The notes: a model not told the origin generated them from the sequence alone. A stretch of DNA of 64,000 nt from a virus (IMGVR_UViG_3300037067_007515:5202-69201), one strand, 5' to 3'; counted from the stretch's first letter, positions 1-64,000 are shown. Made by a program: numbers and translations.

Positions 1-922
1 CCGGGGTCTTCTTCTGGGTGAGGTCGTCCTTGATGCGGACCAGGGCCTCGACGGTCTTGGCCTCGTGGATGCGGTTGCGGATGGATATCCGCTCGCCGTC
101 GCTCGTCACCCGCGCTTGCGTGAGCGCGATGATCTCGTCGATTACCTCCTGCTGATCGTCGGGGCGCTTCTTGGGTCTCGGGGGAGGAGGGGGGTCTTCC
201 GGCGGGTCCTCGGGAGGGGCTTCGGGCTCCTCCGCCGGATGAGCTACCGGCTCGGCGTGCCTGCGCGGAGCGGTCCTTGCGGTCCCGGGCTTGCCGGAGG
301 CTACGCTGTCGTCGTCTTCGTCTGCGGAAACGATGCCGAAGGCGTCACAGAGCGCGTATCTCTTGGCGTAGGTAAGAGCGCTCGCCACCTTCTGCGCCGC
401 GTTCATGTAGGCTTTGGGGTCGATAGGGATCGTGAATTCCGTGACCTCGGTGTGCCCCTCCCGGTGGTGGGCCTCGCAGATGGCGGTTACCGAGGTCGCG
501 TCCTGCCTCGTCTTGATGGTGTACGAGAAGCCACAGTCCTCGAGGGGCTTCTGGATCGCCTTAACGATGGCGTCGATGGGGGCGAAGCGGTAGCGCAGGT
601 CCCCGTTGCCGTCTTTAACCTCCCGCGTCTTGATGATCGCCGGGCACTGCGATTGGAAGCGCGACAGATCTGCGAAGTAGGCTTCCTTCGCCTGTTCGGC
701 CTTCAACTCCCTGCGCATCGCCAGGAGCCGCTCCATGGATTCGAGCGGGAGCCCCTTGTTGATGGCCATCGCGATGAGCCCTTCGGCCCCTACGGGGACG
801 AGGGCTGTCGACTCGGCGGGGCCTTCGGTCTTCTTCTTGGGCGCGGTCGGCCTCTTGCCCTTGACCGGCCTGGGGTGGGGATCGTCCTCCACGACGGCCT
901 CTACGGTTTCTACTGGGTCCAT
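1..922 (-). CDS. erf: ERF-family single-strand annealing protein with a C-terminal extension shared with the Sak4 protein (3' partial)
   Basis: Manual translation MDPVETVE...YRFAPIDAIVKAIQKPL...QKVASALTYAKRYALCDAFGIVSADEDDD matches the ERF motif (A/G)xxxTYxxRYxLxxxxGIxxxDEDD. Absent from the ORF track because the stop lies outside the window. Confidence 0.85.
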   Translation of the reverse strand, partial: MDPVETVEAVVEDDPHPRPVKGKRPTAPKKKTEGPAESTALVPVGAEGLIAMAINKGLPLESMERLLAMRRELKAEQAKEAYFADLSRFQSQCPAIIKTREVKDGNGDLRYRFAPIDAIVKAIQKPLEDCGFSYTIKTRQDATSVTAICEAHHREGHTEVTEFTIPIDPKAYMNAAQKVASALTYAKRYALCDAFGIVSADEDDDSVASGKPGTARTAPRRHAEPVAHPAEEPEAPPEDPPEDPPPPPRPKKRPDDQQEVIDEIIALTQARVTSDGERISIRNRIHEAKTVEALVRIKDDLTQKKTP

Positions 923-933
923 GGCATCCCCTT

Positions 934-1209
934 TCAGAACGGGACCGATTCGGCGCGAACCGGCTTGGGCATGTTCTCGAGGCGCTCCCGGACCTGCGCC
1001 CACTGGCGCACCGCACACTCGATGTCCGCGAGGGTCGTCGTTCCGGCGAGAAGCGGGACTAGGTCGCCGTCGCGATCAGCCAGCTGAATCGAGTAGATGT
1101 CGAGATGGGGAATAGTGATGTCCTGCGATAGGTCGGGCTGAGTGACGGACGCGCGCACGATTACGCGGGTGTCCCTTACCAAGAGTTTCAGTTCGATGAT
1201 TGCCGCCAT
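934..1209 (-). CDS. Conserved hypothetical protein (91 aa)
   Basis: Homologue at 46880-47152; GAAAGGAG SD upstream. Confidence 0.7.
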   Translation of the reverse strand: MAAIIELKLLVRDTRVIVRASVTQPDLSQDITIPHLDIYSIQLADRDGDLVPLLAGTTTLADIECAVRQWAQVRERLENMPKPVRAESVPF

Positions 1210-1233
1210 ACGGGTCTCCTTTCGCGTGACGGG

Positions 1234-1434
1234 TCAGGCGGATCGCGACGGCGATCCGGGCTTCGGCAGACGTACCTCCTTTCTCTCCCGGTGGCTGAGT
1301 GGGCCCGAATGGGTTGGGGCGGTCCGGCGCGGGTTGCGCGCGGAGTGCCAGAGGACGAGGAAGCGCCAGAACGGGACGTCAGGTTTCAGGCGCAGATATG
1401 CGGTAGCAGAGCGCTCGACCTCAGAATCGGTCAT
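1234..1434 (-). CDS. Conserved small hypothetical protein (MTDSEVERS...)
   Basis: Near-identical homologue at 47177-47377; ATGA overlap with the upstream gene. Confidence 0.6.
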   Translation of the reverse strand: MTDSEVERSATAYLRLKPDVPFWRFLVLWHSARNPRRTAPTHSGPLSHRERKEVRLPKPGSPSRSA

Positions 1435-1682
1435 CTCGCGGCCTCCCGGGCCCTCGCCAGGATGCCCCCAGAGGCCTCTGTTTGTACAACCACGGGGTTT
1501 TCCCCCTGGCGCGCGGGGAATGTGTCGGCTGTCGGCTTCTGGGGCGGTTTTCGGATACGGGCCATGTGGGCGCGGACGGCGTAGCGGATGAGGTTCTGGA
1601 CCGTCCGGAGTTCCCGATCCGCCTGGGCCTCGATGGCGGCGAGCTCGTCGGGCGGGAACGTGATGTGGATGGGCTTGCTCAT
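1431..1682 (-). CDS. Ribbon-helix-helix (Arc/CopG-like) DNA-binding protein
   Basis: MSKPIHITFPPDELAAIEAQADRELRTVQNLIRYAVRAHM has the RHH beta-alpha-alpha pattern; homologue at 47374-47625. Confidence 0.75.
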   Translation of the reverse strand: MSKPIHITFPPDELAAIEAQADRELRTVQNLIRYAVRAHMARIRKPPQKPTADTFPARQGENPVVVQTEASGGILARAREAAR

Positions 1683-2131
1683 GCCACGACCCCGGAGTGC
1701 CCGTTGTGTCGGGCATCGGTGGCCTCCGTGTTCTCGGGCATCCACCGGCCCACAAACGACGGGTAGTAGTCGTCCGTGTTCTCGGTGCCCACTTCCAGGA
1801 TGACGTTCCCGTTCGGGAGCAGCCTCAATTCGAGCACGTCATCGGTGCCGCTATACGTCCCCTTCGTGCGCAAAACACCCAGGACCTTTATGGGCTCGAA
1901 GGTGTTCTTGATCGGGTTTGCCTTCTGCACGACCAAGCTGCTCATCATGGAGCGGTAGCCATCGCTCGGGTCTTCGATTGCACAGTACACAATCCCGTCC
2001 AGCCGGAAACGGAACATCTGGCAGTCCTTGAAATGCCCTTGGTACTGCTCCACGGAGCCCGATTCCATGTCCACGCCCGACAGCTTGTGCAGTCCGACGA
2101 GACTCGCCAGTTCGACAGTCGTGTCAGCCAC
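1679..2131 (-). CDS. Phage hypothetical protein (150 aa), inserted relative to the other copy
   Basis: Coupled overlaps to both neighbours; absent at the equivalent position 47622-47645. Confidence 0.75.
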   Translation of the reverse strand: MADTTVELASLVGLHKLSGVDMESGSVEQYQGHFKDCQMFRFRLDGIVYCAIEDPSDGYRSMMSSLVVQKANPIKNTFEPIKVLGVLRTKGTYSGTDDVLELRLLPNGNVILEVGTENTDDYYPSFVGRWMPENTEATDARHNGHSGVVA

Positions 2132-2327
2132 GGGATTCCTCCTTCGGCGGACCCGCCAAGGAAGTCTGCCGCTCGAGGTACTCGCGTACCGCGCGCTGGA
2201 TGACCCAGCCCTTCTTGCGGCCCTCGCGCTGGCAGTAGTCCCGGAGCGCCTTGTGGTCGGCCTCGGAGAATGGGACGTATGCCTGCGTGCGGCCGGCGGT
2301 CGGTCTCTTGCGGATCGATTGTGCCAT
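2124..2327 (-). CDS. Ribbon-helix-helix transcriptional regulator, probably leaderless
   Basis: MAQSIRKRPTAGRTQAYVPFSEADHKALRDYCQREGRKKGWVIQRAVREYLERQ; ATG lies 6 nt after a -10 box; homologue at 47622-47804. Confidence 0.75.
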   Translation of the reverse strand: MAQSIRKRPTAGRTQAYVPFSEADHKALRDYCQREGRKKGWVIQRAVREYLERQTSLAGPPKEESRG

Positions 2328-2333
2328 GGGGAG

Positions 2334-2363
2334 ACTATAGGACGGAAAGAGAACGGCTGTCAA
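2334..2363 (-). promoter_or_regulatory. Sigma70-type early promoter TTGACA-N18-TATAGT with an upstream A-tract
   Basis: Consensus boxes, conserved at 47811-47840. Confidence 0.75.
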
Positions 2364-2394
2364 TAGGGGCGATCACTTTTTTTTCAGGCTCATA

Positions 2395-2423
2395 TTGTCG
2401 TTCCGCGCGGGCCTCGGTAGATT
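2395..2423 (+). promoter_or_regulatory. Sigma70-type promoter TTGTCG-N17-TAGATT for the lipoprotein moron
   Basis: Both hexamers and the 17-nt spacing are conserved at 47871-47899 while the spacer sequence has diverged; GGAGG SD follows. Confidence 0.7.
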
Positions 2424-2440
2424 CTGGATAGGAGGATGCG

Positions 2441-2788
2441 ATGAAGAAGTGGACTCCTGTCGTCGTGCTCTTTGCGCTATGGCTGGCCGCGTGCACCGAT
2501 CTGCTCCCCGACGAGGACAGGCTGGTCGGTTGCTGGGAGATGGACCTCGGTTCCCATAAGGCGTACTTCTCCTTTGGATCGCAGTCCGACGGCGGGGATG
2601 TCCTGTACTACGTCGACAACTTCTCCGTCACGGACCTCGGGGCATGGGCCATCGAAGATGGGCTCCTGTCGATTATCTGGAGCGAGGAGTTCGGCGTTGA
2701 CTTCGCCTACGAGTTCGTTGATGCCAACACGCTGCACCTTGTCCGGGATAGCGGAACGGCGCGCGTTCTGCTGCTCACACGGGTGTAA
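2441..2788 (+). CDS. Lipoprotein (moron), small beta-rich, possibly lipocalin-like
   Basis: MKK + hydrophobic stretch + lipobox LAAC; one of only two credible plus-strand genes; own promoter, SD and downstream hairpin. Confidence 0.8.
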   Translation: MKKWTPVVVLFALWLAACTDLLPDEDRLVGCWEMDLGSHKAYFSFGSQSDGGDVLYYVDNFSVTDLGAWAIEDGLLSIIWSEEFGVDFAYEFVDANTLHLVRDSGTARVLLLTRV

Positions 2789-2809
2789 GGCCGGGCCCGC
2801 AGACAGCAA

Positions 2810-2835
2810 GGGCCGCCCCCTTTCGAGAGCGGCCC
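2810..2835. terminator. GC-rich hairpin between the convergent moron and lysis genes, putative bidirectional terminator
   Basis: GGGCCGC...GCGGCCC stem conserved at 48565-48590 with a different loop; no strong U-tract. Confidence 0.5.
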
Positions 2836-2864
2836 CGTTACTCCTCCTGCACCCGGCAGGCGAG

Positions 2865-3416
2865 CTACCCCGGAACGAGCAGGCCCAGCAGGAAACCAAG
2901 CGCCAGCGCTGCCGCGGATCCCGCCAAGGCTCCGATCCGCCACGCACGGACCCTGCGGTCAGTCGCCAGGATCCGCGCATCCACCTGGCGCGAGTAGTCG
3001 TCGTGCTGCGTCAAGAGCGCGTTGTAGGTGTCCGTCAGCCTGCGCAACTCCTGCCGCAGCGTCGCCAACTCCGACGAGAGCCTCCCCAGAGAGTCGTCGA
3101 GCTCCGTCGAGTGCTCCCGCCAGAGCTGTAGCTGCGCGCTCAGCCTCGAGACGCGCTGCGTGCTCTCTCTCAAGAGTTGTCCTTGCTCGGTCAAGCTCGC
3201 TTGCGAGTCCGTCAGCGCGCGCGCTGATACTGCCAAGCTCTGCCGCGCCAGCAGCATGTCCGCGACGATACTCTGCAGCAGCTCGGTCTCGCTCTCCGTC
3301 AGCGCGGGCAGTAGCGCCGGCGAGAAGATCGAGAGTAGGACGCAAGCGCAGAAGAGCAACCGCGCCCGCGCCGATCGCGGCCCCGAGGATGAGAGAGGCG
3401 ATGATCGACAGTACAC
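2865..3416 (-). CDS. Signal peptide + coiled coil + C-terminal TM protein overlapping the Rz-like gene (spanin-like partner); start uncertain
   Basis: Hydrophobic N-terminus, heptad-rich middle, C-terminal WRIGALAG...LLVPG; counterpart at 48620-49048 also ends in PG-stop. Confidence 0.6.
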   Translation of the reverse strand: MYCRSSPLSSSGPRSARARLLFCACVLLSIFSPALLPALTESETELLQSIVADMLLARQSLAVSARALTDSQASLTEQGQLLRESTQRVSRLSAQLQLWREHSTELDDSLGRLSSELATLRQELRRLTDTYNALLTQHDDYSRQVDARILATDRRVRAWRIGALAGSAAALALGFLLGLLVPG

Positions 3417-3423
3417 GCTTCAC
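2959..3423 (-). CDS. Rz/i-spanin-like protein (N-terminal TM + coiled coil)
   Basis: GTG start overlaps the holin stop; VKRVLSIIASLILGAAIGAGAVALL TM followed by an Ala/Glu/Arg helix. Confidence 0.55.
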   Translation of the reverse strand: MKRVLSIIASLILGAAIGAGAVALLRLRPTLDLLAGATARADGERDRAAAEYRRGHAAGAAELGSISARADGLASELDRARTTLEREHAARLEAERAATALAGALDGARRLSGEALVGVGDAAAGVAQADGHLQRALDAARRLLAPGGCADPGD

Positions 3424-3764
3424 CCCCCCGCCCCCGCCGCGACGGCCGTGAGCGCGGCGATCCCGCTCTGCCAGGCGAAGCCGCGGGAGAAGGCGGCGCT
3501 GCACCTGCGGCGGATCGCCTCCCGCGTGTTTCGCTGCTCCGGCGTCCCCTCGCGATCGGAGCGGACGGCGAGCACGATAGCGATGATCGAGGCTCCCAGG
3601 AGGCGCACGAGGTCAGGCCAGCCGAACGCGGGCAGCGTGCCCTGCATGGCCATCGCGAGGACCGCCGGCCAGAGGATAGAGCCCACGACGCCGGCGAGAG
3701 TCGCGCCCCAGACGGCGATGTCGTCATAGATGCGACGCCAGAGACGCTTGAGCTTGCCCATCAT
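3420..3764 (-). CDS. Holin-like membrane protein
   Basis: 2-3 TM segments, directly downstream of the endolysin with an overlapping start/stop. Confidence 0.55.
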   Translation of the reverse strand: MMGKLKRLWRRIYDDIAVWGATLAGVVGSILWPAVLAMAMQGTLPAFGWPDLVRLLGASIIAIVLAVRSDREGTPEQRNTREAIRRRCSAAFSRGFAWQSGIAALTAVAAGAGG

Positions 3765-4324
3765 ACCAGCCTTTCCGGGTCCGGTCGCTCCGCGTACGGC
3801 GTGAGCGTCCACCCCCGATGGATCTCCCAGTGCACATGCGACCCCGTCGAGTATCCGGCGTTGCCTACGGCGCCGATCACCTCGCCGCGCTCTACCCTCT
3901 GCGGCCACGCGAACGTGTGGTGGATACCGACAGGCCACCTCGCGTCCTCCGGCTGCTCCTGGTAGGCCCAGACGATCCCGCGCGTAGCGTCCAGGAGCTG
4001 GCGGATGTAGGAGTGGCAGAGGAGATGCACGCCGTCTGCTCCGTCCAGGACGGTGACAGCTCCGTAGACGTCGTGGGCGTAGTCGCCCCACGGTAGGCGC
4101 GGCATGGGGCCGTCGCGGAGCATCCACTTCCAGCTCCCGCCGGTCGGTGGGCGGAGGATGTAGAAGCGGTAGACGGTCCCAGCCTGGGGGGCGAGCAGGG
4201 GAGTCCCGACGGGCGCGGAGATGTCGAGGGCCCCGTGGATGTGCTCGCCCGGATTCGAGAGCGGCCGCGGGTCGGCCCAGCGTGAGGAGATCGTCCCCGT
4301 CGCGGGGAGGATGCATGCGCTCAT
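3761..4324 (-). CDS. M23-family peptidase endolysin
   Basis: HGALD (HxxxD) and HVH (HxH) zinc motifs; VERGEVIGAVGNAGYSTGSHVHWEI is typical of M23. Confidence 0.9.
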   Translation of the reverse strand: MSACILPATGTISSRWADPRPLSNPGEHIHGALDISAPVGTPLLAPQAGTVYRFYILRPPTGGSWKWMLRDGPMPRLPWGDYAHDVYGAVTVLDGADGVHLLCHSYIRQLLDATRGIVWAYQEQPEDARWPVGIHHTFAWPQRVERGEVIGAVGNAGYSTGSHVHWEIHRGWTLTPYAERPDPERLV

Positions 4325-4617
4325 TGCTTTCCTTTCTGGCTGATCGCCGCGCCGGAGAGGTAGGCCATCATCTCGGCGCGGCTCTCGCGGATGGTCTCCC
4401 GCAGGCTCGCGAGCTTTCCGTTGGCTCCGGCGCACTCGGCCAACACGAGGAGCGCGTCGAAAGTGGCGACCTGGCCGAGGATGAGCATGGGGATCGCGGC
4501 CTCGAGGCGCGTGGTGCGCTTCGGGACGCGAGCAGTAACGATGGCCCAGCGGCAGACCACGGCGCCGGTCCCGGTTGCGGCTGCGATGGCGACGCCAATC
4601 AAGATGTCTTTGAGCAC
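4321..4617 (-). CDS. Small membrane protein of the lysis region
   Basis: N-terminal TM; positional counterpart of 50164-50511. Confidence 0.55.
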   Translation of the reverse strand: MLKDILIGVAIAAATGTGAVVCRWAIVTARVPKRTTRLEAAIPMLILGQVATFDALLVLAECAGANGKLASLRETIRESRAEMMAYLSGAAISQKGKQ

Positions 4618-4931
4618 GTGCCCTCCTTGGCTTTCGCGACCTCGGCTGCCGCGTTCAACACCTTACGTACTTCCTCCCCTACGTCCTTGCCCTCGGCCGC
4701 CGCGAGGAGGATATCGGGGAGCGCCGCCTGTATCGCCGCGCGCTTGGCGGCGCGGGCCTCGGCCTCTGCGTCCACCTCGGGCGCTCGGATCTGCGCTTTT
4801 CCGTCGACGATCGTCACGGTCTCACCGGGCTCGGGAAACCGCTCAATCTCGTACCACCCATCTCCCGGGCACTCGTTCGCGCGCACCCCATGCGACTCGC
4901 TCGCTGAAAGCCTCTGGTACCACAGCTTCAT
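4599..4931 (-). CDS. Probable tail fibre assembly chaperone
   Basis: Follows the tail fibre with an ATGA overlap; homologue at 50508-50822. Confidence 0.55.
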   Translation of the reverse strand: MKLWYQRLSASESHGVRANECPGDGWYEIERFPEPGETVTIVDGKAQIRAPEVDAEAEARAAKRAAIQAALPDILLAAAEGKDVGEEVRKVLNAAAEVAKAKEGTCSKTS

Positions 4932-6997
4932 ATGAGCACCCCCGCGAGATATAGCTGGACTCCGTTTGAGACCTGGCCCGATGCGGTATCCATTCCGGAA
5001 GCGGCACCCTGCATCTGCCAGACGACGTATGGGGCTCCGCCGTACCACACGACAGGGATCAGGGCTTGGAGCCAATTGATCGAGTGCAGCGAGACACCTG
5101 CTACTTCCATCCTTTCGCGGAGGCCCCCTGCGTAGTTGTAACTCCCAACTGATCCGTAGGCTGTACCGTATCTGAGCGTTACAGTCCGATCTGCTCCCAC
5201 CTTCCCCTTCGCGGTCGCGATCGTCATATACAGGTACGCCGAGCAGAGTACGCCCTTGACGTTAGTCATGCCGGGCGGTAGGTGCGCAGCCAAGGCGGTG
5301 TTCTGCACGGAACCTGTGAGGTTGGTGGTCTCTGCGGCCGCCGTAGAGGTGTAGATGATCGAGTCTGCCGCGAAGTAGTCCGCGGCATCCCTCCAAATGA
5401 GATGCCCGCCATAGATCATGTCCGCCAGGATCGGCGCGGTGGGGATGTCGTGGATGATCTTCCCCGCGGCGTCGCGCGCGAGCAGGCCCTCAGCGGGCGA
5501 GATGCCGATGTAGCGGCCGTAGTCGTCGCCGATGCCGATGTTGGCGTTGTGGAGCCTGATCCCGTAGCGGTTGATGCGGACGCTCTGGTACTTGTTCGTC
5601 ACCTCCGACGTGTCGTACCAGGGGACGGCGTTGGTGTAGTGGGTGGCAGAGGTGTCCTCGACGGAGGGCTGATAGAGGAAATCGCAGAGGAGACTGTTGC
5701 AGGCGTAGCCGCTGACCAGGCCGCCGATGTAGAGGTAGTTCCCCGCAAAGGCGAAGGCGGCGCATGACCCGGCCGCTGCCGTATCAGTCTGCGCGACGCC
5801 GTCAACGTACATGCTGACGGCGTCGTTTCCCAGGTCCCAGACGACCTTGATGTGCTGCCAGACCTGGAGGGCGGCGTTGGCGGTGAATGCCGATGTACTG
5901 TACACGTACCTGTAGTTGCTGCCGTCAAGCGTTGCCCGCACCACCCACTTGTCGTTCGTAGCATGGTAAGAGAGACTGATCTGTCCCGAGGCGCCACTCC
6001 CGCCGAGACGCCAGACGTATTTGTCGCCCGTGCTGTCGTAGGAGAACAACGGGCGGACCCACAGATCAATGGTGCCTTTCGTTGCAGGGGCGAGAGGGTA
6101 CCGCGCGCTGCCAACTGGCCGACTTGTCGGAGTGAACGGCGCCAGGAATGCAGCGTCCGACACCATGACTGCCCCGGCGTAGGCGTAGTCTGTGGCGGCC
6201 TCGTTGAGGTCCGGATAGATCAGAACCGCGTTCGTGTTGCCGGTGTTGACGGAGGCCGCGCGGAACCTGACAACAGCGAAGTCCCCGTAGAAGTCCACCC
6301 GATCGTCGGTGGCACCATTCCCGGCCGTGTAGGTCGAATCAGTCCACTTGATGTCGATGGAGCCCCGTACGGCCGAGGCGGAGAAGTCATAGAGGGCAAC
6401 ACGGGTCAGATCGGCAGCCGCGCTAGCGTTGCCTTTGCAGACTATCGCTCTCACAAGCGGGGTTGCGGTGGTAACGGCCGCGTCCTGACGAATGTAGGCT
6501 CCGCTCGTCGAGGCGCAGATGAGCTTCGTCAGCGGATGCCCTGCGAACACCTTTGCGCTCGCCTCTGCGGTGCAGTTGACCAGTGTCCACGCGGTCGTCG
6601 TAAGGTCCTCGGGATCGGTGACCAGGTTCGGCGTCGCGCCGAAGCAACCGATCGTGCCGCGCCCCGCGAACTTGGCGAGCGCGTTGTCGTACTCCGTGCC
6701 GACCTCGTCGTAGAGGTGCCCGGGCTCGTAGGTGATCTCCTTCGCGCTGGGCTTGCGGCCGAGAGAGGAGACGCAGTCCGGCTGCGAGAGGTCGAAGAGC
6801 TCGGAGGCGGCGGGGATCGGGTCGAGCCCTCGCAACACGCTGTTGCCGAGCGTCACGACTTCGTTGTGGGCTACCAGCGCGTCGATGGCGGAGAAGATCC
6901 GCGAGAACTGGGGACCGATCACCCGCCCCGTTACCTCGATGTCCTGGAAGCGTCCGAAGACGCCGTCGCTTTCCTGGCTCGTCACGCGCGTCGGCAT
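4928..6997 (-). CDS. Tail fibre / receptor-binding protein with a LamG (concanavalin-like) domain
   Basis: Start MPTRVTSQ overlaps the upstream stop; LamG-like GTIDLWVRP...WQHIKVVWD...MYVDGV...LYIGG; homologue at 50832-52937. Confidence 0.75.
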   Translation of the reverse strand: MPTRVTSQESDGVFGRFQDIEVTGRVIGPQFSRIFSAIDALVAHNEVVTLGNSVLRGLDPIPAASELFDLSQPDCVSSLGRKPSAKEITYEPGHLYDEVGTEYDNALAKFAGRGTIGCFGATPNLVTDPEDLTTTAWTLVNCTAEASAKVFAGHPLTKLICASTSGAYIRQDAAVTTATPLVRAIVCKGNASAAADLTRVALYDFSASAVRGSIDIKWTDSTYTAGNGATDDRVDFYGDFAVVRFRAASVNTGNTNAVLIYPDLNEAATDYAYAGAVMVSDAAFLAPFTPTSRPVGSARYPLAPATKGTIDLWVRPLFSYDSTGDKYVWRLGGSGASGQISLSYHATNDKWVVRATLDGSNYRYVYSTSAFTANAALQVWQHIKVVWDLGNDAVSMYVDGVAQTDTAAAGSCAAFAFAGNYLYIGGLVSGYACNSLLCDFLYQPSVEDTSATHYTNAVPWYDTSEVTNKYQSVRINRYGIRLHNANIGIGDDYGRYIGISPAEGLLARDAAGKIIHDIPTAPILADMIYGGHLIWRDAADYFAADSIIYTSTAAAETTNLTGSVQNTALAAHLPPGMTNVKGVLCSAYLYMTIATAKGKVGADRTVTLRYGTAYGSVGSYNYAGGLRERMEVAGVSLHSINWLQALIPVVWYGGAPYVVWQMQGAASGMDTASGQVSNGVQLYLAGVLI

Positions 6998-9900
6998 CAG
7001 TCCTCCCTGTCCTCCGGCGGCCCTCCGATGAGCCACCACGCATCGCCCTCGGTGAAGGCGCGGATTATCCGCTGCACGGGCACCGCTCCTCCGAATCCCA
7101 GGAGCCGGAGAGCCGATGGAGCCGCATTGATCGCCGCTTTCAGAAGGCCTTCGGTGTCGCCCTCCTGCGCCTCCTTCACGATCTTCGCTCCCCTTTGGAT
7201 GGTCTCGGCGATGGGGGCCTTCAGCGTGCTTCCGTAGAGGGTCGATCCGTAGGCCGGCTTTCCCGCCACCGTCGAAACGAGGACATCCCCGACGAAAGGG
7301 GACGGGGCAAGGAACTGCGATACGATATCCTCCGCGATCTCCTTCTCGTCCTTGGGCAGGCGTTTACGGTCGATGGCGCCCATGATGATCCCGGTTATCG
7401 CGAAGGCCCCTCCGAGACGCACGGCCCACATGACCTTTTTCAGGGCCGCGAGCTCCCGGTTCTTCATTGCCGTGGGAAGATCGTGCCAGAGCATGTTGTA
7501 CATCTGGTTTAGCTGGTTCCCGAACAGCACGAGCCACTTTCCGGTCGGGCTCTTCTGAATGGACGTGAGGTCCTTCGTCTTGCCCTGGGGCTGCGTCCGG
7601 AGCGTGGCGTCCTTTGCGGCAGCGGTTGCGGCGGCTTCCTTGGTGGCCGCATCGCCCTCGGTCGTGGCGTAGACGTGGTCGTACACCCCTTTCCATCCGA
7701 TCAGGGCGGTGCCGAGATCGAACTGCTCGAGGGCCCACACGCCGAGCATGTTCGCGCGGTCCGCGAATCGCTTGGTCTTGTTCCACTGGCGGAGGTGCAT
7801 CTCCTCGAACTCGGGGTGCGCGACACGGTCCGCTATCTGAGGATCGTGAGATGTCACGAAGTCGTAGAGCTTCCGGCTACCGAAAAGCCACTGCGCCTGC
7901 GCGGAGTAGAGCCTGCCCGCGTTCGCGTACGGGAGGTAGAGCCACTTGGCGAACGTCGGCCAGTTCCTGGCGTAGCTGGTGAGATTCCAGGCGATCCCGC
8001 TCACCGTGACGTTCCCGCGAATCCGCTCGGATAGCTTGATGACTGGGTCCCACTCGTGGGAGTGCTTCGGGTTGGCTACGTCTGCGATGTACTGCTTGAC
8101 AATCCTGGCCATGTCCTCCCCGTGAGCCCGTACGATCTCCCTGAGTACCGTGGGGCGGGTGTAGACGTAGTTCATGTTCTCCACAACCTCCTGGTAGGCC
8201 AGGAGGTGCTCGTGCTTCTCGATCGCGTCGAGCGCTATCGCGAAAGCATTCAGGCTGATCTTCTTCGTGCTCTTCACTCGGCTGATCGAGCTTCCCTTGT
8301 TCACCCTACCTCTTCTTATTCCGGACCGGCCCGCGATGTCGTCGAGGATCTGCTCCTCGTGCTTCTCATAGAGCGCACCCTGGACTACGGTTGGGAAGTA
8401 CTTCTTCACCTCTTCCGTGTCCGAGTTGAGGTACTCAACGCAGAAGTCCAGGAAGCGATCCTTGTCCTTGCCCTCGAAGAGGGACATGAGGAAGTCGCCC
8501 ATCTGTTTCTGCTTCGGGGATAGCGAGCCAATGAGGATCGCCGCGCTCCTGTCGTTGATGCCGGTCTCGCCCATGAGGTGGCGCTTCGTGTCCTCGTTCT
8601 GCATGTAGATGTACACCGCGAGTGCTTGGTTCTTGTTGTAGACGTCCTCCCCTACCTTCACGAGGCGGAAGAAGTCGCGGGGTTTCAGCCCGAGCTCCTT
8701 CATCTTGGCCGGGATCTGCATCTTCCGCCGCAGGACGTTCACAACCTTCTCGTCCTCTGCGGCGTTCACGGCGCCTACCAAGAGTCGGGAGTTCGGTCCG
8801 TTCGGCTGGCCTCCATCAAGGATCTCCGCCAATCGGTTCGGGCGGGTGTTGATGAGGTCAAGGAGTGCGAGCTTTCCGGTCTCCACGGCTGTCGCGTACG
8901 ACTCGCTTCCGGTGCCGGTGGGCAGCGTCTTCTTCGGCTTCACGCTCGATAGCACCGGCAGGACGTCGTTCCAGAGGGCTTCCTTCTGGCGCATCCTCTC
9001 GTACTTCTTGCGGCCGAGAGCCTGGCGCCCCGCGGTCCGGAGGTCGTTTACCTCCTTCTGGTAGGCCTCGAGCTCCTCCACGGTCATGTCGCGCACGAGG
9101 CGCTGGTCGATGATCCTCTGCGCCTCCGCGGGTAGAGCCTTGCCGGGGTTCGCGTTCTTCCATGCCTGGAGCTTGTCGCGGAGTTGCTGGTGGGCGGTGA
9201 TGTCCTTCACCACGAGGCGGTCCTGCATCGCGCGGACTTCCCGGGCCTTGGCGACGGTCATGCCCTTCCCTGGCTTGCGCATGATCGACTTGATGAGGCG
9301 GTCGGCGTGCGCCTTTGTCTGCACGGCCTCCCGGTAGTCCTTCATGCGCTGCTTCTGTGCCGCGAGGGTAGCGGCTGCCTTCTCCTTCGTCGTTGCGAGC
9401 TTCGCCGCGGCCTTGTCGCGTTCCTCCCGGCGCGCCGCTATGACCGCTTTCTTCCCTTCGCGCTCGGCCTGGGCCAGGGCCGTCTCCGCCTGCTTGACCG
9501 TGGCCTCCTGGGCGGCCTGTTCCTCGGCGATCTGGGCGAGGAGGTCACGGGTCGTGGCCTTGGCGGTGATCTGCTCCGCTCCCGCACGCTCGGCGATCTC
9601 CTTCGCCTTCATGGTGGCGACGTCGGCGCGGAGCTGCTCTCGGAGGGTGCCGAGCTCCTGGCGGGAGGCGAGCTTCTCTATCTCGCCTATCTTCTTGGTG
9701 AGGAGCGCGTTCTGTCGGCGGAGCTCGCGGTTGGCTTCCTTCGCCTGCTCTATCGCCGCGGCGTCGGGGTCCGTCTCCTGCTCGCGGGCGATCTGGTCGG
9801 CCGCGGCCTCGTCTCCCAGGACCTGCGCGATGACGGCGCGGTACTTCGTGGGGTTGTCGCGGAGCTGCGCGAGGAGCTTGGCGCGGTGGGCATCGGAGAT

Positions 9901-12900
9901 CCCCTTGGGAGCCTTGTCGACGGCGGCCTTGAAGAGGTTGTGCACGTCCATCGTCGGGAGCTTGGGCTGGTCGCCCTCGGCCTCCCAGAGCTCGAGGAGG
10001 AGAGCATCGATCCCCTCGGGTGTCTCGATGCTTGCGAGGAACCGGGCGTTCTCGCGCGCGCGGCTCGGGGCTGCGGTCTGCGCGGTCTCCCACTCCTTGC
10101 GGATCTCCTCCTCGGGCTTTGGCTCGAGGCTCATGGCCTGCTCGAAGGCGACGTACTCCTCGGGGTCTGAGAAGGTTCGCGCTGACTCGTAGGCGGACTC
10201 CTGGTCCTCCTGCGTGTTGAAGAGGGTCTGCCCCCGCATGACGCTCTCGCGCATCTCGGGGGTGATGGGGAGGGAGTGGACGGTTGCCGCGTCGAGCGAG
10301 GTATCGCCTACCGCGGCTCCCCACTTCTTCCCGTACTTGTTGGCGAAGTCGACGAGCATCTTGTCGTAGAAGCCCTTCATGCCCTCGCCGCCCACCTTCA
10401 GATCGAGGCCCTCGAACGCCCCGCCTCCGCGCTCTACGATGCGCTGGGCCATCTCCTTTCCCACGATGTCCGATAGTTGGTTCTCGGGTATGTCCTCTTT
10501 CTCCAGAACGACGGTGCCTTCCTCCGTCCTGGCCTGCAAGGCCCAGGCGCCATCTTCTTGTTTGCCCGCGTCGAGGCGCGCTATCTGCTTGCTGAGGTCG
10601 TACCGCGCCGCCTGCTGCTCTCCCGTGGTCCACGCTACGGAGTCGAAGCCGTTCTCTGCCGCCCACCGGAGCATCCGCTTGAAGGCGAGCTCCGGCCAGG
10701 TCTTCGAGAAGGGAGCCGAAGGTACACGGGCACTCCGAAACTTGTCGTCAACAAAGGCCTGCGCTTTAGCTATGGCTTCCTCTTCCGATGGGCCGTAGAG
10801 CGCCTCAAAGGTCACGTGTTTACCCGATTCATCTATAGGCCAATACCATCCCGGCGGGAGATTCGATCCGACTTTGCTTTCTATTCCCGCGACCCTTGGA
10901 GGCGTGTCTGTGCTGTACCCCTTCTCCCTACCCGCTTGGTGCCAGTCGCTCTGGATCTCCTCCACGAAGAGCACGCGCTTGCCCTCGGCGTCGGTGCGCT
11001 CGTCGAAGCGCATGTGCACGAGCACGTTCTCTTCACCCCAGTGGGGGCTCGAATAGCTTACGGGGCGAGCCTCCCATTTAGCGCTAGCGGCTATGGTCTC
11101 CAGCGCGTTCGCAATGGCCCGTTCTTGGGTGGCTCCTGCGTTGCCGACGAGAGAACCGTCAGCCCTTACGACGGCCCACGGACGTCCTTCTTTCGCCTGA
11201 TAGGAATCGGGCGACAGTTTCTTCGTCGACATGCCTTCGGGAAGGGTAGTAACGGCAGATGTTTTTCTGGCGCCAAGTTCCGGGACGGTGATTAGTAGCT
11301 CGCGATAGTTCTCGCCGCCCGGGAGCACGTACCCCTCGAACTTGGTCTCCCCGGCCTCGAGGCCCATGCCGGGCTTGCCCTTCTCTACCTCCACGAGGGT
11401 GACGGCGTTCTCGGCAAGGTACTGCTGGACTTCGGCTGGGGTGAGCTTGCGATCCTCCGCGAGGAACTCGTCAAGCCCAGTCCACTTCAACTCATCCGGC
11501 TTCACCCCGGCGTTCGCGAGCATGGAACGGAGGGCCGAAGCCTGCATCGGCCCCTTCATCTTCTCCTCTACGGTTCGCGCCGATTTGAGGTAGAATGCAT
11601 CGCGGTCGCCGACGTTGAACAGGGTGTCGGTCTCCGCTTCTACGGAAGCCTCTGCGCCTTGCGTGGTCTGGGCGCCAAGCACGGAGTCGAACACCTTCCG
11701 CGTCTCCTCCGGGATCAGGTCCGCGTACTGCGTGCGGGCCCCGCGGAGGAGCTCGGCGAGCTCGCCCATGAGCGGCCGCATCTCCGTGTGTTCGGTCTCG
11801 CCAGTCTGGTAGAAGCGGATCATCGCCTCCGAGAAGCGCTCCTCTGCCTGCACCCCGGTGCCGAAGGTAGCCTGCACCTTGGCGCTCTCCTCCTCCGAGA
11901 GGTGGCGGCCGAAGACGTGGACGAACTCGTGCACAAGCGCCTTGAAGTCCGTCTGCTCCACGGCGTGGATGATCGCGCGCCCATCCTCGAGGAACTGCAC
12001 GGCGGCATTCGCTCCCGGCTGCTGCGCGACCGTAGCCTCTGCCTGCTCGCGGGATGCGAACACCCCCGGCGCGAAGGTCTGCGCGACGTAGTCGGCGGTG
12101 CTCTTGCCCTCGCGCTTGGCGCGGAAGTCCACCACGAGCCCCGCGGCCGTGGTCTCGCGCTCGGTGAACTGCGGTAGGTTCGCGCGGATAGCCTCGCGGA
12201 TGTCGGCGCCGAAGGGAGCGGCCGGCACCTGGGGAGCGGTCGGGAGAGTCTGCTCCTGCGAGCGTACGCCGTAGCGCTGCTGCGCCGCGACCACCTCGTC
12301 CTTCATCTCGGCGAGGTCGAGGATCTCGTTGACCTGGTCCGCGGAGATCTCCGGGGAGCTGTCGATTGCCGCTATCCTTGCGTCGAGCGCGGTCTGGACG
12401 GTGCTCGCGTGCTCCTCGAGCTTCGCAAGGGGAGCGGAGAGGTCGGGAGCTACAGCGGCCTCCGTGTCGGCCTCCTCCTGAGCGCGGAGGATGTCCTGGA
12501 TCTCCGTCTGCGAAGCCGCGATCTTGTCGCGGATCGTCTGTACCTCTGACACCTTGGGGGCGCCCGTCACGGACTCCTGCGTTATTCCCGGGGCCACGGC
12601 CTGGGCCGAGCGCTGGGCGATGTTGCTCGTTACCGTCGCCGCAACCGGGAGGGCCCCGGTCAGCATCATGGCGGGGAGGAACTGCTCGGTCATCGCGGCC
12701 AGTCGGTCGCTTAATACGGTTTCCCCCAGAACCTCCTTGTTGACCCACGCCTGCATCTCCGGTGGAAGCGAACTGGCCGGGAGGCCGAGAACCTTATCGT
12801 GCATCTCCTTGCCGAGTTCGGTACCGAGCCACGTCGTTACTTCCTGCGCCACCTCCTGGCCCATGTTCCCGGCGACACTCCCCGCGTACTTCGCCGCGAG

Positions 12901-13956
12901 CTGGAGCGCCTTGTTCTTGAGGAGGGGGCCGACGATGGCCTTGCGGGTGAGCGTAGAGAGGGCATCCCGAGCCACCTTGTCGGCTCCGGGGAACATGGCG
13001 ACAAACGTCGCCCATCCCGCCCACTCCGTGAGTTGGTTGATGGTCCCCACGGCCTGCGCGATCGGGAGAGCGATCTCCCGCGGTACCCCGGCCTCGCGCA
13101 TCTCCATGTAGGATCCGCCGGCCTCCTGCTCCCCCATCGACTTCCCGCCGCGCATGATGGAATAGGCGGTTTCGAGTTTCCGGACGATCTCCCCCGGCTG
13201 TTCGACGTACTTGTCGCCGGAGAGGAACCAGGGGACCATCATTTCCGCGCCCTCGCGCGCGAGGTTGACCACCCGCTCCGCCGCCCCCTTGAGACTCGTG
13301 TCCGCGCCCTCGCCGTACGCGGAGGCACCGGCCATGCGCTCGAACTGCTGCCCCGCAAGCCCCGCGCTTCCCACAAGCGCCGCGCGTCCCTTCTCCTCGA
13401 GCCACCCCAGGACGGTCTCGGGGTACGCCGGCGCGACGTCCTCGAGGCCCGGGAGCTGCGCCTGAAGCTTCTTGTACTCGGCGAGGTCTTCTTCCGTCTC
13501 CCCTGAGCGGAGCATGCGGGCGCCGATGATGTTCATACGTGTCGTTATGCGCTGGGCGGTCCACTCGGCGGGCATGGCCTGGTTGATGCGCTTCGCCTGC
13601 GGGTCCGACGAGTCTGCAAGGGCCCGCGCCTTCTGGAGGGCCTCGCTCATGGGCATCTTCATCGTCTGATTCATCGCCAGGGCCGTCCACATGAGGTCTC
13701 GGTTGTACGTGGGGTTGTCGCTCTTCGCTATCCTGAGCTGGAGGGCCGCCGGGATGGTGTTGTCCCATGTCGGTAGCTCGTCGGCCTCCGGAACGTACCA
13801 CGACCCGGAAGTCACCGCGGGCGTCGCGGTCTTGGGTTGCTGCTGGGGCTGGATGTCCGACAGGTCGAGCCCGGTATCGTCCTCGGGCGACGGCTCATCC
13901 TGTCCTACCTGAGCCGGGGCGGTAACCAAGTCGCTGAGGTCGAACTCGTCACCCAT
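6997..13956 (-). CDS. Giant internal virion (ejected) polyvalent protein, 2319 aa, with a zincin HExxH domain and a central variable domain
   Basis: Size and position after the nozzle and internal proteins; HEFVH at 11917-11931; central domain with VLFVEEIQSDWHQ. Confidence 0.8.
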   Translation of the reverse strand: MGDEFDLSDLVTAPAQVGQDEPSPEDDTGLDLSDIQPQQQPKTATPAVTSGSWYVPEADELPTWDNTIPAALQLRIAKSDNPTYNRDLMWTALAMNQTMKMPMSEALQKARALADSSDPQAKRINQAMPAEWTAQRITTRMNIIGARMLRSGETEEDLAEYKKLQAQLPGLEDVAPAYPETVLGWLEEKGRAALVGSAGLAGQQFERMAGASAYGEGADTSLKGAAERVVNLAREGAEMMVPWFLSGDKYVEQPGEIVRKLETAYSIMRGGKSMGEQEAGGSYMEMREAGVPREIALPIAQAVGTINQLTEWAGWATFVAMFPGADKVARDALSTLTRKAIVGPLLKNKALQLAAKYAGSVAGNMGQEVAQEVTTWLGTELGKEMHDKVLGLPASSLPPEMQAWVNKEVLGETVLSDRLAAMTEQFLPAMMLTGALPVAATVTSNIAQRSAQAVAPGITQESVTGAPKVSEVQTIRDKIAASQTEIQDILRAQEEADTEAAVAPDLSAPLAKLEEHASTVQTALDARIAAIDSSPEISADQVNEILDLAEMKDEVVAAQQRYGVRSQEQTLPTAPQVPAAPFGADIREAIRANLPQFTERETTAAGLVVDFRAKREGKSTADYVAQTFAPGVFASREQAEATVAQQPGANAAVQFLEDGRAIIHAVEQTDFKALVHEFVHVFGRHLSEEESAKVQATFGTGVQAEERFSEAMIRFYQTGETEHTEMRPLMGELAELLRGARTQYADLIPEETRKVFDSVLGAQTTQGAEASVEAETDTLFNVGDRDAFYLKSARTVEEKMKGPMQASALRSMLANAGVKPDELKWTGLDEFLAEDRKLTPAEVQQYLAENAVTLVEVEKGKPGMGLEAGETKFEGYVLPGGENYRELLITVPELGARKTSAVTTLPEGMSTKKLSPDSYQAKEGRPWAVVRADGSLVGNAGATQERAIANALETIAASAKWEARPVSYSSPHWGEENVLVHMRFDERTDAEGKRVLFVEEIQSDWHQAGREKGYSTDTPPRVAGIESKVGSNLPPGWYWPIDESGKHVTFEALYGPSEEEAIAKAQAFVDDKFRSARVPSAPFSKTWPELAFKRMLRWAAENGFDSVAWTTGEQQAARYDLSKQIARLDAGKQEDGAWALQARTEEGTVVLEKEDIPENQLSDIVGKEMAQRIVERGGGAFEGLDLKVGGEGMKGFYDKMLVDFANKYGKKWGAAVGDTSLDAATVHSLPITPEMRESVMRGQTLFNTQEDQESAYESARTFSDPEEYVAFEQAMSLEPKPEEEIRKEWETAQTAAPSRARENARFLASIETPEGIDALLLELWEAEGDQPKLPTMDVHNLFKAAVDKAPKGISDAHRAKLLAQLRDNPTKYRAVIAQVLGDEAAADQIAREQETDPDAAAIEQAKEANRELRRQNALLTKKIGEIEKLASRQELGTLREQLRADVATMKAKEIAERAGAEQITAKATTRDLLAQIAEEQAAQEATVKQAETALAQAEREGKKAVIAARREERDKAAAKLATTKEKAAATLAAQKQRMKDYREAVQTKAHADRLIKSIMRKPGKGMTVAKAREVRAMQDRLVVKDITAHQQLRDKLQAWKNANPGKALPAEAQRIIDQRLVRDMTVEELEAYQKEVNDLRTAGRQALGRKKYERMRQKEALWNDVLPVLSSVKPKKTLPTGTGSESYATAVETGKLALLDLINTRPNRLAEILDGGQPNGPNSRLLVGAVNAAEDEKVVNVLRRKMQIPAKMKELGLKPRDFFRLVKVGEDVYNKNQALAVYIYMQNEDTKRHLMGETGINDRSAAILIGSLSPKQKQMGDFLMSLFEGKDKDRFLDFCVEYLNSDTEEVKKYFPTVVQGALYEKHEEQILDDIAGRSGIRRGRVNKGSSISRVKSTKKISLNAFAIALDAIEKHEHLLAYQEVVENMNYVYTRPTVLREIVRAHGEDMARIVKQYIADVANPKHSHEWDPVIKLSERIRGNVTVSGIAWNLTSYARNWPTFAKWLYLPYANAGRLYSAQAQWLFGSRKLYDFVTSHDPQIADRVAHPEFEEMHLRQWNKTKRFADRANMLGVWALEQFDLGTALIGWKGVYDHVYATTEGDAATKEAAATAAAKDATLRTQPQGKTKDLTSIQKSPTGKWLVLFGNQLNQMYNMLWHDLPTAMKNRELAALKKVMWAVRLGGAFAITGIIMGAIDRKRLPKDEKEIAEDIVSQFLAPSPFVGDVLVSTVAGKPAYGSTLYGSTLKAPIAETIQRGAKIVKEAQEGDTEGLLKAAINAAPSALRLLGFGGAVPVQRIIRAFTEGDAWWLIGGPPEDRED

Positions 13957-13962
13957 GGCGCG

Positions 13963-16677
13963 CTACCACTGGAACACCTGTATCCACTCGCCGGCCTGCG
14001 GCTTTGCGGGGTCGGTCTGCATCTTGAACACCTGCGGCCGGATGACGCCGTCGACGCTCGGGTACCTGACCACGTAGAGCTCCTGGCCGGCTTGTGGCCT
14101 GATCGCTCCCGTGTCGGGGTTGTACTTCACGGGCGTGAGAGCGTAGAGGGTCTCGCCGGCATACCTGCCGGTTGTGACCGATGCCGTGTAGACCGCTGTC
14201 TTGACCCGTGTTCCGAGCCAGTTCTTGTCCACGATACCGGCCTTCGAGAGCACGTCGTTGTCAAGCTGGCGGACGCTCGGCGCCGTCTCTCCCTCGAAGC
14301 GGGCCTGTAGATCGGGTGGAAGCCTTGCGACCTCGCGGAGCGCCTCCTGGGCCGCGGCCATCTCGAATACGGAGCCGGAGGCGCCGGCACGGGAGGCGAA
14401 GCCCTCGGCATAGGCGGTCGGGCCTCCAAAGGTCTGCGCCATGATGGTCTGGAGAGACTCCTGCGCGGCCTTTCCCTCCTTAGCCTTCTTGTCCTCGAGG
14501 AAGCGGTCGCGCTCCGCACGCCACTCGGCGGGCTTGTCGCTCTTCTGGAAGAAGGCCTCCATCGCATCGACTCCGGAGATCATCTCGCGCATGATCGCCC
14601 GGGTCTCCTCGACGTTCTTGCCCTCCATCGCGGGGCCGTACGTGTCCCTGATGGAGTCGATGATCGCCTTCTTGTCGGCGTCGCCGTTGTACGGGTCTAT
14701 CTTCGCCGTCCAGATCGACCCATCTGATCCCGAGAGACCGCCCTTGACGACGAGGTCCTTGATTTCTTCGCGCTTGGTATCGCTGGTCTTGTGCGGGTCG
14801 TAGACTATCTCGAAAGCCTTCGCCTGTCCCTCGGCCGTGGTCTTGCCGAAAGAGCTGTTTGCCAGGAAGTTCCCGTGCAGGCTGTACCGGAGCGCAAGGA
14901 GGCCGTTGGCCTGGTCGGGGGTGATCTTCCCGGAGTCGCGCGCGGCCTCGATCTCGCCCTCCTCCACTGCGAGGTAGGGATCCTTGGCGTCGCCTTCCAT
15001 GGCGCCGTAGAGCTCCGACTCGATCCCGGAGGCGTACATCTTCGTTTGGTCCAGGGGCTTCCCTCCCCTGTTAATGTACTCCTGCTCCAGACTGTGCCGG
15101 AGCGCCAGGACTTCCTTGTAGCCTCCCGGCGACAACTGGCCCGCGGCAAGCGATAGCCGTAGCTCCTCGTCGCTAACCAGCACGTAGGGATCCTGCGGTG
15201 CCTTGTCGGCCATGTTCTTGTAGAGTCTGCCGGTGATCGCCGCGGCGAAAGCCGTCGTAGCGTCCGCTGGCTTCTCCCCTCGCGCGACGTAGTCGTTGTG
15301 AAGCTGCTGCCGGCGGGCAAGGAGCGAGTCGTGCTGCTCTGGACTGATTCTGCCCTCGGCAAGAGCCTGCTCGATCGTGCCGTCTGCGACCGCGACAAAG
15401 GGATCGACCGGCGAGCTCCCGCCGATGGCTCCGTAGAGGCTGGCGTTGATGCCCGCGGCGGCGATGGCCCGGGGGTCCGTGCCCTTCGGCGTCGTACCGA
15501 TGGCCTCCTGGAGATCTCCCTGTAGCGCCTTCGCGGCTTCCATCGAAAGGGTTGCGACGTTGCCCTCGGGGGGCGCGGCCATGGCGATGATCTTCGCCTC
15601 GTCGAACGGTGGCGGCCCCTGCATGCCCCCGCGCTTCCACCTCGCGAGGTCGGCTCGCATGCTGAGATCGTTGCGCTGCTGCGTGTTGATGACGACCTGG
15701 TCCGGGGCGATGTTGATGTACTTGTCGTAACGCTCACGGTAGGTCCTGACGTCTGCCTGGTGCGCGCGATCCACGGATACCTCGAACTTGGCCAGCACGT
15801 CCCGCGTGAGCTTCGTCGGGTCCATGGCGAGGATCTCGCGGAAGGCATCCCACTGCTTGGCGCCCTCTTCCTCCTTGATGCGGTCGATCTCCTTGACGCG
15901 GTAGTTCACTTCCTTCGCTACCACCTCTCGGGCTGCGATGCGCTTGGCGGGATCCCCATCCCAAAACGGCGTGTTGGCGTCGATCCAGGCGTCAGCGGCC
16001 TGCATGTTCCACCCCGCGGCCTTCGCCTGCTCCACCGCGGTACCTACCGCCCATGAGGACTCTATCTCCCGCTTCATCTTCTCCGAGTAGGCGGCGGCAT
16101 CGTCGGCCCGGCGGAGGCCGGTGTTGACGTCGGAGCGTAGCAGCGTGTCGACCTGCTGCATCCTCTGCTCCGGCGTGAAGTCTGTCTTCTCTGCCCAGTA
16201 GGTGATGTTCTGGTCGCTGTCGGCGATGAGCCGGTGCGTGGTCTCCGTGCTCCAGAGCTCCCAGACCTGGTCATAGTGCTGGACGGATCGCTGCTCGAGG
16301 GCCGCGAGGAGCTGCTCCTGTGCGGCCTTGTTCCGGAAGTTCTGGCGGATGAAGTCGCGCTGCGTACTGATGAGCGCGGCGTGGTCTGCGGTAAGGGACG
16401 CCTCGTCGATCTGCCCGAGGGTGAGCTGCGCTGAGGCTCCGGATTCTCCGGAGACTGACTTTGCTGAGCTCTCCGTATCTGCGGGCTTCGCCCAGCGCTT
16501 GTCCTTGATGGAGCGGTTGTAGGTGGAGAAGGCTCGGTCCATGGCGGAGAGGCCGGAGGAATACTGAGAGACGCGGTCGGCTTCGTTGAGGCGAGAGGAG
16601 AACGCGGTCAGGGACCGACTGAGGCTGTCGAGGCTCTCGGCCCACATTCCGGCTACGTTGACGTCGTAGTTACCCAT
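13963..16677 (-). CDS. Internal virion protein, 904 aa, with three ~70-aa repeats
   Basis: Position in the ejected-protein cluster; N-terminal ~235 aa nearly identical to 60944-63172. Confidence 0.7.
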   Translation of the reverse strand: MGNYDVNVAGMWAESLDSLSRSLTAFSSRLNEADRVSQYSSGLSAMDRAFSTYNRSIKDKRWAKPADTESSAKSVSGESGASAQLTLGQIDEASLTADHAALISTQRDFIRQNFRNKAAQEQLLAALEQRSVQHYDQVWELWSTETTHRLIADSDQNITYWAEKTDFTPEQRMQQVDTLLRSDVNTGLRRADDAAAYSEKMKREIESSWAVGTAVEQAKAAGWNMQAADAWIDANTPFWDGDPAKRIAAREVVAKEVNYRVKEIDRIKEEEGAKQWDAFREILAMDPTKLTRDVLAKFEVSVDRAHQADVRTYRERYDKYINIAPDQVVINTQQRNDLSMRADLARWKRGGMQGPPPFDEAKIIAMAAPPEGNVATLSMEAAKALQGDLQEAIGTTPKGTDPRAIAAAGINASLYGAIGGSSPVDPFVAVADGTIEQALAEGRISPEQHDSLLARRQQLHNDYVARGEKPADATTAFAAAITGRLYKNMADKAPQDPYVLVSDEELRLSLAAGQLSPGGYKEVLALRHSLEQEYINRGGKPLDQTKMYASGIESELYGAMEGDAKDPYLAVEEGEIEAARDSGKITPDQANGLLALRYSLHGNFLANSSFGKTTAEGQAKAFEIVYDPHKTSDTKREEIKDLVVKGGLSGSDGSIWTAKIDPYNGDADKKAIIDSIRDTYGPAMEGKNVEETRAIMREMISGVDAMEAFFQKSDKPAEWRAERDRFLEDKKAKEGKAAQESLQTIMAQTFGGPTAYAEGFASRAGASGSVFEMAAAQEALREVARLPPDLQARFEGETAPSVRQLDNDVLSKAGIVDKNWLGTRVKTAVYTASVTTGRYAGETLYALTPVKYNPDTGAIRPQAGQELYVVRYPSVDGVIRPQVFKMQTDPAKPQAGEWIQVFQW

Positions 16678-16685
16678 GCTCTCCC

Positions 16686-17969
16686 CTACACCACGGCCTG
16701 CGAAGCCGGAAGCGTGTCGATGAATCCGCTCGCGGCAGTGAGGATGCTCGACACCGCGCCCACTCCGGCGGCTGCCACGATAGAGCTCCTGTTCGTGACG
16801 AGGTTCGTCTTGTGCCGCGCGGCATCCGCGAGACTACGCCGGTACTGCTGCGTGAGGATGTCGGCCTGATCCTGGATGTCCTCCTTCGCCTGGTCGGTCT
16901 GGAGGATTGCGGTGTTCAGGTCGCGATCAAGTTGCTCGGCCGCGAGGCGCGCTTCGTTCTTGATCCGCGCCGCCTCCTGCTTGTACTGGGTATCCTCGGT
17001 CTTCTCTTGGTAGGCGAGTTCGGCGGTCTCCTGCTTCGCCTGACGCTCGACGTCTGCGGTGCTCGCCTCCAGGTTCTCGTAGGTCTGCCTGAACGCGAGC
17101 TCGGTGTCCTCGCGCGTGCGTTCGAGTTCTTTGTCGGCGAGAGCGTTTGCGGCCATGACGTCTTCAACGCTCTGCTCGGCTTCGGTTCTCGCGGAACCTA
17201 CTTCCTGGGCATAGCCCATGGCCGTAGCCTGGACGGTGTAACGAGCTTGGCGCTCGGCCTCCTGTTGCTCGGCCCGTGCTGCTTTCTCTACTTGGCGGAG
17301 CGCGAGAAGCGGGGATCCAGTTGCGCGGACGGCCGTCGCCGCGAGCCCCGCCCTGGCCTCCCCGGCTTTGAGCGAGGCCTCTTCCTTTGGGACTCCTACC
17401 TCGTACTCGGCCTGTTGGCCGGCGCGGTTGAGGGTGAGGATCGCCTCGTCCTTGGTCTGGGCCAGGAACTGATCGCGCTTGGCCGTGATCTGGGAGACCT
17501 TACGGGCGGACTCGACGTCGCCCTCTTCCGCTCTCTTCGTGAGCTGCCCGAGACTCTGGTCCTTGGACTCGAGGGCTTGCTTTTTGGCGAGCTCGATCTT
17601 CTCGCGTTCGGCCGCCCGGTTCTCTTCTACCGCGGCCTTCCGCCGGTCGTACTCATCCTGGTCGATCTCGTGCTTCTCGAGGAGGTCGGCCAGCTCCTGC
17701 TCGACACGGGAGGTGTAGGCGTCGCTCTCGTCGATGGTGACTTCGAGCTTTTCCGCCGCGATCCTGGTTTTCTCAGCCTCGAGGAGGGCGTCGGCCTGCG
17801 CGATCTCCCTGGTGCGGTCGGTCTCGACGGCCTCGATCTGCTCGTTGAGACCGGCGATGGCGCTGTCGAGGTCTTCGATCATCGCATCGATGTCGTCCTC
17901 GGCCGCGTCCATCTTCATCGCGGCGGCGGTGAGTGCTACGAACATCCCGAGGATCGCCAAGAACCCCAT
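16686..17969 (-). CDS. Internal virion protein, 427 aa, coiled coil with hydrophobic termini
   Basis: Follows the nozzle gene; homologue at 63181-64000. Confidence 0.7.
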   Translation of the reverse strand: MGFLAILGMFVALTAAAMKMDAAEDDIDAMIEDLDSAIAGLNEQIEAVETDRTREIAQADALLEAEKTRIAAEKLEVTIDESDAYTSRVEQELADLLEKHEIDQDEYDRRKAAVEENRAAEREKIELAKKQALESKDQSLGQLTKRAEEGDVESARKVSQITAKRDQFLAQTKDEAILTLNRAGQQAEYEVGVPKEEASLKAGEARAGLAATAVRATGSPLLALRQVEKAARAEQQEAERQARYTVQATAMGYAQEVGSARTEAEQSVEDVMAANALADKELERTREDTELAFRQTYENLEASTADVERQAKQETAELAYQEKTEDTQYKQEAARIKNEARLAAEQLDRDLNTAILQTDQAKEDIQDQADILTQQYRRSLADAARHKTNLVTNRSSIVAAAGVGAVSSILTAASGFIDTLPASQAVV

Positions 17970-19939
17970 TACGTCTCCACCTCGGGGATCAAGGCAAGGA
18001 TCATACTGCGGTAGGGCTCGTCCTGGATGGCCATGACCCAGGTATCGCGGTCACTCGCCCCGCGGAAGGGACACTCGTAGATTCCGCTGACCGACCCCGT
18101 GAAGGGCATCGTTTCAAGCTGCGCAGCCGTCGACACGCGCCCGAGCTTGCAAGGGTAGCTCGTGAGGACCTCGGCGTAGACTTTGGAGATCTGGCGGAGC
18201 CTCATGTCTCCGGGGCCGTACGGCCCTTCGGTGTGGATCCGCATGGTCTTCATAGTGCAGGTGAATCCCGCGCCCACGACAAGATGGTCTCCGACACAGG
18301 CCGCCGGGGTTGTGAGCACGCCCGCCGTTACCGCCGCCGTGTAGACCGCGCTCTCGGTGACGTTCCATATGGTGGCCGTCGTCCCGGTGAATCTATCGAG
18401 GCCGGTCACGGTGGCGCCGGCCGTAGCGACGTTGACCCAGGCGTCGAGCGGGATCGCCGTCATGTCCTCAATGCCGTCCCAGAGCTCCACGCAGTACTGA
18501 GTGCCGCGGAGCGTTATAGTCCAGACGGCATCCCGCGCGGTACCTCCGGTGACGCCCACACTCTGGACGAGGCCCCCTCCCCCGCAGGTGAGCCGATGCC
18601 AGGCCCGCATACCGAGCTTTCTGTCGTAGGCCAGCGCGCACAGCACCCCGTCCGAGCGGACAGCGTAGACCATCGGCCAGGGAATCACCGCAAATGCCGC
18701 TTCGACCACGGTGCCGGTAGACGTGAAGATGTGCTCGGCGTGGTAGCTGAGATCCTCTACCGATTCCTCCGTTGCATCCCCTACGGGGTACTCCCGGAGG
18801 CGCGTCGCGCTCACCTGCCAGAAGAGCATGGCGTCGCCGATCAGACACCCCGAGACCGCGGCGCCGCCGTTGTGGGTGGAGGGCTGGAGTTTTTCGGGTG
18901 TGAGCGCCGTCATGTCGGCAGGGATCGTGTACTCGACGCCGGCCGTCGAGACGAGGAGAAGCGTTCCCGCTATGAGCTCGTTGACGGTCATCGCGGTATC
19001 GCTCGCGAGCGTCAGCTCCATCGCGGAGTCGGCGGTTGTGAGGTCGCGATAGACCGTGACAGTCTCGAGCTCGGGGATGTCCGGATCAGCCCACGAGGCT
19101 ACGGCCTCGAGCTGCTCGACGTCGTAGCGGAGCCGCTCGAAGTAGGTCATGTCGATGGAGCCTGACGCGCACCAATAGTCCCATACCGCAGTTCCATCGG
19201 TGATCGCCGCAGTTGTCCCGGTCGGTCCGCCGGATCCCGCCGAAGTCCCTGCGGTGACGCAGGTATAGAGCTTGCCGGTGTCGTTAGAGACGATATCCCC
19301 GATCTCGTACGCCGTAGAAGCCGTCCAGGCCACGGCCCTAGCCTCGGTGTAGATCCCGACGCGGCTCGCCCAGAGGGTTCCGGGATCGTTCGTCGACCGC
19401 CCGAACCACAGCCTTTGTCCGAAGCCGGCGATACACCCCGGGTAGTCCCCGGTAGCAGAGAACGGTACCACGCCCGTGTTGCCGACGATGACGGCCGCGC
19501 CGATAGTGAACGTGGAGCCGGTCCACGTTACCTTCTGGATAGCGTAGCCTTCGCAGACGATGAAGAGCGTGTTGCCGTCCACGGCGAAGCGAAGGGCTCG
19601 GCACGCGGCCGCGGTCGTGTAGGGGGTCACGAGCTCGAGGGGAGCGCCGAACAATGCACCCGCAGCCGTCCAGAACCGGAGCACGAGCGCGGTGAACTCG
19701 AGCATGTAGCAGGTCCCGCTCGGGAGTCTCCAGCCCTGGAGGCGCCCCAGGACGTTGTTCTTCGTGGTACCGAGGTACTTGGTTCCCGGCCGCGTGATGA
19801 CCCCGCCCTGGGAGAACGGCATCCAGTTTTCGAGGGTGAGGCACCCCTTCTGATAGATCGCGAGGTCCCACCGGGCAGAGAACTTCGGCGTGAGCTCTCC
19901 GGCTGTGAAGTCTGTGATGGGGACAGCGGAGAATGCCAC
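17969..19939 (-). CDS. Tail nozzle (T7 gp12 / P22 gp10-like tubular protein B) with one inserted CBM-like module
   Basis: N-terminal ITDFTAGELTP...NWMPFSQGGVITRPGT is typical of podovirus nozzle proteins. Confidence 0.8.
   Translation of the reverse strand: MAFSAVPITDFTAGELTPKFSARWDLAIYQKGCLTLENWMPFSQGGVITRPGTKYLGTTKNNVLGRLQGWRLPSGTCYMLEFTALVLRFWTAAGALFGAPLELVTPYTTAAACRALRFAVDGNTLFIVCEGYAIQKVTWTGSTFTIGAAVIVGNTGVVPFSATGDYPGCIAGFGQRLWFGRSTNDPGTLWASRVGIYTEARAVAWTASTAYEIGDIVSNDTGKLYTCVTAGTSAGSGGPTGTTAAITDGTAVWDYWCASGSIDMTYFERLRYDVEQLEAVASWADPDIPELETVTVYRDLTTADSAMELTLASDTAMTVNELIAGTLLLVSTAGVEYTIPADMTALTPEKLQPSTHNGGAAVSGCLIGDAMLFWQVSATRLREYPVGDATEESVEDLSYHAEHIFTSTGTVVEAAFAVIPWPMVYAVRSDGVLCALAYDRKLGMRAWHRLTCGGGGLVQSVGVTGGTARDAVWTITLRGTQYCVELWDGIEDMTAIPLDAWVNVATAGATVTGLDRFTGTTATIWNVTESAVYTAAVTAGVLTTPAACVGDHLVVGAGFTCTMKTMRIHTEGPYGPGDMRLRQISKVYAEVLTSYPCKLGRVSTAAQLETMPFTGSVSGIYECPFRGASDRDTWVMAIQDEPYRSMILALIPEVET
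19172..19327 (-). repeat. CBM5/12-like module copy 1 (in the nozzle)
   Basis: WTASTAYEIGDIVSNDTGKLYTCVTAGTSAGSGGPTGTTAAITDGTAVWDYW. Confidence 0.85.
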
Positions 19940-19942
19940 TGC

Positions 19943-20881
19943 CTACACCTGGTCCCAGGGCGTGGGCTCGGTCGGTGACTCCGTGGCCTCCTCCATGGCC
20001 ACGGGGCGCGCGGTGGCGTACCAGGAGCCGAAGGTCTGTTCGGCCTTCTCCGCTCGCTCGGCGTCCCCGGTAACATAGAGGCAGATGTCGGCGACGATCC
20101 GCATGGCGACGGTGGTCTGAAGGAGCTCGTCCCACATGGTGGGGTCGGTCTCTTGGCGGACGTAGAGGAGCACGGAGGGGTCCTGGTTCGTGTAGATCCA
20201 GAGGCCTTCCCTCTTGTACGCGATACCCTGCACATCCTCCGATGCAGCCCCATCGATGGGGACCTTGACTATCCGCAGGCAGTCAATGGGGCGGATCCAT
20301 AGGTAGTCGTAGCTCGTTCGGTTCGCGGGCGGCGTGCCGTAGTAGCACCAGTGCGCGGTGCCGTCAGTGATGTCGGTCGTCGTTCCCGTTGGGCCTCCCG
20401 AGGCCGCGGAGGTGCCGGCGGTGATGCAGCGGTAGACTTTCCCGGTGTCGTTACTGACGACGTCGCCTACCAGGTATGCGGTCAAGGCGACCCAGCACCA
20501 GTTGTTCGCGGTGGTCGAGGCTTCCTTGTAGTCCCATACCACAGTCCCGTCAGTGATGTCGTCCGTGGTGCCCGTAGGGCCTCCGGAGGCCGCGGACGTT
20601 CCCGCCGTGGTGCACTCGTAGGTCTTCGCGGTGTCGTTCGTGCAGCGGTCGCCCACCTCGTAGCGGTGGCTGAGCGTCCACGGCGTGGCCTGATCGTGCC
20701 ACCCGAGCATAGACTGGCGCTTCAAGCACGAGGGCCAGGCCATGAGGCGGAGAACGTCGTCCCGGCAGACAGAGTACGCCGCGATAGCTGCGGCCTGGTT
20801 GCGAGTCGTGTCGGACATGCTGGAGGCGTCGGGCTGGCCGAGCAGGCGCAAGGCTCTGTTTACGATCTCTAGATTCGTCAC
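19943..20881 (-). CDS. Tail adaptor (T7 gp11 / P22 gp4-like tubular protein A) with two inserted CBM-like modules
   Basis: TNLEIVNRALRLLGQ...RDDVLRLMAWP...YVRQETDPTMWDELL adaptor pattern. Confidence 0.8.
   Translation of the reverse strand: MTNLEIVNRALRLLGQPDASSMSDTTRNQAAAIAAYSVCRDDVLRLMAWPSCLKRQSMLGWHDQATPWTLSHRYEVGDRCTNDTAKTYECTTAGTSAASGGPTGTTDDITDGTVVWDYKEASTTANNWCWVALTAYLVGDVVSNDTGKVYRCITAGTSAASGGPTGTTTDITDGTAHWCYYGTPPANRTSYDYLWIRPIDCLRIVKVPIDGAASEDVQGIAYKREGLWIYTNQDPSVLLYVRQETDPTMWDELLQTTVAMRIVADICLYVTGDAERAEKAEQTFGSWYATARPVAMEEATESPTEPTPWDQV
20339..20680 (-). repeat. CBM5/12-like module copies 2 and 3 (tandem, in the adaptor)
   Basis: WTLSHRYEVGDRCTNDTAKTYECTTAGTSAASGGPTGTTDDITDGTVVWDY and WVALTAYLVGDVVSNDTGKVYRCITAGTSAASGGPTGTTTDITDGTAHWCY. 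Confidence 0.85.
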
Positions 20882-20935
20882 CTACGTCCCTTCCTGTGAA
20901 GCAGGGCGGGCCCCGAAGAGCCCGCCCGTCTTGCT

Positions 20936-21223
20936 TCAGGCCCTGGCCCTTGCCCGCGGCTTCTCGGACGGCTCGACCTTCATGGCCGCCGCCCGGGTGT
21001 TCTTCCTGGCCCGCTCTTCCTTACCGAGCTGGTCCTCGAACTGCTTCTCTGCCAGCTTCACCTGGTCCCGGTCCATCTCGGCGAACGGCAGGAAGTGCTT
21101 GAGCAAGCCGTTGCCGCCTTTGACGGCGAAGGCCTTCTCGTCGATGGTGTACAGGGCGTCCTTCTTGTAGAACTTGCAGCCCGTCGAGTCGTAGCAGTCC
21201 CGTACACACTTCGCTTGGATCAC
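20936..21223 (-). CDS. Small hypothetical protein of the head/tail region
   Basis: GTG start with an AGAGGGG SD; position between cement and adaptor genes. Confidence 0.6.
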   Translation of the reverse strand: MIQAKCVRDCYDSTGCKFYKKDALYTIDEKAFAVKGGNGLLKHFLPFAEMDRDQVKLAEKQFEDQLGKEERARKNTRAAAMKVEPSEKPRARARA

Positions 21224-21257
21224 TGTATCACCCCCTCTCTTGAGCTATGTCCCTCGC

Positions 21258-21683
21258 CTATAGCGCGGGGACTGAGACATCGACCGCCGGCCGGAGATCC
21301 CAGGCCCCAGCCGTGAAGACATCGGTGCCGATCGTGTAGATCGCGCCGAAGTACCTGAGCAAGGTATCGGCGTAGGTCACCGGAATCCTGGGGTACGGCA
21401 TGGCGTTGACCGCCCAGGCGACGATGGTCGCGTTGGGGATGGTCCCGCTGTCCCAGATGACCGTGGACGCCGTGAGCGCCGCCGCCGCCGACGTCACGAT
21501 CTGAATCTGGAGCGTACCGCCGCCCGCCGACACGATGGCCGTCGTGACGCGGAAGAAGTACCACAGGGGATCGACGATCCGCCTGCCGGACACGCCCAGA
21601 TCGACCACGTTGTCAGAGATGTGCGTGGTTGCGGTGGTCTCAGCCTGGGCCGTGGAAAGGTCACCGAAATTGTCTAGGTACAT
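21258..21683 (-). CDS. Capsid cement/decoration protein (Bbp16-like)
   Basis: MYLDNFGDLSTAQAETTATTHISDNVVDLG... directly after the major capsid gene with a GGGGAAGG SD. Confidence 0.7.
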   Translation of the reverse strand: MYLDNFGDLSTAQAETTATTHISDNVVDLGVSGRRIVDPLWYFFRVTTAIVSAGGGTLQIQIVTSAAAALTASTVIWDSGTIPNATIVAWAVNAMPYPRIPVTYADTLLRYFGAIYTIGTDVFTAGAWDLRPAVDVSVPAL

Positions 21684-21694
21684 GCCTTCCCCCT

Positions 21695-22690
21695 TTAGCT
21701 CACCACCGACTCGGTGTTGAGGATCTGATCGTTCCGCTTGATGGGAACGCCGAGGAAGGAGAGAACCGGCTTCCCCTCCGGGTTGGTGACGTTCAGCATG
21801 GTGTTCGCGTTCGCGCGCGCCTGCTTCCAGAGCCACGTCCTGACGGTCTGGTTGCAGTAGAACACGGCGTTGCCCATGTTGATGTCGGGGATGCGCTCGT
21901 AGGCGTCGATCATCGCCGCGAACAGATCGACGGTGGAGGTGGTGATCGCGCTCGTGTCGATGTTGCAGATGCGCACGACGTAGCGCCAGTCGCGCACGGT
22001 CATCCCGAGGTCCCACTTGTAGTGGGAGCGGTAGCCCTGGTAGTGACCGGCGGGGGTCTGATCGTCGTCGAGCGTGACCTCTCCCAGGTCCTGGTGCTGA
22101 AAGCCGGCCACCGAGCCCTTGGGGTAGATCCCGTGGCAGGTGTTCTCGCCCCAGACGATGAGATGCATGCTCGTCTGGTCGCTGCCCGAAGCGGAGCTGT
22201 AGGCAGAGACGGTGTTGTAGGTGCTCACCGTGGAGTCCGTACCGATGGAAGCGTAACGCGGGTTGATACCCGTGAAGCGCTCCGGGTAGGTGAGGATGGA
22301 GCCGTAGGCGAGCGTGCTGGCCATCGCCTGGTTCATGGCCTCGAGGAACGGACGATCCTCGGAGAGCCGCCACGCGGCAGCGTTCCCGTTGAGGTCGGCG
22401 AGAGCCTTGTCCACCTCGGCGTAGGCCTCCAGCATACCGCAGGAGTCCTGGATCTTGGACGTCACGCTCTTGGACGGCTGCACGCCATAGTTGAGGATGC
22501 GCCAGGTTACCGTAGGCATACCCATGCGGACCGTGGTGACGTGACCGGTCGGGAGGTTGCCCTCGAGTACGATCATGTCGTCCAGGATCTTGTTCGTCTG
22601 CTTCAGCAGCTCGATGATCGTGGTGACCTTGTTGTCGGGGCCAAGGCGGGACTGAAGGTCCGCGTACGAGACCCCGGTTAGGGTAGACAT
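21695..22690 (-). CDS. Major capsid protein (Bordetella BPP-1 Bbp17-like)
   Basis: IIELLKQTNKILDDM...GNLPTGHVTTVRMGMP...CGMLEAYAEVDKALADLNGN...SEDRPFLEAMNQ...VRDWRYVVRICNID. Confidence 0.9.
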   Translation of the reverse strand: MSTLTGVSYADLQSRLGPDNKVTTIIELLKQTNKILDDMIVLEGNLPTGHVTTVRMGMPTVTWRILNYGVQPSKSVTSKIQDSCGMLEAYAEVDKALADLNGNAAAWRLSEDRPFLEAMNQAMASTLAYGSILTYPERFTGINPRYASIGTDSTVSTYNTVSAYSSASGSDQTSMHLIVWGENTCHGIYPKGSVAGFQHQDLGEVTLDDDQTPAGHYQGYRSHYKWDLGMTVRDWRYVVRICNIDTSAITTSTVDLFAAMIDAYERIPDINMGNAVFYCNQTVRTWLWKQARANANTMLNVTNPEGKPVLSFLGVPIKRNDQILNTESVVS

Positions 22691-22708
22691 GCTACCCTCC
22701 TGTCCGGG

Positions 22709-23536
22709 CTACTTCGCCTTCGGGTACATGACATCGGCTGGGTTCTGAGTAGGCGTCGGCGCTCCACCTTCGACGAAGGGCCTCGGGCTCATGCCGCGCC
22801 CGAGCTCCGCGAAGAACCGGATGAACTCCATGTCGTTCGCGAGGCCGGACCGGCTCAGCTTGTCGGCGAGTCCGGGAAACTTCTCGAAGTAGTGTTGCGC
22901 TGCCCGCTCCATGTATCCGGTCTGAAGGGCATAGTCACCCTTCCACAGGGACTTGAGCTCGCCCTCCGTCTGCGCGACCGTAGCCTTGACCTGTTTCGCG
23001 GCCTCGACGGCATCGGACAGGCGAGACTTCTGGTCCCACAGAAAAAGTTGGCTGAGCTGCGCCTGCGTGAGACCGGCCTTGTGGGCGGCCTCCGCGAGAG
23101 CGGCCATCCTGGTGTCCGGATACTCGAATCCAGCCGGAGCCTTACCCTTCTCCAGCTTGTAGTCCGTGGGTTTGTCGGGCACTCCGATCGCTTTGCGATA
23201 GGCTGCCCGTTCCTCGGCCGTGCTTTTCTCGTTTGGTACGGTCACGCCGGTCTTCGCCTTGGTTTCCACGTAGTGCGCGACAAGGTCCGGGGCGCCCCGC
23301 GGGAAGCGGGTCGCGAGTTCCTTGACGAGCTCGGTGTTGGCCTTCTGCTCGGACGTCAGTGCCGCCACCCATCCGGGGGGCTGGTCCGTGGCGCCACCTT
23401 CCGCCAACGGCGGGGTGGCTGGTGTGCCGGTGGTTTTCGCGGTCAGGAACCCGGCGGATCCCTGGCCTGCGTCTCCCGCCTGCGGGGCGGGGCTTCCTTG
23501 AGTGGTCGCCCCGGCGTCTGCATTCTGGTCGATCAT
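22709..23536 (-). CDS. Capsid scaffolding protein
   Basis: Low-complexity N-terminus, G(I)VPDKPTDY motif, ends ADVMYPKAK, immediately upstream of the capsid gene. Confidence 0.75.
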   Translation of the reverse strand: MIDQNADAGATTQGSPAPQAGDAGQGSAGFLTAKTTGTPATPPLAEGGATDQPPGWVAALTSEQKANTELVKELATRFPRGAPDLVAHYVETKAKTGVTVPNEKSTAEERAAYRKAIGVPDKPTDYKLEKGKAPAGFEYPDTRMAALAEAAHKAGLTQAQLSQLFLWDQKSRLSDAVEAAKQVKATVAQTEGELKSLWKGDYALQTGYMERAAQHYFEKFPGLADKLSRSGLANDMEFIRFFAELGRGMSPRPFVEGGAPTPTQNPADVMYPKAK

Positions 23537-23790
23537 GTCTTTCCTTCCCTCGTGACCAGGGCCGCTATGATGCGCCTGGTCGAATTGCGCTTGATCCTCG
23601 CAAGGATCATTACCGCCGTGTTGTGCCGCGCGATACCTTCGGGGCCCTTGATCTCGTCGAGCAATCCCAGCTCTTCGAGAAGACTGGCCAGCACGATCTG
23701 TCCGTCCTCGGTCTGCGTGAGGTTCTCCCATGCCCGGTCGATACGCGCGGCGCGATCTTCCGGTTTGAGCTCAAGGACGGATTCAAGCAC
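23533..23790 (-). CDS. Bbp19-like small head-region protein
   Basis: LTQTEDGQIVLASLLEELG...EGIARHN pattern upstream of the scaffold gene. Confidence 0.6.
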   Translation of the reverse strand: MLESVLELKPEDRAARIDRAWENLTQTEDGQIVLASLLEELGLLDEIKGPEGIARHNTAVMILARIKRNSTRRIIAALVTREGKT

Positions 23791-23854
23791 CCTGATCCTC
23801 CTTTCAAGGGACCGGGCGGCCCCGGGACGAGCCGGGACCGCCTATCCCACACGC

Positions 23855-24520
23855 TTACATGCCGGCCGGCAGCGGCAGCTCGGCGAACACGAAGCTCGTC
23901 ACGTAGGTCGTGGACGAGGCCACGACACCCACGAGAGAGATCGCGGTTCCGGGGGGAAGTCCCATTTCCCCGTCGAAGTTGTACTGGAGCAGGGAGAACT
24001 CCAGGTTGGCCTCGGTTCCGGCCGCCCAGCTCGAGAACCCGAGGCTCATGATGGGCGTGGGCTGCGTCGTCCAGGTGACCGTGGCTCCCGCGTACCGACC
24101 CTTGCCGGCGCCTCCGCCGAGCAGGAGGTTGAGCGGCGCGATGTTGGTGAACGACGCGAACGTGCCGCCGGTGGCGACCTCCTGAGCGGAGGGCGTGTAC
24201 GCCAGCAGGTAGCTGTCGTCCAGGTAGGTCGCGATGGCCGCTAGGCCAAGGTTGATGCGGATCGGGACGATGAGCTTGCCCGATCCGGGCGGGTTCCACA
24301 GCGTGGGGCTGTTGGTCGCCGTCGAGTAGATCGGAATCGCCGCCGGGGCTGCCGGGGACGTCAGCGTGGAGTACATGTAGCCGCGGCTCATCCACTCCAG
24401 GTACTTCGGTCCCTTCATGCCCATCAGCATCGCCCCCCAGCGGTCGCTACCGACCTCAGAGGGGATTCCGTCAGCGACCGGGCCGACGAGGCCGGGCCGT
24501 ACCGAGATGGGGTTGCCCAT
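23855..24520 (-). CDS. Hypothetical beta-rich protein in the head operon
   Basis: GGAGG SD, 221-aa ORF co-oriented within the operon. Confidence 0.7.
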   Translation of the reverse strand: MGNPISVRPGLVGPVADGIPSEVGSDRWGAMLMGMKGPKYLEWMSRGYMYSTLTSPAAPAAIPIYSTATNSPTLWNPPGSGKLIVPIRINLGLAAIATYLDDSYLLAYTPSAQEVATGGTFASFTNIAPLNLLLGGGAGKGRYAGATVTWTTQPTPIMSLGFSSWAAGTEANLEFSLLQYNFDGEMGLPPGTAISLVGVVASSTTYVTSFVFAELPLPAGM

Positions 24521-24529
24521 GTGGGCCTC

Positions 24530-25045
24530 CTATACTCCGAGCTCGCGATCGCTCTCTTCGGCCGCCTGGTCCCGGTCGGAACCGGATCCAGACTGCACCT
24601 CCAGGAGCATGCGTACCCGCTTGAGCTCAACGAGCGTCAGGTACGTCAGTTTCGCGAGCGGGGAATCCTTGACTTCGATGGCGCCGTCGGAGGCGTATGC
24701 CTCGTCCATGGCGCCTGCGCCCCTCCGGGCAAACGCGGGAACGTCGAGGAGGAAGTAACCCTCCACGATGCATCGGATCGACTCCGAGGGGCTTGCGGTG
24801 ACGATCAGGAGCTCTCCGTACTCGACGACGAGCGTCCCTTCCCAGCCGGTTTCGCGCCGCGCCGGTAGCGAAGCCTCCACGAGCGGCTCCCTACCGGGGC
24901 TCTTCGCCGACACCACGCCGGCGTTGTCGCTCTCGTTGCGGAACGTGACCTTGGTCACGACGTAGACGTAGCCGGGTTTCGGCTCTACGGCCGTCCCGCT
25001 GCCTCCGGTCACGAGACCCGAGTACAGGTTGATCTTGGCGCTCAT
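24530..25045 (-). CDS. Hypothetical protein in the head operon
   Basis: ATGA overlap with the upstream gene; 171 aa. Confidence 0.7.
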   Translation of the reverse strand: MSAKINLYSGLVTGGSGTAVEPKPGYVYVVTKVTFRNESDNAGVVSAKSPGREPLVEASLPARRETGWEGTLVVEYGELLIVTASPSESIRCIVEGYFLLDVPAFARRGAGAMDEAYASDGAIEVKDSPLAKLTYLTLVELKRVRMLLEVQSGSGSDRDQAAEESDRELGV

Positions 25046-25713
25046 AGGGCCTCCAGCGTGTAGACCATGGCCGTGATCGACATGGTCTCGAGCTCCGGCG
25101 TGTAGATGACGTGCAGCACGTTTGCCTCTCCGGTCTCCACGATCGCGGCGCTCGGCCAGATCGTGGGGAGGATCAGCCGCGCGGGGAGTATCGGGCCGAC
25201 AAGCTCGCCCGTGGCGACCGCGCTCCCGTGCCAGTCATGGAACGAGGATCCGAAGTCCCGGGACTGTCTGATGTGGAGCGCAAAGGTGAGCGACCAGAAA
25301 GCGTCCGTGTGCTCGGCCTCGTCGAGTGGGACGTCGTAGGTGTCCAGGACCGGACGGCTCTCGGCCTTGTGCTCCCACGTGACCGTTCCGTCCGTGATGG
25401 AGGCTCCGCTTCCGGTGGGGCCGCCGCTTGAATCGGACGTTCCGGCGGCGGTGCATCGGTACTTCTGGAGGCCGTCGTTTGTCACGAGATCCCCGATTGC
25501 GTAGGCGTGGCTCGGGATCCAGTTCGGCGGGCAGATCGCGACCCGTAGTTGGATGGTCGCGGGGCCCTCGGGCTTGCTCAGCTTGCCCGCCAACTGCCCG
25601 CGGAGAACCATGCCCGGGGTCAGGGAATTGGCCGGGAGACCCACGAGCGGAACCAGCTCTGCGGATTCCGCGTCGGTCAAGGTCTTGTAATTGGCGTCCA
25701 TCGCGTACAACAC
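25042..25713 (-). CDS. Hypothetical protein with one CBM-like module
   Basis: GGAGG SD + GTG; contains WIPSHAYAIGDLVTNDG...GGPTG...ITDGTVTW. Confidence 0.75.
   Translation of the reverse strand: MLYAMDANYKTLTDAESAELVPLVGLPANSLTPGMVLRGQLAGKLSKPEGPATIQLRVAICPPNWIPSHAYAIGDLVTNDGLQKYRCTAAGTSDSSGGPTGSGASITDGTVTWEHKAESRPVLDTYDVPLDEAEHTDAFWSLTFALHIRQSRDFGSSFHDWHGSAVATGELVGPILPARLILPTIWPSAAIVETGEANVLHVIYTPELETMSITAMVYTLEAL
25365..25521 (-). repeat. CBM5/12-like module copy 4
   Basis: WIPSHAYAIGDLVTNDGLQKYRCTAAGTSDSSGGPTGSGASITDGTVTWEH. Confidence 0.85.
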
Positions 25714-25725
25714 GCTCGTCCTCCT

Positions 25726-27429
25726 TTAGGCGGCGCCCTGGACTGCGCCCTGGGGCGCGCCCTTCTGCGCCGGCCGCGCCTTCGCGGCCTGCTGTGCCAT
25801 CTGCTCGAGCATTGATCCGGACTTCACGGGCTGGTTGAGGCTGTCGACGTTGCCCATTACCTGGGCGTCCGTTGCCGCCGCTGCCTGGGCCTGCTGCTGC
25901 TTCGCGAGGGCGTCGGCCCTGCGCTTGCGCACCATCTCCACCATGGGGATCTCGCGGATCACGCGCTGCGGCATGCCCGCGGCGTCGAGTCCGATCCTGT
26001 AGAACTCGTCCTGGTCGACGTTATCCATTCCGTCCGGCAGTAACTTGACGGCACGCTCGAGGAACTCCATGCCGGCATCCACTCCCTGGCTCTGGTGGGT
26101 CCGCCTCTGCGCCTGCGCGAGCGGGCCCTGGAGCTCTACCTTCATGCGGCCCTGGAGCTGCGGGGGGGGCGCGGGTATAGTTCCCGTCTGGCGGAGAATT
26201 CCGTAGGTCCTACGCACGAGCGGTACCAGGACCTCGTTGTTGAAGCGGCCGATGGTCGCACCGAGGACCGCGACTTGCTCGGCCACGCGCTGGCGGATCT
26301 CCGTCGCGGTGTAGGGCCCGTGCTCGAGCTGCTGGAGGAGGAGGAATATCTTCGAACGGAAGATCTCTTTGATCTGCTCCTCTACGGCCTCTTGCTGATC
26401 GCGGCCAATAGGGTACGAGCCGCTGTAGTCGACGGTCCTGATCTGCTCGTCACTGGCCATGTAGTTGAAGCCGTGGGGTACGATGCGTTCCTTGCCCTTG
26501 AGAGAAGCGGGCAACATGAGCGGTGGATCGCTCGCCATGTGGCCTGTATGGAGGAGGTCCTTCGCCATCTGGTTGACGCGGAGGATGTCCTGGATCGCGT
26601 CGGCCGCCGGGGAGCGTCCGTATACCTCGTCGCTATTCTTCCGCCACCGGCCGACGAGGTAGGGGAAGGTTTCGTAGTAGCCGCCCGGATCAAGCAGCTT
26701 CTGCATGTCCTGGTCGATGTAGAGGTCGGTGTAGGCCCCGCGCGGTTCCTCGATAGTCCGGAAACCCTGATCGGCAGAGGGGAACGTCGCGTGAATGATG
26801 TTGCCCCTTGAGAACGGGGTAGAGGCCGCGAGCTCCTTGCGCCGCTCGTCGATCTTGTCGGGCCACGTCTCCACGATCTGCCGGTTGGTCATCGTGAAGC
26901 CGCGGTAGAGCACGTCCACGAGACCGGCCCGGTTCTCGGCGATGTAGCACTCTTTCATGTGGCGGGTCGAGAACAGGATGGAGCGGTTGCGGACGTCGTC
27001 TTCCACGAGCATGACCGCGGTACCGATAGAGCCGAGGTCCATCAGGAACTCGTTCATCGACTCGTAGAACTGCGTGCGCTGGTAAACGGCCAGGATGATC
27101 TCGTCGATAGACTCCAGATGGTCGGCGACCCCGGGGATGGTCTGGAGCCTGCGGTCCTCCATGACCATGTGGAGCCACGGGAAGGCCGCGGAAACCATGT
27201 TGCCCTGCATGCCATCGACGAGGAGCTGGAGCGATGCTATCGCGGTTCCGTCGTAGGCCTTGGTAGACGGGGTCTTGCCGGAGGAGTCGTCGACGTCCCA
27301 GAACGTCCGGCGAGGGAGAACGTAGTCCGTGATGTCCTGCCAGAGGGGGCGCCAGAGCTCGCGCTGGAGTTTGAGCTGCCCCAAGCGCTGGATGTGGTCC
27401 TGGATTACCTCGGGCTCTGAGGCGATCAA
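25726..27429 (-). CDS. Portal (head-to-tail connector) protein
   Basis: WQDITDYVLP...YDGTAI...FPYLVGRW...EVYGRSP...MASDPPL...TATEI...QVAVLG typical of T7/BPP-1-type portals. Confidence 0.9.
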   Translation of the reverse strand: MIASEPEVIQDHIQRLGQLKLQRELWRPLWQDITDYVLPRRTFWDVDDSSGKTPSTKAYDGTAIASLQLLVDGMQGNMVSAAFPWLHMVMEDRRLQTIPGVADHLESIDEIILAVYQRTQFYESMNEFLMDLGSIGTAVMLVEDDVRNRSILFSTRHMKECYIAENRAGLVDVLYRGFTMTNRQIVETWPDKIDERRKELAASTPFSRGNIIHATFPSADQGFRTIEEPRGAYTDLYIDQDMQKLLDPGGYYETFPYLVGRWRKNSDEVYGRSPAADAIQDILRVNQMAKDLLHTGHMASDPPLMLPASLKGKERIVPHGFNYMASDEQIRTVDYSGSYPIGRDQQEAVEEQIKEIFRSKIFLLLQQLEHGPYTATEIRQRVAEQVAVLGATIGRFNNEVLVPLVRRTYGILRQTGTIPAPPPQLQGRMKVELQGPLAQAQRRTHQSQGVDAGMEFLERAVKLLPDGMDNVDQDEFYRIGLDAAGMPQRVIREIPMVEMVRKRRADALAKQQQAQAAAATDAQVMGNVDSLNQPVKSGSMLEQMAQQAAKARPAQKGAPQGAVQGAA

Positions 27430-27734
27430 ATGGAGAGCCCTCCGGAGCCTCCGTAGAGCGTTTCTGCGGGGGAGCGCGTCTGCTGCCCGCGAGTGAGGAG
27501 GGAGGGTAGCTTCTGGCTCTTGCGGGTGAGGATGTCTTCGGTGGTGGTGGCGAGGATGGTGCGCGCGGCTTCCGCTGCGGTCTCGTCCTGTGCGACGAGG
27601 GCTACGGCCTGCTCGCGCGTCTTGACCTTGAGCGTGTCGCGGAGGCGCTTCCAGACCTTCTCCGGGGCGCCGACGATCTGCTGGCCTATGTCAGGGGTCT
27701 GCGGTTGAGTCTGTAGGGCGGTAGGGTCCGACAT
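27426..27734 (-). CDS. Small protein upstream of the portal
   Basis: GGAGG SD; first gene after the late promoter; ends in a low-complexity Gly-rich tail. Confidence 0.65.
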   Translation of the reverse strand: MSDPTALQTQPQTPDIGQQIVGAPEKVWKRLRDTLKVKTREQAVALVAQDETAAEAARTILATTTEDILTRKSQKLPSLLTRGQQTRSPAETLYGGSGGLSI

Positions 27735-27743
27735 GCGCGCCTC

Positions 27744-27831
27744 CCGGAGCCGGAGTCACAGGAGCCCGGGCGAAGGGAGCGAAATCCGCCCCCACACACG
27801 CCCGATCCTCCTGCGCCTCCGGGTGCTCCGG
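27744..27831 (-). ncRNA. Putative structured 5' leader RNA (88-nt multi-segment hairpin) of the head operon
   Basis: Nested stems CCGGAGC/GCTCCGG, CGGAG/CTCCG, CAGGAG/CTCCTG, CGGGCG/CGCCCG, GGGGGCG/CGCTCCC; pairing is better on the minus strand through G-U. Confidence 0.5.
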
Positions 27832-27860
27832 TCAGCGCATAGCAATCGACAACACTGGGG

Positions 27861-27889
27861 AATCTATCCCCGATGCACGGAAGCGTCAA
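27861..27889 (-). promoter_or_regulatory. Sigma70-type promoter TTGACG-N17-TAGATT for the portal/head operon
   Basis: Consensus-like boxes with 17-nt spacing; same -10 as the moron promoters. Confidence 0.65.
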
Positions 27890-27893
27890 CCCC

Positions 27894-28082
27894 TCACTCT
27901 CGGAGATCCGTCTGTCTCTTCGGCCCCCCGCCGGGACGCGCGGTCTCGTTGAGGATCTTCCGCGTCTGTGCGATCTGGCCGTCCGTCACGTAGACGTGGA
28001 TCCCCACCTCGCCGTGGGTCGTGGTGAGGATCGTCTGGCGGAACCAGTTGACCAGGTCGTCGACCGTCTCAGGCCGCGGCAT
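27894..28082 (-). CDS. Small protein, DUF2292/YezD-like
   Basis: MPRPETVDDLVNWFRQTILTTTHGEVGIHVYVTDGQIAQ resembles the xxGEVxIxxxDGxxxQ pattern. Confidence 0.5.
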   Translation of the reverse strand: MPRPETVDDLVNWFRQTILTTTHGEVGIHVYVTDGQIAQTRKILNETARPGGGPKRQTDLRE

Positions 28083-28353
28083 GCTGTCCTCCCTTCTCTT
28101 CTGGTCGGCACCAGAGCAGGAACCGCCGGACGCGCGGCGGCTGCCACACGAACAGGGCGCGTCGCGCAAGATGCACGCTGTATGCGACTCCCGTGTAGTC
28201 CTCCAGGAAGGCAGCAAACCCGCCATGATCCCGGTACCACAGGGGGACGGGTAGGTCTGAATAGACCGTGCCCGGCCGGAAGTACTTCCCGCCGATCCAC
28301 TGGAAGTGGGTGTAGAAGTACGCGGCCTCCTCAACGTCTGCGTCGGCGTACAC
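28069..28353 (-). CDS. Hypothetical protein
   Basis: GTG start with a GGAGG SD, overlapping neighbours. Confidence 0.45.
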   Translation of the reverse strand: MYADADVEEAAYFYTHFQWIGGKYFRPGTVYSDLPVPLWYRDHGGFAAFLEDYTGVAYSVHLARRALFVWQPPRVRRFLLWCRPEEKGGQHAAA

Positions 28354-28555
28354 GGCGGAGCCTCCTCCCTCGCAGCCTGTAGCTGCGAATGCAGTCAACC
28401 TGGCGCCGGTGCTCTTCGGCGACCCGCCAGGGGTCAAGCCACGGATCGAACTCGACGAGGCACGGAAAGCGGTCCCGCTCCCACGAGGAGAGCAGGATCC
28501 GCAACCCATGGCCGTCTATCTCTCTGACGACAGTGACGGTTCCCGGCCGCGGCAT
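28331..28555 (-). CDS. Hypothetical protein
   Basis: Tightly packed in the operon. Confidence 0.45.
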   Translation of the reverse strand: MPRPGTVTVVREIDGHGLRILLSSWERDRFPCLVEFDPWLDPWRVAEEHRRQVDCIRSYRLRGRRLRRVRRRRR

Positions 28556-28556
28556 A

Positions 28557-28868
28557 TTACCCCGCCTCCGGCAGCCTGCTCGCGCCGACGATCTTGATCT
28601 CTGCCGCGAACTCCCCGCAGACGTCCTGCGTCATGTGCACCGGCGGCCACAGGTTCATCGATGCGACTTGGCCGGACTGCCCCTGCATCGGAAACACGCT
28701 CGGCGGGTACCGGTGGCAGCTCCCGTTGAAGAGCCGCACGGGGTTGCCCTTCGCATAGCGGCAGTTCAGGCAGCACCGCTTCCCGCTCTTCGTTGCCTCG
28801 GCGATAGCCTCGCTGGCCTTCTGGTTCTCGCTTACGAGCTCCAGCTCGCGCACCTTGTGTTCACCCAT
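28557..28868 (-). CDS. Cys-rich hypothetical protein (possible zinc binding)
   Basis: CCLNCRY...CHRYPP...CGEF. Confidence 0.6.
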   Translation of the reverse strand: MGEHKVRELELVSENQKASEAIAEATKSGKRCCLNCRYAKGNPVRLFNGSCHRYPPSVFPMQGQSGQVASMNLWPPVHMTQDVCGEFAAEIKIVGASRLPEAG

Positions 28869-29223
28869 CTTTCCCCTCCCTCATCTGATTCACGGCCGCG
28901 ACCAGCTCGTTGAGCTTGGCCAGTATACGGTCCGTGAGCATGATCTGTGCGATCTCCTTGGTCACCTCGCGCTTTTTCCCCACTGCCTCGTAGTAGTACG
29001 GCTCCGTGGGCTCCTTCACGGGCTCGATCCGCTTCGGGCGAGCCTTCGGGTCGGCGCGCAGTATGGCCGCAGTCTCGGCAATGTCCGCGGCAATGTCGAA
29101 GGCCTCGTCCCTGGTGAGCAGGTACTCTACCTGGTTGCCAACCCCTCCGAGTTGGTCCAGCGGAGACGGCACGCGCAGTGCTACGTGCTTTCCGTCTGCA
29201 TGCACCGCTACCTCGATCCTCAT
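28861..29223 (-). CDS. Hypothetical protein
   Basis: GGGGAGG SD before ATG; C-terminal ELVAAVNQMR. Confidence 0.6.
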   Translation of the reverse strand: MRIEVAVHADGKHVALRVPSPLDQLGGVGNQVEYLLTRDEAFDIAADIAETAAILRADPKARPKRIEPVKEPTEPYYYEAVGKKREVTKEIAQIMLTDRILAKLNELVAAVNQMREGKDG

Positions 29224-29234
29224 GTGGTCCTCCC

Positions 29235-29540
29235 CTACCTCTTGCTTGGTGGCGGATTCTCTCGCCGCCACTGATCTACAGCCTTGATGTACCCCCGTAT
29301 CGCCTGCCTCCGGAACGATTCCACCTTCCCCTGCTCGGCCAGTATCCGAAGCAGGACGCAGTCGATGTCAAACCGGCATTGCACGTCCCATCCCTCCCGC
29401 CCTCGGGCCATTAGGACGTACGTCTCCGCCTTGTCTGCGCCGTTGCGGTCCCACGACGGGCCCACCACCGGCCCGTACAGCGTGCAGCGGTGGAGTCCGT
29501 GCCAGATTGTTCGCTTAGGCCAGTTGAGCGGCACGATCAT
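29235..29540 (-). CDS. Hypothetical protein
   Basis: ATGA overlap with the upstream gene. Confidence 0.5.
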   Translation of the reverse strand: MIVPLNWPKRTIWHGLHRCTLYGPVVGPSWDRNGADKAETYVLMARGREGWDVQCRFDIDCVLLRILAEQGKVESFRRQAIRGYIKAVDQWRRENPPPSKR

Positions 29541-30019
29541 GCCTTCTGCCTCAGCGCGTTCACCGCGGCTATGAGCTCGGCGATCTTGCGGTACACCTCA
29601 AGATTGAACTCGCGTTGGGGCGAAGCCAGCCTGTCGTTACCCAACACAGCATCGCCAGGCGCGCGGATCGGGTCGATCCACGGCGCCGGCTTGCGGCAGA
29701 CAGGCCCCGTGAACTTGTCGGTGTCCACCGGCGGGCGTGTCGCGCGTTCGATGTTTCGGAGCATGTCGGTTTCCATCTGCCGGATGCACTCAGTTACCTC
29801 GTCGGGCTCGCTCTTTGGCTTCGGGTACTGGTAGACCTGCAAGACCTCCTGCTGAATGCCGTGCCCGTTCAGGACTGCCCCGGCCCAGGCCGCCGTTTGC
29901 CCTCCTGGTTCCGGCTGGATCACCAGCGGGATACACCCGTGGAGCAACGGCAACTCCCTCGGCCAGCTCCCCCCCCCGGGGCCCTCGGTCCATCCGAAGC
30001 CCTCAACAACGTAGCGCAT
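29537..30019 (-). CDS. Hypothetical protein
   Basis: GGAGGAGG SD before MRYVVEG; C-terminal ELIAAVNALR. Confidence 0.6.
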   Translation of the reverse strand: MRYVVEGFGWTEGPGGGSWPRELPLLHGCIPLVIQPEPGGQTAAWAGAVLNGHGIQQEVLQVYQYPKPKSEPDEVTECIRQMETDMLRNIERATRPPVDTDKFTGPVCRKPAPWIDPIRAPGDAVLGNDRLASPQREFNLEVYRKIAELIAAVNALRQKA

Positions 30020-30021
30020 CG

Positions 30022-30189
30022 TTACCTCCTCCTCTCTTTTTTCGTCGCGGCGTTCACCAAGGCTAGACCCAAGCGCTCCGCTTCCTCTTCGCTTAGGTAG
30101 AACCGCCGCAGCCCTAGTCGGAGCGAGACACAGAGCAGGTGTCCGCGATGCACGAAGCCGCTGAACCTGCGAACGTAATAGATCTTCAT
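30022..30189 (-). CDS. Small hypothetical protein (55 aa)
   Basis: Manual translation MKIYYVRRF...KKERRR; ATGA overlap with the terL stop; below the ORF track cutoff. Confidence 0.45.
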   Translation of the reverse strand: MKIYYVRRFSGFVHRGHLLCVSLRLGLRRFYLSEEEAERLGLALVNAATKKERRR

Positions 30190-31727
30190 CTCCTACCTCC
30201 CAGCCCCCACCGCAGGGGGTCGTATGCCTCATCCGCGAGCCTCCCGAGCTCCAGGGGGTCCCGCTCGTTCCCCTGGGGGAACACCGCGTTCAGGTCGTCG
30301 TCAAGGATGCGCGCCAGGCAGTCGAGCATGTCGTCGTGCACCTCGAAGGGGTGTGCGAGGTACTCGTCGTTGATGAACTGCTTGACGGTGTCCACGGTCT
30401 CCCCGTCGTACTGCGTGTACGGCAGGCTCTCGGGAAGGAAGATCCTGCCCCCGTGGAACGGTGCCACAAGCCTACCGATGCGCTCTGGCTTGCTCAGCTT
30501 GCCCGCCAGAGGCGTGATGGTAAAGCGGTAGTTGTCCCGCTCCATCCTGTCGTTGAAGTGCTCGATGTCCGAATCCTTGCCGTACTTCTCGTAGCCTACG
30601 CCCACGGGCCGGTACTGCTGGTGCCAGCGGAAGAGTACGTTAGCACGCTCGGTCAGTGACAGTCGGTCGCGGATCCCGTTGACCACGTAGTAGTTGCGGT
30701 CTGCCCCCAGGCCGACCACCCAGATGCACGTGTAGTCCGACGTCTTCTTCTTCGAGTTGGCGGGATCGCAGATGATGTACAGGTTTAGGCCCTTGGTGCG
30801 GTCGGCTCTCCAGAACCGGAGCCACTCCCTTTCGAAGCCCTCCATGCTCGACTTCTTGGGATCTAGAAAAAGTTGGCAAGCTGCGTTATATGGCCCGAGC
30901 TCGCGGATCCTCTTGGCGAGGAACTCGCGGGTCCAGATCACGGGATCCCCTGTCTCTGTGCCGTCTCGGGTCGCGGTGTACTTCCGCTGGCGAAAGACGC
31001 CGTCCTCTATGAGTTGGAGACCGGGGTCGGCGTAGTGCCAGATGGTCGACCTCCACCGGCGACGCCCGCCTTCCTTCCCAACGTTGAACGATAGACGAAT
31101 CGAGTTAAGCGTCTTCGCCCTCATGTCGGGCGTTTTAACGGCATCCTCGACAACGGCGTCCTCGAAGTCCAGGTCGGAGAAGTGCATGCCCGTCGGCTGC
31201 CCCTCGAGTATCCCCCATGCCTCGATGGAGCTTTCCTTCGGCGTGCCCCTGCGCTTGAATACCAGCCCATCGTTCTCACTCCACTTAGGGGCCTCGCGTT
31301 CGGGCTGCTTCCAGAAGATATGAGGCCACAGATCATGGAGCGCCGGTGTCGTCTCGCAGATCTCTTTGATCTGTCTCAGGAACTTCTTTGCCAACGTCCG
31401 ATTGTACGACAGGATGCAGTAGGTTCTTTCCGGGTCCTGGATGAGGCCCCAAAGGATGCCTCCCTCTGTCCCAATGCTCGACTTGTAGTGCTCGCGCGCC
31501 CAGGTGTCCGCTATCCCATCGTTCTCCCGCTGCCACTCTCGGCAACGCGCGAACACCCACGGCTTTTCTACGTCCTCCCGTTTGAGGACGAAACGCAAGA
31601 AGAAGAGGAGGTCCCGCTCCGCGAGCTGGCGCGTCGCGTCCTGCTTCTCCTTGGCGGTGCGGCAGGAGGTGAGGATCCTGCGGTAGCCAGCGAGGGCCTC
31701 GTGCATTAGCTTCGCGTCGTCATTCAT
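30186..31727 (-). CDS. terL: Terminase large subunit
   Basis: Walker A variant WAREHYKSS, TGMHFSDLDFED Walker B region, nuclease ICDPA...SDYT, HDDMLDCL. Confidence 0.92.
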   Translation of the reverse strand: MNDDAKLMHEALAGYRRILTSCRTAKEKQDATRQLAERDLLFFLRFVLKREDVEKPWVFARCREWQRENDGIADTWAREHYKSSIGTEGGILWGLIQDPERTYCILSYNRTLAKKFLRQIKEICETTPALHDLWPHIFWKQPEREAPKWSENDGLVFKRRGTPKESSIEAWGILEGQPTGMHFSDLDFEDAVVEDAVKTPDMRAKTLNSIRLSFNVGKEGGRRRWRSTIWHYADPGLQLIEDGVFRQRKYTATRDGTETGDPVIWTREFLAKRIRELGPYNAACQLFLDPKKSSMEGFEREWLRFWRADRTKGLNLYIICDPANSKKKTSDYTCIWVVGLGADRNYYVVNGIRDRLSLTERANVLFRWHQQYRPVGVGYEKYGKDSDIEHFNDRMERDNYRFTITPLAGKLSKPERIGRLVAPFHGGRIFLPESLPYTQYDGETVDTVKQFINDEYLAHPFEVHDDMLDCLARILDDDLNAVFPQGNERDPLELGRLADEAYDPLRWGLGGRR

Positions 31728-32178
31728 CGTTGGTCACCACGGCGTCTATCACCCGCTGCACGGACTCCGGAAGCGCTTCGTCTACCGGATGCACAGCCTT
31801 CCCGTTGCCTCGCGCCCCTCCCAGGAGCTCCCGCAGGAGTCCGGACTTGATCGCGGTCTCGAGGCGCTTGCCCTTGATGAGGTACCAGCCCTGCCTGATC
31901 TCGGGGTCCTTCTCCTCGGCAATCTCCTTGTTGATAGCCACCAGGTCGGCCGCGAACTCGTCGTAGACGTTCAGGACGTGGCCTATGCTCCGCCGGTCCC
32001 GCTGCTTCTTCGCCTTCACCACCACGGCGCTGATATGCTTCACGTGCCGGCGCATGCTGGCCTCGCTCAGGCCGTACTGGCGTGCCACGCGGGCCACGGG
32101 CGTACCCTTCACGAGGGCCTTGTCGATGGTCGCGCGCTTGGGATGGAGGCAGGCTTTGCATTGCGTGGTCTGTGGCAT
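31720..32178 (-). CDS. terS: Probable terminase small subunit (CxxC + HTH)
   Basis: CKACLHP...VARVARQYGLSEASMRRH directly upstream of and overlapping terL. Confidence 0.65.
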   Translation of the reverse strand: MPQTTQCKACLHPKRATIDKALVKGTPVARVARQYGLSEASMRRHVKHISAVVVKAKKQRDRRSIGHVLNVYDEFAADLVAINKEIAEEKDPEIRQGWYLIKGKRLETAIKSGLLRELLGGARGNGKAVHPVDEALPESVQRVIDAVVTNDE

Positions 32179-32183
32179 CTGCC

Positions 32184-32735
32184 CTACGGTCTATCATTTC
32201 CCGGGGGATTCTGTTCGCGCCGCTTCTCGTCGCCCTTTAGCGCCTTTCCTGGCGGGAGCAGGCCGACCTTCCGGCACGCTCGGCGCCACTCTCTCCGCAT
32301 GAACCGTTCGCTGGGCTTCTGGTTCTTCGCCGGCGGGCGCGGCAGGACGTAGTCGGCAATCTCCTGGAACACCTCGTTCTCCTCGGCGCTTCTGTAGTAC
32401 GGCCGGCGTGGATCGAGAAGGCCGGTGAAAGCCGGGCTCTTCCCGTAGATCGGCCCCTTCGGTTGCCTCCATCGCCAGAGTGCGAAAGGTCTGCGCGGGT
32501 AGTAGGTGACCGAGGACCCGAACAAAAGCTCAGAGGCCATCGTGCACGCGATCCGCGTCGTCTCCAGCTCCAGATGGCGCGAGAGATCGTCCGTCAGCCG
32601 CTGGAGTTCCCTCGCCGACGTGGGCCGCTGGCGCTCCGCGGACCTTGGCGTGCCCGAAAGGAAGCGCTGCTCCCTCTGTAGCCGGTGGGTCTCCTGGAGC
32701 CCGGAGAGCTCGCGGAGGCTTATCTTTGGTTTCAC
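32184..32735 (-). CDS. Hypothetical basic protein
   Basis: GTG start overlaps the upstream stop. Confidence 0.5.
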   Translation of the reverse strand: MKPKISLRELSGLQETHRLQREQRFLSGTPRSAERQRPTSARELQRLTDDLSRHLELETTRIACTMASELLFGSSVTYYPRRPFALWRWRQPKGPIYGKSPAFTGLLDPRRPYYRSAEENEVFQEIADYVLPRPPAKNQKPSERFMRREWRRACRKVGLLPPGKALKGDEKRREQNPPGNDRP

Positions 32736-33709
32736 TTCCCCTCCCAGTCCGTCCGGCGGCGGCCCATGAGGATGCGCCACTCGGTAAGCGTGGTCGCCTC
32801 GTACTCACATTTGGCGCAGCACATCTCCTCCACGTCGAACGCGCCGCCACACAGCTTGCACGGTATCAGCTCGGGGTGGTCGGCAACGCGGCGCTCGTGC
32901 TTGAGCTTCCAGCCGTTGACGTAGCGAGAGGCGCGGTCGAGCACGAGGCTCCACTCGACAACCGTCTCGTCGATGGGGATAGTACAGGTGATCGCGATCT
33001 CCTTCGCCGTTCTCAGGCAGTCCATCAGCTCGTTGGCGCACGTGCCCATGTTCCATGTCTGGTCAATCGCTTCCTGCTCGCGGGTTGGCTCACCAGTAGT
33101 CCCATCCTGCCGAGTGTCGTGGGCGCTTGGGCGGCTCGTCTCCGTAGCGGCGCATCCACTGCCGGTCTCTGGCGCGATCGGTGGCGACGAATGGGCGGAC
33201 GAATCGCTTCGGCACGTGCCCTCGGTCGCCTTCCTCTCCGTCCCTACGGACTCGGCCGAGATAGCGGGCGTAGCTGCGTCGTGTCCGTGACATGGTACCT
33301 CCTTTGCGCCGTATCCCAGGAATCGGCGCAGCTCCAGGGCGGCTGTTACGTGACCGTCACGGTCAAGAGCGGCGGCCAACTCAGCGGCAAAGGTCGCGAC
33401 CATATTAGGCTCTCGACGAAGGCCCGCGTCTACCATGGCGATCACGCCACCAAGGTACGGCCACGACGCTCGCTCGCATCCCGGCGCCCCGAGACAGCGC
33501 AGCAGGGCCGCGAGGTCGGCGGGGGTGGAGGGGAGAGGGCCACGGAATGACACGCCGGTGTTACTGGCTACCCTGAGCGCGTTGTCGTACGGTAGTTCGC
33601 ACACCCAGTAGACGTACATCACGTCCGTACTGGCATCCTTGACCCACCCATCGGGAGTGGGTTTCCACCCCTGCGCCTCCAGGTAGGCGCGAACAGCGTC
33701 ATCGGTCAT
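32732..33709 (-). CDS. Hypothetical protein (325 aa, C-terminal CxxC...CxxC)
   Basis: ATGA overlap; long ORF in the operon. Confidence 0.6.
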   Translation of the reverse strand: MTDDAVRAYLEAQGWKPTPDGWVKDASTDVMYVYWVCELPYDNALRVASNTGVSFRGPLPSTPADLAALLRCLGAPGCERASWPYLGGVIAMVDAGLRREPNMVATFAAELAAALDRDGHVTAALELRRFLGYGAKEVPCHGHDAATPAISAESVGTERKATEGTCRSDSSAHSSPPIAPETGSGCAATETSRPSAHDTRQDGTTGEPTREQEAIDQTWNMGTCANELMDCLRTAKEIAITCTIPIDETVVEWSLVLDRASRYVNGWKLKHERRVADHPELIPCKLCGGAFDVEEMCCAKCEYEATTLTEWRILMGRRRTDWEGK

Positions 33710-33909
33710 GAGTCATAACCCCCTTCCGTCTGCATCCTCAGCCAATCGCCGATGATACCGCGTACGATCAGCCTCCAGTCTTGGAGCTTTCGCAGCGGCA
33801 TATCCCCGGCCGCGATGCGCTCCAGCACGACACACGGGACCACGTGCACGTTCCCGTCAGGTGTTGGTATCACCGCATGCGGTAAGTGCTCAGGGAAACT
33901 AGCGGTCAT
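33706..33909 (-). CDS. Hypothetical protein
   Basis: GGAGG SD before MTASF. Confidence 0.5.
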   Translation of the reverse strand: MTASFPEHLPHAVIPTPDGNVHVVPCVVLERIAAGDMPLRKLQDWRLIVRGIIGDWLRMQTEGGYDS

Positions 33910-34129
33910 CGGTGCCTCCGGTGTGGCGGAGAACGGCGACGAACCCAGAGCCGTTGTAGACCAGCCATTCCTCACCGGTCTGGGTGTCGCGGATAGTACG
34001 GAGCCATGAGTTAGGGTGTGACCCCTCCCACGTCAGCGTATACCTCGGCTCCGCCTTCGGCCCGTACTCCGGTTGCTGCGAACAACCAACCAGCGCGATG
34101 AGCGCCAGGACCATGAGTACCAGCTTCAT
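33899..34129 (-). CDS. Small lipoprotein
   Basis: MKLVLMVLALIALVGC lipobox. Confidence 0.7.
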   Translation of the reverse strand: MKLVLMVLALIALVGCSQQPEYGPKAEPRYTLTWEGSHPNSWLRTIRDTQTGEEWLVYNGSGFVAVLRHTGGTDDR

Positions 34130-34296
34130 CCCCTGCCTCCCTTCTCCCTCTCCGCGAGCAGAGCTTTCACGCTATCCAGTAGGCGGTGGTGCGTCCTGTC
34201 AACGGCGGCCGAAACGTCGCCAGTCTTCTCGAATCGCAGACCGGCATTACGCCAGTCAATAGCGGCCTCGATCACCCGCTTCTCTGCTTCGGTCAT
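34126..34296 (-). CDS. Small hypothetical protein
   Basis: ATGA overlap; ends ALLAERE like the next gene. Confidence 0.55.
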   Translation of the reverse strand: MTEAEKRVIEAAIDWRNAGLRFEKTGDVSAAVDRTHHRLLDSVKALLAEREKGGRG

Positions 34297-34475
34297 CGCT
34301 TCTTCCCTTCCCTCTCCGCGAGCAGGGCGTCGGCGGCGGCGATGCTCGCGCGAGAGGCACGATCCCATGCTGCGCTGCCGTTGCCCGTCTTCAGCCGCCT
34401 TCGCCACGCCCTCCGCTCCTCCAAGCACGCCTCGATGAGCCGGGACTCCAGGGAGTCAGCCTTACGCTTTGCCAT
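34293..34475 (-). CDS. Small hypothetical protein
   Basis: GGAG SD; ends ALLAERE. Confidence 0.55.
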   Translation of the reverse strand: MAKRKADSLESRLIEACLEERRAWRRRLKTGNGSAAWDRASRASIAAADALLAEREGKKR

Positions 34476-34650
34476 CGGGGGTCTCCTTGTGCAACACACA
34501 GCCGAATACTGCCGCGGTAGTTAGGTCGTGACACGGTGACCCTCGGTTGGCGCACGTTCCGCGCCGAAGGAGCACCACGTTTGTACCATCCGCCCGCTCG
34601 ACATAGGGCGGAGCCTCTACCCAGTAAACGCACGAGCTACACCGTTTCAT
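34462..34650 (-). CDS. Small Cys-rich protein
   Basis: CSSC...C...C...C. Confidence 0.5.
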   Translation of the reverse strand: MKRCSSCVYWVEAPPYVERADGTNVVLLRRGTCANRGSPCHDLTTAAVFGCVLHKETPDGKA

Positions 34651-35005
34651 CTCGCCCCTCCATCCTCTCCACGCTCGGGCACTTGCCCCATCCGCGGGAC
34701 TCGCGGGCATCCATGCATCCAAGCATCCCGATGTACTTCGCACTCCACTCGCGCAAGTATTCGTCAAGGGCCTGGTTGCGCCGCACAGCCGAGTCAGACA
34801 GGCGGCCAGATATCCATGACAGAGACGACAGCAGCCACCTTCGGCGCATCCGCCTCAGCGCCTTGTGGAGCCGCGCGCAGCGGGCTTCGAGCCGCGCGAT
34901 ATCCGCTGCCATGTTGACTACCCTGGACGCTGTCTCCTTGCTCCCGAGCCGGGAAATCTCTTTGCGCAGCAGTTTGACGGCTAAATCCCTGTCGTCGTCG
35001 TTCAC
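34637..35005 (-). CDS. Hypothetical protein
   Basis: GTGA overlap. Confidence 0.5.
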   Translation of the reverse strand: MNDDDRDLAVKLLRKEISRLGSKETASRVVNMAADIARLEARCARLHKALRRMRRRWLLSSLSWISGRLSDSAVRRNQALDEYLREWSAKYIGMLGCMDARESRGWGKCPSVERMEGRDETV

Positions 35006-35502
35006 TTCTCCGCCTCCCTCAGCTTGGCGCGGTAGGCGGCGATGACCTCGGCAGGTCCGACTATCCCGCATGGGGAGTACTGGCGGACTATCGTTCTCGC
35101 CGTCTCTTCGTCGTCGAGAGCGGCGCGGAGGGCGTCTCCTTTGTCTTGTGCGGAAACGGCCCGCTCAAGACGACTCAGTAGGTTTCGCTCCGTGAACAAC
35201 AGCTCACGCTCGGCGTCCTTCGCCTCGTCCCTCTCCTTGCGCGAGCGGTCGTAGGCGAGGAGGAGGGTCTCTACGGTCTGCGCTGCCAGGGACTTGTGTA
35301 CGACCGACGTGCGAGCTTCTCGCCAACTCTTTGGGTACCGCCTGATCGCCTCGATCTCGGGCTCGGCGGGAGAGGAGACGAGAAGCGAGCAGAGGCGGTC
35401 GATGACGAGACGTAGCCCGGTGTAGTCGCCGCCAAACATACCTACCGAGTCGTACAGCTCGCGCTCCTCCTCGCTCAGCGCAGACAGCGGGTCACGGGGC
35501 AT
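35002..35502 (-). CDS. Hypothetical coiled-coil protein
   Basis: GGAGG SD. Confidence 0.55.
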   Translation of the reverse strand: MPRDPLSALSEEERELYDSVGMFGGDYTGLRLVIDRLCSLLVSSPAEPEIEAIRRYPKSWREARTSVVHKSLAAQTVETLLLAYDRSRKERDEAKDAERELLFTERNLLSRLERAVSAQDKGDALRAALDDEETARTIVRQYSPCGIVGPAEVIAAYRAKLREAEK

Positions 35503-35734
35503 GGGGGCCTCCCTGACATTCCTCGTCGATATCCTCTACCAGCTCCTTTATCCGATCTCTGTACTCGCCGCGGGTGTAGAGGATGATCTGCCCGTCGCTT
35601 CCCTCAAGCCATACGACAGCATCGCGTTCCGCAGATCGCTGGTATTCCTCCCAGTACGCTTGACAGGCGTTCAGCAGCTCTTTAGCGCGCTCGTATAGCG
35701 GTCCACGCGGGGCGAAACGTGCGACGATCATCAC
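35492..35734 (-). CDS. Hypothetical protein
   Basis: GTGA overlap. Confidence 0.55.
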   Translation of the reverse strand: MMIVARFAPRGPLYERAKELLNACQAYWEEYQRSAERDAVVWLEGSDGQIILYTRGEYRDRIKELVEDIDEECQGGPHAP

Positions 35735-36225
35735 TTCCCTCCCTTCGGCGTCGGCATGGGCTCGTGGTAGATGCAGCCGAAGTGCTCAGGGGTGTCGAAA
35801 TCCATCGGCGTCTTCGGATGCGAGCATTCTCCGACGTGCTGTTCCGCGGTCCACCGTTGCCATCTGCTGCACGTCGCGCACCTGCCCGGCTCGCGGGACT
35901 CCTCGCGAAGGGCGGCGAGCTCTGCCGCCTGCTCGCGGATGATGCGGCAGAGGTCGCGCATCGTTGAACCCGCCTTGCAGAATGCCTCGGCCGTAGCCTT
36001 GCTGATCCCCTCGGCGTCCCCGTCCTCGTGAAACGTGGCCACTCCAGGATGCTCTCCCCCTACCTCTACGCGCACACCCGTGAAGCATCCCTCGCCATGG
36101 AGTTCGGTTGTGAAGTACGGCTCGTCGTCAGCCTTGACGATGTCCTCCCAGGACGAACCGCAGTTCAGCAGCTCCGGGAGAATGCTCCTGGCCTGCTCCA
36201 GTACCACAGCAACCTTCTCGTTCAT
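35731..36225 (-). CDS. Hypothetical protein with a C-terminal Cys-rich domain
   Basis: GGAGGAGG SD; CATC...C...C. Confidence 0.6.
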   Translation of the reverse strand: MNEKVAVVLEQARSILPELLNCGSSWEDIVKADDEPYFTTELHGEGCFTGVRVEVGGEHPGVATFHEDGDAEGISKATAEAFCKAGSTMRDLCRIIREQAAELAALREESREPGRCATCSRWQRWTAEQHVGECSHPKTPMDFDTPEHFGCIYHEPMPTPKGGK

Positions 36226-36240
36226 CGGTCCTCCTCCTTC

Positions 36241-36441
36241 TCACGCATGGCGGCGCCTCCGGGGGAACGCGCCCATCGCCCGGTTCCACGCTAGTACCGC
36301 CCCGCGCTCGGTACTGCGGTTCGGGCCTATCCAGCACTTGGAATCGTCGCAGCCAACGAAGAAACCGGCGGAATAGTCGGTTACGTACGCCCTCTTCCCG
36401 CACACGCACTTGACGGGCTCGATGGGCTTGCGAGCAGTCAT
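36241..36441 (-). CDS. Small zinc-ribbon protein (Lar-like pattern)
   Basis: CVCG...GCDDSKC...AVLAWNR. Confidence 0.5.
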   Translation of the reverse strand: MTARKPIEPVKCVCGKRAYVTDYSAGFFVGCDDSKCWIGPNRSTERGAVLAWNRAMGAFPRRRRHA

Positions 36442-36611
36442 GGTGCCTCCTTTCGCTTGCGCAGATTGCCGAACATGAGCTGAAGCGCAAGCCATCGCCA
36501 CAAACCGACGCGACCCGTGTTGCGGCACAGATAGCAACTACGCCGAAGCTCGATACCGTCGATCATCTCGTCCACGTCGTACCCCTTGCCGCCGCACCAT
36601 GGACAGTTCAC
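36438..36611 (-). CDS. Small zinc-finger protein
   Basis: CPWCGGKG...CYLCRNTG. Confidence 0.5.
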   Translation of the reverse strand: MNCPWCGGKGYDVDEMIDGIELRRSCYLCRNTGRVGLWRWLALQLMFGNLRKRKEAP

Positions 36612-36790
36612 GCCTTCCTCCTCTTGACCGGCACGCAGCGGACCTTGGCGTAGACGAGTTGCCATTCCTTGGTCCTGCACTCGGCGGTCTCTCCGGCGCA
36701 CCCGTAGCCCTCCCTGTGTGACTTCCTATGCCGACACTTCGGAACGAGATGGCAACGCGCCTTCCCCGCGTGGTCACAGACGACGTTCAT
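36608..36790 (-). CDS. Small Cys/His-rich protein
   Basis: ATGA overlap; multiple Cys. Confidence 0.5.
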   Translation of the reverse strand: MNVVCDHAGKARCHLVPKCRHRKSHREGYGCAGETAECRTKEWQLVYAKVRCVPVKRRKA

Positions 36791-36966
36791 CCCTTGGCCT
36801 CCTTGACCGTCACGTCTACGGGCACGGCTGTCTCGCCATCGTTGATACACGGTTTGCTGTCGAACAGCAAAGCGGCTTCGAGATCGTTCGCACGGAATCC
36901 GCTTACGCGGATGTTCCAGTACTTTCCCGTAGAGTTCTTTCTGACTGCCCACATGCGCCTGCTCAT
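36787..36966 (-). CDS. Small hypothetical protein
   Basis: ATGA overlap. Confidence 0.5.
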   Translation of the reverse strand: MSRRMWAVRKNSTGKYWNIRVSGFRANDLEAALLFDSKPCINDGETAVPVDVTVKEAKG

Positions 36967-37499
36967 GGCTTCGCCTCCTTGACCCACGGCGGCGGGTCGG
37001 GGTAGCGCCAGGCGAGAACGCGCGGCGAGAAGCTATCGCGAGGAGACCAAAAGAGCCCCAACTCTGTAGGCGCACTGCCAGTCGTCGAATCCCAAACCAC
37101 GAGATACTGGGGCTTGTCGCCCTCGGGGCGCTCGGTCGGGCGGTGCCAGGGGGTGCGGAGGGAGGCAATCCCAGCAGCGAGCTTCTCGCGCGACTCGTAG
37201 TAGGCCGGTAGCTTCTCGCCGCAATCGCAGTCATCTACGTACCATGGCGCGTCGCCGCCTCCGTTGTTGTACACGTCGAGTGGGTTCTCGCACCGCGGGC
37301 AGAGGATCGGCGGGTCTGCGCGGGTCCAGCCGGTGAGGGGAACGGCCTCGTCGCCGTCCTCGACCAGGACACCACTCGGGGTTCGGGTTATCCGGCGACC
37401 GCTCGCGTCTACGCACTCTCTGCCCGCCTCCGTCTCCGCGATTGCCCAGGCAAGCGAGCCCTCGGCGGGTACTGTGATCGTCGTGTCAGCCATGGTCAT
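36963..37499 (-). CDS. Hypothetical protein (central CxxC...CxC, C-terminal DUF551-like VLAWR)
   Basis: GGGAG SD; motif pattern only. Confidence 0.55.
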   Translation of the reverse strand: MTMADTTITVPAEGSLAWAIAETEAGRECVDASGRRITRTPSGVLVEDGDEAVPLTGWTRADPPILCPRCENPLDVYNNGGGDAPWYVDDCDCGEKLPAYYESREKLAAGIASLRTPWHRPTERPEGDKPQYLVVWDSTTGSAPTELGLFWSPRDSFSPRVLAWRYPDPPPWVKEAKP

Positions 37500-37505
37500 A
37501 TCTCC

Positions 37506-38024
37506 CTACAGCGTTCCGTCGAGAACAATCTTGTCGCCTACAGCGACTATGATCCCATGCCCGTAGTACCCGTTGTGGCCGTTGTAGACGGCGAGTTGGA
37601 AATCGCCCCGCGAAGTCTTGAAGGTCACGAACTGAACGCCACCCTCGTCGTAGGGCGACCAGCCCATCTCTTTGTCGTTCGCTTCTTGCTTCTTCTGCTC
37701 GTCAGTAAGCGTCCATGTGCCGAGCCGCGTGTCGGCAAGCTCTACGTCTCGAAGATTCGCGCCGACAAACGAAGAAAGGTCGTCGTCGGACGCCATGTAG
37801 CCCCACGACTCGCAGCACGATTGCTGGTTGTCGATCAGTACGAGGACTGGTTCCTTCGTCGTGGTGACCCTGTATCCGTCCATGGTGCGGCCACCAAAGA
37901 CGGACGAGACCATTCCCGAGAAGCCAAGATGGGAACCGTTGGTACCGTTAAGCGGGGCTACGTTTCCCAGCCCAAAGCCGCGCACCTCTTCGATTGCCTT
38001 GATCCTTCCGTACTTGTCAGCCAT
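37506..38024 (-). CDS. Conserved phage hypothetical protein (QSCCE...YNGHNGYY type)
   Basis: GGAGG SD before MADKY; recognisable recurring phage family of unknown function. Confidence 0.65.
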   Translation of the reverse strand: MADKYGRIKAIEEVRGFGLGNVAPLNGTNGSHLGFSGMVSSVFGGRTMDGYRVTTTKEPVLVLIDNQQSCCESWGYMASDDDLSSFVGANLRDVELADTRLGTWTLTDEQKKQEANDKEMGWSPYDEGGVQFVTFKTSRGDFQLAVYNGHNGYYGHGIIVAVGDKIVLDGTL

Positions 38025-38961
38025 GGGATTCCTCCTTCGCGGGGCGGATGTCGCGGACGAGGGGCTCGACGCGCTCGACTGCGAGCTGCACCATGCGGGA
38101 ATCGATAGCCACCAGATACGGGTACATCGCGTCACGATTCATGTCTACGAACGGAGCGGTCCCGCTTGCTTGCCCGCGCCACCACTTTACCATCTCGCCG
38201 GTCCTGGGCTTCCAGGCGGGCGCAGGGGCGAGGCGGTCGAGGGCGGTTACCAATAGACGCGCCTCGTAGCCCTTGTAGTTTTCCCAGACATAGTTTTTTG
38301 CCTTCCTCTCCTCCGGCGTGAGCAGATCGGCGGGAGGGGACTTGGCGATTCCAGCGGCGCGTTCCTTGCGCTCGCTCTTGTGCCAGTTGTGCCACAGGAG
38401 GATCGAGTCGAAGATATGGCCGCTGCTCCTCGTTCCCGGGTAGAGCTCCGCAAGAGCATCGAGCGCCTCTTTCTCGGCACGCTTGTTCCAGTCGCGCTCC
38501 TTGTCAAGCTCAGCCCTGAGCCGCTTCACCTCGTCCATGAGCGTGCGGATACGCGAGCCGGTGAACGTCGTATGCTGTCCCTCGATCACGGCCCACTGCA
38601 TGGCGTCATCGACGGCCCACTTCTCGCCTCCGCTGCGCTGCGTCTTCTCGCTCTCCGCCTTGGGCACCTCGGGCTTGGGGGAGTCGGTTAGGGTCAGAAA
38701 ACCGCTGAGCCATAGCGAGTTGACTATGCTGTGCACGGTATCGTACTCGCTCGACGGGGAATGGCAGTTCGCCACCCGCAACCCGCGCATCTTCTGCACC
38801 ACGGCCCAGTCCCTCGACCCCTCCTCGCACACGACGGCGGAGAGGGGGGCGAGCTGGATCTCGGTGGTGGATATCCCGTGATCCCAGTCGGTCCTATCGT
38901 TGTTGTCGAGGACCCCTTCGCTCCCGTCCTCGAACACCCAGTGAAACCAACGCTTTGCCAT
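38017..38961 (-). CDS. Hypothetical mosaic protein (314 aa)
   Basis: GGAGG SD; long ORF in the operon. Confidence 0.6.
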   Translation of the reverse strand: MAKRWFHWVFEDGSEGVLDNNDRTDWDHGISTTEIQLAPLSAVVCEEGSRDWAVVQKMRGLRVANCHSPSSEYDTVHSIVNSLWLSGFLTLTDSPKPEVPKAESEKTQRSGGEKWAVDDAMQWAVIEGQHTTFTGSRIRTLMDEVKRLRAELDKERDWNKRAEKEALDALAELYPGTRSSGHIFDSILLWHNWHKSERKERAAGIAKSPPADLLTPEERKAKNYVWENYKGYEARLLVTALDRLAPAPAWKPRTGEMVKWWRGQASGTAPFVDMNRDAMYPYLVAIDSRMVQLAVERVEPLVRDIRPAKEESHG

Positions 38962-38963
38962 GA

Positions 38964-39227
38964 CTACCTCCTCGTTGCGTCGCGGAGCCTGATGGCCTCG
39001 CGCTCGCTGTATACCGCGGCCTTCACCTCTTCGCCAGATACCTCAAGCCTGACGTCCCACTGCACAGGCCAGCCGTTCATGATCACCGTCGTGGTGTCGA
39101 GGTACCGGATGAAGGGCTGAGCCGAAACCACGATGCTCGTGATCACGATGGCGGAGACGCAGACCACGACAAGCGCCAGGAGTCCGAGGGTCGAAAAGAA
39201 CGCCTGCCTCAGCGTGCGCTCGCTCAC
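38964..39227 (-). CDS. Membrane-anchored hypothetical protein
   Basis: GTGA overlap; TM FFSTLGLLALVVVCVSAIVITSIVV. Confidence 0.55.
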   Translation of the reverse strand: MSERTLRQAFFSTLGLLALVVVCVSAIVITSIVVSAQPFIRYLDTTTVIMNGWPVQWDVRLEVSGEEVKAAVYSEREAIRLRDATRR

Positions 39228-39688
39228 TTCCCCATCCTCATCTCGCGGAACACCCGCTGCGGGAAGGCCCTTCGGAACAGGTTTACCCGCATCACGTAGT
39301 CCGGGCCGCACGCCCCCTTGTAGGCGATGTGCTTCCCGAGCTTGCCCTTCTTTGTCCGGTGCCAGGCGTAGCGCACCTCCGCTTTGACTTCCTCGGTCAC
39401 CTTGAGCCATGAGCCGTCCTCCTCTTTCTCCTCGTACTCGAAGTCCGCGGTGTAGCCGAGCCGGGGGATCCACCCGCCGCGGGGGTCGAGCTGGGGCCGC
39501 ATTATCTCGTACTCGGGGTGCACGATGAGTTTGCGGATCTCGCCGGCCTTCTGGAGGTTCTTGAGCTCCCCGTACCGCTTCGCCTCGGGCTCTGACTGGA
39601 ACACGTAGCCGTCGAGTCTGATCCGGGATCCCCCGTGCTTCTTCGCGCGCGGCATGAGGGCGAGCATCGCCTTCTGCGCATCGTTCAC
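39224..39688 (-). CDS. DUF1064-like PD-(D/E)xK nuclease, putative Holliday junction resolvase
   Basis: LDGYVFQSEPEAKRYGEL...HPEYEI...YTADFEY...EEVK. Confidence 0.75.
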   Translation of the reverse strand: MNDAQKAMLALMPRAKKHGGSRIRLDGYVFQSEPEAKRYGELKNLQKAGEIRKLIVHPEYEIMRPQLDPRGGWIPRLGYTADFEYEEKEEDGSWLKVTEEVKAEVRYAWHRTKKGKLGKHIAYKGACGPDYVMRVNLFRRAFPQRVFREMRMGK

Positions 39689-40011
39689 TGCATCGCCGCC
39701 TTCCCGCGCCTGACCCCGGACTGCGCGGCTTCCTTGCTGCATCCGAGCTCCTGCCCAATCGCGCGATAGGACAGCCCCGCGTCCCTGAGCTCCAGCGCCT
39801 CGAGGTCCTGCTCGGCGTCGAGCACGGGCTTCCTGCCTCCGCATCGTGTTCCGCGGCAGTTGCCTCGTCCAGGCACTACGCCCGGCATCCTGTCCCTGGG
39901 CATGTCGAGTGGCGGAGGCGCCCAGGCGTCGAGCTCATGGTGCTCGCGGATCCGCGCCAGACGGATAGCCTGGTCTCCGGAGGGGAGCGGTGGTCGCGAG
40001 AGGAACGGCAC
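39685..40011 (-). CDS. C-terminal HTH DNA-binding protein
   Basis: ALELRDAGLSYRAIGQELGCSKEAA. Confidence 0.6.
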   Translation of the reverse strand: MPFLSRPPLPSGDQAIRLARIREHHELDAWAPPPLDMPRDRMPGVVPGRGNCRGTRCGGRKPVLDAEQDLEALELRDAGLSYRAIGQELGCSKEAAQSGVRRGKAAMQ

Positions 40012-40031
40012 GAGGAGGCGAGAGTGGGCTG

Positions 40032-40946
40032 TCAGGGGATAGCCTCCTGTCGTGCGACGTGGAGTCCCGCCAGGTCCTCTGGAGTCGCGGGATCGCTCAG
40101 CGGTTCGGGAGGGAGAAGCCGGACCACCGGCTTCGGCCGCTCCGGGGGGAGCCAGGCTGACTCGAAGTCAACGAGGAACCAGTGGACCGCCTTGTCCTTG
40201 TGCTTTGCCAGGAACCTGCGGAAGCCCTCGCACACCCGATCTGGCTCGAAGCGCTCGGCGATCCCCGCGAGCACCCCATAATCATCGGACGACAGGAAGA
40301 GCCGTCGTAATCGCCGCTTCATGTGGAGCTCGCCCATGGCGCAGAAGAGCGCCGATGCGCGCGACGGTTCGAGATGAAAGGCTGCGGTGTAGTTCGACTC
40401 CGGCTCCTGGGCCGTAGGCGAAGCCGCGGGGGGAGGACTCTCTCTCTTTCTGTACTCAGTCTCCGGAGAGTACTCAGTAGTGCTCGATCCACCGTGCGCG
40501 GTGCCACCGACCACGGTTTCGCGGACACGGTGGTTTTCCGTGTCCGTTTGCCCCGCGGCCACGTCAATCACCGTGTCCGCATGTACGGACACGGTGGACG
40601 CGGACACGGTGGGAACCTCATAGACCAGGTACCGTATCCGCCCGAAACGGCCCCCGCGGCGTCCCTGGGTCTCGCGCCGTATGTGTCCCGCCCCGACGAG
40701 CTCCAGGAGAAGCTGGGAGACCAGGGTGCGCCCGCAACCGGCCTCGGCAGCCAGGTGGCGAGCGTTGAAGTCCCAGTCGTCCGGGAAGCTCAGCATGAGC
40801 CACAGAAGCCCCCGGGCCGCCAGGGAGACGTTCCTGTTGCGGGGCGTCGCTCGGGCGGTCATCATGTAGGGATGCTCCTTGTCACGGGGCACCCGGAAGA
40901 TCGTGCGGTCCAGGTCGATGCCTGTCAGATCAGGCTGTTGCTCCAC
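40032..40946 (-). CDS. Replication initiator (N-terminal wHTH, replisome-organiser-like)
   Basis: FRVPRDKEHPYMM...VSLAARGLLWLMLSFPDDWDFNARHLA...LELVGAGHI; Ser/Thr-rich linker containing repeats. Confidence 0.75.
   Translation of the reverse strand: MEQQPDLTGIDLDRTIFRVPRDKEHPYMMTARATPRNRNVSLAARGLLWLMLSFPDDWDFNARHLAAEAGCGRTLVSQLLLELVGAGHIRRETQGRRGGRFGRIRYLVYEVPTVSASTVSVHADTVIDVAAGQTDTENHRVRETVVGGTAHGGSSTTEYSPETEYRKRESPPPAASPTAQEPESNYTAAFHLEPSRASALFCAMGELHMKRRLRRLFLSSDDYGVLAGIAERFEPDRVCEGFRRFLAKHKDKAVHWFLVDFESAWLPPERPKPVVRLLPPEPLSDPATPEDLAGLHVARQEAIP
40522..40609. repeat. Five copies of the 9-mer CGGACACGG (three direct, two inverted) inside the initiator gene; putative origin iterons
   Basis: Copies at 40522, 40586, 40601 (+) and 40538, 40571 (-). 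Confidence 0.55.
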
Positions 40947-41035
40947 GTCGTTCCCCTCCCAGGGTCAGGCGCTGTCGTTCGGCGCCGGGCGGTCGCGGCC
41001 ATCCGCTGCCGTGCCGGCGCCGTCCGTTCAGTCCG

Positions 41036-42577
41036 CTACCTGCCGCGCGGCCTCGGCGAAGGACCGACGGGCACGGCAACGTGCTCGCCTGCCTTCGCGG
41101 GGGCCGGTGCCTTCTCGGTCTTGGGCTTGCCCTTCGCCTTCGGCGCCGGCTCGGGCTTGATGCCGCGGGCTTTCGCCAGGGCTCCGAACTCGTCGGGGGA
41201 GCCTGGGTAGTCCCACGTGTGAGGATAGAGATCCACGAGGGCGGTCCGGACGAGGTAGAGAGGTATCTCCTCCGCCGTCAGCGTGCCCACGAGCGTCTCG
41301 ACCGTAGAGCGGAGCTCGTCCTGCTTTTTGCCCTTGTGCTCGAGACCGAGCATGGTGGTCACGCGCACGAGACGGTCGCCGTACAGCTCCTTGAGCGTCT
41401 GCCGCGCCATGACCTGGAGCACGTCGGCGGCGATGTGGCCGGTGCGAGACATCTCGGCCTCGATAGCGCGCAGGAGCTGGGCCGCCACGCTCTGCCGCTG
41501 GCGCTCCTTCTCCTTCTGCTTCGCGCGATCGTCTTCCTGGCGCTTCTTCTGCGCCGGCGTCAGCCCGCGGAAGGCGGAGCGCGTGGCCTTCTTGGCGTAG
41601 TACATCTGTCCACGATCGGGGCCCGTGGTGACGAGGAGCGGCACCGCGCCCTTGTCGCCCTTCTTCGCGGGCTGGTAGTCGTAGGAGTGGACGGCTTTGG
41701 GATCCCGCTTCTCCTCGTTGTAGCTCATGCCGCGCCCGTGCACACGCACGACGCCCGCGCCTTTCAGGTCTGCGGCCTTGCGCGCTACGACGGCGTCGAG
41801 CTTGCGGCCGAAGCAGGTACGATCGAGGCAGCGGTCGTCTTTGCCGACGTCTGCAAAGAGCGCGGGCTCGTAGCCCGTACGCTTCTGGCACGTAGCGCAC
41901 GCTCCCGCTTCCGGTAGGAGCTCGGCATCGTCCTTCTTGAAGGCGGCGTCCTTGAGACGCATGAGGATGCTCTGCTCGATCTGCGCGGAGAGATTCCGCA
42001 CCGAAGGCGGCTCACGATCGTACCGATCGGGCCTGCACCAGTGCGCGATCTCCTTCTGGTCGCCGGCGAGAAGCCGGGCGATGAGGATCGCGTGGCCCGC
42101 CGTGATCGTTCCCTCCTCCAGGAGCTTCCGCGCCTCCGGCACCAACTCGCGCAGCTTGAGCCGCTGATAGACGTAGGAGGGCGATTTCCCGACTTCCTGC
42201 GCGATCTGGTCGACGTCGAGGCCGCCGACGCGGCGGAGGCTCTCGTAGCCCTCGGCCTCGTCGAGGGGATGGATGTCCTCGCGCTGGAGGTTCTCCACCG
42301 TGCGGATCTTGAGGGCCGTGGCGTCGTCGAGCTCGCGCACGACACAGGGGACCGTCGTGAGGCCTGCGAGCTGCGCCGCGCGCCAGCGGCGTTCGCCGCA
42401 GACGATCTCGTAGGACTCGCCGGTCATGCGCCTCACCACGAGGGGCTGCTGGATCCCCACGGCCGTGATGGAGTCCGCGAGCTGCTGGAGCTTCGTGGGA
42501 TCGAAGCCGCCGTACCTGCGGTTCCCCGCCCCGGGCTGGAGCTCGGTGACGCCGAGCTCAACTACCTTCTCGTTCAC
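41036..42577 (-). CDS. parB: ParB/RepB/Spo0J-family protein with a long C-terminal extension
   Basis: LADSITAVGIQQPLVVR...YEIVCGERRWRAAQLAG...VENLQREDIHPLDEAEGY + HTH; GTG start with a GGAGGAGG-like SD. Confidence 0.88.
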   Translation of the reverse strand: MNEKVVELGVTELQPGAGNRRYGGFDPTKLQQLADSITAVGIQQPLVVRRMTGESYEIVCGERRWRAAQLAGLTTVPCVVRELDDATALKIRTVENLQREDIHPLDEAEGYESLRRVGGLDVDQIAQEVGKSPSYVYQRLKLRELVPEARKLLEEGTITAGHAILIARLLAGDQKEIAHWCRPDRYDREPPSVRNLSAQIEQSILMRLKDAAFKKDDAELLPEAGACATCQKRTGYEPALFADVGKDDRCLDRTCFGRKLDAVVARKAADLKGAGVVRVHGRGMSYNEEKRDPKAVHSYDYQPAKKGDKGAVPLLVTTGPDRGQMYYAKKATRSAFRGLTPAQKKRQEDDRAKQKEKERQRQSVAAQLLRAIEAEMSRTGHIAADVLQVMARQTLKELYGDRLVRVTTMLGLEHKGKKQDELRSTVETLVGTLTAEEIPLYLVRTALVDLYPHTWDYPGSPDEFGALAKARGIKPEPAPKAKGKPKTEKAPAPAKAGEHVAVPVGPSPRPRGR

Positions 42578-42773
42578 TGTCGTCCTCCTCTCCTTCCTCA
42601 CCGTCTCTCGGATTGATGCAGCCCCCTGGCCTCCGCGCGCGCTGGAGCTCGGGGAGCGGCGGGTCCTCTGCCTCCAGCGTGATGACCTCGAGTTTCGCGT
42701 CCTTGCCCTTGGTCTGCTGGTACTTCACCATGACGCCGTCGGCGTCGATCTTCAGCTTCAGGAGCTCACGCAT
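42558..42773 (-). CDS. Small hypothetical protein
   Basis: GGGGGAGG SD before MRELLK. Confidence 0.45.
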   Translation of the reverse strand: MRELLKLKIDADGVMVKYQQTKGKDAKLEVITLEAEDPPLPELQRARRPGGCINPRDGEEGEEDDSEREGS

Positions 42774-42786
42774 GCTTGCCTCCCCC

Positions 42787-43305
42787 TCACATCTCGAATA
42801 GGGCGAGCTGGCCATCGCGGTCGGGCTCGTCGTAGGTCTCGCGCTCCGGCGCCACCACGGCGGCCGGCGCTGGCGGCGCCTCCGGGGCTGCCCTCTTCTT
42901 CCCGCTCCACTGCGAGGCGTGGGGACACGTGAGGAAGTGCGAGCCTCCCCCGGGGTCCATAGGCACCATGCCGCCGCGGCTACCACGCTCCCAGTAGATG
43001 GGGGCGTCGCACGAGCGACACTTCGATGTCGCCGGCGTCACGGAGGGGATCGCCGCTACCGCAGCCGCCGCGGGGTTTGCCGGCGCAAAGGCCGCCGTCA
43101 CCTCCTCGAGCTGCTCCGTCCGCCAGGTGCCGGCGTAGCAGTACAGCTCCTCCACGACCTCATCGCCGTCGCGGTCCTCGAGGGAGACGCGATAGCCGCC
43201 GCCGTCGATGGCAACGGCGCCAAGGACCTTGTAGAGGCCCTCGCGTCCCCAGATACGAAGAGGGGCGCTGAGTGCGAAGGGGTCCTCCCGCTTGGCGTCC
43301 TTCAC
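42787..43305 (-). CDS. Hypothetical protein with a zinc ribbon and a C-terminal QLALF motif
   Basis: CRSC...SHFLTC; GTGA overlap. Confidence 0.6.
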   Translation of the reverse strand: MKDAKREDPFALSAPLRIWGREGLYKVLGAVAIDGGGYRVSLEDRDGDEVVEELYCYAGTWRTEQLEEVTAAFAPANPAAAAVAAIPSVTPATSKCRSCDAPIYWERGSRGGMVPMDPGGGSHFLTCPHASQWSGKKRAAPEAPPAPAAVVAPERETYDEPDRDGQLALFEM

Positions 43306-43496
43306 ACGGGTACCCTCTTCCCGCAGCCCCGGCAGTGCGGGTCGCTCTTGCCGTCGCCGAAGCGGTCGACGACGGTCTGCACGCGGCCACCACAGAACGG
43401 GCACGGCCTCGTGCTGATCTCGACCGTCTCACCCTCGCCTGCCCGGGCAAGATCGTCGGACGTCTGCCCCTGGACCTCTGCGCCCTTTATCTTCAC
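43302..43496 (-). CDS. Small zinc-ribbon protein
   Basis: CPFCGG...CRGCG. Confidence 0.5.
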   Translation of the reverse strand: MKIKGAEVQGQTSDDLARAGEGETVEISTRPCPFCGGRVQTVVDRFGDGKSDPHCRGCGKRVPV

Positions 43497-43513
43497 GACC
43501 TGCCTCCTTCGGA

Positions 43514-43596
43514 TGGGTAGGGGAGGACTCGAACCTCCGGGGTTTCTACTGTCACGGCTTTACAGGCCGCTTCCTTCGCCGCTTGGATACCTACCC
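43514..43596 (-). tRNA. trnY: tRNA-Tyr (GTA), long variable region, no encoded CCA
   Basis: GGGTAGG/CCTACCC acceptor, TCC/GGA D-stem, GCGGC-CTGTAAA-GCCGT anticodon arm, GGAGG-TTCGAGT-CCTCC T-arm, A73. Confidence 0.88.
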
Positions 43597-43791
43597 AGAA
43601 AGAAAGGGGGCGTGCGGGACCCGTCGCCCGCCGAGCCGCGCGGAAAGGAGTAAAGCGCACGGCGCCGCCCCCAAAGAATGAACAGGCGAGCATCGCTACA
43701 AGGGAGCCGACGATCACCGCGGCGGACAGGGCCGCGAGCCCCACCACCGCGACACCTAGGACCGTCAGCTCTCCCGCGAGCTCGCCCGGAT

Positions 43792-44616
43792 TCACGTCTT
43801 GATCTCCCTGCCCCACCGATCGCACTCATAGAGCACGGTGGCCCGACGGACGGCAACTTTGTGCGGGTATCGCTGAGGCGCGGGCCACTCGTAGATGTCC
43901 GCCAACGCAACGCGCAGAGCGACATACCGATCCCCGCGGACGCCGCGAAACTCGTCGCAGAAGTAGGGCCGCGAGCAGGCGCGAAACTTCCCGCTGCCGC
44001 ACTCGTCCACCTCCGGCGCCCACGCCGTATGCTCAAGCGTGGCGCCGACGGTCCATTGCGTTTCGCGCTCCGTGCCCTCCTGCGTCAGCCAGTTCGCGGA
44101 CACGCGCTTGTAGAGCGTGATGCAGCCCTCGTGTTCTTCTACCCCCTCCCTCTCGATGTAGGGCTCGTCTCGGTACTCCTGGATGAGCGCGTGCGCACCG
44201 ACCACGGTGATAGCCCCGGGGCGGCGCGTCGTGCATACTGAGTGCCCGTGTAGTGTGATTACGCCGTAGCCCATGTCCTGGACCATGGCACGGTTCCGGG
44301 CCTCGACGCTGGCGTTATCCCGGGCCACGACGCTGGCGTTCCCCCAGGCCTCGACGCTGGCGTTATCCCGGGCCTCGACGCTGGCGTTATCCCGGGCCTC
44401 GACGCTGGCGTTATCCCAGGCCACGACGCTGGCGTTATCCCGGGCCACGACGCTGGCGTTCCCCCAGGCCTCGACGCTGGCGTTCCCCCGGGCCTCGACG
44501 CTGGCGTTATCCCAGTAGCGCGACACCACGACGTTGCCCTTGATGACGATCAGTCCCGCGAAATCCGCCGGGATGGCATCTAGTTCGGCCTGCGTTGCTA
44601 CGACGATCTCGTTCAT
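43792..44616 (-). CDS. Octapeptide-repeat (beta-helix-like) protein with a C-terminal conserved phage domain
   Basis: (R/W)(D/G)NASV(E/V)A x9 followed by ...ITLYKRV...CGSG...K.AVR. Confidence 0.75.
   Translation of the reverse strand: MNEIVVATQAELDAIPADFAGLIVIKGNVVVSRYWDNASVEARGNASVEAWGNASVVARDNASVVAWDNASVEARDNASVEARDNASVEAWGNASVVARDNASVEARNRAMVQDMGYGVITLHGHSVCTTRRPGAITVVGAHALIQEYRDEPYIEREGVEEHEGCITLYKRVSANWLTQEGTERETQWTVGATLEHTAWAPEVDECGSGKFRACSRPYFCDEFRGVRGDRYVALRVALADIYEWPAPQRYPHKVAVRRATVLYECDRWGREIKT
44299..44514 (-). repeat. Nine tandem 24-nt in-frame repeats
   Basis: YGG G(AT/GG) AAC GCC AGC GTC GWG GCC x9. Confidence 0.95.
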
Positions 44617-44619
44617 ACG

Positions 44620-45297
44620 CTACCCCGCCTTCCGCAGGCGCTTGTTGATCTCGTAGAGCTCCCGGCAGAGCCGGAAGCGCTCCTCGTGCCCCTTCCGATC
44701 CGGCATCCGCGCGTACTCGAAGCCCTCGCTGTCATCCCTGCCGATCCGGAGGATGTACGCGTCCTCCACCTTGCGCCCGCTCTCCTCGAGGAGGAGGATG
44801 TAGCCCGCGAGTTGTGTCCACTTCTCGTCGGCGCCGCCATAGAGCGCCTTGCAGGTCTTGAGGTCGACCAGGGTCAAGGGGCCGTCAACCTCGGCGTAGA
44901 TGTCGAGGGTACCGCCGACGCGGAGCGTCTCGGAGACGAGCTGCATCTCGTGGCCGATCACGCGGATCACGTGCGCCTTCTGCCAGTCCCAGAACTTGAT
45001 CAGCGATGTCTCCGCGCGGTCGTGGTCGACCTTGGAGAACTCGTCGAGGTAGTCCTGGTCGGGCGTTGCGCCGATGAGCGAGCACTCCGCCATGTAGTGC
45101 GCCAGGGTCCCGGAGTCGGCCAGGGCGTCGACGTACTTCGCCGAGTCGATCCCCTGCAACCCCAGGTTGTTCGCCCACCGTACGAGAGCGGGCTTGTCCA
45201 TGACGTCGCAGATCGTGCTCACGCCCGGGACCCGCGTCCCGTCGGCGAGCTTGTAGACCTGGTGCCCCCGGTCTTTCTTCTGTGCTTTGTCAGACAT
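44620..45297 (-). CDS. PD-(D/E)xK exonuclease (RecB/lambda-exo/Cas4-like) partner of the recombinase
   Basis: PGVSTI...GTLAH...GGTLDIY...LVDLKT...QLAGY. Confidence 0.8.
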   Translation of the reverse strand: MSDKAQKKDRGHQVYKLADGTRVPGVSTICDVMDKPALVRWANNLGLQGIDSAKYVDALADSGTLAHYMAECSLIGATPDQDYLDEFSKVDHDRAETSLIKFWDWQKAHVIRVIGHEMQLVSETLRVGGTLDIYAEVDGPLTLVDLKTCKALYGGADEKWTQLAGYILLLEESGRKVEDAYILRIGRDDSEGFEYARMPDRKGHEERFRLCRELYEINKRLRKAG

Positions 45298-45311
45298 GAT
45301 TTCTCCCTTCC

Positions 45312-46868
45312 TCAGTCGCCGTATTCGCCGGCGTCGGGTATCAGTGCTCCTTGCCTGGCCCCGACGCATTCGCGCTTCTCTTTCGCGGTCCCCGCCTCCG
45401 CCTTGGCCTTGATGTCGGCGAGCTTCTGCATGTCACGCTCTCGCGTGCTCCCGCCCCGGGGCGCCGCGACCTTGTCCATGAGCTCCCGGTAGATCGCGTA
45501 CATGTCGTCGGGGGTCTTCGCGGCGAGACACCGCTTGGCGTACTCCCCGGCGGTCGGGAGATCCTGGGAGAGCGTCCCGATCTCCTTCGCGAGCGATACC
45601 ATCCGCTCCTCTGGGGTCTTCTTCTGGGCGAGGTCCTCCTTGATGCGGACCAGAGCCTCGACGGTCTTCGCGTCGTGGATGCGGTTACGGATGGAGATCC
45701 GCTCGCCGTCGCTCGTCACCCGCGCCTGCGTGAGCGCGATGATCTCGTCGAATACCTCCTGTTGGTCCTGCGGGCGCTTCTTGCCGTTCGCGGGAGGCTG
45801 CGGGGGCGGAACATTCTGGTCGGGCTCGCCTTCCTCCTCGGCGGGCGGCTCCGGCTCTCCGGGCTCGGGCTCCGGCGTATCCTTCGGATCCACAGCGGCC
45901 TGCTTATCCGACGGCGCGCCTTCCCGCACCTCAGCCGGGGCCTTTTCCGCTTCAACGGGCACCGGCTTGACGGGATCGCCTGTCGGCGCGGGCCCGTGCG
46001 CCTTCTCGATCTTTTGCGCGGTGAACCGCAACCACGGCACATCGGCGTTGTGGAGGAGCATGGCCTTCCTGGTCTCGGATAGCTTCTCCTCCCCGATCTT
46101 CTCGGCGTGGGCTACGAGGAGAGCATCGAGGGCCTGGTAGTCAGGTCGGGCCTTCTGGACGGGATTGACTCCGTTTGCACACCAGGCGGCCAGGCGTTGT
46201 CCGTCCTTCTCCGTGAGGATGTCCAGGCGGTGCTCGAAGAGGTGGCTGTTGTCCTTCATGGGGTGGGCGTAGTGCGTGTCCTGGTCGATGAGGAGCGAGA
46301 CGTAGAACTCGTACTCGATGCCGGGCCGCTGCTGCGGGCCCACGCCGATCTTCCGCACGTCCTTCTTGCCGCGGTCGTTGTCCTCCAGGACGTACTCGTC
46401 TTTCCCGCGGAGGCAGACGATGAGGTGGGTACTGCACCGGATCAGGCGATCCAGGAAGGAGTTGTGGCGCGGAGTGAGTTCGGCCCATCCCGCGAACTTA
46501 CCGGCCTTGCTCGTGGCCTGCACCTTATCCACGAGCTCCATGACGCCGCCCTTTCCGGCCCACTCGTGGCTGGTACTGTCGACGATGATGCAGTCGGGCT
46601 TCGTGGCCTCGACGACGTCGAGGACCGCGATGTACCGCTCCGGGGGGAACGGAGGATCGAACTCGACGATGTCAAAAGCGAACTCGTCGGCGTAGATCTC
46701 CGACCGCCGATTCTCGGTGTCGATCAGAACGATCCTACCCTCCGGCCCAACCAGGCCCCGAGCGATGCGGAGGGCGGAGTAGGTCTTTCCGCCTCCGGAG
46801 GGGCTGATGAGCGCCATGAGGAGATTGACCTGCGACCGCGTGGCCTTGCGGACAATGAACTCGTCCAT
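45312..46868 (-). CDS. sak4: Sak4-like (AAA_24) ATPase recombinase with a C-terminal extension shared with ERF
   Basis: SPSGGGKTYSAL (Walker A), IDTE, IIVDSTSHEW, RDG/RPGIEYEF motifs; start MDEFIVRK at 46868. Confidence 0.88.
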   Translation of the reverse strand: MDEFIVRKATRSQVNLLMALISPSGGGKTYSALRIARGLVGPEGRIVLIDTENRRSEIYADEFAFDIVEFDPPFPPERYIAVLDVVEATKPDCIIVDSTSHEWAGKGGVMELVDKVQATSKAGKFAGWAELTPRHNSFLDRLIRCSTHLIVCLRGKDEYVLEDNDRGKKDVRKIGVGPQQRPGIEYEFYVSLLIDQDTHYAHPMKDNSHLFEHRLDILTEKDGQRLAAWCANGVNPVQKARPDYQALDALLVAHAEKIGEEKLSETRKAMLLHNADVPWLRFTAQKIEKAHGPAPTGDPVKPVPVEAEKAPAEVREGAPSDKQAAVDPKDTPEPEPGEPEPPAEEEGEPDQNVPPPQPPANGKKRPQDQQEVFDEIIALTQARVTSDGERISIRNRIHDAKTVEALVRIKEDLAQKKTPEERMVSLAKEIGTLSQDLPTAGEYAKRCLAAKTPDDMYAIYRELMDKVAAPRGGSTRERDMQKLADIKAKAEAGTAKEKRECVGARQGALIPDAGEYGD

Positions 46869-46879
46869 AGCATCCCCCT

Positions 46880-47152
46880 TCAAAACGGAACCGATTCGGC
46901 AGGGACCGGCTCGGGCAGGTGCTCGAGGCGCTCCCTGACCTGCGCCCACTGACGCATCGCGTGTTCGATATCCGCGAGGGTCGTGCCGGTGAGAAGCGGG
47001 ATGAGGTTGGCGTCGGCCTCCGCGAGGCGAATCGAGTCGATGGCGACGTAGGGGATCGTGATGTCCTGCGAGGGATCTGACCGATTGACGGACGCGCGTA
47101 CTACTACGCAAACGCCCCTTACCGAGAGTCTCAGTTCGATGAGTGCCGCCAT
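46880..47152 (-). CDS. Conserved hypothetical protein
   Basis: Homologue at 934-1209. Confidence 0.7.
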   Translation of the reverse strand: MAALIELRLSVRGVCVVVRASVNRSDPSQDITIPYVAIDSIRLAEADANLIPLLTGTTLADIEHAMRQWAQVRERLEHLPEPVPAESVPF

Positions 47153-47176
47153 ACGGGTCTCCTTTCGTGTGACGGG

Positions 47177-47377
47177 TCAGGCGGATCGCGACGGCGATCC
47201 GGGCTTCGGCAGGTAGACCTCCTTTCTCTCCCGGTGGCTGAGTGGGCCCGAATGGGTCGGGGCGGTCCGGCGCGGGTTGCGCGCCGAGTGCCAGAGGATG
47301 AGGAAGCGCCAGAACGGGACGTCCGGTTTCAGGCGCAGATATGCGGTAGCAGAACGCTCGACCTCGGCGTCGGTCAT
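47177..47377 (-). CDS. Conserved small hypothetical protein
   Basis: Homologue at 1234-1434. Confidence 0.6.
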   Translation of the reverse strand: MTDAEVERSATAYLRLKPDVPFWRFLILWHSARNPRRTAPTHSGPLSHRERKEVYLPKPGSPSRSA

Positions 47378-47625
47378 TTCGCGCCCCCCCGGGCTCCCGC
47401 CAGATTGCCCCCAGAGGCCTCTGTTTGTACAACCACGGGGTTTTCCCCCTGGGGGACGGGGAATGTGTCGCGGACCCGCTCCTGGGGCGGTTTTCGGATA
47501 CGGGCCATGTGGGCGCGGACGGCGTACCTGATGAGGTTCTGGACCGACCGGAGCTCCCGGTCCGCCTGCGCTTCGATCGCGGCGAGCTCGTCGGGTGGGA
47601 ACGTTATGTGGATGGGCTTGCTCAC
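47374..47625 (-). CDS. Ribbon-helix-helix DNA-binding protein
   Basis: VSKPIHITFPPDEL...; homologue at 1431-1682. Confidence 0.75.
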   Translation of the reverse strand: MSKPIHITFPPDELAAIEAQADRELRSVQNLIRYAVRAHMARIRKPPQERVRDTFPVPQGENPVVVQTEASGGNLAGARGGAK

Positions 47626-47804
47626 GCCACGACCCCGGCGTTCTGCCGCTCGAGGTACTCGCGCACCGCGCGCTGGATGACCCAACCCTTCTTGCGCCCC
47701 TCGCGTTGGCAGTAATCCCTGAGCGCCTTGTGGTCGGCCTCGGAGAATGGGACGTATGCCTGCGTGCGTCCGGCGGCCGGTCTCTTGCGGATCGATTGTG
47801 CCAT
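47622..47804 (-). CDS. Ribbon-helix-helix regulator, probably leaderless
   Basis: Homologue at 2124-2327. Confidence 0.75.
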   Translation of the reverse strand: MAQSIRKRPAAGRTQAYVPFSEADHKALRDYCQREGRKKGWVIQRAVREYLERQNAGVVA

Positions 47805-47810
47805 GGGGAG

Positions 47811-47840
47811 ACTATAGGACGGAAAGAGAACGACTGTCAA
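47811..47840 (-). promoter_or_regulatory. Sigma70-type early promoter TTGACA-N18-TATAGT
   Basis: Conserved with 2334-2363. Confidence 0.75.
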
Positions 47841-47870
47841 TAGGGGCGGTCACTTTTTTTCAGGCTCATA

Positions 47871-47899
47871 TTGTCGAGCCGCCCGGGGCGCGGTAGATT
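47871..47899 (+). promoter_or_regulatory. Moron promoter TTGTCG-N17-TAGATT
   Basis: Conserved boxes with 2395-2423. Confidence 0.7.
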
Positions 47900-47916
47900 C
47901 TGTGTAGGAGGACGTG

Positions 47917-48555
47917 ATGCGTAAGTACGGTCTCTTTCTGGTCCTGGTCGCGAGTCTCTGCGTCGCCGCGTGCGATCCCTCTACGCCCACGGAGGCGTAC
48001 TCCGTCTCTCTGGTCGCCTCCGAGCACGGAGGGGTAACCCTCTCGCCGGAAGAGGATTCGTACGGCTATTACCGGCTGGTAGTGGCGATGGCAACGCCCG
48101 CGGCCGGCTATGTGTTCTCGGCGTGGGCCGGCGACATCTCCGGCACCACCAACCCCACGCACTTCAGAGTCGAATCCGACATGAACGTCGGCGCCGTCTT
48201 CGCGGAGCTGCTTCCCTCTCCCCTTATTATGTCCTCGATCCGCCTCGGGACCGACATCGACGGAGCCGACTGCGTTATTGCGCGCTTCCGGAACGACGAT
48301 ACCGTCAGGACCGTTGACGCTTTCCGTTTCTGGGTCGAGATCCTGGACGACTCCGGAGATCCGATCCTCTTCGATGGCTCCCCCTACTTTGTCGGCGAAC
48401 TCACTCCGGCATGGATTCGACCGGGGGCCGAGCTCGTCGAGACATCGTGGACCCTGGGCGGGTCCGGAGTCCCCGACAGCATCGGCGACAGCGGGCTCAG
48501 TTGGATCGCCTTCGACGACGGCACCGAGTGGGAAGACGCCCTCCACAATCCGTGA
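47917..48555 (+). CDS. Lipoprotein (moron) with an InlB B-repeat-like domain and a second Ig-like domain
   Basis: Lipobox VAAC; YSVSL...GGVTLSP...ATPAAGYVFSAWAGD B-repeat pattern; C-terminal FDDGTEW. Confidence 0.8.
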   Translation: MRKYGLFLVLVASLCVAACDPSTPTEAYSVSLVASEHGGVTLSPEEDSYGYYRLVVAMATPAAGYVFSAWAGDISGTTNPTHFRVESDMNVGAVFAELLPSPLIMSSIRLGTDIDGADCVIARFRNDDTVRTVDAFRFWVEILDDSGDPILFDGSPYFVGELTPAWIRPGAELVETSWTLGGSGVPDSIGDSGLSWIAFDDGTEWEDALHNP

Positions 48556-48564
48556 AGGCAGCAA

Positions 48565-48590
48565 GGGCCGCCCTCCCTGGAGAGCGGCCC
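48565..48590. terminator. Putative bidirectional terminator hairpin
   Basis: Same GGGCCGC/GCGGCCC stem as 2810-2835. Confidence 0.5.
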
Positions 48591-48619
48591 CGTTACTCCT
48601 CGTGCGCCCGGCACGCGAG

Positions 48620-49048
48620 CTACCCCGGATGTAGAAGCGCGCGCAGCCCCCAGCCCAGCAGGGCCCCCAGGATTCCCGCGGCCGGTACGCCGATCGCGAG
48701 TCCGATACCCCAGGCTTCCGCCTTCCCGAGCGCGGAGTCTCGCTCGGCCGTGATACCGGCGAGATCCACGAGCACCGGCGCTACGGCCTTAGCCGCCGCT
48801 TCCTCCGCCGACAGCCGGATCTCCTCGCGGGCCTCCGCCTGGAGCTCGAGCACGATCGTTGCGATCTCGGGCACGCTGTAGGACTCCTCGGGCCCGAGTA
48901 TCGAGACGATCTCCGCCTCGGTCAGATGCAGCAGCGACGGCTCCGGGGATGTCGGTTCCGGTTCGCTCGCCCGCGCGAGCGAGCACGTCAGCAGGAGGAG
49001 CACCGTCGAGAGCAGCAGCTTCCGCGGATCGTGCATCTTCGCCAACAT
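48620..49048 (-). CDS. Signal peptide + coiled coil + C-terminal TM protein (spanin-like partner)
   Basis: LLLSTVLLLLTCSLARA signal; C-terminal WGIGLAIG...LLHPG; overlaps 48789-49190 out of frame. Confidence 0.6.
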   Translation of the reverse strand: MLAKMHDPRKLLLSTVLLLLTCSLARASEPEPTSPEPSLLHLTEAEIVSILGPEESYSVPEIATIVLELQAEAREEIRLSAEEAAAKAVAPVLVDLAGITAERDSALGKAEAWGIGLAIGVPAAGILGALLGWGLRALLHPG

Positions 49049-49190
49049 CCTTTGTACCTCCTGGCCGTAGTCGGCCGAGTAGCGCCAGTATACCGGAGGC
49101 CCGGCCGGCCGTCAGCGCCCACACGACGATGAGCGCGACGGCCGCCAGGATCCACCCCGCCCACGCGAGGACCTTACCCGCCTTGGACAC
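48789..49190 (-). CDS. Rz/i-spanin-like N-terminal TM protein
   Basis: VSKAGKVLAWAGWILAAVALIVVWAL TM followed by an Ala-rich periplasmic region. Confidence 0.5.
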   Translation of the reverse strand: MSKAGKVLAWAGWILAAVALIVVWALTAGRASGILALLGRLRPGGTKDVGEDARSAEAAALDGAPPADVLARAGERTGTDIPGAVAAASDRGGDRLDTRARGVLQRARDRNDRARAPGGGPRGDPAVGGGSGG

Positions 49191-49449
49191 CGCGCGACTC
49201 CTGTGCCCTCTTGATAGCGGGGCCACCGAAAGCAGCCGCGATGATCGCGGCGTCCAGCCCGGCCAGGATCGGCAGGGCTGCCATCCACGACGGCATTCTG
49301 TCGGGGAACGCGAGCGAGATGATCGCCGACACCAGGATCAGCACGGAGGCGAGCACGGGCCCTCCGATCTTGATGAGGGTCAGCGTCGCCGACTCCTTCT
49401 CCCCTGCTACCACCTCGGGAACCGCCGAGGACGGGATCGTGTCCGACAT
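49174..49449 (-). CDS. Holin-like two-TM protein
   Basis: AGAGGAGG SD; two hydrophobic helices; downstream of the endolysin. Confidence 0.55.
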   Translation of the reverse strand: MSDTIPSSAVPEVVAGEKESATLTLIKIGGPVLASVLILVSAIISLAFPDRMPSWMAALPILAGLDAAIIAAAFGGPAIKRAQESRGVQGG

Positions 49450-49461
49450 ACGCACCTCCTC

Positions 49462-49533
49462 TTGCAGGGGCGGGGATCGAACCCGCGGCCTCCAGCTTAT
49501 GAGGCTGGCGAGCTACCGCTGCTCTACCCTGCG
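49462..49533 (-). tRNA. trnM: tRNA-Met (CAT), initiator-like acceptor and D arms with an atypical anticodon stem; no encoded CCA
   Basis: CGCAGGG/CCCTGCA (C1:A72), GAGC/GCTC D-stem, CCAGC-CTCATAA-GCTGG, GCGGG-TTCGATC-CCCGC, A73. Confidence 0.9.
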
Positions 49534-49538
49534 TCTTC

Positions 49539-50153
49539 TCATACCGGCGGCGGCCAGACGATGCCCTCGGCCACGATGCTCACCTCTTCCTCCGACGTCA
49601 TCCGCCGATTGAAGCCGTCGCCCTGCCACCACGGCTTTCGCGTGTGCCAGGAGTCGTTGTAGATCATCTCGCCCGTCGCCTTGTCGTAGGCCACCACCGC
49701 GATGTAGTGCCCCGGCGGCGTGAGACAGGCCTGCACGGCGCAATGCCGCCCCAGGTGGTCGGCGATTCTGGCCGCGGATAGATCGATGGCGCGCGAGCCC
49801 TGGATCCCCCAGAGTTCCCGGGCCGCTATCACGAGCATGGCGGCGTGTCGGTTGTTGGGCTGGAGCGTCGGGTCGATGCCGGTCTCGCGCCGGAGGAGGT
49901 CGTAGTTGCGAGGGTTGTTGAGGTACTCCGTGATGAGGTCATCCGGAGGCGCCACGTACCCCGCCGGCGTTCGCGTTGCCAGGGCACCGGAGAGATCCCA
50001 CCCCGCAGCCTCGAGGCAGGAGCACGCGGCGTCCGACCCGCAACTCTGGCGGACGTGGGTGTCTCCGAGCTTCCTCCGGAGTTCCTCGAGGATGTCGTTG
50101 TCCTGGATGTACCAAGTCGTACGTTCGGCCCACCGTGCGGCGCCTACGATCAT
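49539..50153 (-). CDS. C39-like cysteine peptidase, probable endolysin
   Basis: Q-S-C-G, GHYIAVVAYD, YNDSW catalytic pattern; occupies the M23 endolysin position. Confidence 0.75.
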   Translation of the reverse strand: MIVGAARWAERTTWYIQDNDILEELRRKLGDTHVRQSCGSDAACSCLEAAGWDLSGALATRTPAGYVAPPDDLITEYLNNPRNYDLLRRETGIDPTLQPNNRHAAMLVIAARELWGIQGSRAIDLSAARIADHLGRHCAVQACLTPPGHYIAVVAYDKATGEMIYNDSWHTRKPWWQGDGFNRRMTSEEEVSIVAEGIVWPPPV

Positions 50154-50163
50154 GGTCTACCTC

Positions 50164-50511
50164 CTACCGTTTGAGCACTATCGACTTGATCTCGGCAAGG
50201 AGCTGGGAGATCGTCTCGATGCGCTGGTTGATGAGCGCGATGTCTCCCGCCGTCGAGGATCTCACTTCCGCGATGTCCTTCTCACTCACTCCCTGGACAG
50301 CCGCGATCTGGCTCGCGAGTCCGGCGTCTACCGCCTTCATCTGGTCCATGACGGTGAGGATCTTGTCGATCTGCACCGTCAGTACCGTCCTGTCTCTGCT
50401 GCCCTGGATCGCCAGGGTTGTGGAGCAGATCGTTGCCGCGAACAGGATGATGGAGGTCACGAAGAGGACGATCTTCATGCCGTCCGCGGGCGCGTGGGTG
50501 CGGTCTGTCAT
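50164..50511 (-). CDS. N-terminal TM coiled-coil protein of the lysis region
   Basis: ATGA overlap; KIVLFVTSIILFAATICSTTLAI TM. Confidence 0.55.
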   Translation of the reverse strand: MTDRTHAPADGMKIVLFVTSIILFAATICSTTLAIQGSRDRTVLTVQIDKILTVMDQMKAVDAGLASQIAAVQGVSEKDIAEVRSSTAGDIALINQRIETISQLLAEIKSIVLKR

Positions 50512-50822
50512 TGGTGTGTTCCTCCTGCTGGCTGCTTCGATGCGTTGAGAACCTTGCGTACTTCCTCTCCGATATCCTTGCCCTCTGCCGCTGCGAGCAG
50601 GATGTCCGGGAGCGCTGCCTGTATCGCCGCGCGCTTGGCGGCGCGGGCCTCGGCCTCGGCGTCCACCTCTGGCGCTCGGATCTGCGCTTTGCCGTCGACG
50701 ATCGTCGCGGTCTCTCCTGTCCCAAGGTCGCGCTCGAGTTCGAACCAGTCTTGACCTGGCGAACACAGCGCCCATCGTCTTTCGCTCTCGTTGTCACTGA
50801 CTGCGTGGAACCACAGCTTCAT
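50508..50822 (-). CDS. Probable tail fibre assembly chaperone
   Basis: Homologue of 4599-4931. Confidence 0.55.
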   Translation of the reverse strand: MKLWFHAVSDNESERRWALCSPGQDWFELERDLGTGETATIVDGKAQIRAPEVDAEAEARAAKRAAIQAALPDILLAAAEGKDIGEEVRKVLNASKQPAGGTHQ

Positions 50823-50831
50823 CCGAGTCTC

Positions 50832-52937
50832 CTATACCAACAATCCCAGCGCGTACAGGGCCGCGTCGGCCCGGTAGTTCGCATTTCCGGCGGCCATTGG
50901 GTGTGCCCCGGCCGCGCCGAAGTTCATCGTGAAGTACCACGTTACGTATGGTACGCCTCCCGACCACACTACGGGAACGAGAGCATGAAACTGGTAGATA
51001 TCATATACCGCAACTGTGGCCACCGGGGCCGCGTACCGCCTGTAGCCGAGAAAGTTCCCTACCGCCGGCGACGCCCCGTAGGAGGTCGCATAGCTCGGGT
51101 ACGCATCGAACCACGAACCCGCGGCAACCTTTGCCGCCGCGGCAGAGAGGTATATCTCACACGAAACCAACAGCCCCTTTGCATTGGATAGCCCTGGAGG
51201 CAAGACGGACGCCAGGGACACGTTCGTCACGGCCGAGCTTGCGACTCTGGAGGTCTGGGTGTCGGTGTAGGAAAGGGCCAGGTTCGAAAAGTACGTTCCG
51301 CAATCTCGCCACAGGATGTGTCCGCCGTACTTCATGTCCGACAGGATCGGCGCAGTGGGGATGTCGTGGATGGTCGTGCCCGCGGCGTCGCGAGCAAGCA
51401 GGCCCTCAGCGGGGGAGATCCCGATGTAGCGACCGAGATCGTCGGTGATGCCGATGTTCGCGTTGTGGAGCCTGATGCCGTAGCGGTTGATGCGGACGCT
51501 CTGGTACTTGTTCGTCACCTCCGACGTGTCGTACCAGGGGACGCCACCGGTGTAGTGCGTGGTCGAGGTGTCCTCGGTGCTGGGCTGGTAGAGAAAGTCG
51601 GTGATGAGGGCATTGGCTACGTAGTCATTGAGGGACACCGCTACGGAGTTTCCCAACCCGCCAACTATCAGGGCGTTGGCATTGTACGTCATGCCCGACA
51701 CGGTTCCGGCGGATGCCGCGGTCGTCTGCTCAGCGCCGTCTACGAAGAGCTGGATGGTCTGGTTCGGGATGTCCCACACCACCTTGAGATGTCGCCACGC
51801 CCACAGGCTCGCATTGGTGGCGAAGGCGGAGTCGGAGGCAACGGAGCGGTAGTTGCTGGCATCCTGATAGATCAGGGCGATGTACTTGTCGGTGGCGATG
51901 TCGTAGCGCAGCGACACCGTATTCGCTATGCTCGCGCCGGTGCCTCCGAGCACAAAGACGTACTTATCCCTGTCGGCGATGTCGTACGTATGCCACGGCC
52001 GGAGCCGCAGTTCAATGGTTCCAGTTCCGGCTGGGTCGATAGAGTACACGATTCTACTGTGATCCGATCGGCTAGTTGGAATGTAGGGTGTGGCGAAGTC
52101 CTTGTCCTCTACCTGCACCGCCGTGAAGTAGGCGGTCCCGGTACCGGCCGTTGTGTCCGGCCGCAACGTCACGACAGGGGTAGCAGATCCCACGGCCGTG
52201 CCGATAACCACGACTTCGCAGATGGTGTCGGAGGCGTAGAAGTCGGCGCGGAACAGGGTCCCAGTAGCTGCCGCCGCGCTCGCCGTCGCCCACGTGATGG
52301 TGACGTTGGCGCGGACGGTGCCAGCGTAGGAGTCCCGGATCAGCAGTTGCGAGGTGGCGCCCGAGCCCTTTCGCACGGTGACGCTGAAGCAATGGATCTG
52401 TCCGCTCGTCGCCGCCAGGATCTGCGTGACGTTGCCCGCTGTGCTGGCGCTCGCGGTAACGAGCGTGAACGGTCGCCCACGCCAGGAATACGCCGACGCC
52501 GCGGCCGTCGCCGAGGTCGGAGTCCAGTAGGTGGCGTCGGTAAGATCCTCGGGGCTCTGAACCAAGTTCGTCGTGGCGCCAAAGCAGCCGATGGTTCCCC
52601 GCCCCGGGAACTTCGCGAGCGCGTTGTTGTACTCCGTGCCGACCTCGTCGTAGAGGTGCCCGGGCTCGTAGGTGATCTCCTTCGTGCTCGGGCGACGCCC
52701 GAGGGAGGACACGCAATCCGGCTGCGACAAGTCGAAGAGCTCGGAGGCGGCGGGGATCGGGTCGAGACCGCGCAATACGCTGTTACCAAGTGTTACGATC
52801 TCGTTGTGCGCGACCAGGGCGTCGATGGCGGAGAAGATCCGCGAGAACTGGGGCCCGATGACCTGCCCCGTCACCTCGATGTCTTGGAAGCGACCGAATA
52901 CCCCGCTACTGTCCTGGGTCGTCGCGCGTGTTGGCAT
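50832..52937 (-). CDS. Tail fibre / receptor-binding protein with a LamG-like domain
   Basis: Mosaic homologue of 4928-6997. Confidence 0.75.
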   Translation of the reverse strand: MPTRATTQDSSGVFGRFQDIEVTGQVIGPQFSRIFSAIDALVAHNEIVTLGNSVLRGLDPIPAASELFDLSQPDCVSSLGRRPSTKEITYEPGHLYDEVGTEYNNALAKFPGRGTIGCFGATTNLVQSPEDLTDATYWTPTSATAAASAYSWRGRPFTLVTASASTAGNVTQILAATSGQIHCFSVTVRKGSGATSQLLIRDSYAGTVRANVTITWATASAAAATGTLFRADFYASDTICEVVVIGTAVGSATPVVTLRPDTTAGTGTAYFTAVQVEDKDFATPYIPTSRSDHSRIVYSIDPAGTGTIELRLRPWHTYDIADRDKYVFVLGGTGASIANTVSLRYDIATDKYIALIYQDASNYRSVASDSAFATNASLWAWRHLKVVWDIPNQTIQLFVDGAEQTTAASAGTVSGMTYNANALIVGGLGNSVAVSLNDYVANALITDFLYQPSTEDTSTTHYTGGVPWYDTSEVTNKYQSVRINRYGIRLHNANIGITDDLGRYIGISPAEGLLARDAAGTTIHDIPTAPILSDMKYGGHILWRDCGTYFSNLALSYTDTQTSRVASSAVTNVSLASVLPPGLSNAKGLLVSCEIYLSAAAAKVAAGSWFDAYPSYATSYGASPAVGNFLGYRRYAAPVATVAVYDIYQFHALVPVVWSGGVPYVTWYFTMNFGAAGAHPMAAGNANYRADAALYALGLLV

Positions 52938-55900
52938 TTACTTCCACCCCATGAGGTCGGAGACCTCTCCGCTCTCGAGCGCTTTCAGGAGGCGCTTCGG
53001 ACCCGTGACCGGAAGGCCGGCTCCGAACAAAAGGCCCTCGGACAAACCGCGGACCGCCTTCTCTATGTCGCCGTCCTGAATGGCCTTCACGGAGGACGCG
53101 ACACCCTCGATCCCGGGGAAGAACTTCACCCCCTGCCCCGTAGGGCGTCCCTGAATCATCGCCGAGATGTCCGATCCGACGTAGGGGAGCATGTCAACAA
53201 ACTGCACCCAAGCGCCGGCCCGCAGTCTCTTCTTCCTCTCCTCGGGATCGTCCTCTGACAAGGCTCCACTCGCGACTGCGATAGCAACTCCCGACAGAAT
53301 CATTGCCGTGAGATTTCCCGCGGCGTGCATGATCTGCCGGTTCTTGACCGCCAGGGGCACGTCGACTAGGGCAATGTTCCAAAGACTGTTGAGCGCCGAG
53401 GTGAACATCGTGAACCACCGCGTTACGTCGGCCCCGCGGTACATCTCCGCGACGTCCTGGACACGTCCGGACGGTTGTCCTCGGATAGTGGACTTGTCGG
53501 CGGCCTCGGCCGCTGCTACCTCATCGCCTCCGTTCTCCTTCAACGCCCGGTCATAGACGGCCTTCCACCCGATCGTGATAGAGGTAATGTCGATCACCTC
53601 GAAGAGCTTCATGCCGGCGGCACCTATCTTGCGGTTGATGTCGTTCCACAGGTTGCCGTTGCTCAATTTCAGGAGGTCGAACTCCGCGGAGATCGAGCGG
53701 TTGCGTACGAGTTCGCTCCGATCTTTGACAAACCGCATGAGATCGTTGGAGAGGATGTCTCCTCTCGCTACGGCCGTCGCCTTGCCGGCCAGCCACTGGC
53801 CCGCCGCGCTCACCAGGTGGGGAAGTCCCGCGTCTGCGAGATAGGGCAGGATCGTCGTCAGGTTCTTGGCCGCACTCAAAAGATTGAAGCCTAGGTAGGC
53901 AATCACGACGTTCTGCCGGAGCGTGCGCTGCAGGCGATCAAGCCCTGTGAGGTTCCCATAGATGTCAGGACGCGCGAGGTTGTTCGTGAACACCTGTAAC
54001 CACCGGGTGACCGCGGTCCCGTGGATCTGCGTGATAGCCTGGCGCGTGTCGGGATCCTCGAGGATTCCGTGCATACGCTTCACAAGAAGGTCCAGGGTGA
54101 TAAATCCTTCCGTCTCCTCCATGCTCTGGAGCCACAGCGGGAAGAGCTCCGTCCTGATCGGCGTCTGCCAGTAGTCGGGTACATCGATCCGCTCGAAGGT
54201 GGGATGCCTGGCAACGAACTGCTTTCCGAGTCCGTTCCGCGCAACCAAATCCGCGACAACCTCCGTCTGCCGCTCGTTGTAGTTAGCCTCCATCCTCCGG
54301 TGCGGGACGTAATGGTCTTCCCCGGGAAGATCCATGTTGAAGCGCTCGATGAAGGCCTGCCGCAGCCTCGGGAAACTACGTTCCATGTCGGCACCCATAG
54401 CATCGGCTAGCTCCCTCGCCTCCGGGGAGAGCATGCCGATCCCCTTCTCGATCACCTCCAGCGGAATGTTGTTGCCCTGGGTGAGGGCCGCGGCCGTGCG
54501 CTCGTTCTCGATCCCGAGGTACCAGAACATGACCTGTTGAAGGGTCGGCGCCTTGCCCTTCCATGTGCCTTGGCCGTAGCGGAAGCCATCAATGTCGATC
54601 TCCTGGCCGAGCCATGTATATCCCGAGAGCCGTTTTGCAGACAATCGGTCAGGGGTGACCTTCAGCCGATCCATGAGCTCGATGATCGGCTCACGGCGTT
54701 TCCGCTGGGTCCGCTCGCTCTGGTTCCATCCTCGATTGTAGTCGTCGAGCATCTTTGTGAAGACGCCCGGCTTCCCGCCATCGAGTAGAAGCATCACGCG
54801 GTCGGGCTTTATGGTTGACAGGAGGCCCCGCACAAAACTAGAGCTCGGCTTCGCGGCGCCGACGGCCTCGGTCGGCTCCTTGCCGCGTAGTACGGTAGAC
54901 TGCACTAGATTCCGCTGGTCCTTGCGGTAGCGTTGCTCCTGCCGCACGAGGAGTCCGCGCTTGAACTTTCCCAGCCGCTCCAGATCCTTGCGCTGCTCGG
55001 CCAGGTCCTCGAGCTCGGTCATGCTCCACTGATTGAGACTCTTGCTCTGGATGCGCTTCCATTCTTCTTCGGAGAGGACGGCGCGCGCTTCCGGGTTTGC
55101 CTCGAAGAAGGCCCGGGACTGCTCGCGACGGTAGAGCGTCTTCTCGCCACGGAAGTGGGGATCCACCTGCTGGCCCAGGATCCGGATCATCTCCTTGTAT
55201 TCAAAGTCGACCGACGGACCCGGCGGCCGGGTGATGCGCTCGGCGAGCTTCCGTTTTGCGGCTCGCACACGCTGCAGGGCCCTCCGCTCCTTCTCCTTTG
55301 CGCGGATTGCGTCGGCCACTTCCTTGACCCTGGCCTCGGTGAGCTTCTCCTGTTGGTTCTTCCGGAGCTCCGCCAGGTCGGATAGGGTCGCGGTCTCGCG
55401 CTTCTCCAGGTCGGCTTCGGTAAGGGTACCGGTGCGGATCTCCGCGGCGAGTTCCGGATCCTCCACGTCTGCGGCGGCCGCCTGGCGTACGTCGGGAGAT
55501 GACTCCTCGGCGGAAATCTCCGGCATGGGGATCCCGCCGAGCTCGCCCTCCACGGGAGCAGAGCCCTGCTCGCTTTCGAGCTGCTGCTGCATCGCGGCGT
55601 CACCCATCATGGTGGCGTAAATTGCCCGGAACTTTCGCCCATCCCTCCGGATCGCCCGCAAGGCCGATTGTACCGAGGTGTCCGCGGGCATCTTGCCAGA
55701 GCTCATCTTTCCGACGAGAGCCGCGAGCGCCGGAGGTAGTAATCCTGTGTTCTCCTGCTTCCGAGCCTCGCGGAGCCATGACCACAGGGCCGCGTTGTTC
55801 TTCGCTTGCAGAAGCTCGAGGAAGTCCTTGGTCGCGCGTTCGGCGGCGAGGGGGATGAAGGGATGCGCGCGGTCCCACATCCGTTGATACCATTCCGCCT

Positions 55901-58900
55901 TGACCGCGTCGCCAACGTCGGCTCCGGGAAGACCCTCGGACTCTATCGCTTCCATAGCGGAACGGAAGTCCGCTGCGCTCGGGTAGAGCTTCGCCTGCTC
56001 AACCAGCGGTTTCTCCGGATCCGTTCCGAAGGTCTGGCTGGCCTGATCGCCTCCGTCTGGGTGGAACAGTAGCGTGTTGACGATCCGTACCTTCAAGGGG
56101 TTAAAGACAGCGTAGTTATAGGGAGCTCCGGCGGACGGTCCGCGTCTCTGGTAGCTCTTCGGGATTCGGGTCCCGGTGATGCCGGCACGGTCCAGCAATT
56201 CCGCCCCGGCTCGAGCTCCTCCCGCTACGTTCTCGGCGGCCCTTAGCGCTTGTTCTCCGGTATGGCTTGCGAGGAGGAAATTGCCGGATGCCCCTACTCG
56301 CCAGGCGTGGTCCTTTCTGACTTGTGCGTTGATGCGCTCTGCCAGTTCTGAACCGATCTCCTTGTTCCAGTCCATCCAGACATCATCTGCCCCGGGGTTG
56401 ACTACCACCCGATAGAGGACCCTGGGCGGCTTCGGGGTAACCTTGACCGAAATCTCGAAAGCCCGCTCTATGAGGCGTACGGCGTGATCTAAGGTATTCA
56501 GTCGCGCGGTGTTGGCCTCCCAGCGTTCGGCCAGATCCACCGGCATCTCCTTGACCTCGCCATGGAGCCCCTGCGCGTACTCCTTGTCGAGGCGGATCCA
56601 GGTATCCTCAATCGCCTGCATGCGGTCGCGATGAACGGTCAAACGCTCCAGGAGGAACGCCTTGCTGGTGCGTGCCCAGCTCTGGACGGTATCGGAGTTC
56701 ACCCCCTGCGGAAGGCCCCCGATTGCCCAGGCGATGGTTTCTGTTCCTACGATCTCATCGAATTTGCCGGCCAGCTTGATGTGTAGCTGGGGCGTGGTCT
56801 TTACCGATGCCGCGATTACCTCGGCATAGTGCCGGGCGGTTCCTTCCTCCTGGGCGACATACGTGCCCCAGCCATAGGCCTGGGCCCCTTCTCCGGTTCC
56901 CATGAAGGAGGGATCGAACGACGAGAATACCACCTTGGTACCGTGGAAAGCCTCGGTGTGGAACAGGGACGCCTGTCCCTCTACACGTTCGCGCCGGCGA
57001 TCAAGCACCCGGCGGGCGGCCTCGGCGGCCTCCCCCTCGCCCTCGGCCGTGCGTTCGAGTTGTGTAATCCGGTCGGGTTCGACGATCTCTCCGGAGGCAA
57101 CCTTCGCAGCATACTCGGCACGGACTCTGTCGCGATCGCGTTCCCAGGACGCGGAGGCCTCCATGATCCTCCCCTGCATCGCCTTCGCGGACTGCTTCGA
57201 TACGCCGCCCGGGGCCCGATGCGCCTCGGGGAAAGACGGAGCTCCCGAAGGGACACCCTCTTGAAGGCTGTACTCCTCGAACGAGAGGACCGGCGCCTCC
57301 TCGGCTCCCGCCGGGATCTCCGCCGCTTGGCCGAAGAGTTCAAGGCTTCCCTTTCCCATGCCGGCGCGGTCACGGAGTTCCGCCTGTTTCTCGGGGCTCG
57401 AGGTCCAGTTCGACCAGGCGAGCATCTCGTCCTCGAGCTCGACTAGGCGTTTCTGTATCCCCGCGGTGTCTCCAGCCTTGAACCCGTAGCGCTCGACAAC
57501 CTTGGCCTGTTCCCCCTTCGAGAGGCGGAGAGCACTTCGTAGGGCAGCGTGCTCCGCTCGGAGCTCGGCCTGCTTCTTCGTGGCTTCCTTGGCTACCGCT
57601 TCCGCGGCAACCATGAACGACTCGTTGCGGCCGAACAGGTCCCCCTGTTCAGCCTCGAGTACTCCGGTCGTCTGCTTCTGGAGGATCGCCAGGTAGTTGA
57701 CGAGTTCTGCGGCCGTCAACTCCTTTGCGCGAAGGATCCCCGCATCCTGCAGGGCGTCGTTGTTGGGTGCGGCAGCCGCTATGGCAGCGGCTTTTTCCTC
57801 TCCGATCTGACCGTTGCGGTAGAGGGTATAGAGACCATCGGAGGCATAGCGGCCGATCGCGAAGCCCTTTCGGCCTTTGTCTCTACCAAGAAGTCCTCTG
57901 CGGGATGCTTCTTCCTCGGAAATGGCAGAATGACGGAAGTAGTTCGCATAGTCCTTGATGCTCCCCTGTCCGTCGCGGATGTTGGCTTCCGCGTCGAACA
58001 TCATGGCCATGGCCGCGGTAAACCCGTCGGCCTCACGGACCACCTGCGCCGGGATCGTCTGCTCTCCGAGCCGGCGCGCTAGGTCCAGCCGGTGACGTCC
58101 AGTGATGACCTCGCGTCGACCGTCGGTCCGCTCCCATACGACGATCGGAGCAGTTCCCAGCCGTTCGTACCGTTCTCCGGAGATAGGCTCTACTACGCCC
58201 TCGGCGCTCGCTCCCTCCTTGAAGTTGGGCACTTCTGCGGACAGAGTCAACTCCCCCACCGGAAGATCAACAGCCGGCACCGCGGAGAGGTCGATAGAGG
58301 TAACGCTTTCGGCCTCGGTGACAGGCTTGGCGATCTCGGGCGACACGGTCTCTCCGAAGAGGTCCTCCTGCACCTGGCGTTGTACCTGCGTCGGCGCCTG
58401 TACCTCCGAGGTAGCGGTCGGAGTCGTCGGCGTCGTGGCGGCCGTAGCGAGACCGCTATCGGGCTGCTGGAAAATCCGGTCATAGGCCTCGATAAAAGAC
58501 GGCGAGAGCGTCCGCTTCCCCATGGGTCGCTCCCGAATGTAGCTCACGAGTTTCGTGAGCATCGCGGCGATCTGCTCGAAGATCTTCCGGAGACCCTCCG
58601 TCGGCGCCCTCCCGGTGCCCAGGTAGTCCTCGAACTTGTCCGCCAGGGTTTCAAGGTCCTGATCGGTCCAGGTCTGCCGGAGCTTCCCGAGGGCTTGCTC
58701 GAAACCCGCGATCTGCTCCTTGTTCAACGCCAACCGTTCGACGGCATGAAAGTATTCGTGCGTGGCAACGTGGAAGTCTGCCCCCTCAAGGGCCGCGAAG
58801 ACCGCTCTGACCCTACCCTTGTACTCCTCGCGGTCGACGTCGAGCGGGTTTATCGCCTGCCCTGCCACCCGGAAGCCCGTCGCGGCAATGGCCCCGTGCG

Positions 58901-60947
58901 CTGCAACCTCTTTGGAGAGAGTTCCCCCGCGCTCGACGGCCTGGGGCTCGAAGTATTTGTTGAGCCACTGCGCCACGGGGATCCCCTCGTTCTTGGCGAG
59001 GATCTCGTTGAACACCACGAACGGTGTGGCCTCTTCCTCCTTTAGCCCGAAACCTTCGACGAGCTGGCGGCGGAAGATGTCCTGCGTGAGCGCCGTGGGC
59101 GCCGGCCCCTCGACTCCCGGCTGCTCCTCTGTCGCGGTCTCCTCCTCGGCGAACCACTGCAGGCCGGCTTCCGGCCCGCGGGGGTTCTGCGCGATGAGCT
59201 CCTCCTTGAGCGCGGCTCCGGCCTCGTCGGTCGGATCCCACTGGATCTCAAGGCCAGGATTGCGCGCCGCGAGTTCGAGGATCATGTCTCGCGACCGGTC
59301 CCCCTGTTCACTCACGAGGTCCTCGACATAGATCCGCTCCGGAGTCTGCTCGTAGCGAACGTATCCGTAGCGCTCCTGAGTCTTCGGGTTACCGACACGG
59401 AGGAGGGCCATCGTCCCCTCGCGGGTGCTCTCGAGGGTCGTCTCTTCTGCGACGAGACGTCCCTCCGGCGTCCGCGCCTCCTGCACCGGAGACGCCGGTG
59501 CGGCCTGCTTTTCGGCCTCCGCGGTCCTGCGCGTCTGCTCCTGCTCCCAGATCGTGCCCAGGGCCTCACGGTAGTCGGATCCCGTGACGCCTTCGGGCTT
59601 AGGCGATGCCTGTTCGGCTACGTCGACAAAGGTCTCTTTGTTGCCGATGACCCGCGCGGCCTGGTGAAGGTTCTGTTGCTGGACGATGTCCCACTTGATG
59701 CTGATGACGGCGTTCGGCGTGCCCATGATGATCGCCGCGGAGAAACCCTGGTACATGGCTTGGCCGACTCGCTCAAATGCCGCGTCCCACTCGGCAGCCG
59801 GAATCTGCGTCGCGATACCCTGGTTCTTTGAGAGCTCTCGCGCGGCCTGTTCGGTCAGGATCGAGGAGATCTCCTGCAGTCCTTCCTCGAGGCCTTCCTC
59901 TGCTCCAGTTCCGGCCATCCGAAGGACCATGCGTCCGGTGATCGTGCTCAGCGTTCCGCCCATAATGAGCTTCTTGACGGCCTCAGAGGCGGCGCCGCTG
60001 AATGCCTGACCGATGCCGGGAATCTTGGGGAGGAGCGCGGTGAGCTGCGCGGTTTCTAGCGTGGACTGCACGAGAGCGTCGAGCCGCGAGAGAGGAGCCG
60101 CGATGCTGTGCGGGACCCCCTTCTTCCTCATATCGAGATAGGAAAGGCCTTCCGTATAGTCCTGATTGGCTTTCGTCGTCCCCGTCACGAATCCCACGGA
60201 AGCCATGGCCGCGGTGATCGCGGGGATCGATAGACCTCCGGTAGCCGCCGCTCCTATGGCTCCGGCCGGGTTGGCGTTCAGGGCGAGGCCAGCCGTGGCT
60301 CCAGTCATCATTCCGAGCGTCCCGCCCTGGGCGAAGGACAACAGCATCGCCGGGGCGGACTGTGCCGTCCAGATCAGAGCATTCTGCAACCAGGGGCGCG
60401 GGATATTCTCCATGACCGGCATCCGCTGCTCGATCGCTGCGATCTTCGCCTCTATCGCCGCATCGGTTCCCCCTTTGTCCTTCAGTTGCTTCGCGAGGAT
60501 GCCCATCTCCCAGTTCAGTTCTCCCGACTGCCACGCCGCTCGGACGTTCTGGAAGAGGGTCCGCGGAGGCACGATCTTGCCCATCCAGTACTGGGATATC
60601 TCGTCCAGGTTGGCAAATGCCTTGTCCTGCTCAACACCGAAGGTCTGTGCGAGGTAGCGAGAGGTGTTGATCCGATTTATGAACTCGACGGGATCGTCGG
60701 AGTTGGCGATGGTCTCGAACAGACTCCGCTGATCGTCCTCTCCCATCTTGGGTGACCCGTACCTCCGCTGGTACATGGGGCTTGTCTCGAGGCCCAGGAG
60801 CTCGCGGTACGGATCCTCGCGCTGGGTCGTTGGGGGAATGGCGGGGGTTAGCGCGGCCTTGCGCTTCCGCTCCTCTTCCTCCTCGTCGAACCCGGCGTCG
60901 GCGGCCGGCAGATCAAGCAGGCCGCGGTACTGGTTCTCGTTGCTCAC
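52938..60947 (-). CDS. Giant internal virion polyvalent protein, 2669 aa: zincin HExxH, ParB-like and ADP-ribosyltransferase-like domains
   Basis: HEYFH at 58746-58760; PIVVW...VITGRHRLDLA ParB-like; FHGT...GTGEGAQAYGWGTY ART-like. Confidence 0.8.
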   Translation of the reverse strand: MSNENQYRGLLDLPAADAGFDEEEEERKRKAALTPAIPPTTQREDPYRELLGLETSPMYQRRYGSPKMGEDDQRSLFETIANSDDPVEFINRINTSRYLAQTFGVEQDKAFANLDEISQYWMGKIVPPRTLFQNVRAAWQSGELNWEMGILAKQLKDKGGTDAAIEAKIAAIEQRMPVMENIPRPWLQNALIWTAQSAPAMLLSFAQGGTLGMMTGATAGLALNANPAGAIGAAATGGLSIPAITAAMASVGFVTGTTKANQDYTEGLSYLDMRKKGVPHSIAAPLSRLDALVQSTLETAQLTALLPKIPGIGQAFSGAASEAVKKLIMGGTLSTITGRMVLRMAGTGAEEGLEEGLQEISSILTEQAARELSKNQGIATQIPAAEWDAAFERVGQAMYQGFSAAIIMGTPNAVISIKWDIVQQQNLHQAARVIGNKETFVDVAEQASPKPEGVTGSDYREALGTIWEQEQTRRTAEAEKQAAPASPVQEARTPEGRLVAEETTLESTREGTMALLRVGNPKTQERYGYVRYEQTPERIYVEDLVSEQGDRSRDMILELAARNPGLEIQWDPTDEAGAALKEELIAQNPRGPEAGLQWFAEEETATEEQPGVEGPAPTALTQDIFRRQLVEGFGLKEEEATPFVVFNEILAKNEGIPVAQWLNKYFEPQAVERGGTLSKEVAAHGAIAATGFRVAGQAINPLDVDREEYKGRVRAVFAALEGADFHVATHEYFHAVERLALNKEQIAGFEQALGKLRQTWTDQDLETLADKFEDYLGTGRAPTEGLRKIFEQIAAMLTKLVSYIRERPMGKRTLSPSFIEAYDRIFQQPDSGLATAATTPTTPTATSEVQAPTQVQRQVQEDLFGETVSPEIAKPVTEAESVTSIDLSAVPAVDLPVGELTLSAEVPNFKEGASAEGVVEPISGERYERLGTAPIVVWERTDGRREVITGRHRLDLARRLGEQTIPAQVVREADGFTAAMAMMFDAEANIRDGQGSIKDYANYFRHSAISEEEASRRGLLGRDKGRKGFAIGRYASDGLYTLYRNGQIGEEKAAAIAAAAPNNDALQDAGILRAKELTAAELVNYLAILQKQTTGVLEAEQGDLFGRNESFMVAAEAVAKEATKKQAELRAEHAALRSALRLSKGEQAKVVERYGFKAGDTAGIQKRLVELEDEMLAWSNWTSSPEKQAELRDRAGMGKGSLELFGQAAEIPAGAEEAPVLSFEEYSLQEGVPSGAPSFPEAHRAPGGVSKQSAKAMQGRIMEASASWERDRDRVRAEYAAKVASGEIVEPDRITQLERTAEGEGEAAEAARRVLDRRRERVEGQASLFHTEAFHGTKVVFSSFDPSFMGTGEGAQAYGWGTYVAQEEGTARHYAEVIAASVKTTPQLHIKLAGKFDEIVGTETIAWAIGGLPQGVNSDTVQSWARTSKAFLLERLTVHRDRMQAIEDTWIRLDKEYAQGLHGEVKEMPVDLAERWEANTARLNTLDHAVRLIERAFEISVKVTPKPPRVLYRVVVNPGADDVWMDWNKEIGSELAERINAQVRKDHAWRVGASGNFLLASHTGEQALRAAENVAGGARAGAELLDRAGITGTRIPKSYQRRGPSAGAPYNYAVFNPLKVRIVNTLLFHPDGGDQASQTFGTDPEKPLVEQAKLYPSAADFRSAMEAIESEGLPGADVGDAVKAEWYQRMWDRAHPFIPLAAERATKDFLELLQAKNNAALWSWLREARKQENTGLLPPALAALVGKMSSGKMPADTSVQSALRAIRRDGRKFRAIYATMMGDAAMQQQLESEQGSAPVEGELGGIPMPEISAEESSPDVRQAAAADVEDPELAAEIRTGTLTEADLEKRETATLSDLAELRKNQQEKLTEARVKEVADAIRAKEKERRALQRVRAAKRKLAERITRPPGPSVDFEYKEMIRILGQQVDPHFRGEKTLYRREQSRAFFEANPEARAVLSEEEWKRIQSKSLNQWSMTELEDLAEQRKDLERLGKFKRGLLVRQEQRYRKDQRNLVQSTVLRGKEPTEAVGAAKPSSSFVRGLLSTIKPDRVMLLLDGGKPGVFTKMLDDYNRGWNQSERTQRKRREPIIELMDRLKVTPDRLSAKRLSGYTWLGQEIDIDGFRYGQGTWKGKAPTLQQVMFWYLGIENERTAAALTQGNNIPLEVIEKGIGMLSPEARELADAMGADMERSFPRLRQAFIERFNMDLPGEDHYVPHRRMEANYNERQTEVVADLVARNGLGKQFVARHPTFERIDVPDYWQTPIRTELFPLWLQSMEETEGFITLDLLVKRMHGILEDPDTRQAITQIHGTAVTRWLQVFTNNLARPDIYGNLTGLDRLQRTLRQNVVIAYLGFNLLSAAKNLTTILPYLADAGLPHLVSAAGQWLAGKATAVARGDILSNDLMRFVKDRSELVRNRSISAEFDLLKLSNGNLWNDINRKIGAAGMKLFEVIDITSITIGWKAVYDRALKENGGDEVAAAEAADKSTIRGQPSGRVQDVAEMYRGADVTRWFTMFTSALNSLWNIALVDVPLAVKNRQIMHAAGNLTAMILSGVAIAVASGALSEDDPEERKKRLRAGAWVQFVDMLPYVGSDISAMIQGRPTGQGVKFFPGIEGVASSVKAIQDGDIEKAVRGLSEGLLFGAGLPVTGPKRLLKALESGEVSDLMGWK

Positions 60948-63172
60948 TTGCCCACCTGCGCCGCCTGGGCGGTCAGCTTCTCGTCCAGGATACGGGCGGT
61001 AACCGGATCCGCTCGCCTGTCGTCACTACCGCGCCTCCAGCCGGTGCTATCCTTGTTCCAGTCTTCGAGGCGGAGCTCCGGGGCCGCGGCAGGGGCAGGC
61101 TGCGCGCCCCCCTGCACGGCGGCGCGTTGCTTGACGAGTTCTCGGAACAAATCCCGCAGCTGCGCGTCGTTCCTCTGGTCGCCGGCGGCTTTGAGATCCA
61201 TGATGTAGCGATCTGCCTCGGCCCCGACGATAGAGTCAATGTCGGCGTCTCGCAGTGCCCTTCTCGTGATCCTCATGCGTCTGGCAATTGCCTCGTCCAC
61301 CCATGCCTTGGAGGATTCCGTGAGCGTGCTCGAGGCTGACGCCGCCACGGCGTCAGCCGTTGCAGCTTGCGCGGGTGACGGCGCCGGTGCTGGTTGTGTA
61401 ACCGCTTCCCAGGCCCTGGTCCCGTCGTGCCACGTTGCGAGCTTCTGGAGAACCGCCTCCTTGCCCTCGATGATGAAGCGGTAGAGATCCCCGGCCTCGT
61501 TGTAGAGAAGGGGGATACCCTCGGAGCCGCGGCCCACGCCGTAGTAGCCATTGATGTCCGGCTCGGCCCGGACGAGACCTTCCGTCGGATAGCGTCCCTG
61601 GCCTACCCCGAGCCACTTCTGCGCGAGCTGCTGCAGATACGTCAGATTCTCGGGTTCCGTGGACCGCCAAGTGAATCCCCGCTCCTGTACGTCAAGGAGC
61701 GCCTGTTCTGCGGTGGTGAGGACCTTGGCATCGCCGAAGATCGCCTGAATGTTGACCTTGTTAAACATCCGTTCGAGGTCCTGTCGGGCGATCGGCGTCG
61801 CCAGGGCCTCCGCGGCCCTCCGCATCTCGTCCTCGCTCGCATCCGGATGCGAGCGGTACAGATCCGTCCATCGGGCAACGAGGTCTTCCGTCGCAGTCTG
61901 GGATAGCTTCTTTTCCTTGGCGTAGGCGACGATCCAGGAGGAGGCCTCCTTGTAGGCCACGCTGGAACTCGGGTCGACGAAGTCTTTGTAGAGCTTCTGC
62001 AGGTCTGATCCGGTGATTCGATAGTCGATGACGTTTCCCTGCGGATCCTTCACGACGTTGTACTCGTCGATCATCTTCCGTAGTTTCTGCGGTTGGACCC
62101 CATCGGCCTGGGCCTGTACGAGCTGTGTAAGAAGGAGGCTCGCGTTCGCCTTCTGCCAATCGTCGTGGATCCCCTTGTCCACCGGGAGGGGTTTGGTCAG
62201 GAAGGTCACCCGATCGTTCCATCGGTCTTGCCAGTACGTCTGGTGTCCGGCGATCCGGAACTGCGCTTCGGGGAGCTTCTTGATGGCGCCGCGGAGAGCG
62301 TCGATGTTGTCGTAATTGGCGAGATCAAAGTCCTCGAGAGTGCGGTTCTGCTCGGCGTCGTACTCCTCGTTGATCCGCTTCTGTTCCTGCTGCTCGTACT
62401 CTACTCGTTGGCGGACGACATTCCGGGCCGCTTCGCGCTTCGTCGGATCCAGGTCCCAGAAAGTTGTATTAGAGTCCAGCCAGGCGTCCGCGGCCTGCAT
62501 GTTCCACCCCGCGGCCTTCGCCTGCTCTAACGCGGTCCCCACTGCCCATGCGGATTCGATCTCCCGCTTCACCTTCTCCGAGTAGGCTGCGGCATCGTCG
62601 GCCCGGCGGAGACCTTGGTTGACGTCTGACTGGAGGAGGGCGTCGACTTGCTGCATCCTCTGCTCCGGAGTGAAGTCCGTCTTCTCGGACCAGTAGGTGA
62701 TGTTCTGGTCGCTGTCGGCGATGAGCCGGTGCGTCGTCTCCGTGCTCCAGAGCTCCCAGACCTGGTCATAGTGCTGAACCGAGCGCTGCTCGAGGGCGGA
62801 AAGGAGCTGCTCCTGGGCTGCCTTGTTGCGGAAGTTCTGGCGGATGAAATCCCGCTGGGTACTGATGAGCGCGGCGTGGTCTGCGGTGAGCGACTGCTCG
62901 TCGATCTGGCCCAGGGTGAGCTGCGCTGAGGCTCCGGATTCTCCGGAGACTGACTTTGCTGAGCTCTCCGTATCTGCGGGCTTCGCCCAGCGCTTGTCTT
63001 TCAGGGAGCGGTTGTAGGTAGAGAAGGCGCGGTCCATTGCCGAGAGGCCGGAGGAGTACTGAGAGACGCGGTCGGCTTCGTTGAGGCGCGAGGAGAACGC
63101 GGTCAGGGACTGACTGAGGCTGTCGAGGCTCTCGGCCCACATTCCGGCTACGTTGACGTCGTAGTTACCCAC
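60944..63172 (-). CDS. Internal virion protein, 742 aa
   Basis: N-terminal ~235 aa nearly identical to 13963-16677; remainder unrelated. Confidence 0.7.
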   Translation of the reverse strand: MGNYDVNVAGMWAESLDSLSQSLTAFSSRLNEADRVSQYSSGLSAMDRAFSTYNRSLKDKRWAKPADTESSAKSVSGESGASAQLTLGQIDEQSLTADHAALISTQRDFIRQNFRNKAAQEQLLSALEQRSVQHYDQVWELWSTETTHRLIADSDQNITYWSEKTDFTPEQRMQQVDALLQSDVNQGLRRADDAAAYSEKVKREIESAWAVGTALEQAKAAGWNMQAADAWLDSNTTFWDLDPTKREAARNVVRQRVEYEQQEQKRINEEYDAEQNRTLEDFDLANYDNIDALRGAIKKLPEAQFRIAGHQTYWQDRWNDRVTFLTKPLPVDKGIHDDWQKANASLLLTQLVQAQADGVQPQKLRKMIDEYNVVKDPQGNVIDYRITGSDLQKLYKDFVDPSSSVAYKEASSWIVAYAKEKKLSQTATEDLVARWTDLYRSHPDASEDEMRRAAEALATPIARQDLERMFNKVNIQAIFGDAKVLTTAEQALLDVQERGFTWRSTEPENLTYLQQLAQKWLGVGQGRYPTEGLVRAEPDINGYYGVGRGSEGIPLLYNEAGDLYRFIIEGKEAVLQKLATWHDGTRAWEAVTQPAPAPSPAQAATADAVAASASSTLTESSKAWVDEAIARRMRITRRALRDADIDSIVGAEADRYIMDLKAAGDQRNDAQLRDLFRELVKQRAAVQGGAQPAPAAAPELRLEDWNKDSTGWRRGSDDRRADPVTARILDEKLTAQAAQVGK

Positions 63173-63180
63173 GCTTCCCC

Positions 63181-64000
63181 CTACACCACGGCCTTAGCCG
63201 CCGGGAGTGTGTCGATGAATCCGCTTGCAGCGGACAGGATACTGGAAACCGCTCCGACACCTGCGGCGGCCACGATAGAGCTCCGGTTCGTGACCAGGTT
63301 GGTCTTGTGCCGCTGGGCGTCGGCCAGATTGCGGCGATACTCCTGCGTGAGGATGTCGGCCTGGTCCTGGATGTCCTCCTTCGCCTGTTCGGTCTGGAGG
63401 ATGGCGGTGTTCAAGTCGCGATCAAGCTGCTCGGCCGCAATGCGCGCCTCGTTCTTGATCCGGGCCGCCTCCTGTTTGTACTGGGTATCCTCGGCCTTCT
63501 CCTGGTAGGCGAGCTCTGCCGTCTCCTGCTTCGCCTGCCGCTCGACGTCGGCGGTGCTCGCTTCCAGGTTCTCATAGGTCTGCTTGAACGCGAGCTCCGA
63601 ATCCTCTCGCGTACGCTCGAGCTCCTTGTCCGCGAGAGCGTTGGCCGCCATGACGTCCTCGATGCTCTGCTCGGCTTCGGTCCTGGCCGAGCCAACCTCT
63701 TGCGCGTAGCCCATGGCGGTGGCCTGGACGTTGTAGCGGGCCTCCCGCTCGGCCTCGCGCTGCTCTTCCCGCGCGGCCTTCTCGACCTGGCGAAGGGCGA
63801 GAAGCGGGGATCCAGTTGCGCGGACGGCCGTCGCCGCGAGCCCCGCCCTGGCCTCCCCGGCTTTGAGTGCGGCCTCTTCCTTTGATCCTCCTACCTCGTA
63901 CTCGGCCTGTTGGCCGGCGCGGTTGAGGGTGAGGATCGCCTCGTCCTTGGTCTGGGCCAGGAACTGATCGCGCTTGGCCGTGATCTGGGAGACCTTACGG
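63181..64000 (-). CDS. Internal virion coiled-coil protein (5' partial)
   Basis: Homologue of 16686-17969; frame stays open to the window end. Confidence 0.75.
   Translation of the reverse strand, partial: RKVSQITAKRDQFLAQTKDEAILTLNRAGQQAEYEVGGSKEEAALKAGEARAGLAATAVRATGSPLLALRQVEKAAREEQREAEREARYNVQATAMGYAQEVGSARTEAEQSIEDVMAANALADKELERTREDSELAFKQTYENLEASTADVERQAKQETAELAYQEKAEDTQYKQEAARIKNEARIAAEQLDRDLNTAILQTEQAKEDIQDQADILTQEYRRNLADAQRHKTNLVTNRSSIVAAAGVGAVSSILSAASGFIDTLPAAKAVV

Follow-up and report, generated by a model that had tools for sequence, protein, structure and literature searches.

A phage-borne initiator-type tRNA gene wedged between a probable endolysin gene and a holin-like gene

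It has long been a question why phages carry tRNA genes, and especially why some carry a single tRNA-Met gene. Excision of tRNAs from longer transcripts is known from the tRNAs in the tufB operon of E. coli, from the tRNA punctuation of mitochondrial transcripts and from the CCA-less tRNAs of phage T4, which are matured by RNase BN. Where a bacterium has a CCA-adding enzyme, even a tRNA whose gene does not encode CCA can be matured, as some of the T4 tRNAs are. Like these tRNAs, the one described here would be freed by cuts in the transcript that holds it, and its CCA-less precursor would likewise need trimming and CCA addition. Unlike the T4, tufB and mitochondrial cases, it is a single tRNA that parts two lysis genes, and the Shine-Dalgarno (SD) sequence of the downstream gene touches its discriminator base.

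For its anticodon stem the nearest described relatives are mutants of the E. coli metY initiator (Shetty et al. 2016, PMC5389676), which carry the same individual pair changes with G30:C40 kept. Those are single laboratory changes, whereas the natural tRNA combines two of them, a combination that is not among the mutants described in the accessible sections of that paper. The paper also states that initiators throughout the alphaproteobacteria naturally have an A-U first pair ('1st AU'), which is used efficiently by rhizobial ribosomes (PMC5389676). On the phage side, Sinorhizobium phiLM21-like prophages are reported to have single tRNA-Met or tRNA-fMet(CAU) genes (PMC12429752); these may be related to the present tRNA, to which they are likened by description and not by sequence. 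Phage tRNAs have also been connected with defence. According to one paper, specific tRNAs made by some phages let them escape retrons and other defence systems (PMC11555353); another notes that Shigella phages generally avoid encoding tRNA-fMet (PMC10264068).

The tRNA gene and the lysis cassette around it

The window analysed here is 64,000 nt long and covers bases 5202-69201 of an IMG/VR virus record of 69.2 kb (IMGVR_UViG_3300037067_007515), and positions are counted from its first base. The tRNA and its neighbours are listed below, 5' to 3' along the minus strand, with the basis of each assignment in brackets where one applies.

50164-50511, minus strand: upstream neighbour of the peptidase, a protein of ~115 aa that combines a coiled coil with a TM segment at its N-terminus
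49539-50153, minus strand: papain-fold (C39-like) cysteine peptidase of 204 aa, probable endolysin (sub-threshold Pfam match, homologues, AF2 model, Foldseek, cassette slot)
49534-49538, minus strand: 5-nt spacer GAAGA between the peptidase TGA and tRNA position 1, which would be the RNase P leader (sequence)
49462-49533, minus strand: initiator-type tRNA(CAU), 72 nt (ARAGORN, Rfam, sequence, cloverleaf fold, lineage alignment and pair counts)
49455-49461, minus strand: Shine-Dalgarno sequence GAGGAGG of the holin-like gene (sequence)
49174-49449, minus strand: holin-like protein of 91 aa with two hydrophobic segments (hydrophobic segments, homologues)
48620-49226, minus strand: two overlapping ORFs (48789-49190/49226 and 48620-49048) at the cassette end, putatively spanin-like in function
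48556-48646, no strand assigned: block conserved with the sibling copy, with a GC-rich hairpin at the convergent cassette end, likely terminator (repeat and alignment)

ARAGORN called a tRNA-Met(CAU) at 49462-49533 on the minus strand, and Rfam family RF00005 matched it from end to end (1-71/71, 65.8 bits, E 4.4e-12). The acceptor stem, CGCAGGG/CCCUGCA, opens with a C1xA72 mismatch and continues with G2-C71, C3-G70 and A4-U69; it is followed by U8 and A9. The D stem GAGC/GCUC gives A11:U24 and closes a D loop of 7 nt. In the anticodon stem, C27 C28 A29 G30 C31 face G39 C40 U41 G42 G43 across the loop CUCAUAA, and the molecule is completed by the variable loop AGGCC, the T arm GCGGG-UUCGAUC-CCCGC and the discriminator A73. 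The gene does not encode the 3' CCA. The cloverleaf is perfect, all the conserved tertiary positions are intact, and the same fold was formed when the tRNA was folded together with the flanking mRNA. No extra mRNA structure was found around the tRNA, the context fold being no stabler than shuffles (z = 0.21). In the minimum-energy fold, the holin SD (GGAG) pairs with CCUC ~25 nt inside the coding region (49425-49461). A BLAST comparison with E. coli genomes returned no match and so did not help to classify the tRNA. The first-pass annotation had described a 5-nt gap, a tRNA-SD junction, C1:A72, A11:U24 and the anticodon stem as given above, and this anatomy proved correct throughout by ARAGORN, Rfam and the sequence itself. 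The tRNA was also considered as an attP remnant, which we rejected because it is full length and lies inside the lysis operon, away from the genome end.

The TGA stop of the peptidase ORF (49539-50153) ends 5 nt ahead of C1. On the other side, A73 (49462) is followed directly by GAGGAGG (49455-49461), then by UGCGU and the ATG (49447-49449) of ORF 49174-49449. A scan of the minus strand over 49534-53200 with a sigma-70-like consensus predicted no promoter.

The 204-aa peptidase gave only a sub-threshold Pfam match, to Peptidase_C39_2. Compared with the PDB by sequence it found nothing meaningful, and the fold search alone was informative: its AF2 model, built with homologues (pLDDT 88.7), was matched by Foldseek to papain-like and C39 cysteine peptidases. 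Cys38, His149 and Asp167 are invariant among about 15 (14-16) homologues, which were taken from the protein database; a pattern search of IMG/VR found no relative of the peptidase. The C39-like family has no named endolysin relatives. The same cassette slot is held by three unrelated cell-wall enzymes, namely an M23 peptidase in the sibling copy (3761-4435), the C39-like peptidase (49539-50153) and an Amidase_2 enzyme in a related contig (L005:2459-2998). From its modelled fold and its place in the cassette, and not from a family assignment, the peptidase is a probable endolysin. The 91-aa protein, without a match in Pfam and PHROG searches, may be called holin-like for its two hydrophobic segments. 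The labels 'endolysin' and 'holin' of the first-pass annotation are therefore reasonable by fold, position and hydrophobic segments, but neither protein matches a known endolysin or holin family. A gene similar to that of the ~115-aa TM/coiled-coil protein precedes the peptidase homologues in contigs L274 and L276.

The record contains ~1.5 head-to-tail copies of a podovirus-like genome of ~45.9 kb, and the copies are ~85% identical; either the tandem is real or two strains were joined in assembly. Between 1-18000 and 45600-64000 whole cassettes are swapped, among them the lysis genes, a plus-strand lipoprotein-like gene and a recombinase. The sibling lysis cassette (~2400-4950) is non-homologous between conserved flanks, and ARAGORN and alignment bear out the earlier remark that the tRNA is absent from it. 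ARAGORN likewise found no tRNA in four related contigs (L005, L274, L275 and L276). In L276 a peptidase that is 56% identical is followed by a 62-aa ORF and then by a holin-like gene whose product is 80% identical; in L005 the holin-like homologue (63% identical) comes directly after the amidase. In L274, L275 and the P0002 contig, whose peptidase is 71% identical, the next gene begins 0-13 nt past the peptidase, and the genes called in P0002 leave no room for a tRNA (gene calls only). The 62-aa ORF of L276 (L276:2724-2912) is rich in lysine, has no family match and stands at the exact slot of the tRNA. Thus the tRNA is an insertion at the exact endolysin/holin module junction, a variable slot, and it is unique to one genome copy. 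Its absence from the sibling and from the contigs with peptidase or holin homologues makes it dispensable for this type of phage.

The portal and terminase proteins are nearest, at 22-31% identity, to those of podoviruses of Rhodobacteraceae, Pelagibacter and Bordetella, and the closest tRNAs to the lysis-cassette tRNA are in Rhodobacteraceae prophages. From these weak protein similarities and the tRNA similarity, the host is probably Gram-negative and likely an alphaproteobacterium.

The only other tRNA that ARAGORN found in the 64-kb window is a tRNA-Tyr (GUA) at 43511-43597 on the minus strand. Its CCA is not encoded either, and 3-4 nt past its discriminator comes GAAGGAGG, the SD of a 64-aa ORF (43302-43496) that starts with GTG and encodes a zinc-ribbon protein with two CxxC motifs. 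Since the tRNA-Tyr and the initiator-type tRNA both abut an SD, tight tRNA-SD junctions are a habit of this genome, occurring twice. A copy of the tRNA-Tyr with an identical score is present at G000:3925-4007. Elsewhere in the window, ORF 43792-44616, which has a weak DUF7666 match, contains eight tandem 24-nt units (44253-44537) encoding octapeptide repeats of the NASVEAR/W type.

Initiator identity and comparison with native alphaproteobacterial tRNAs

Several features of initiator tRNAs are found in the lysis-cassette tRNA: an open 1:72 position, the formylation determinants G2:C71, C3:G70 and A73, the A11:U24 pair, and the anticodon CAU in the loop CUCAUAA. Three consecutive G:C pairs in the anticodon stem are not found; instead the stem has A29-U41, G30-C40 and C31-G39 (au/GC/cg).

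All CAU tRNAs were scanned in three alphaproteobacterial genomes and fell into three classes. One is the multi-copy initiator (…GAGC…GCUC-G-UCAGG-CUCAUAA-CCUGA…), another a GGGCC-type, Ile2-like tRNA present in all three genomes, and the last, elongator-Met-like, turned up in a single genome under the pattern used. The lysis-cassette tRNA shares 74-81% identity with the native initiators, against 57-63% with the other two classes. It has neither the paired 1:72 nor the D stem GCUC/GAGC (Y11:R24) of Ile2 and elongator-Met tRNAs, and it resembles them less than it does the initiators. Its assignment as initiator-type is thus supported by identity and by identity elements, both read from the gene.

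The native alphaproteobacterial initiators have an au/GC/GC stem and are multi-copy in Rhizobium, Agrobacterium, Phaeobacter and Sinorhizobium. They share with the lysis-cassette tRNA C1xA72, G2:C71, C3:G70 and A73, the D stem GAGC/GCUC with A11:U24, the CUCAUAA loop, and the pairs A29-U41 and G30-C40. Within the anticodon stem the differences are solely C-G for G-C at 31:39 and C-G for U-A at 27:43. Outside it, the lysis-cassette tRNA has A and not G at position 9, a D loop shorter by 2 nt, and A-U at 4:69. The native initiators are chromosomal and encode CCA, whereas the lysis-cassette tRNA is phage-carried and does not.

The first-pass annotation had described the tRNA as lacking the three G-C pairs of initiators. 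The stem is as described, but the description is overstated, for A29-U41 is natural in alphaproteobacteria, G30-C40 is kept and 31:39 alone is flipped. It had also named the middle pair as the most important of the three, which agrees with E. coli genetics (PMC5389676): there G30:C40, indeed G30, is crucial, and this pair alone suffices in E. coli. In the same work E. coli could live on either the '1st AU' or the '3rd CG' mutant as its sole initiator, and neither is placed among the mutants that grow poorly at 22 °C (PMC5389676). As each change is functional by itself and G30:C40 is retained, the au/GC/cg stem would by analogy be expected to be compatible with initiation.

A phage-borne lineage with the au/GC/cg stem

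The lineage was defined by the exact pattern GAGC-AG..GGUA-GCUC-G followed by CCAGC-CUCAUAA-GCUGG-AGG and was filtered for good stems; the lysis-cassette tRNA matches this D-arm and anticodon-arm pattern exactly. The pattern was found in 105 IMG/VR contigs and at only 29 loci in 185,579 species genomes, where it is sporadic and mostly in Rhizobiaceae and Rhodobacteraceae. In addition to their multi-copy native au/GC/GC initiators, five alphaproteobacterial genomes carry 1-2 copies of the au/GC/cg tRNA. Three of the genome loci were checked and all are prophages, the tRNA lying among terminase, portal, major-head, protease and baseplate genes. The phage or prophage location of the lineage is shared by the present tRNA, which is from an IMG/VR virus record; copies in genomes are sporadic.

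We compared 63 distinct well-formed members, the lysis-cassette tRNA included. Their acceptor and T stems vary widely but stay paired, with 148 double-change cells against 35 in shuffles. Position 1:72 is mismatched in 47 members, a weak U:A or A:U pair in 13 and G:C in 1. G2:C71 is present in 42/63, C3:G70 in 48/63 and A73 in 52/63, and CCA is encoded in 50/63 (79%). Because of how the set was defined, the counts carry ascertainment bias, and the uniform D and anticodon arms, like the percentage of paired positions, are partly built in; the compensatory changes and the open 1:72 are not.

Among named phages, Rhizobium phage RHph_TM3_3_3 (MN988468) has an annotated tRNA-Met with the same anticodon arm and 85% overall identity. 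Its D arm differs from that of the lysis-cassette tRNA in the length of the D loop alone, and it is the single tRNA of a medium-sized genome. In lineage tRNAs such as this one CCA is encoded and the genes lie in intergenic gaps near early, antiterminator and terminase genes, whereas the lysis-cassette tRNA does not encode CCA and is wedged between its neighbours. Erythrobacter phage R6L has a tRNA with the same acceptor stem as the lysis-cassette tRNA, and Clavibacter phage CN1A and Pseudomonas phage PaMx74 have other initiator-like tRNA variants.

A looser scan of IMG/VR gave at least 118 initiator-like tRNAs, which may include host genes at prophage ends. Among the 118 matches listed, the anticodon stem is GGG/CCC in ~30%, AGG/CCU in ~40% and UGG/CCA in ~15%, and the third pair is flipped in ~8%. 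About 92% of the matches listed keep G31:C39, and G30:C40 is present in all but one of those listed (L160-L273), in agreement with E. coli genetics. The stem variants among these listed matches include CAAGG, CCAGG, UCUGG, GAAGG and others.

Members of the lineage are found in many contexts, near early, packaging and head genes, some of them in gaps of 100-250 nt; none of the other members examined is in a lysis cassette. Four, in prophages and viral contigs, lie 7-32 nt past major-head or head-closure genes (L026:4066-4139, L078:149-220, L111:6048-6119 and L118:3404-3475), so that riding on late structural operons recurs in the lineage. By crude ORF calling, 7/109 lineage contexts are embedded with ≤60 nt on both sides, and the one tight case (1/109) is the lysis-cassette tRNA. 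A lineage tRNA also occurs among 17 tRNAs (stretch scanned) in a contig of 425,361 bp from a MAG labelled Pacearchaeota (L125, JBBACR010000001.1). An IMG/VR viral contig (L085) has the same length of 425,361 bp, and the supposed archaeal contig is probably that of a misbinned jumbo phage. The lysis-cassette tRNA is thus a fairly ordinary member of a widespread, little-studied lineage, and its placement alone is unusual.

Proposed excision from the lysis message and the possible roles of the tRNA

On balance we favour, with reasonable though limited confidence, the reading that this is a genuine phage initiator-type tRNA, functional, transcribed together with the lysis genes and excised from their mRNA. 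Flanked by a spacer of 5 nt on the upstream side and 0 nt on the other, the tRNA gene has no space for its own promoter or terminator, so that it would be transcribed inside the late lysis mRNA and its maturation would have to cut that mRNA. RNase P would cut at the tRNA 5' end, 5 nt past the peptidase stop, and the 3' end would be trimmed by an RNase Z/BN-type endonuclease or by exonucleases. As CCA is not encoded, maturation needs an extra step, in which the CCA-adding enzyme of the host would complete the 3' end. MetRS would then charge the tRNA by way of the CAU anticodon and A73, and the formyltransferase may act on it through the open 1:72, G2:C71, C3:G70 and A11:U24. Entry to the P site would be through the retained G30:C40, and the tRNA may supplement the initiators of the host, or take their place, late in infection.

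Each tRNA matured would inevitably, as a side effect, split a peptidase message from a holin message. If the 3' cut were of the RNase Z type, after A73, the holin mRNA would begin at its SD; if the message were cut downstream and trimmed back by exonucleases, the holin start region of that molecule would be destroyed. In either event the anatomy of the locus physically implies that tRNA production would be linked to holin expression. A selected role in lysis timing is doubtful, because most members of the lineage are not tightly embedded and the others examined lie outside lysis cassettes. The interpretation given in the first-pass annotation is supported in part.

That such a role is nevertheless the selected one, the tRNA being mainly an RNase P/RNase Z signal that sets holin level and lysis timing with decoding secondary or nil, seems to us quite unlikely. 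The packing is extreme, 5 nt past a stop and with an SD right at the discriminator, and this is the sole tight case in the 109 lineage contexts, although the ORF calling of that survey was crude. The CCA-less tRNA-Tyr also lies 3-4 nt ahead of an SD and its 64-aa ORF, and the peptidase-holin slot is variable, empty in L274 and filled by the 62-aa ORF in L276. Yet every initiator identity element is retained, which a mere processing signal would not need, the sibling genome and the relatives lyse without the tRNA, other lineage members occupy many contexts with gaps of 100-250 nt, and the tRNA in its context folds no more stably than shuffled sequences. The view that the gene is a neutral passenger or is decaying, brought to the module junction by recent illegitimate recombination, inefficiently matured because it has neither CCA nor its own promoter, and bringing no benefit, we consider very unlikely. 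One genome alone has the gene, which occurs neither in the sibling nor in any of the contigs found to have homologues of the flanking genes, and 79% of the lineage differ from it in encoding CCA; against decay stand the perfect cloverleaf with intact tertiary positions and a sequence well within the variation of a lineage under structural selection, and a tRNA without CCA is maturable where a CCA-adding enzyme exists. Highly improbable, finally, is a non-initiator role, as elongator tRNA-Met or as tRNA-Ile2 with a lysidinylated C34 reading AUA. AUA is about as frequent as AUU (4.3 per 1000 codons in 17 large ORFs), and tRNAscan-based annotations call such phage tRNAs either Met or fMet. But an open 1:72 together with A11:U24 is the hallmark of initiators, the D arm matches native initiators except for a D loop 2 nt shorter, identity to Ile2-like or elongator-like CAU tRNAs stays at 57-63%, and the open 1:72 is maintained across the lineage. 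An open 1:72 pair disfavours the binding of EF-Tu.

A further proposal, made in the first-pass annotation too, refines the reading of a functional, co-transcribed initiator and does not exclude it. The lineage may have been selected to escape nucleases that cleave tRNAfMet, such as PIN toxins of the VapC type or other anticodon-arm nucleases, by a recoded stem that sustains late translation; we hold this to be possible but not likely. The VapC of an alphaproteobacterium (BoVapC1 of Bosea) cuts tRNAfMet at the stem-loop junction, and the 31:39 flip alters a base beside the VapC cut junction. VapC toxins of Rickettsia reportedly cleave essential RNAs. The phage-type anticodon arm departs from native alphaproteobacterial initiators exactly at 31:39 and 27:43, and the idea that phage tRNAs carry changes evading anticodon nucleases has been published (PMC10264068, PMC11555353). 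In the published cases (van den Berg et al. 2023, PMC10264068; PMC11555353), as here, a phage copy of a host tRNA has changes near the nuclease cut site; they are, however, elongator tRNAs with changes in the anticodon loop, whereas the lysis-cassette tRNA is of the initiator type with changes in the stem and is compared with them from its sequence only. The first-pass annotation had taken recognition of the three G-C pairs by VapC as established. This does not hold, for an eLife paper states that the recognition sequences of such nucleases are not known (PMC10264068), which counts against the proposal too. So does the rarity of the 31:39 flip, found in only ~8% of the 118 phage-borne initiator-like matches listed, and so does timing, since a tRNA gene at the far end of a late operon would be ill placed to counter an abortive response that sets in early. 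The idea that the phage itself encodes a nuclease against initiator tRNA finds no support in ten early-region ORFs scanned with Pfam, among which no PIN, VapC or anticodon-nuclease domain was matched; the only domains matched there were PD-(D/E)XK, ParB and DUF7448. A reading that joins both themes appears unlikely to us. It supposes a phage-specific initiator class whose stem keeps only G30:C40 and alters bases by the toxin cut site, co-opted at this locus as punctuation whose excision gives the holin mRNA a 5' end at its SD and contributes to lysis timing.

A tRNA that looked odd by itself is one of a large phage-borne lineage that keeps the initiator elements and the essential stem pair and varies the rest. 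If the stem neither initiates nor resists nucleases, and excision has no effect on the neighbouring genes, it would be simply another phage tRNA-Met. The lineage offers a concrete, testable set in which to ask whether an au/GC/cg stem initiates and whether it resists tRNAfMet nucleases, and cultured carriers such as RHph_TM3_3_3 exist. The wedge between peptidase and holin, in turn, is a natural test case for how tRNA excision may shape the expression of neighbouring phage genes.
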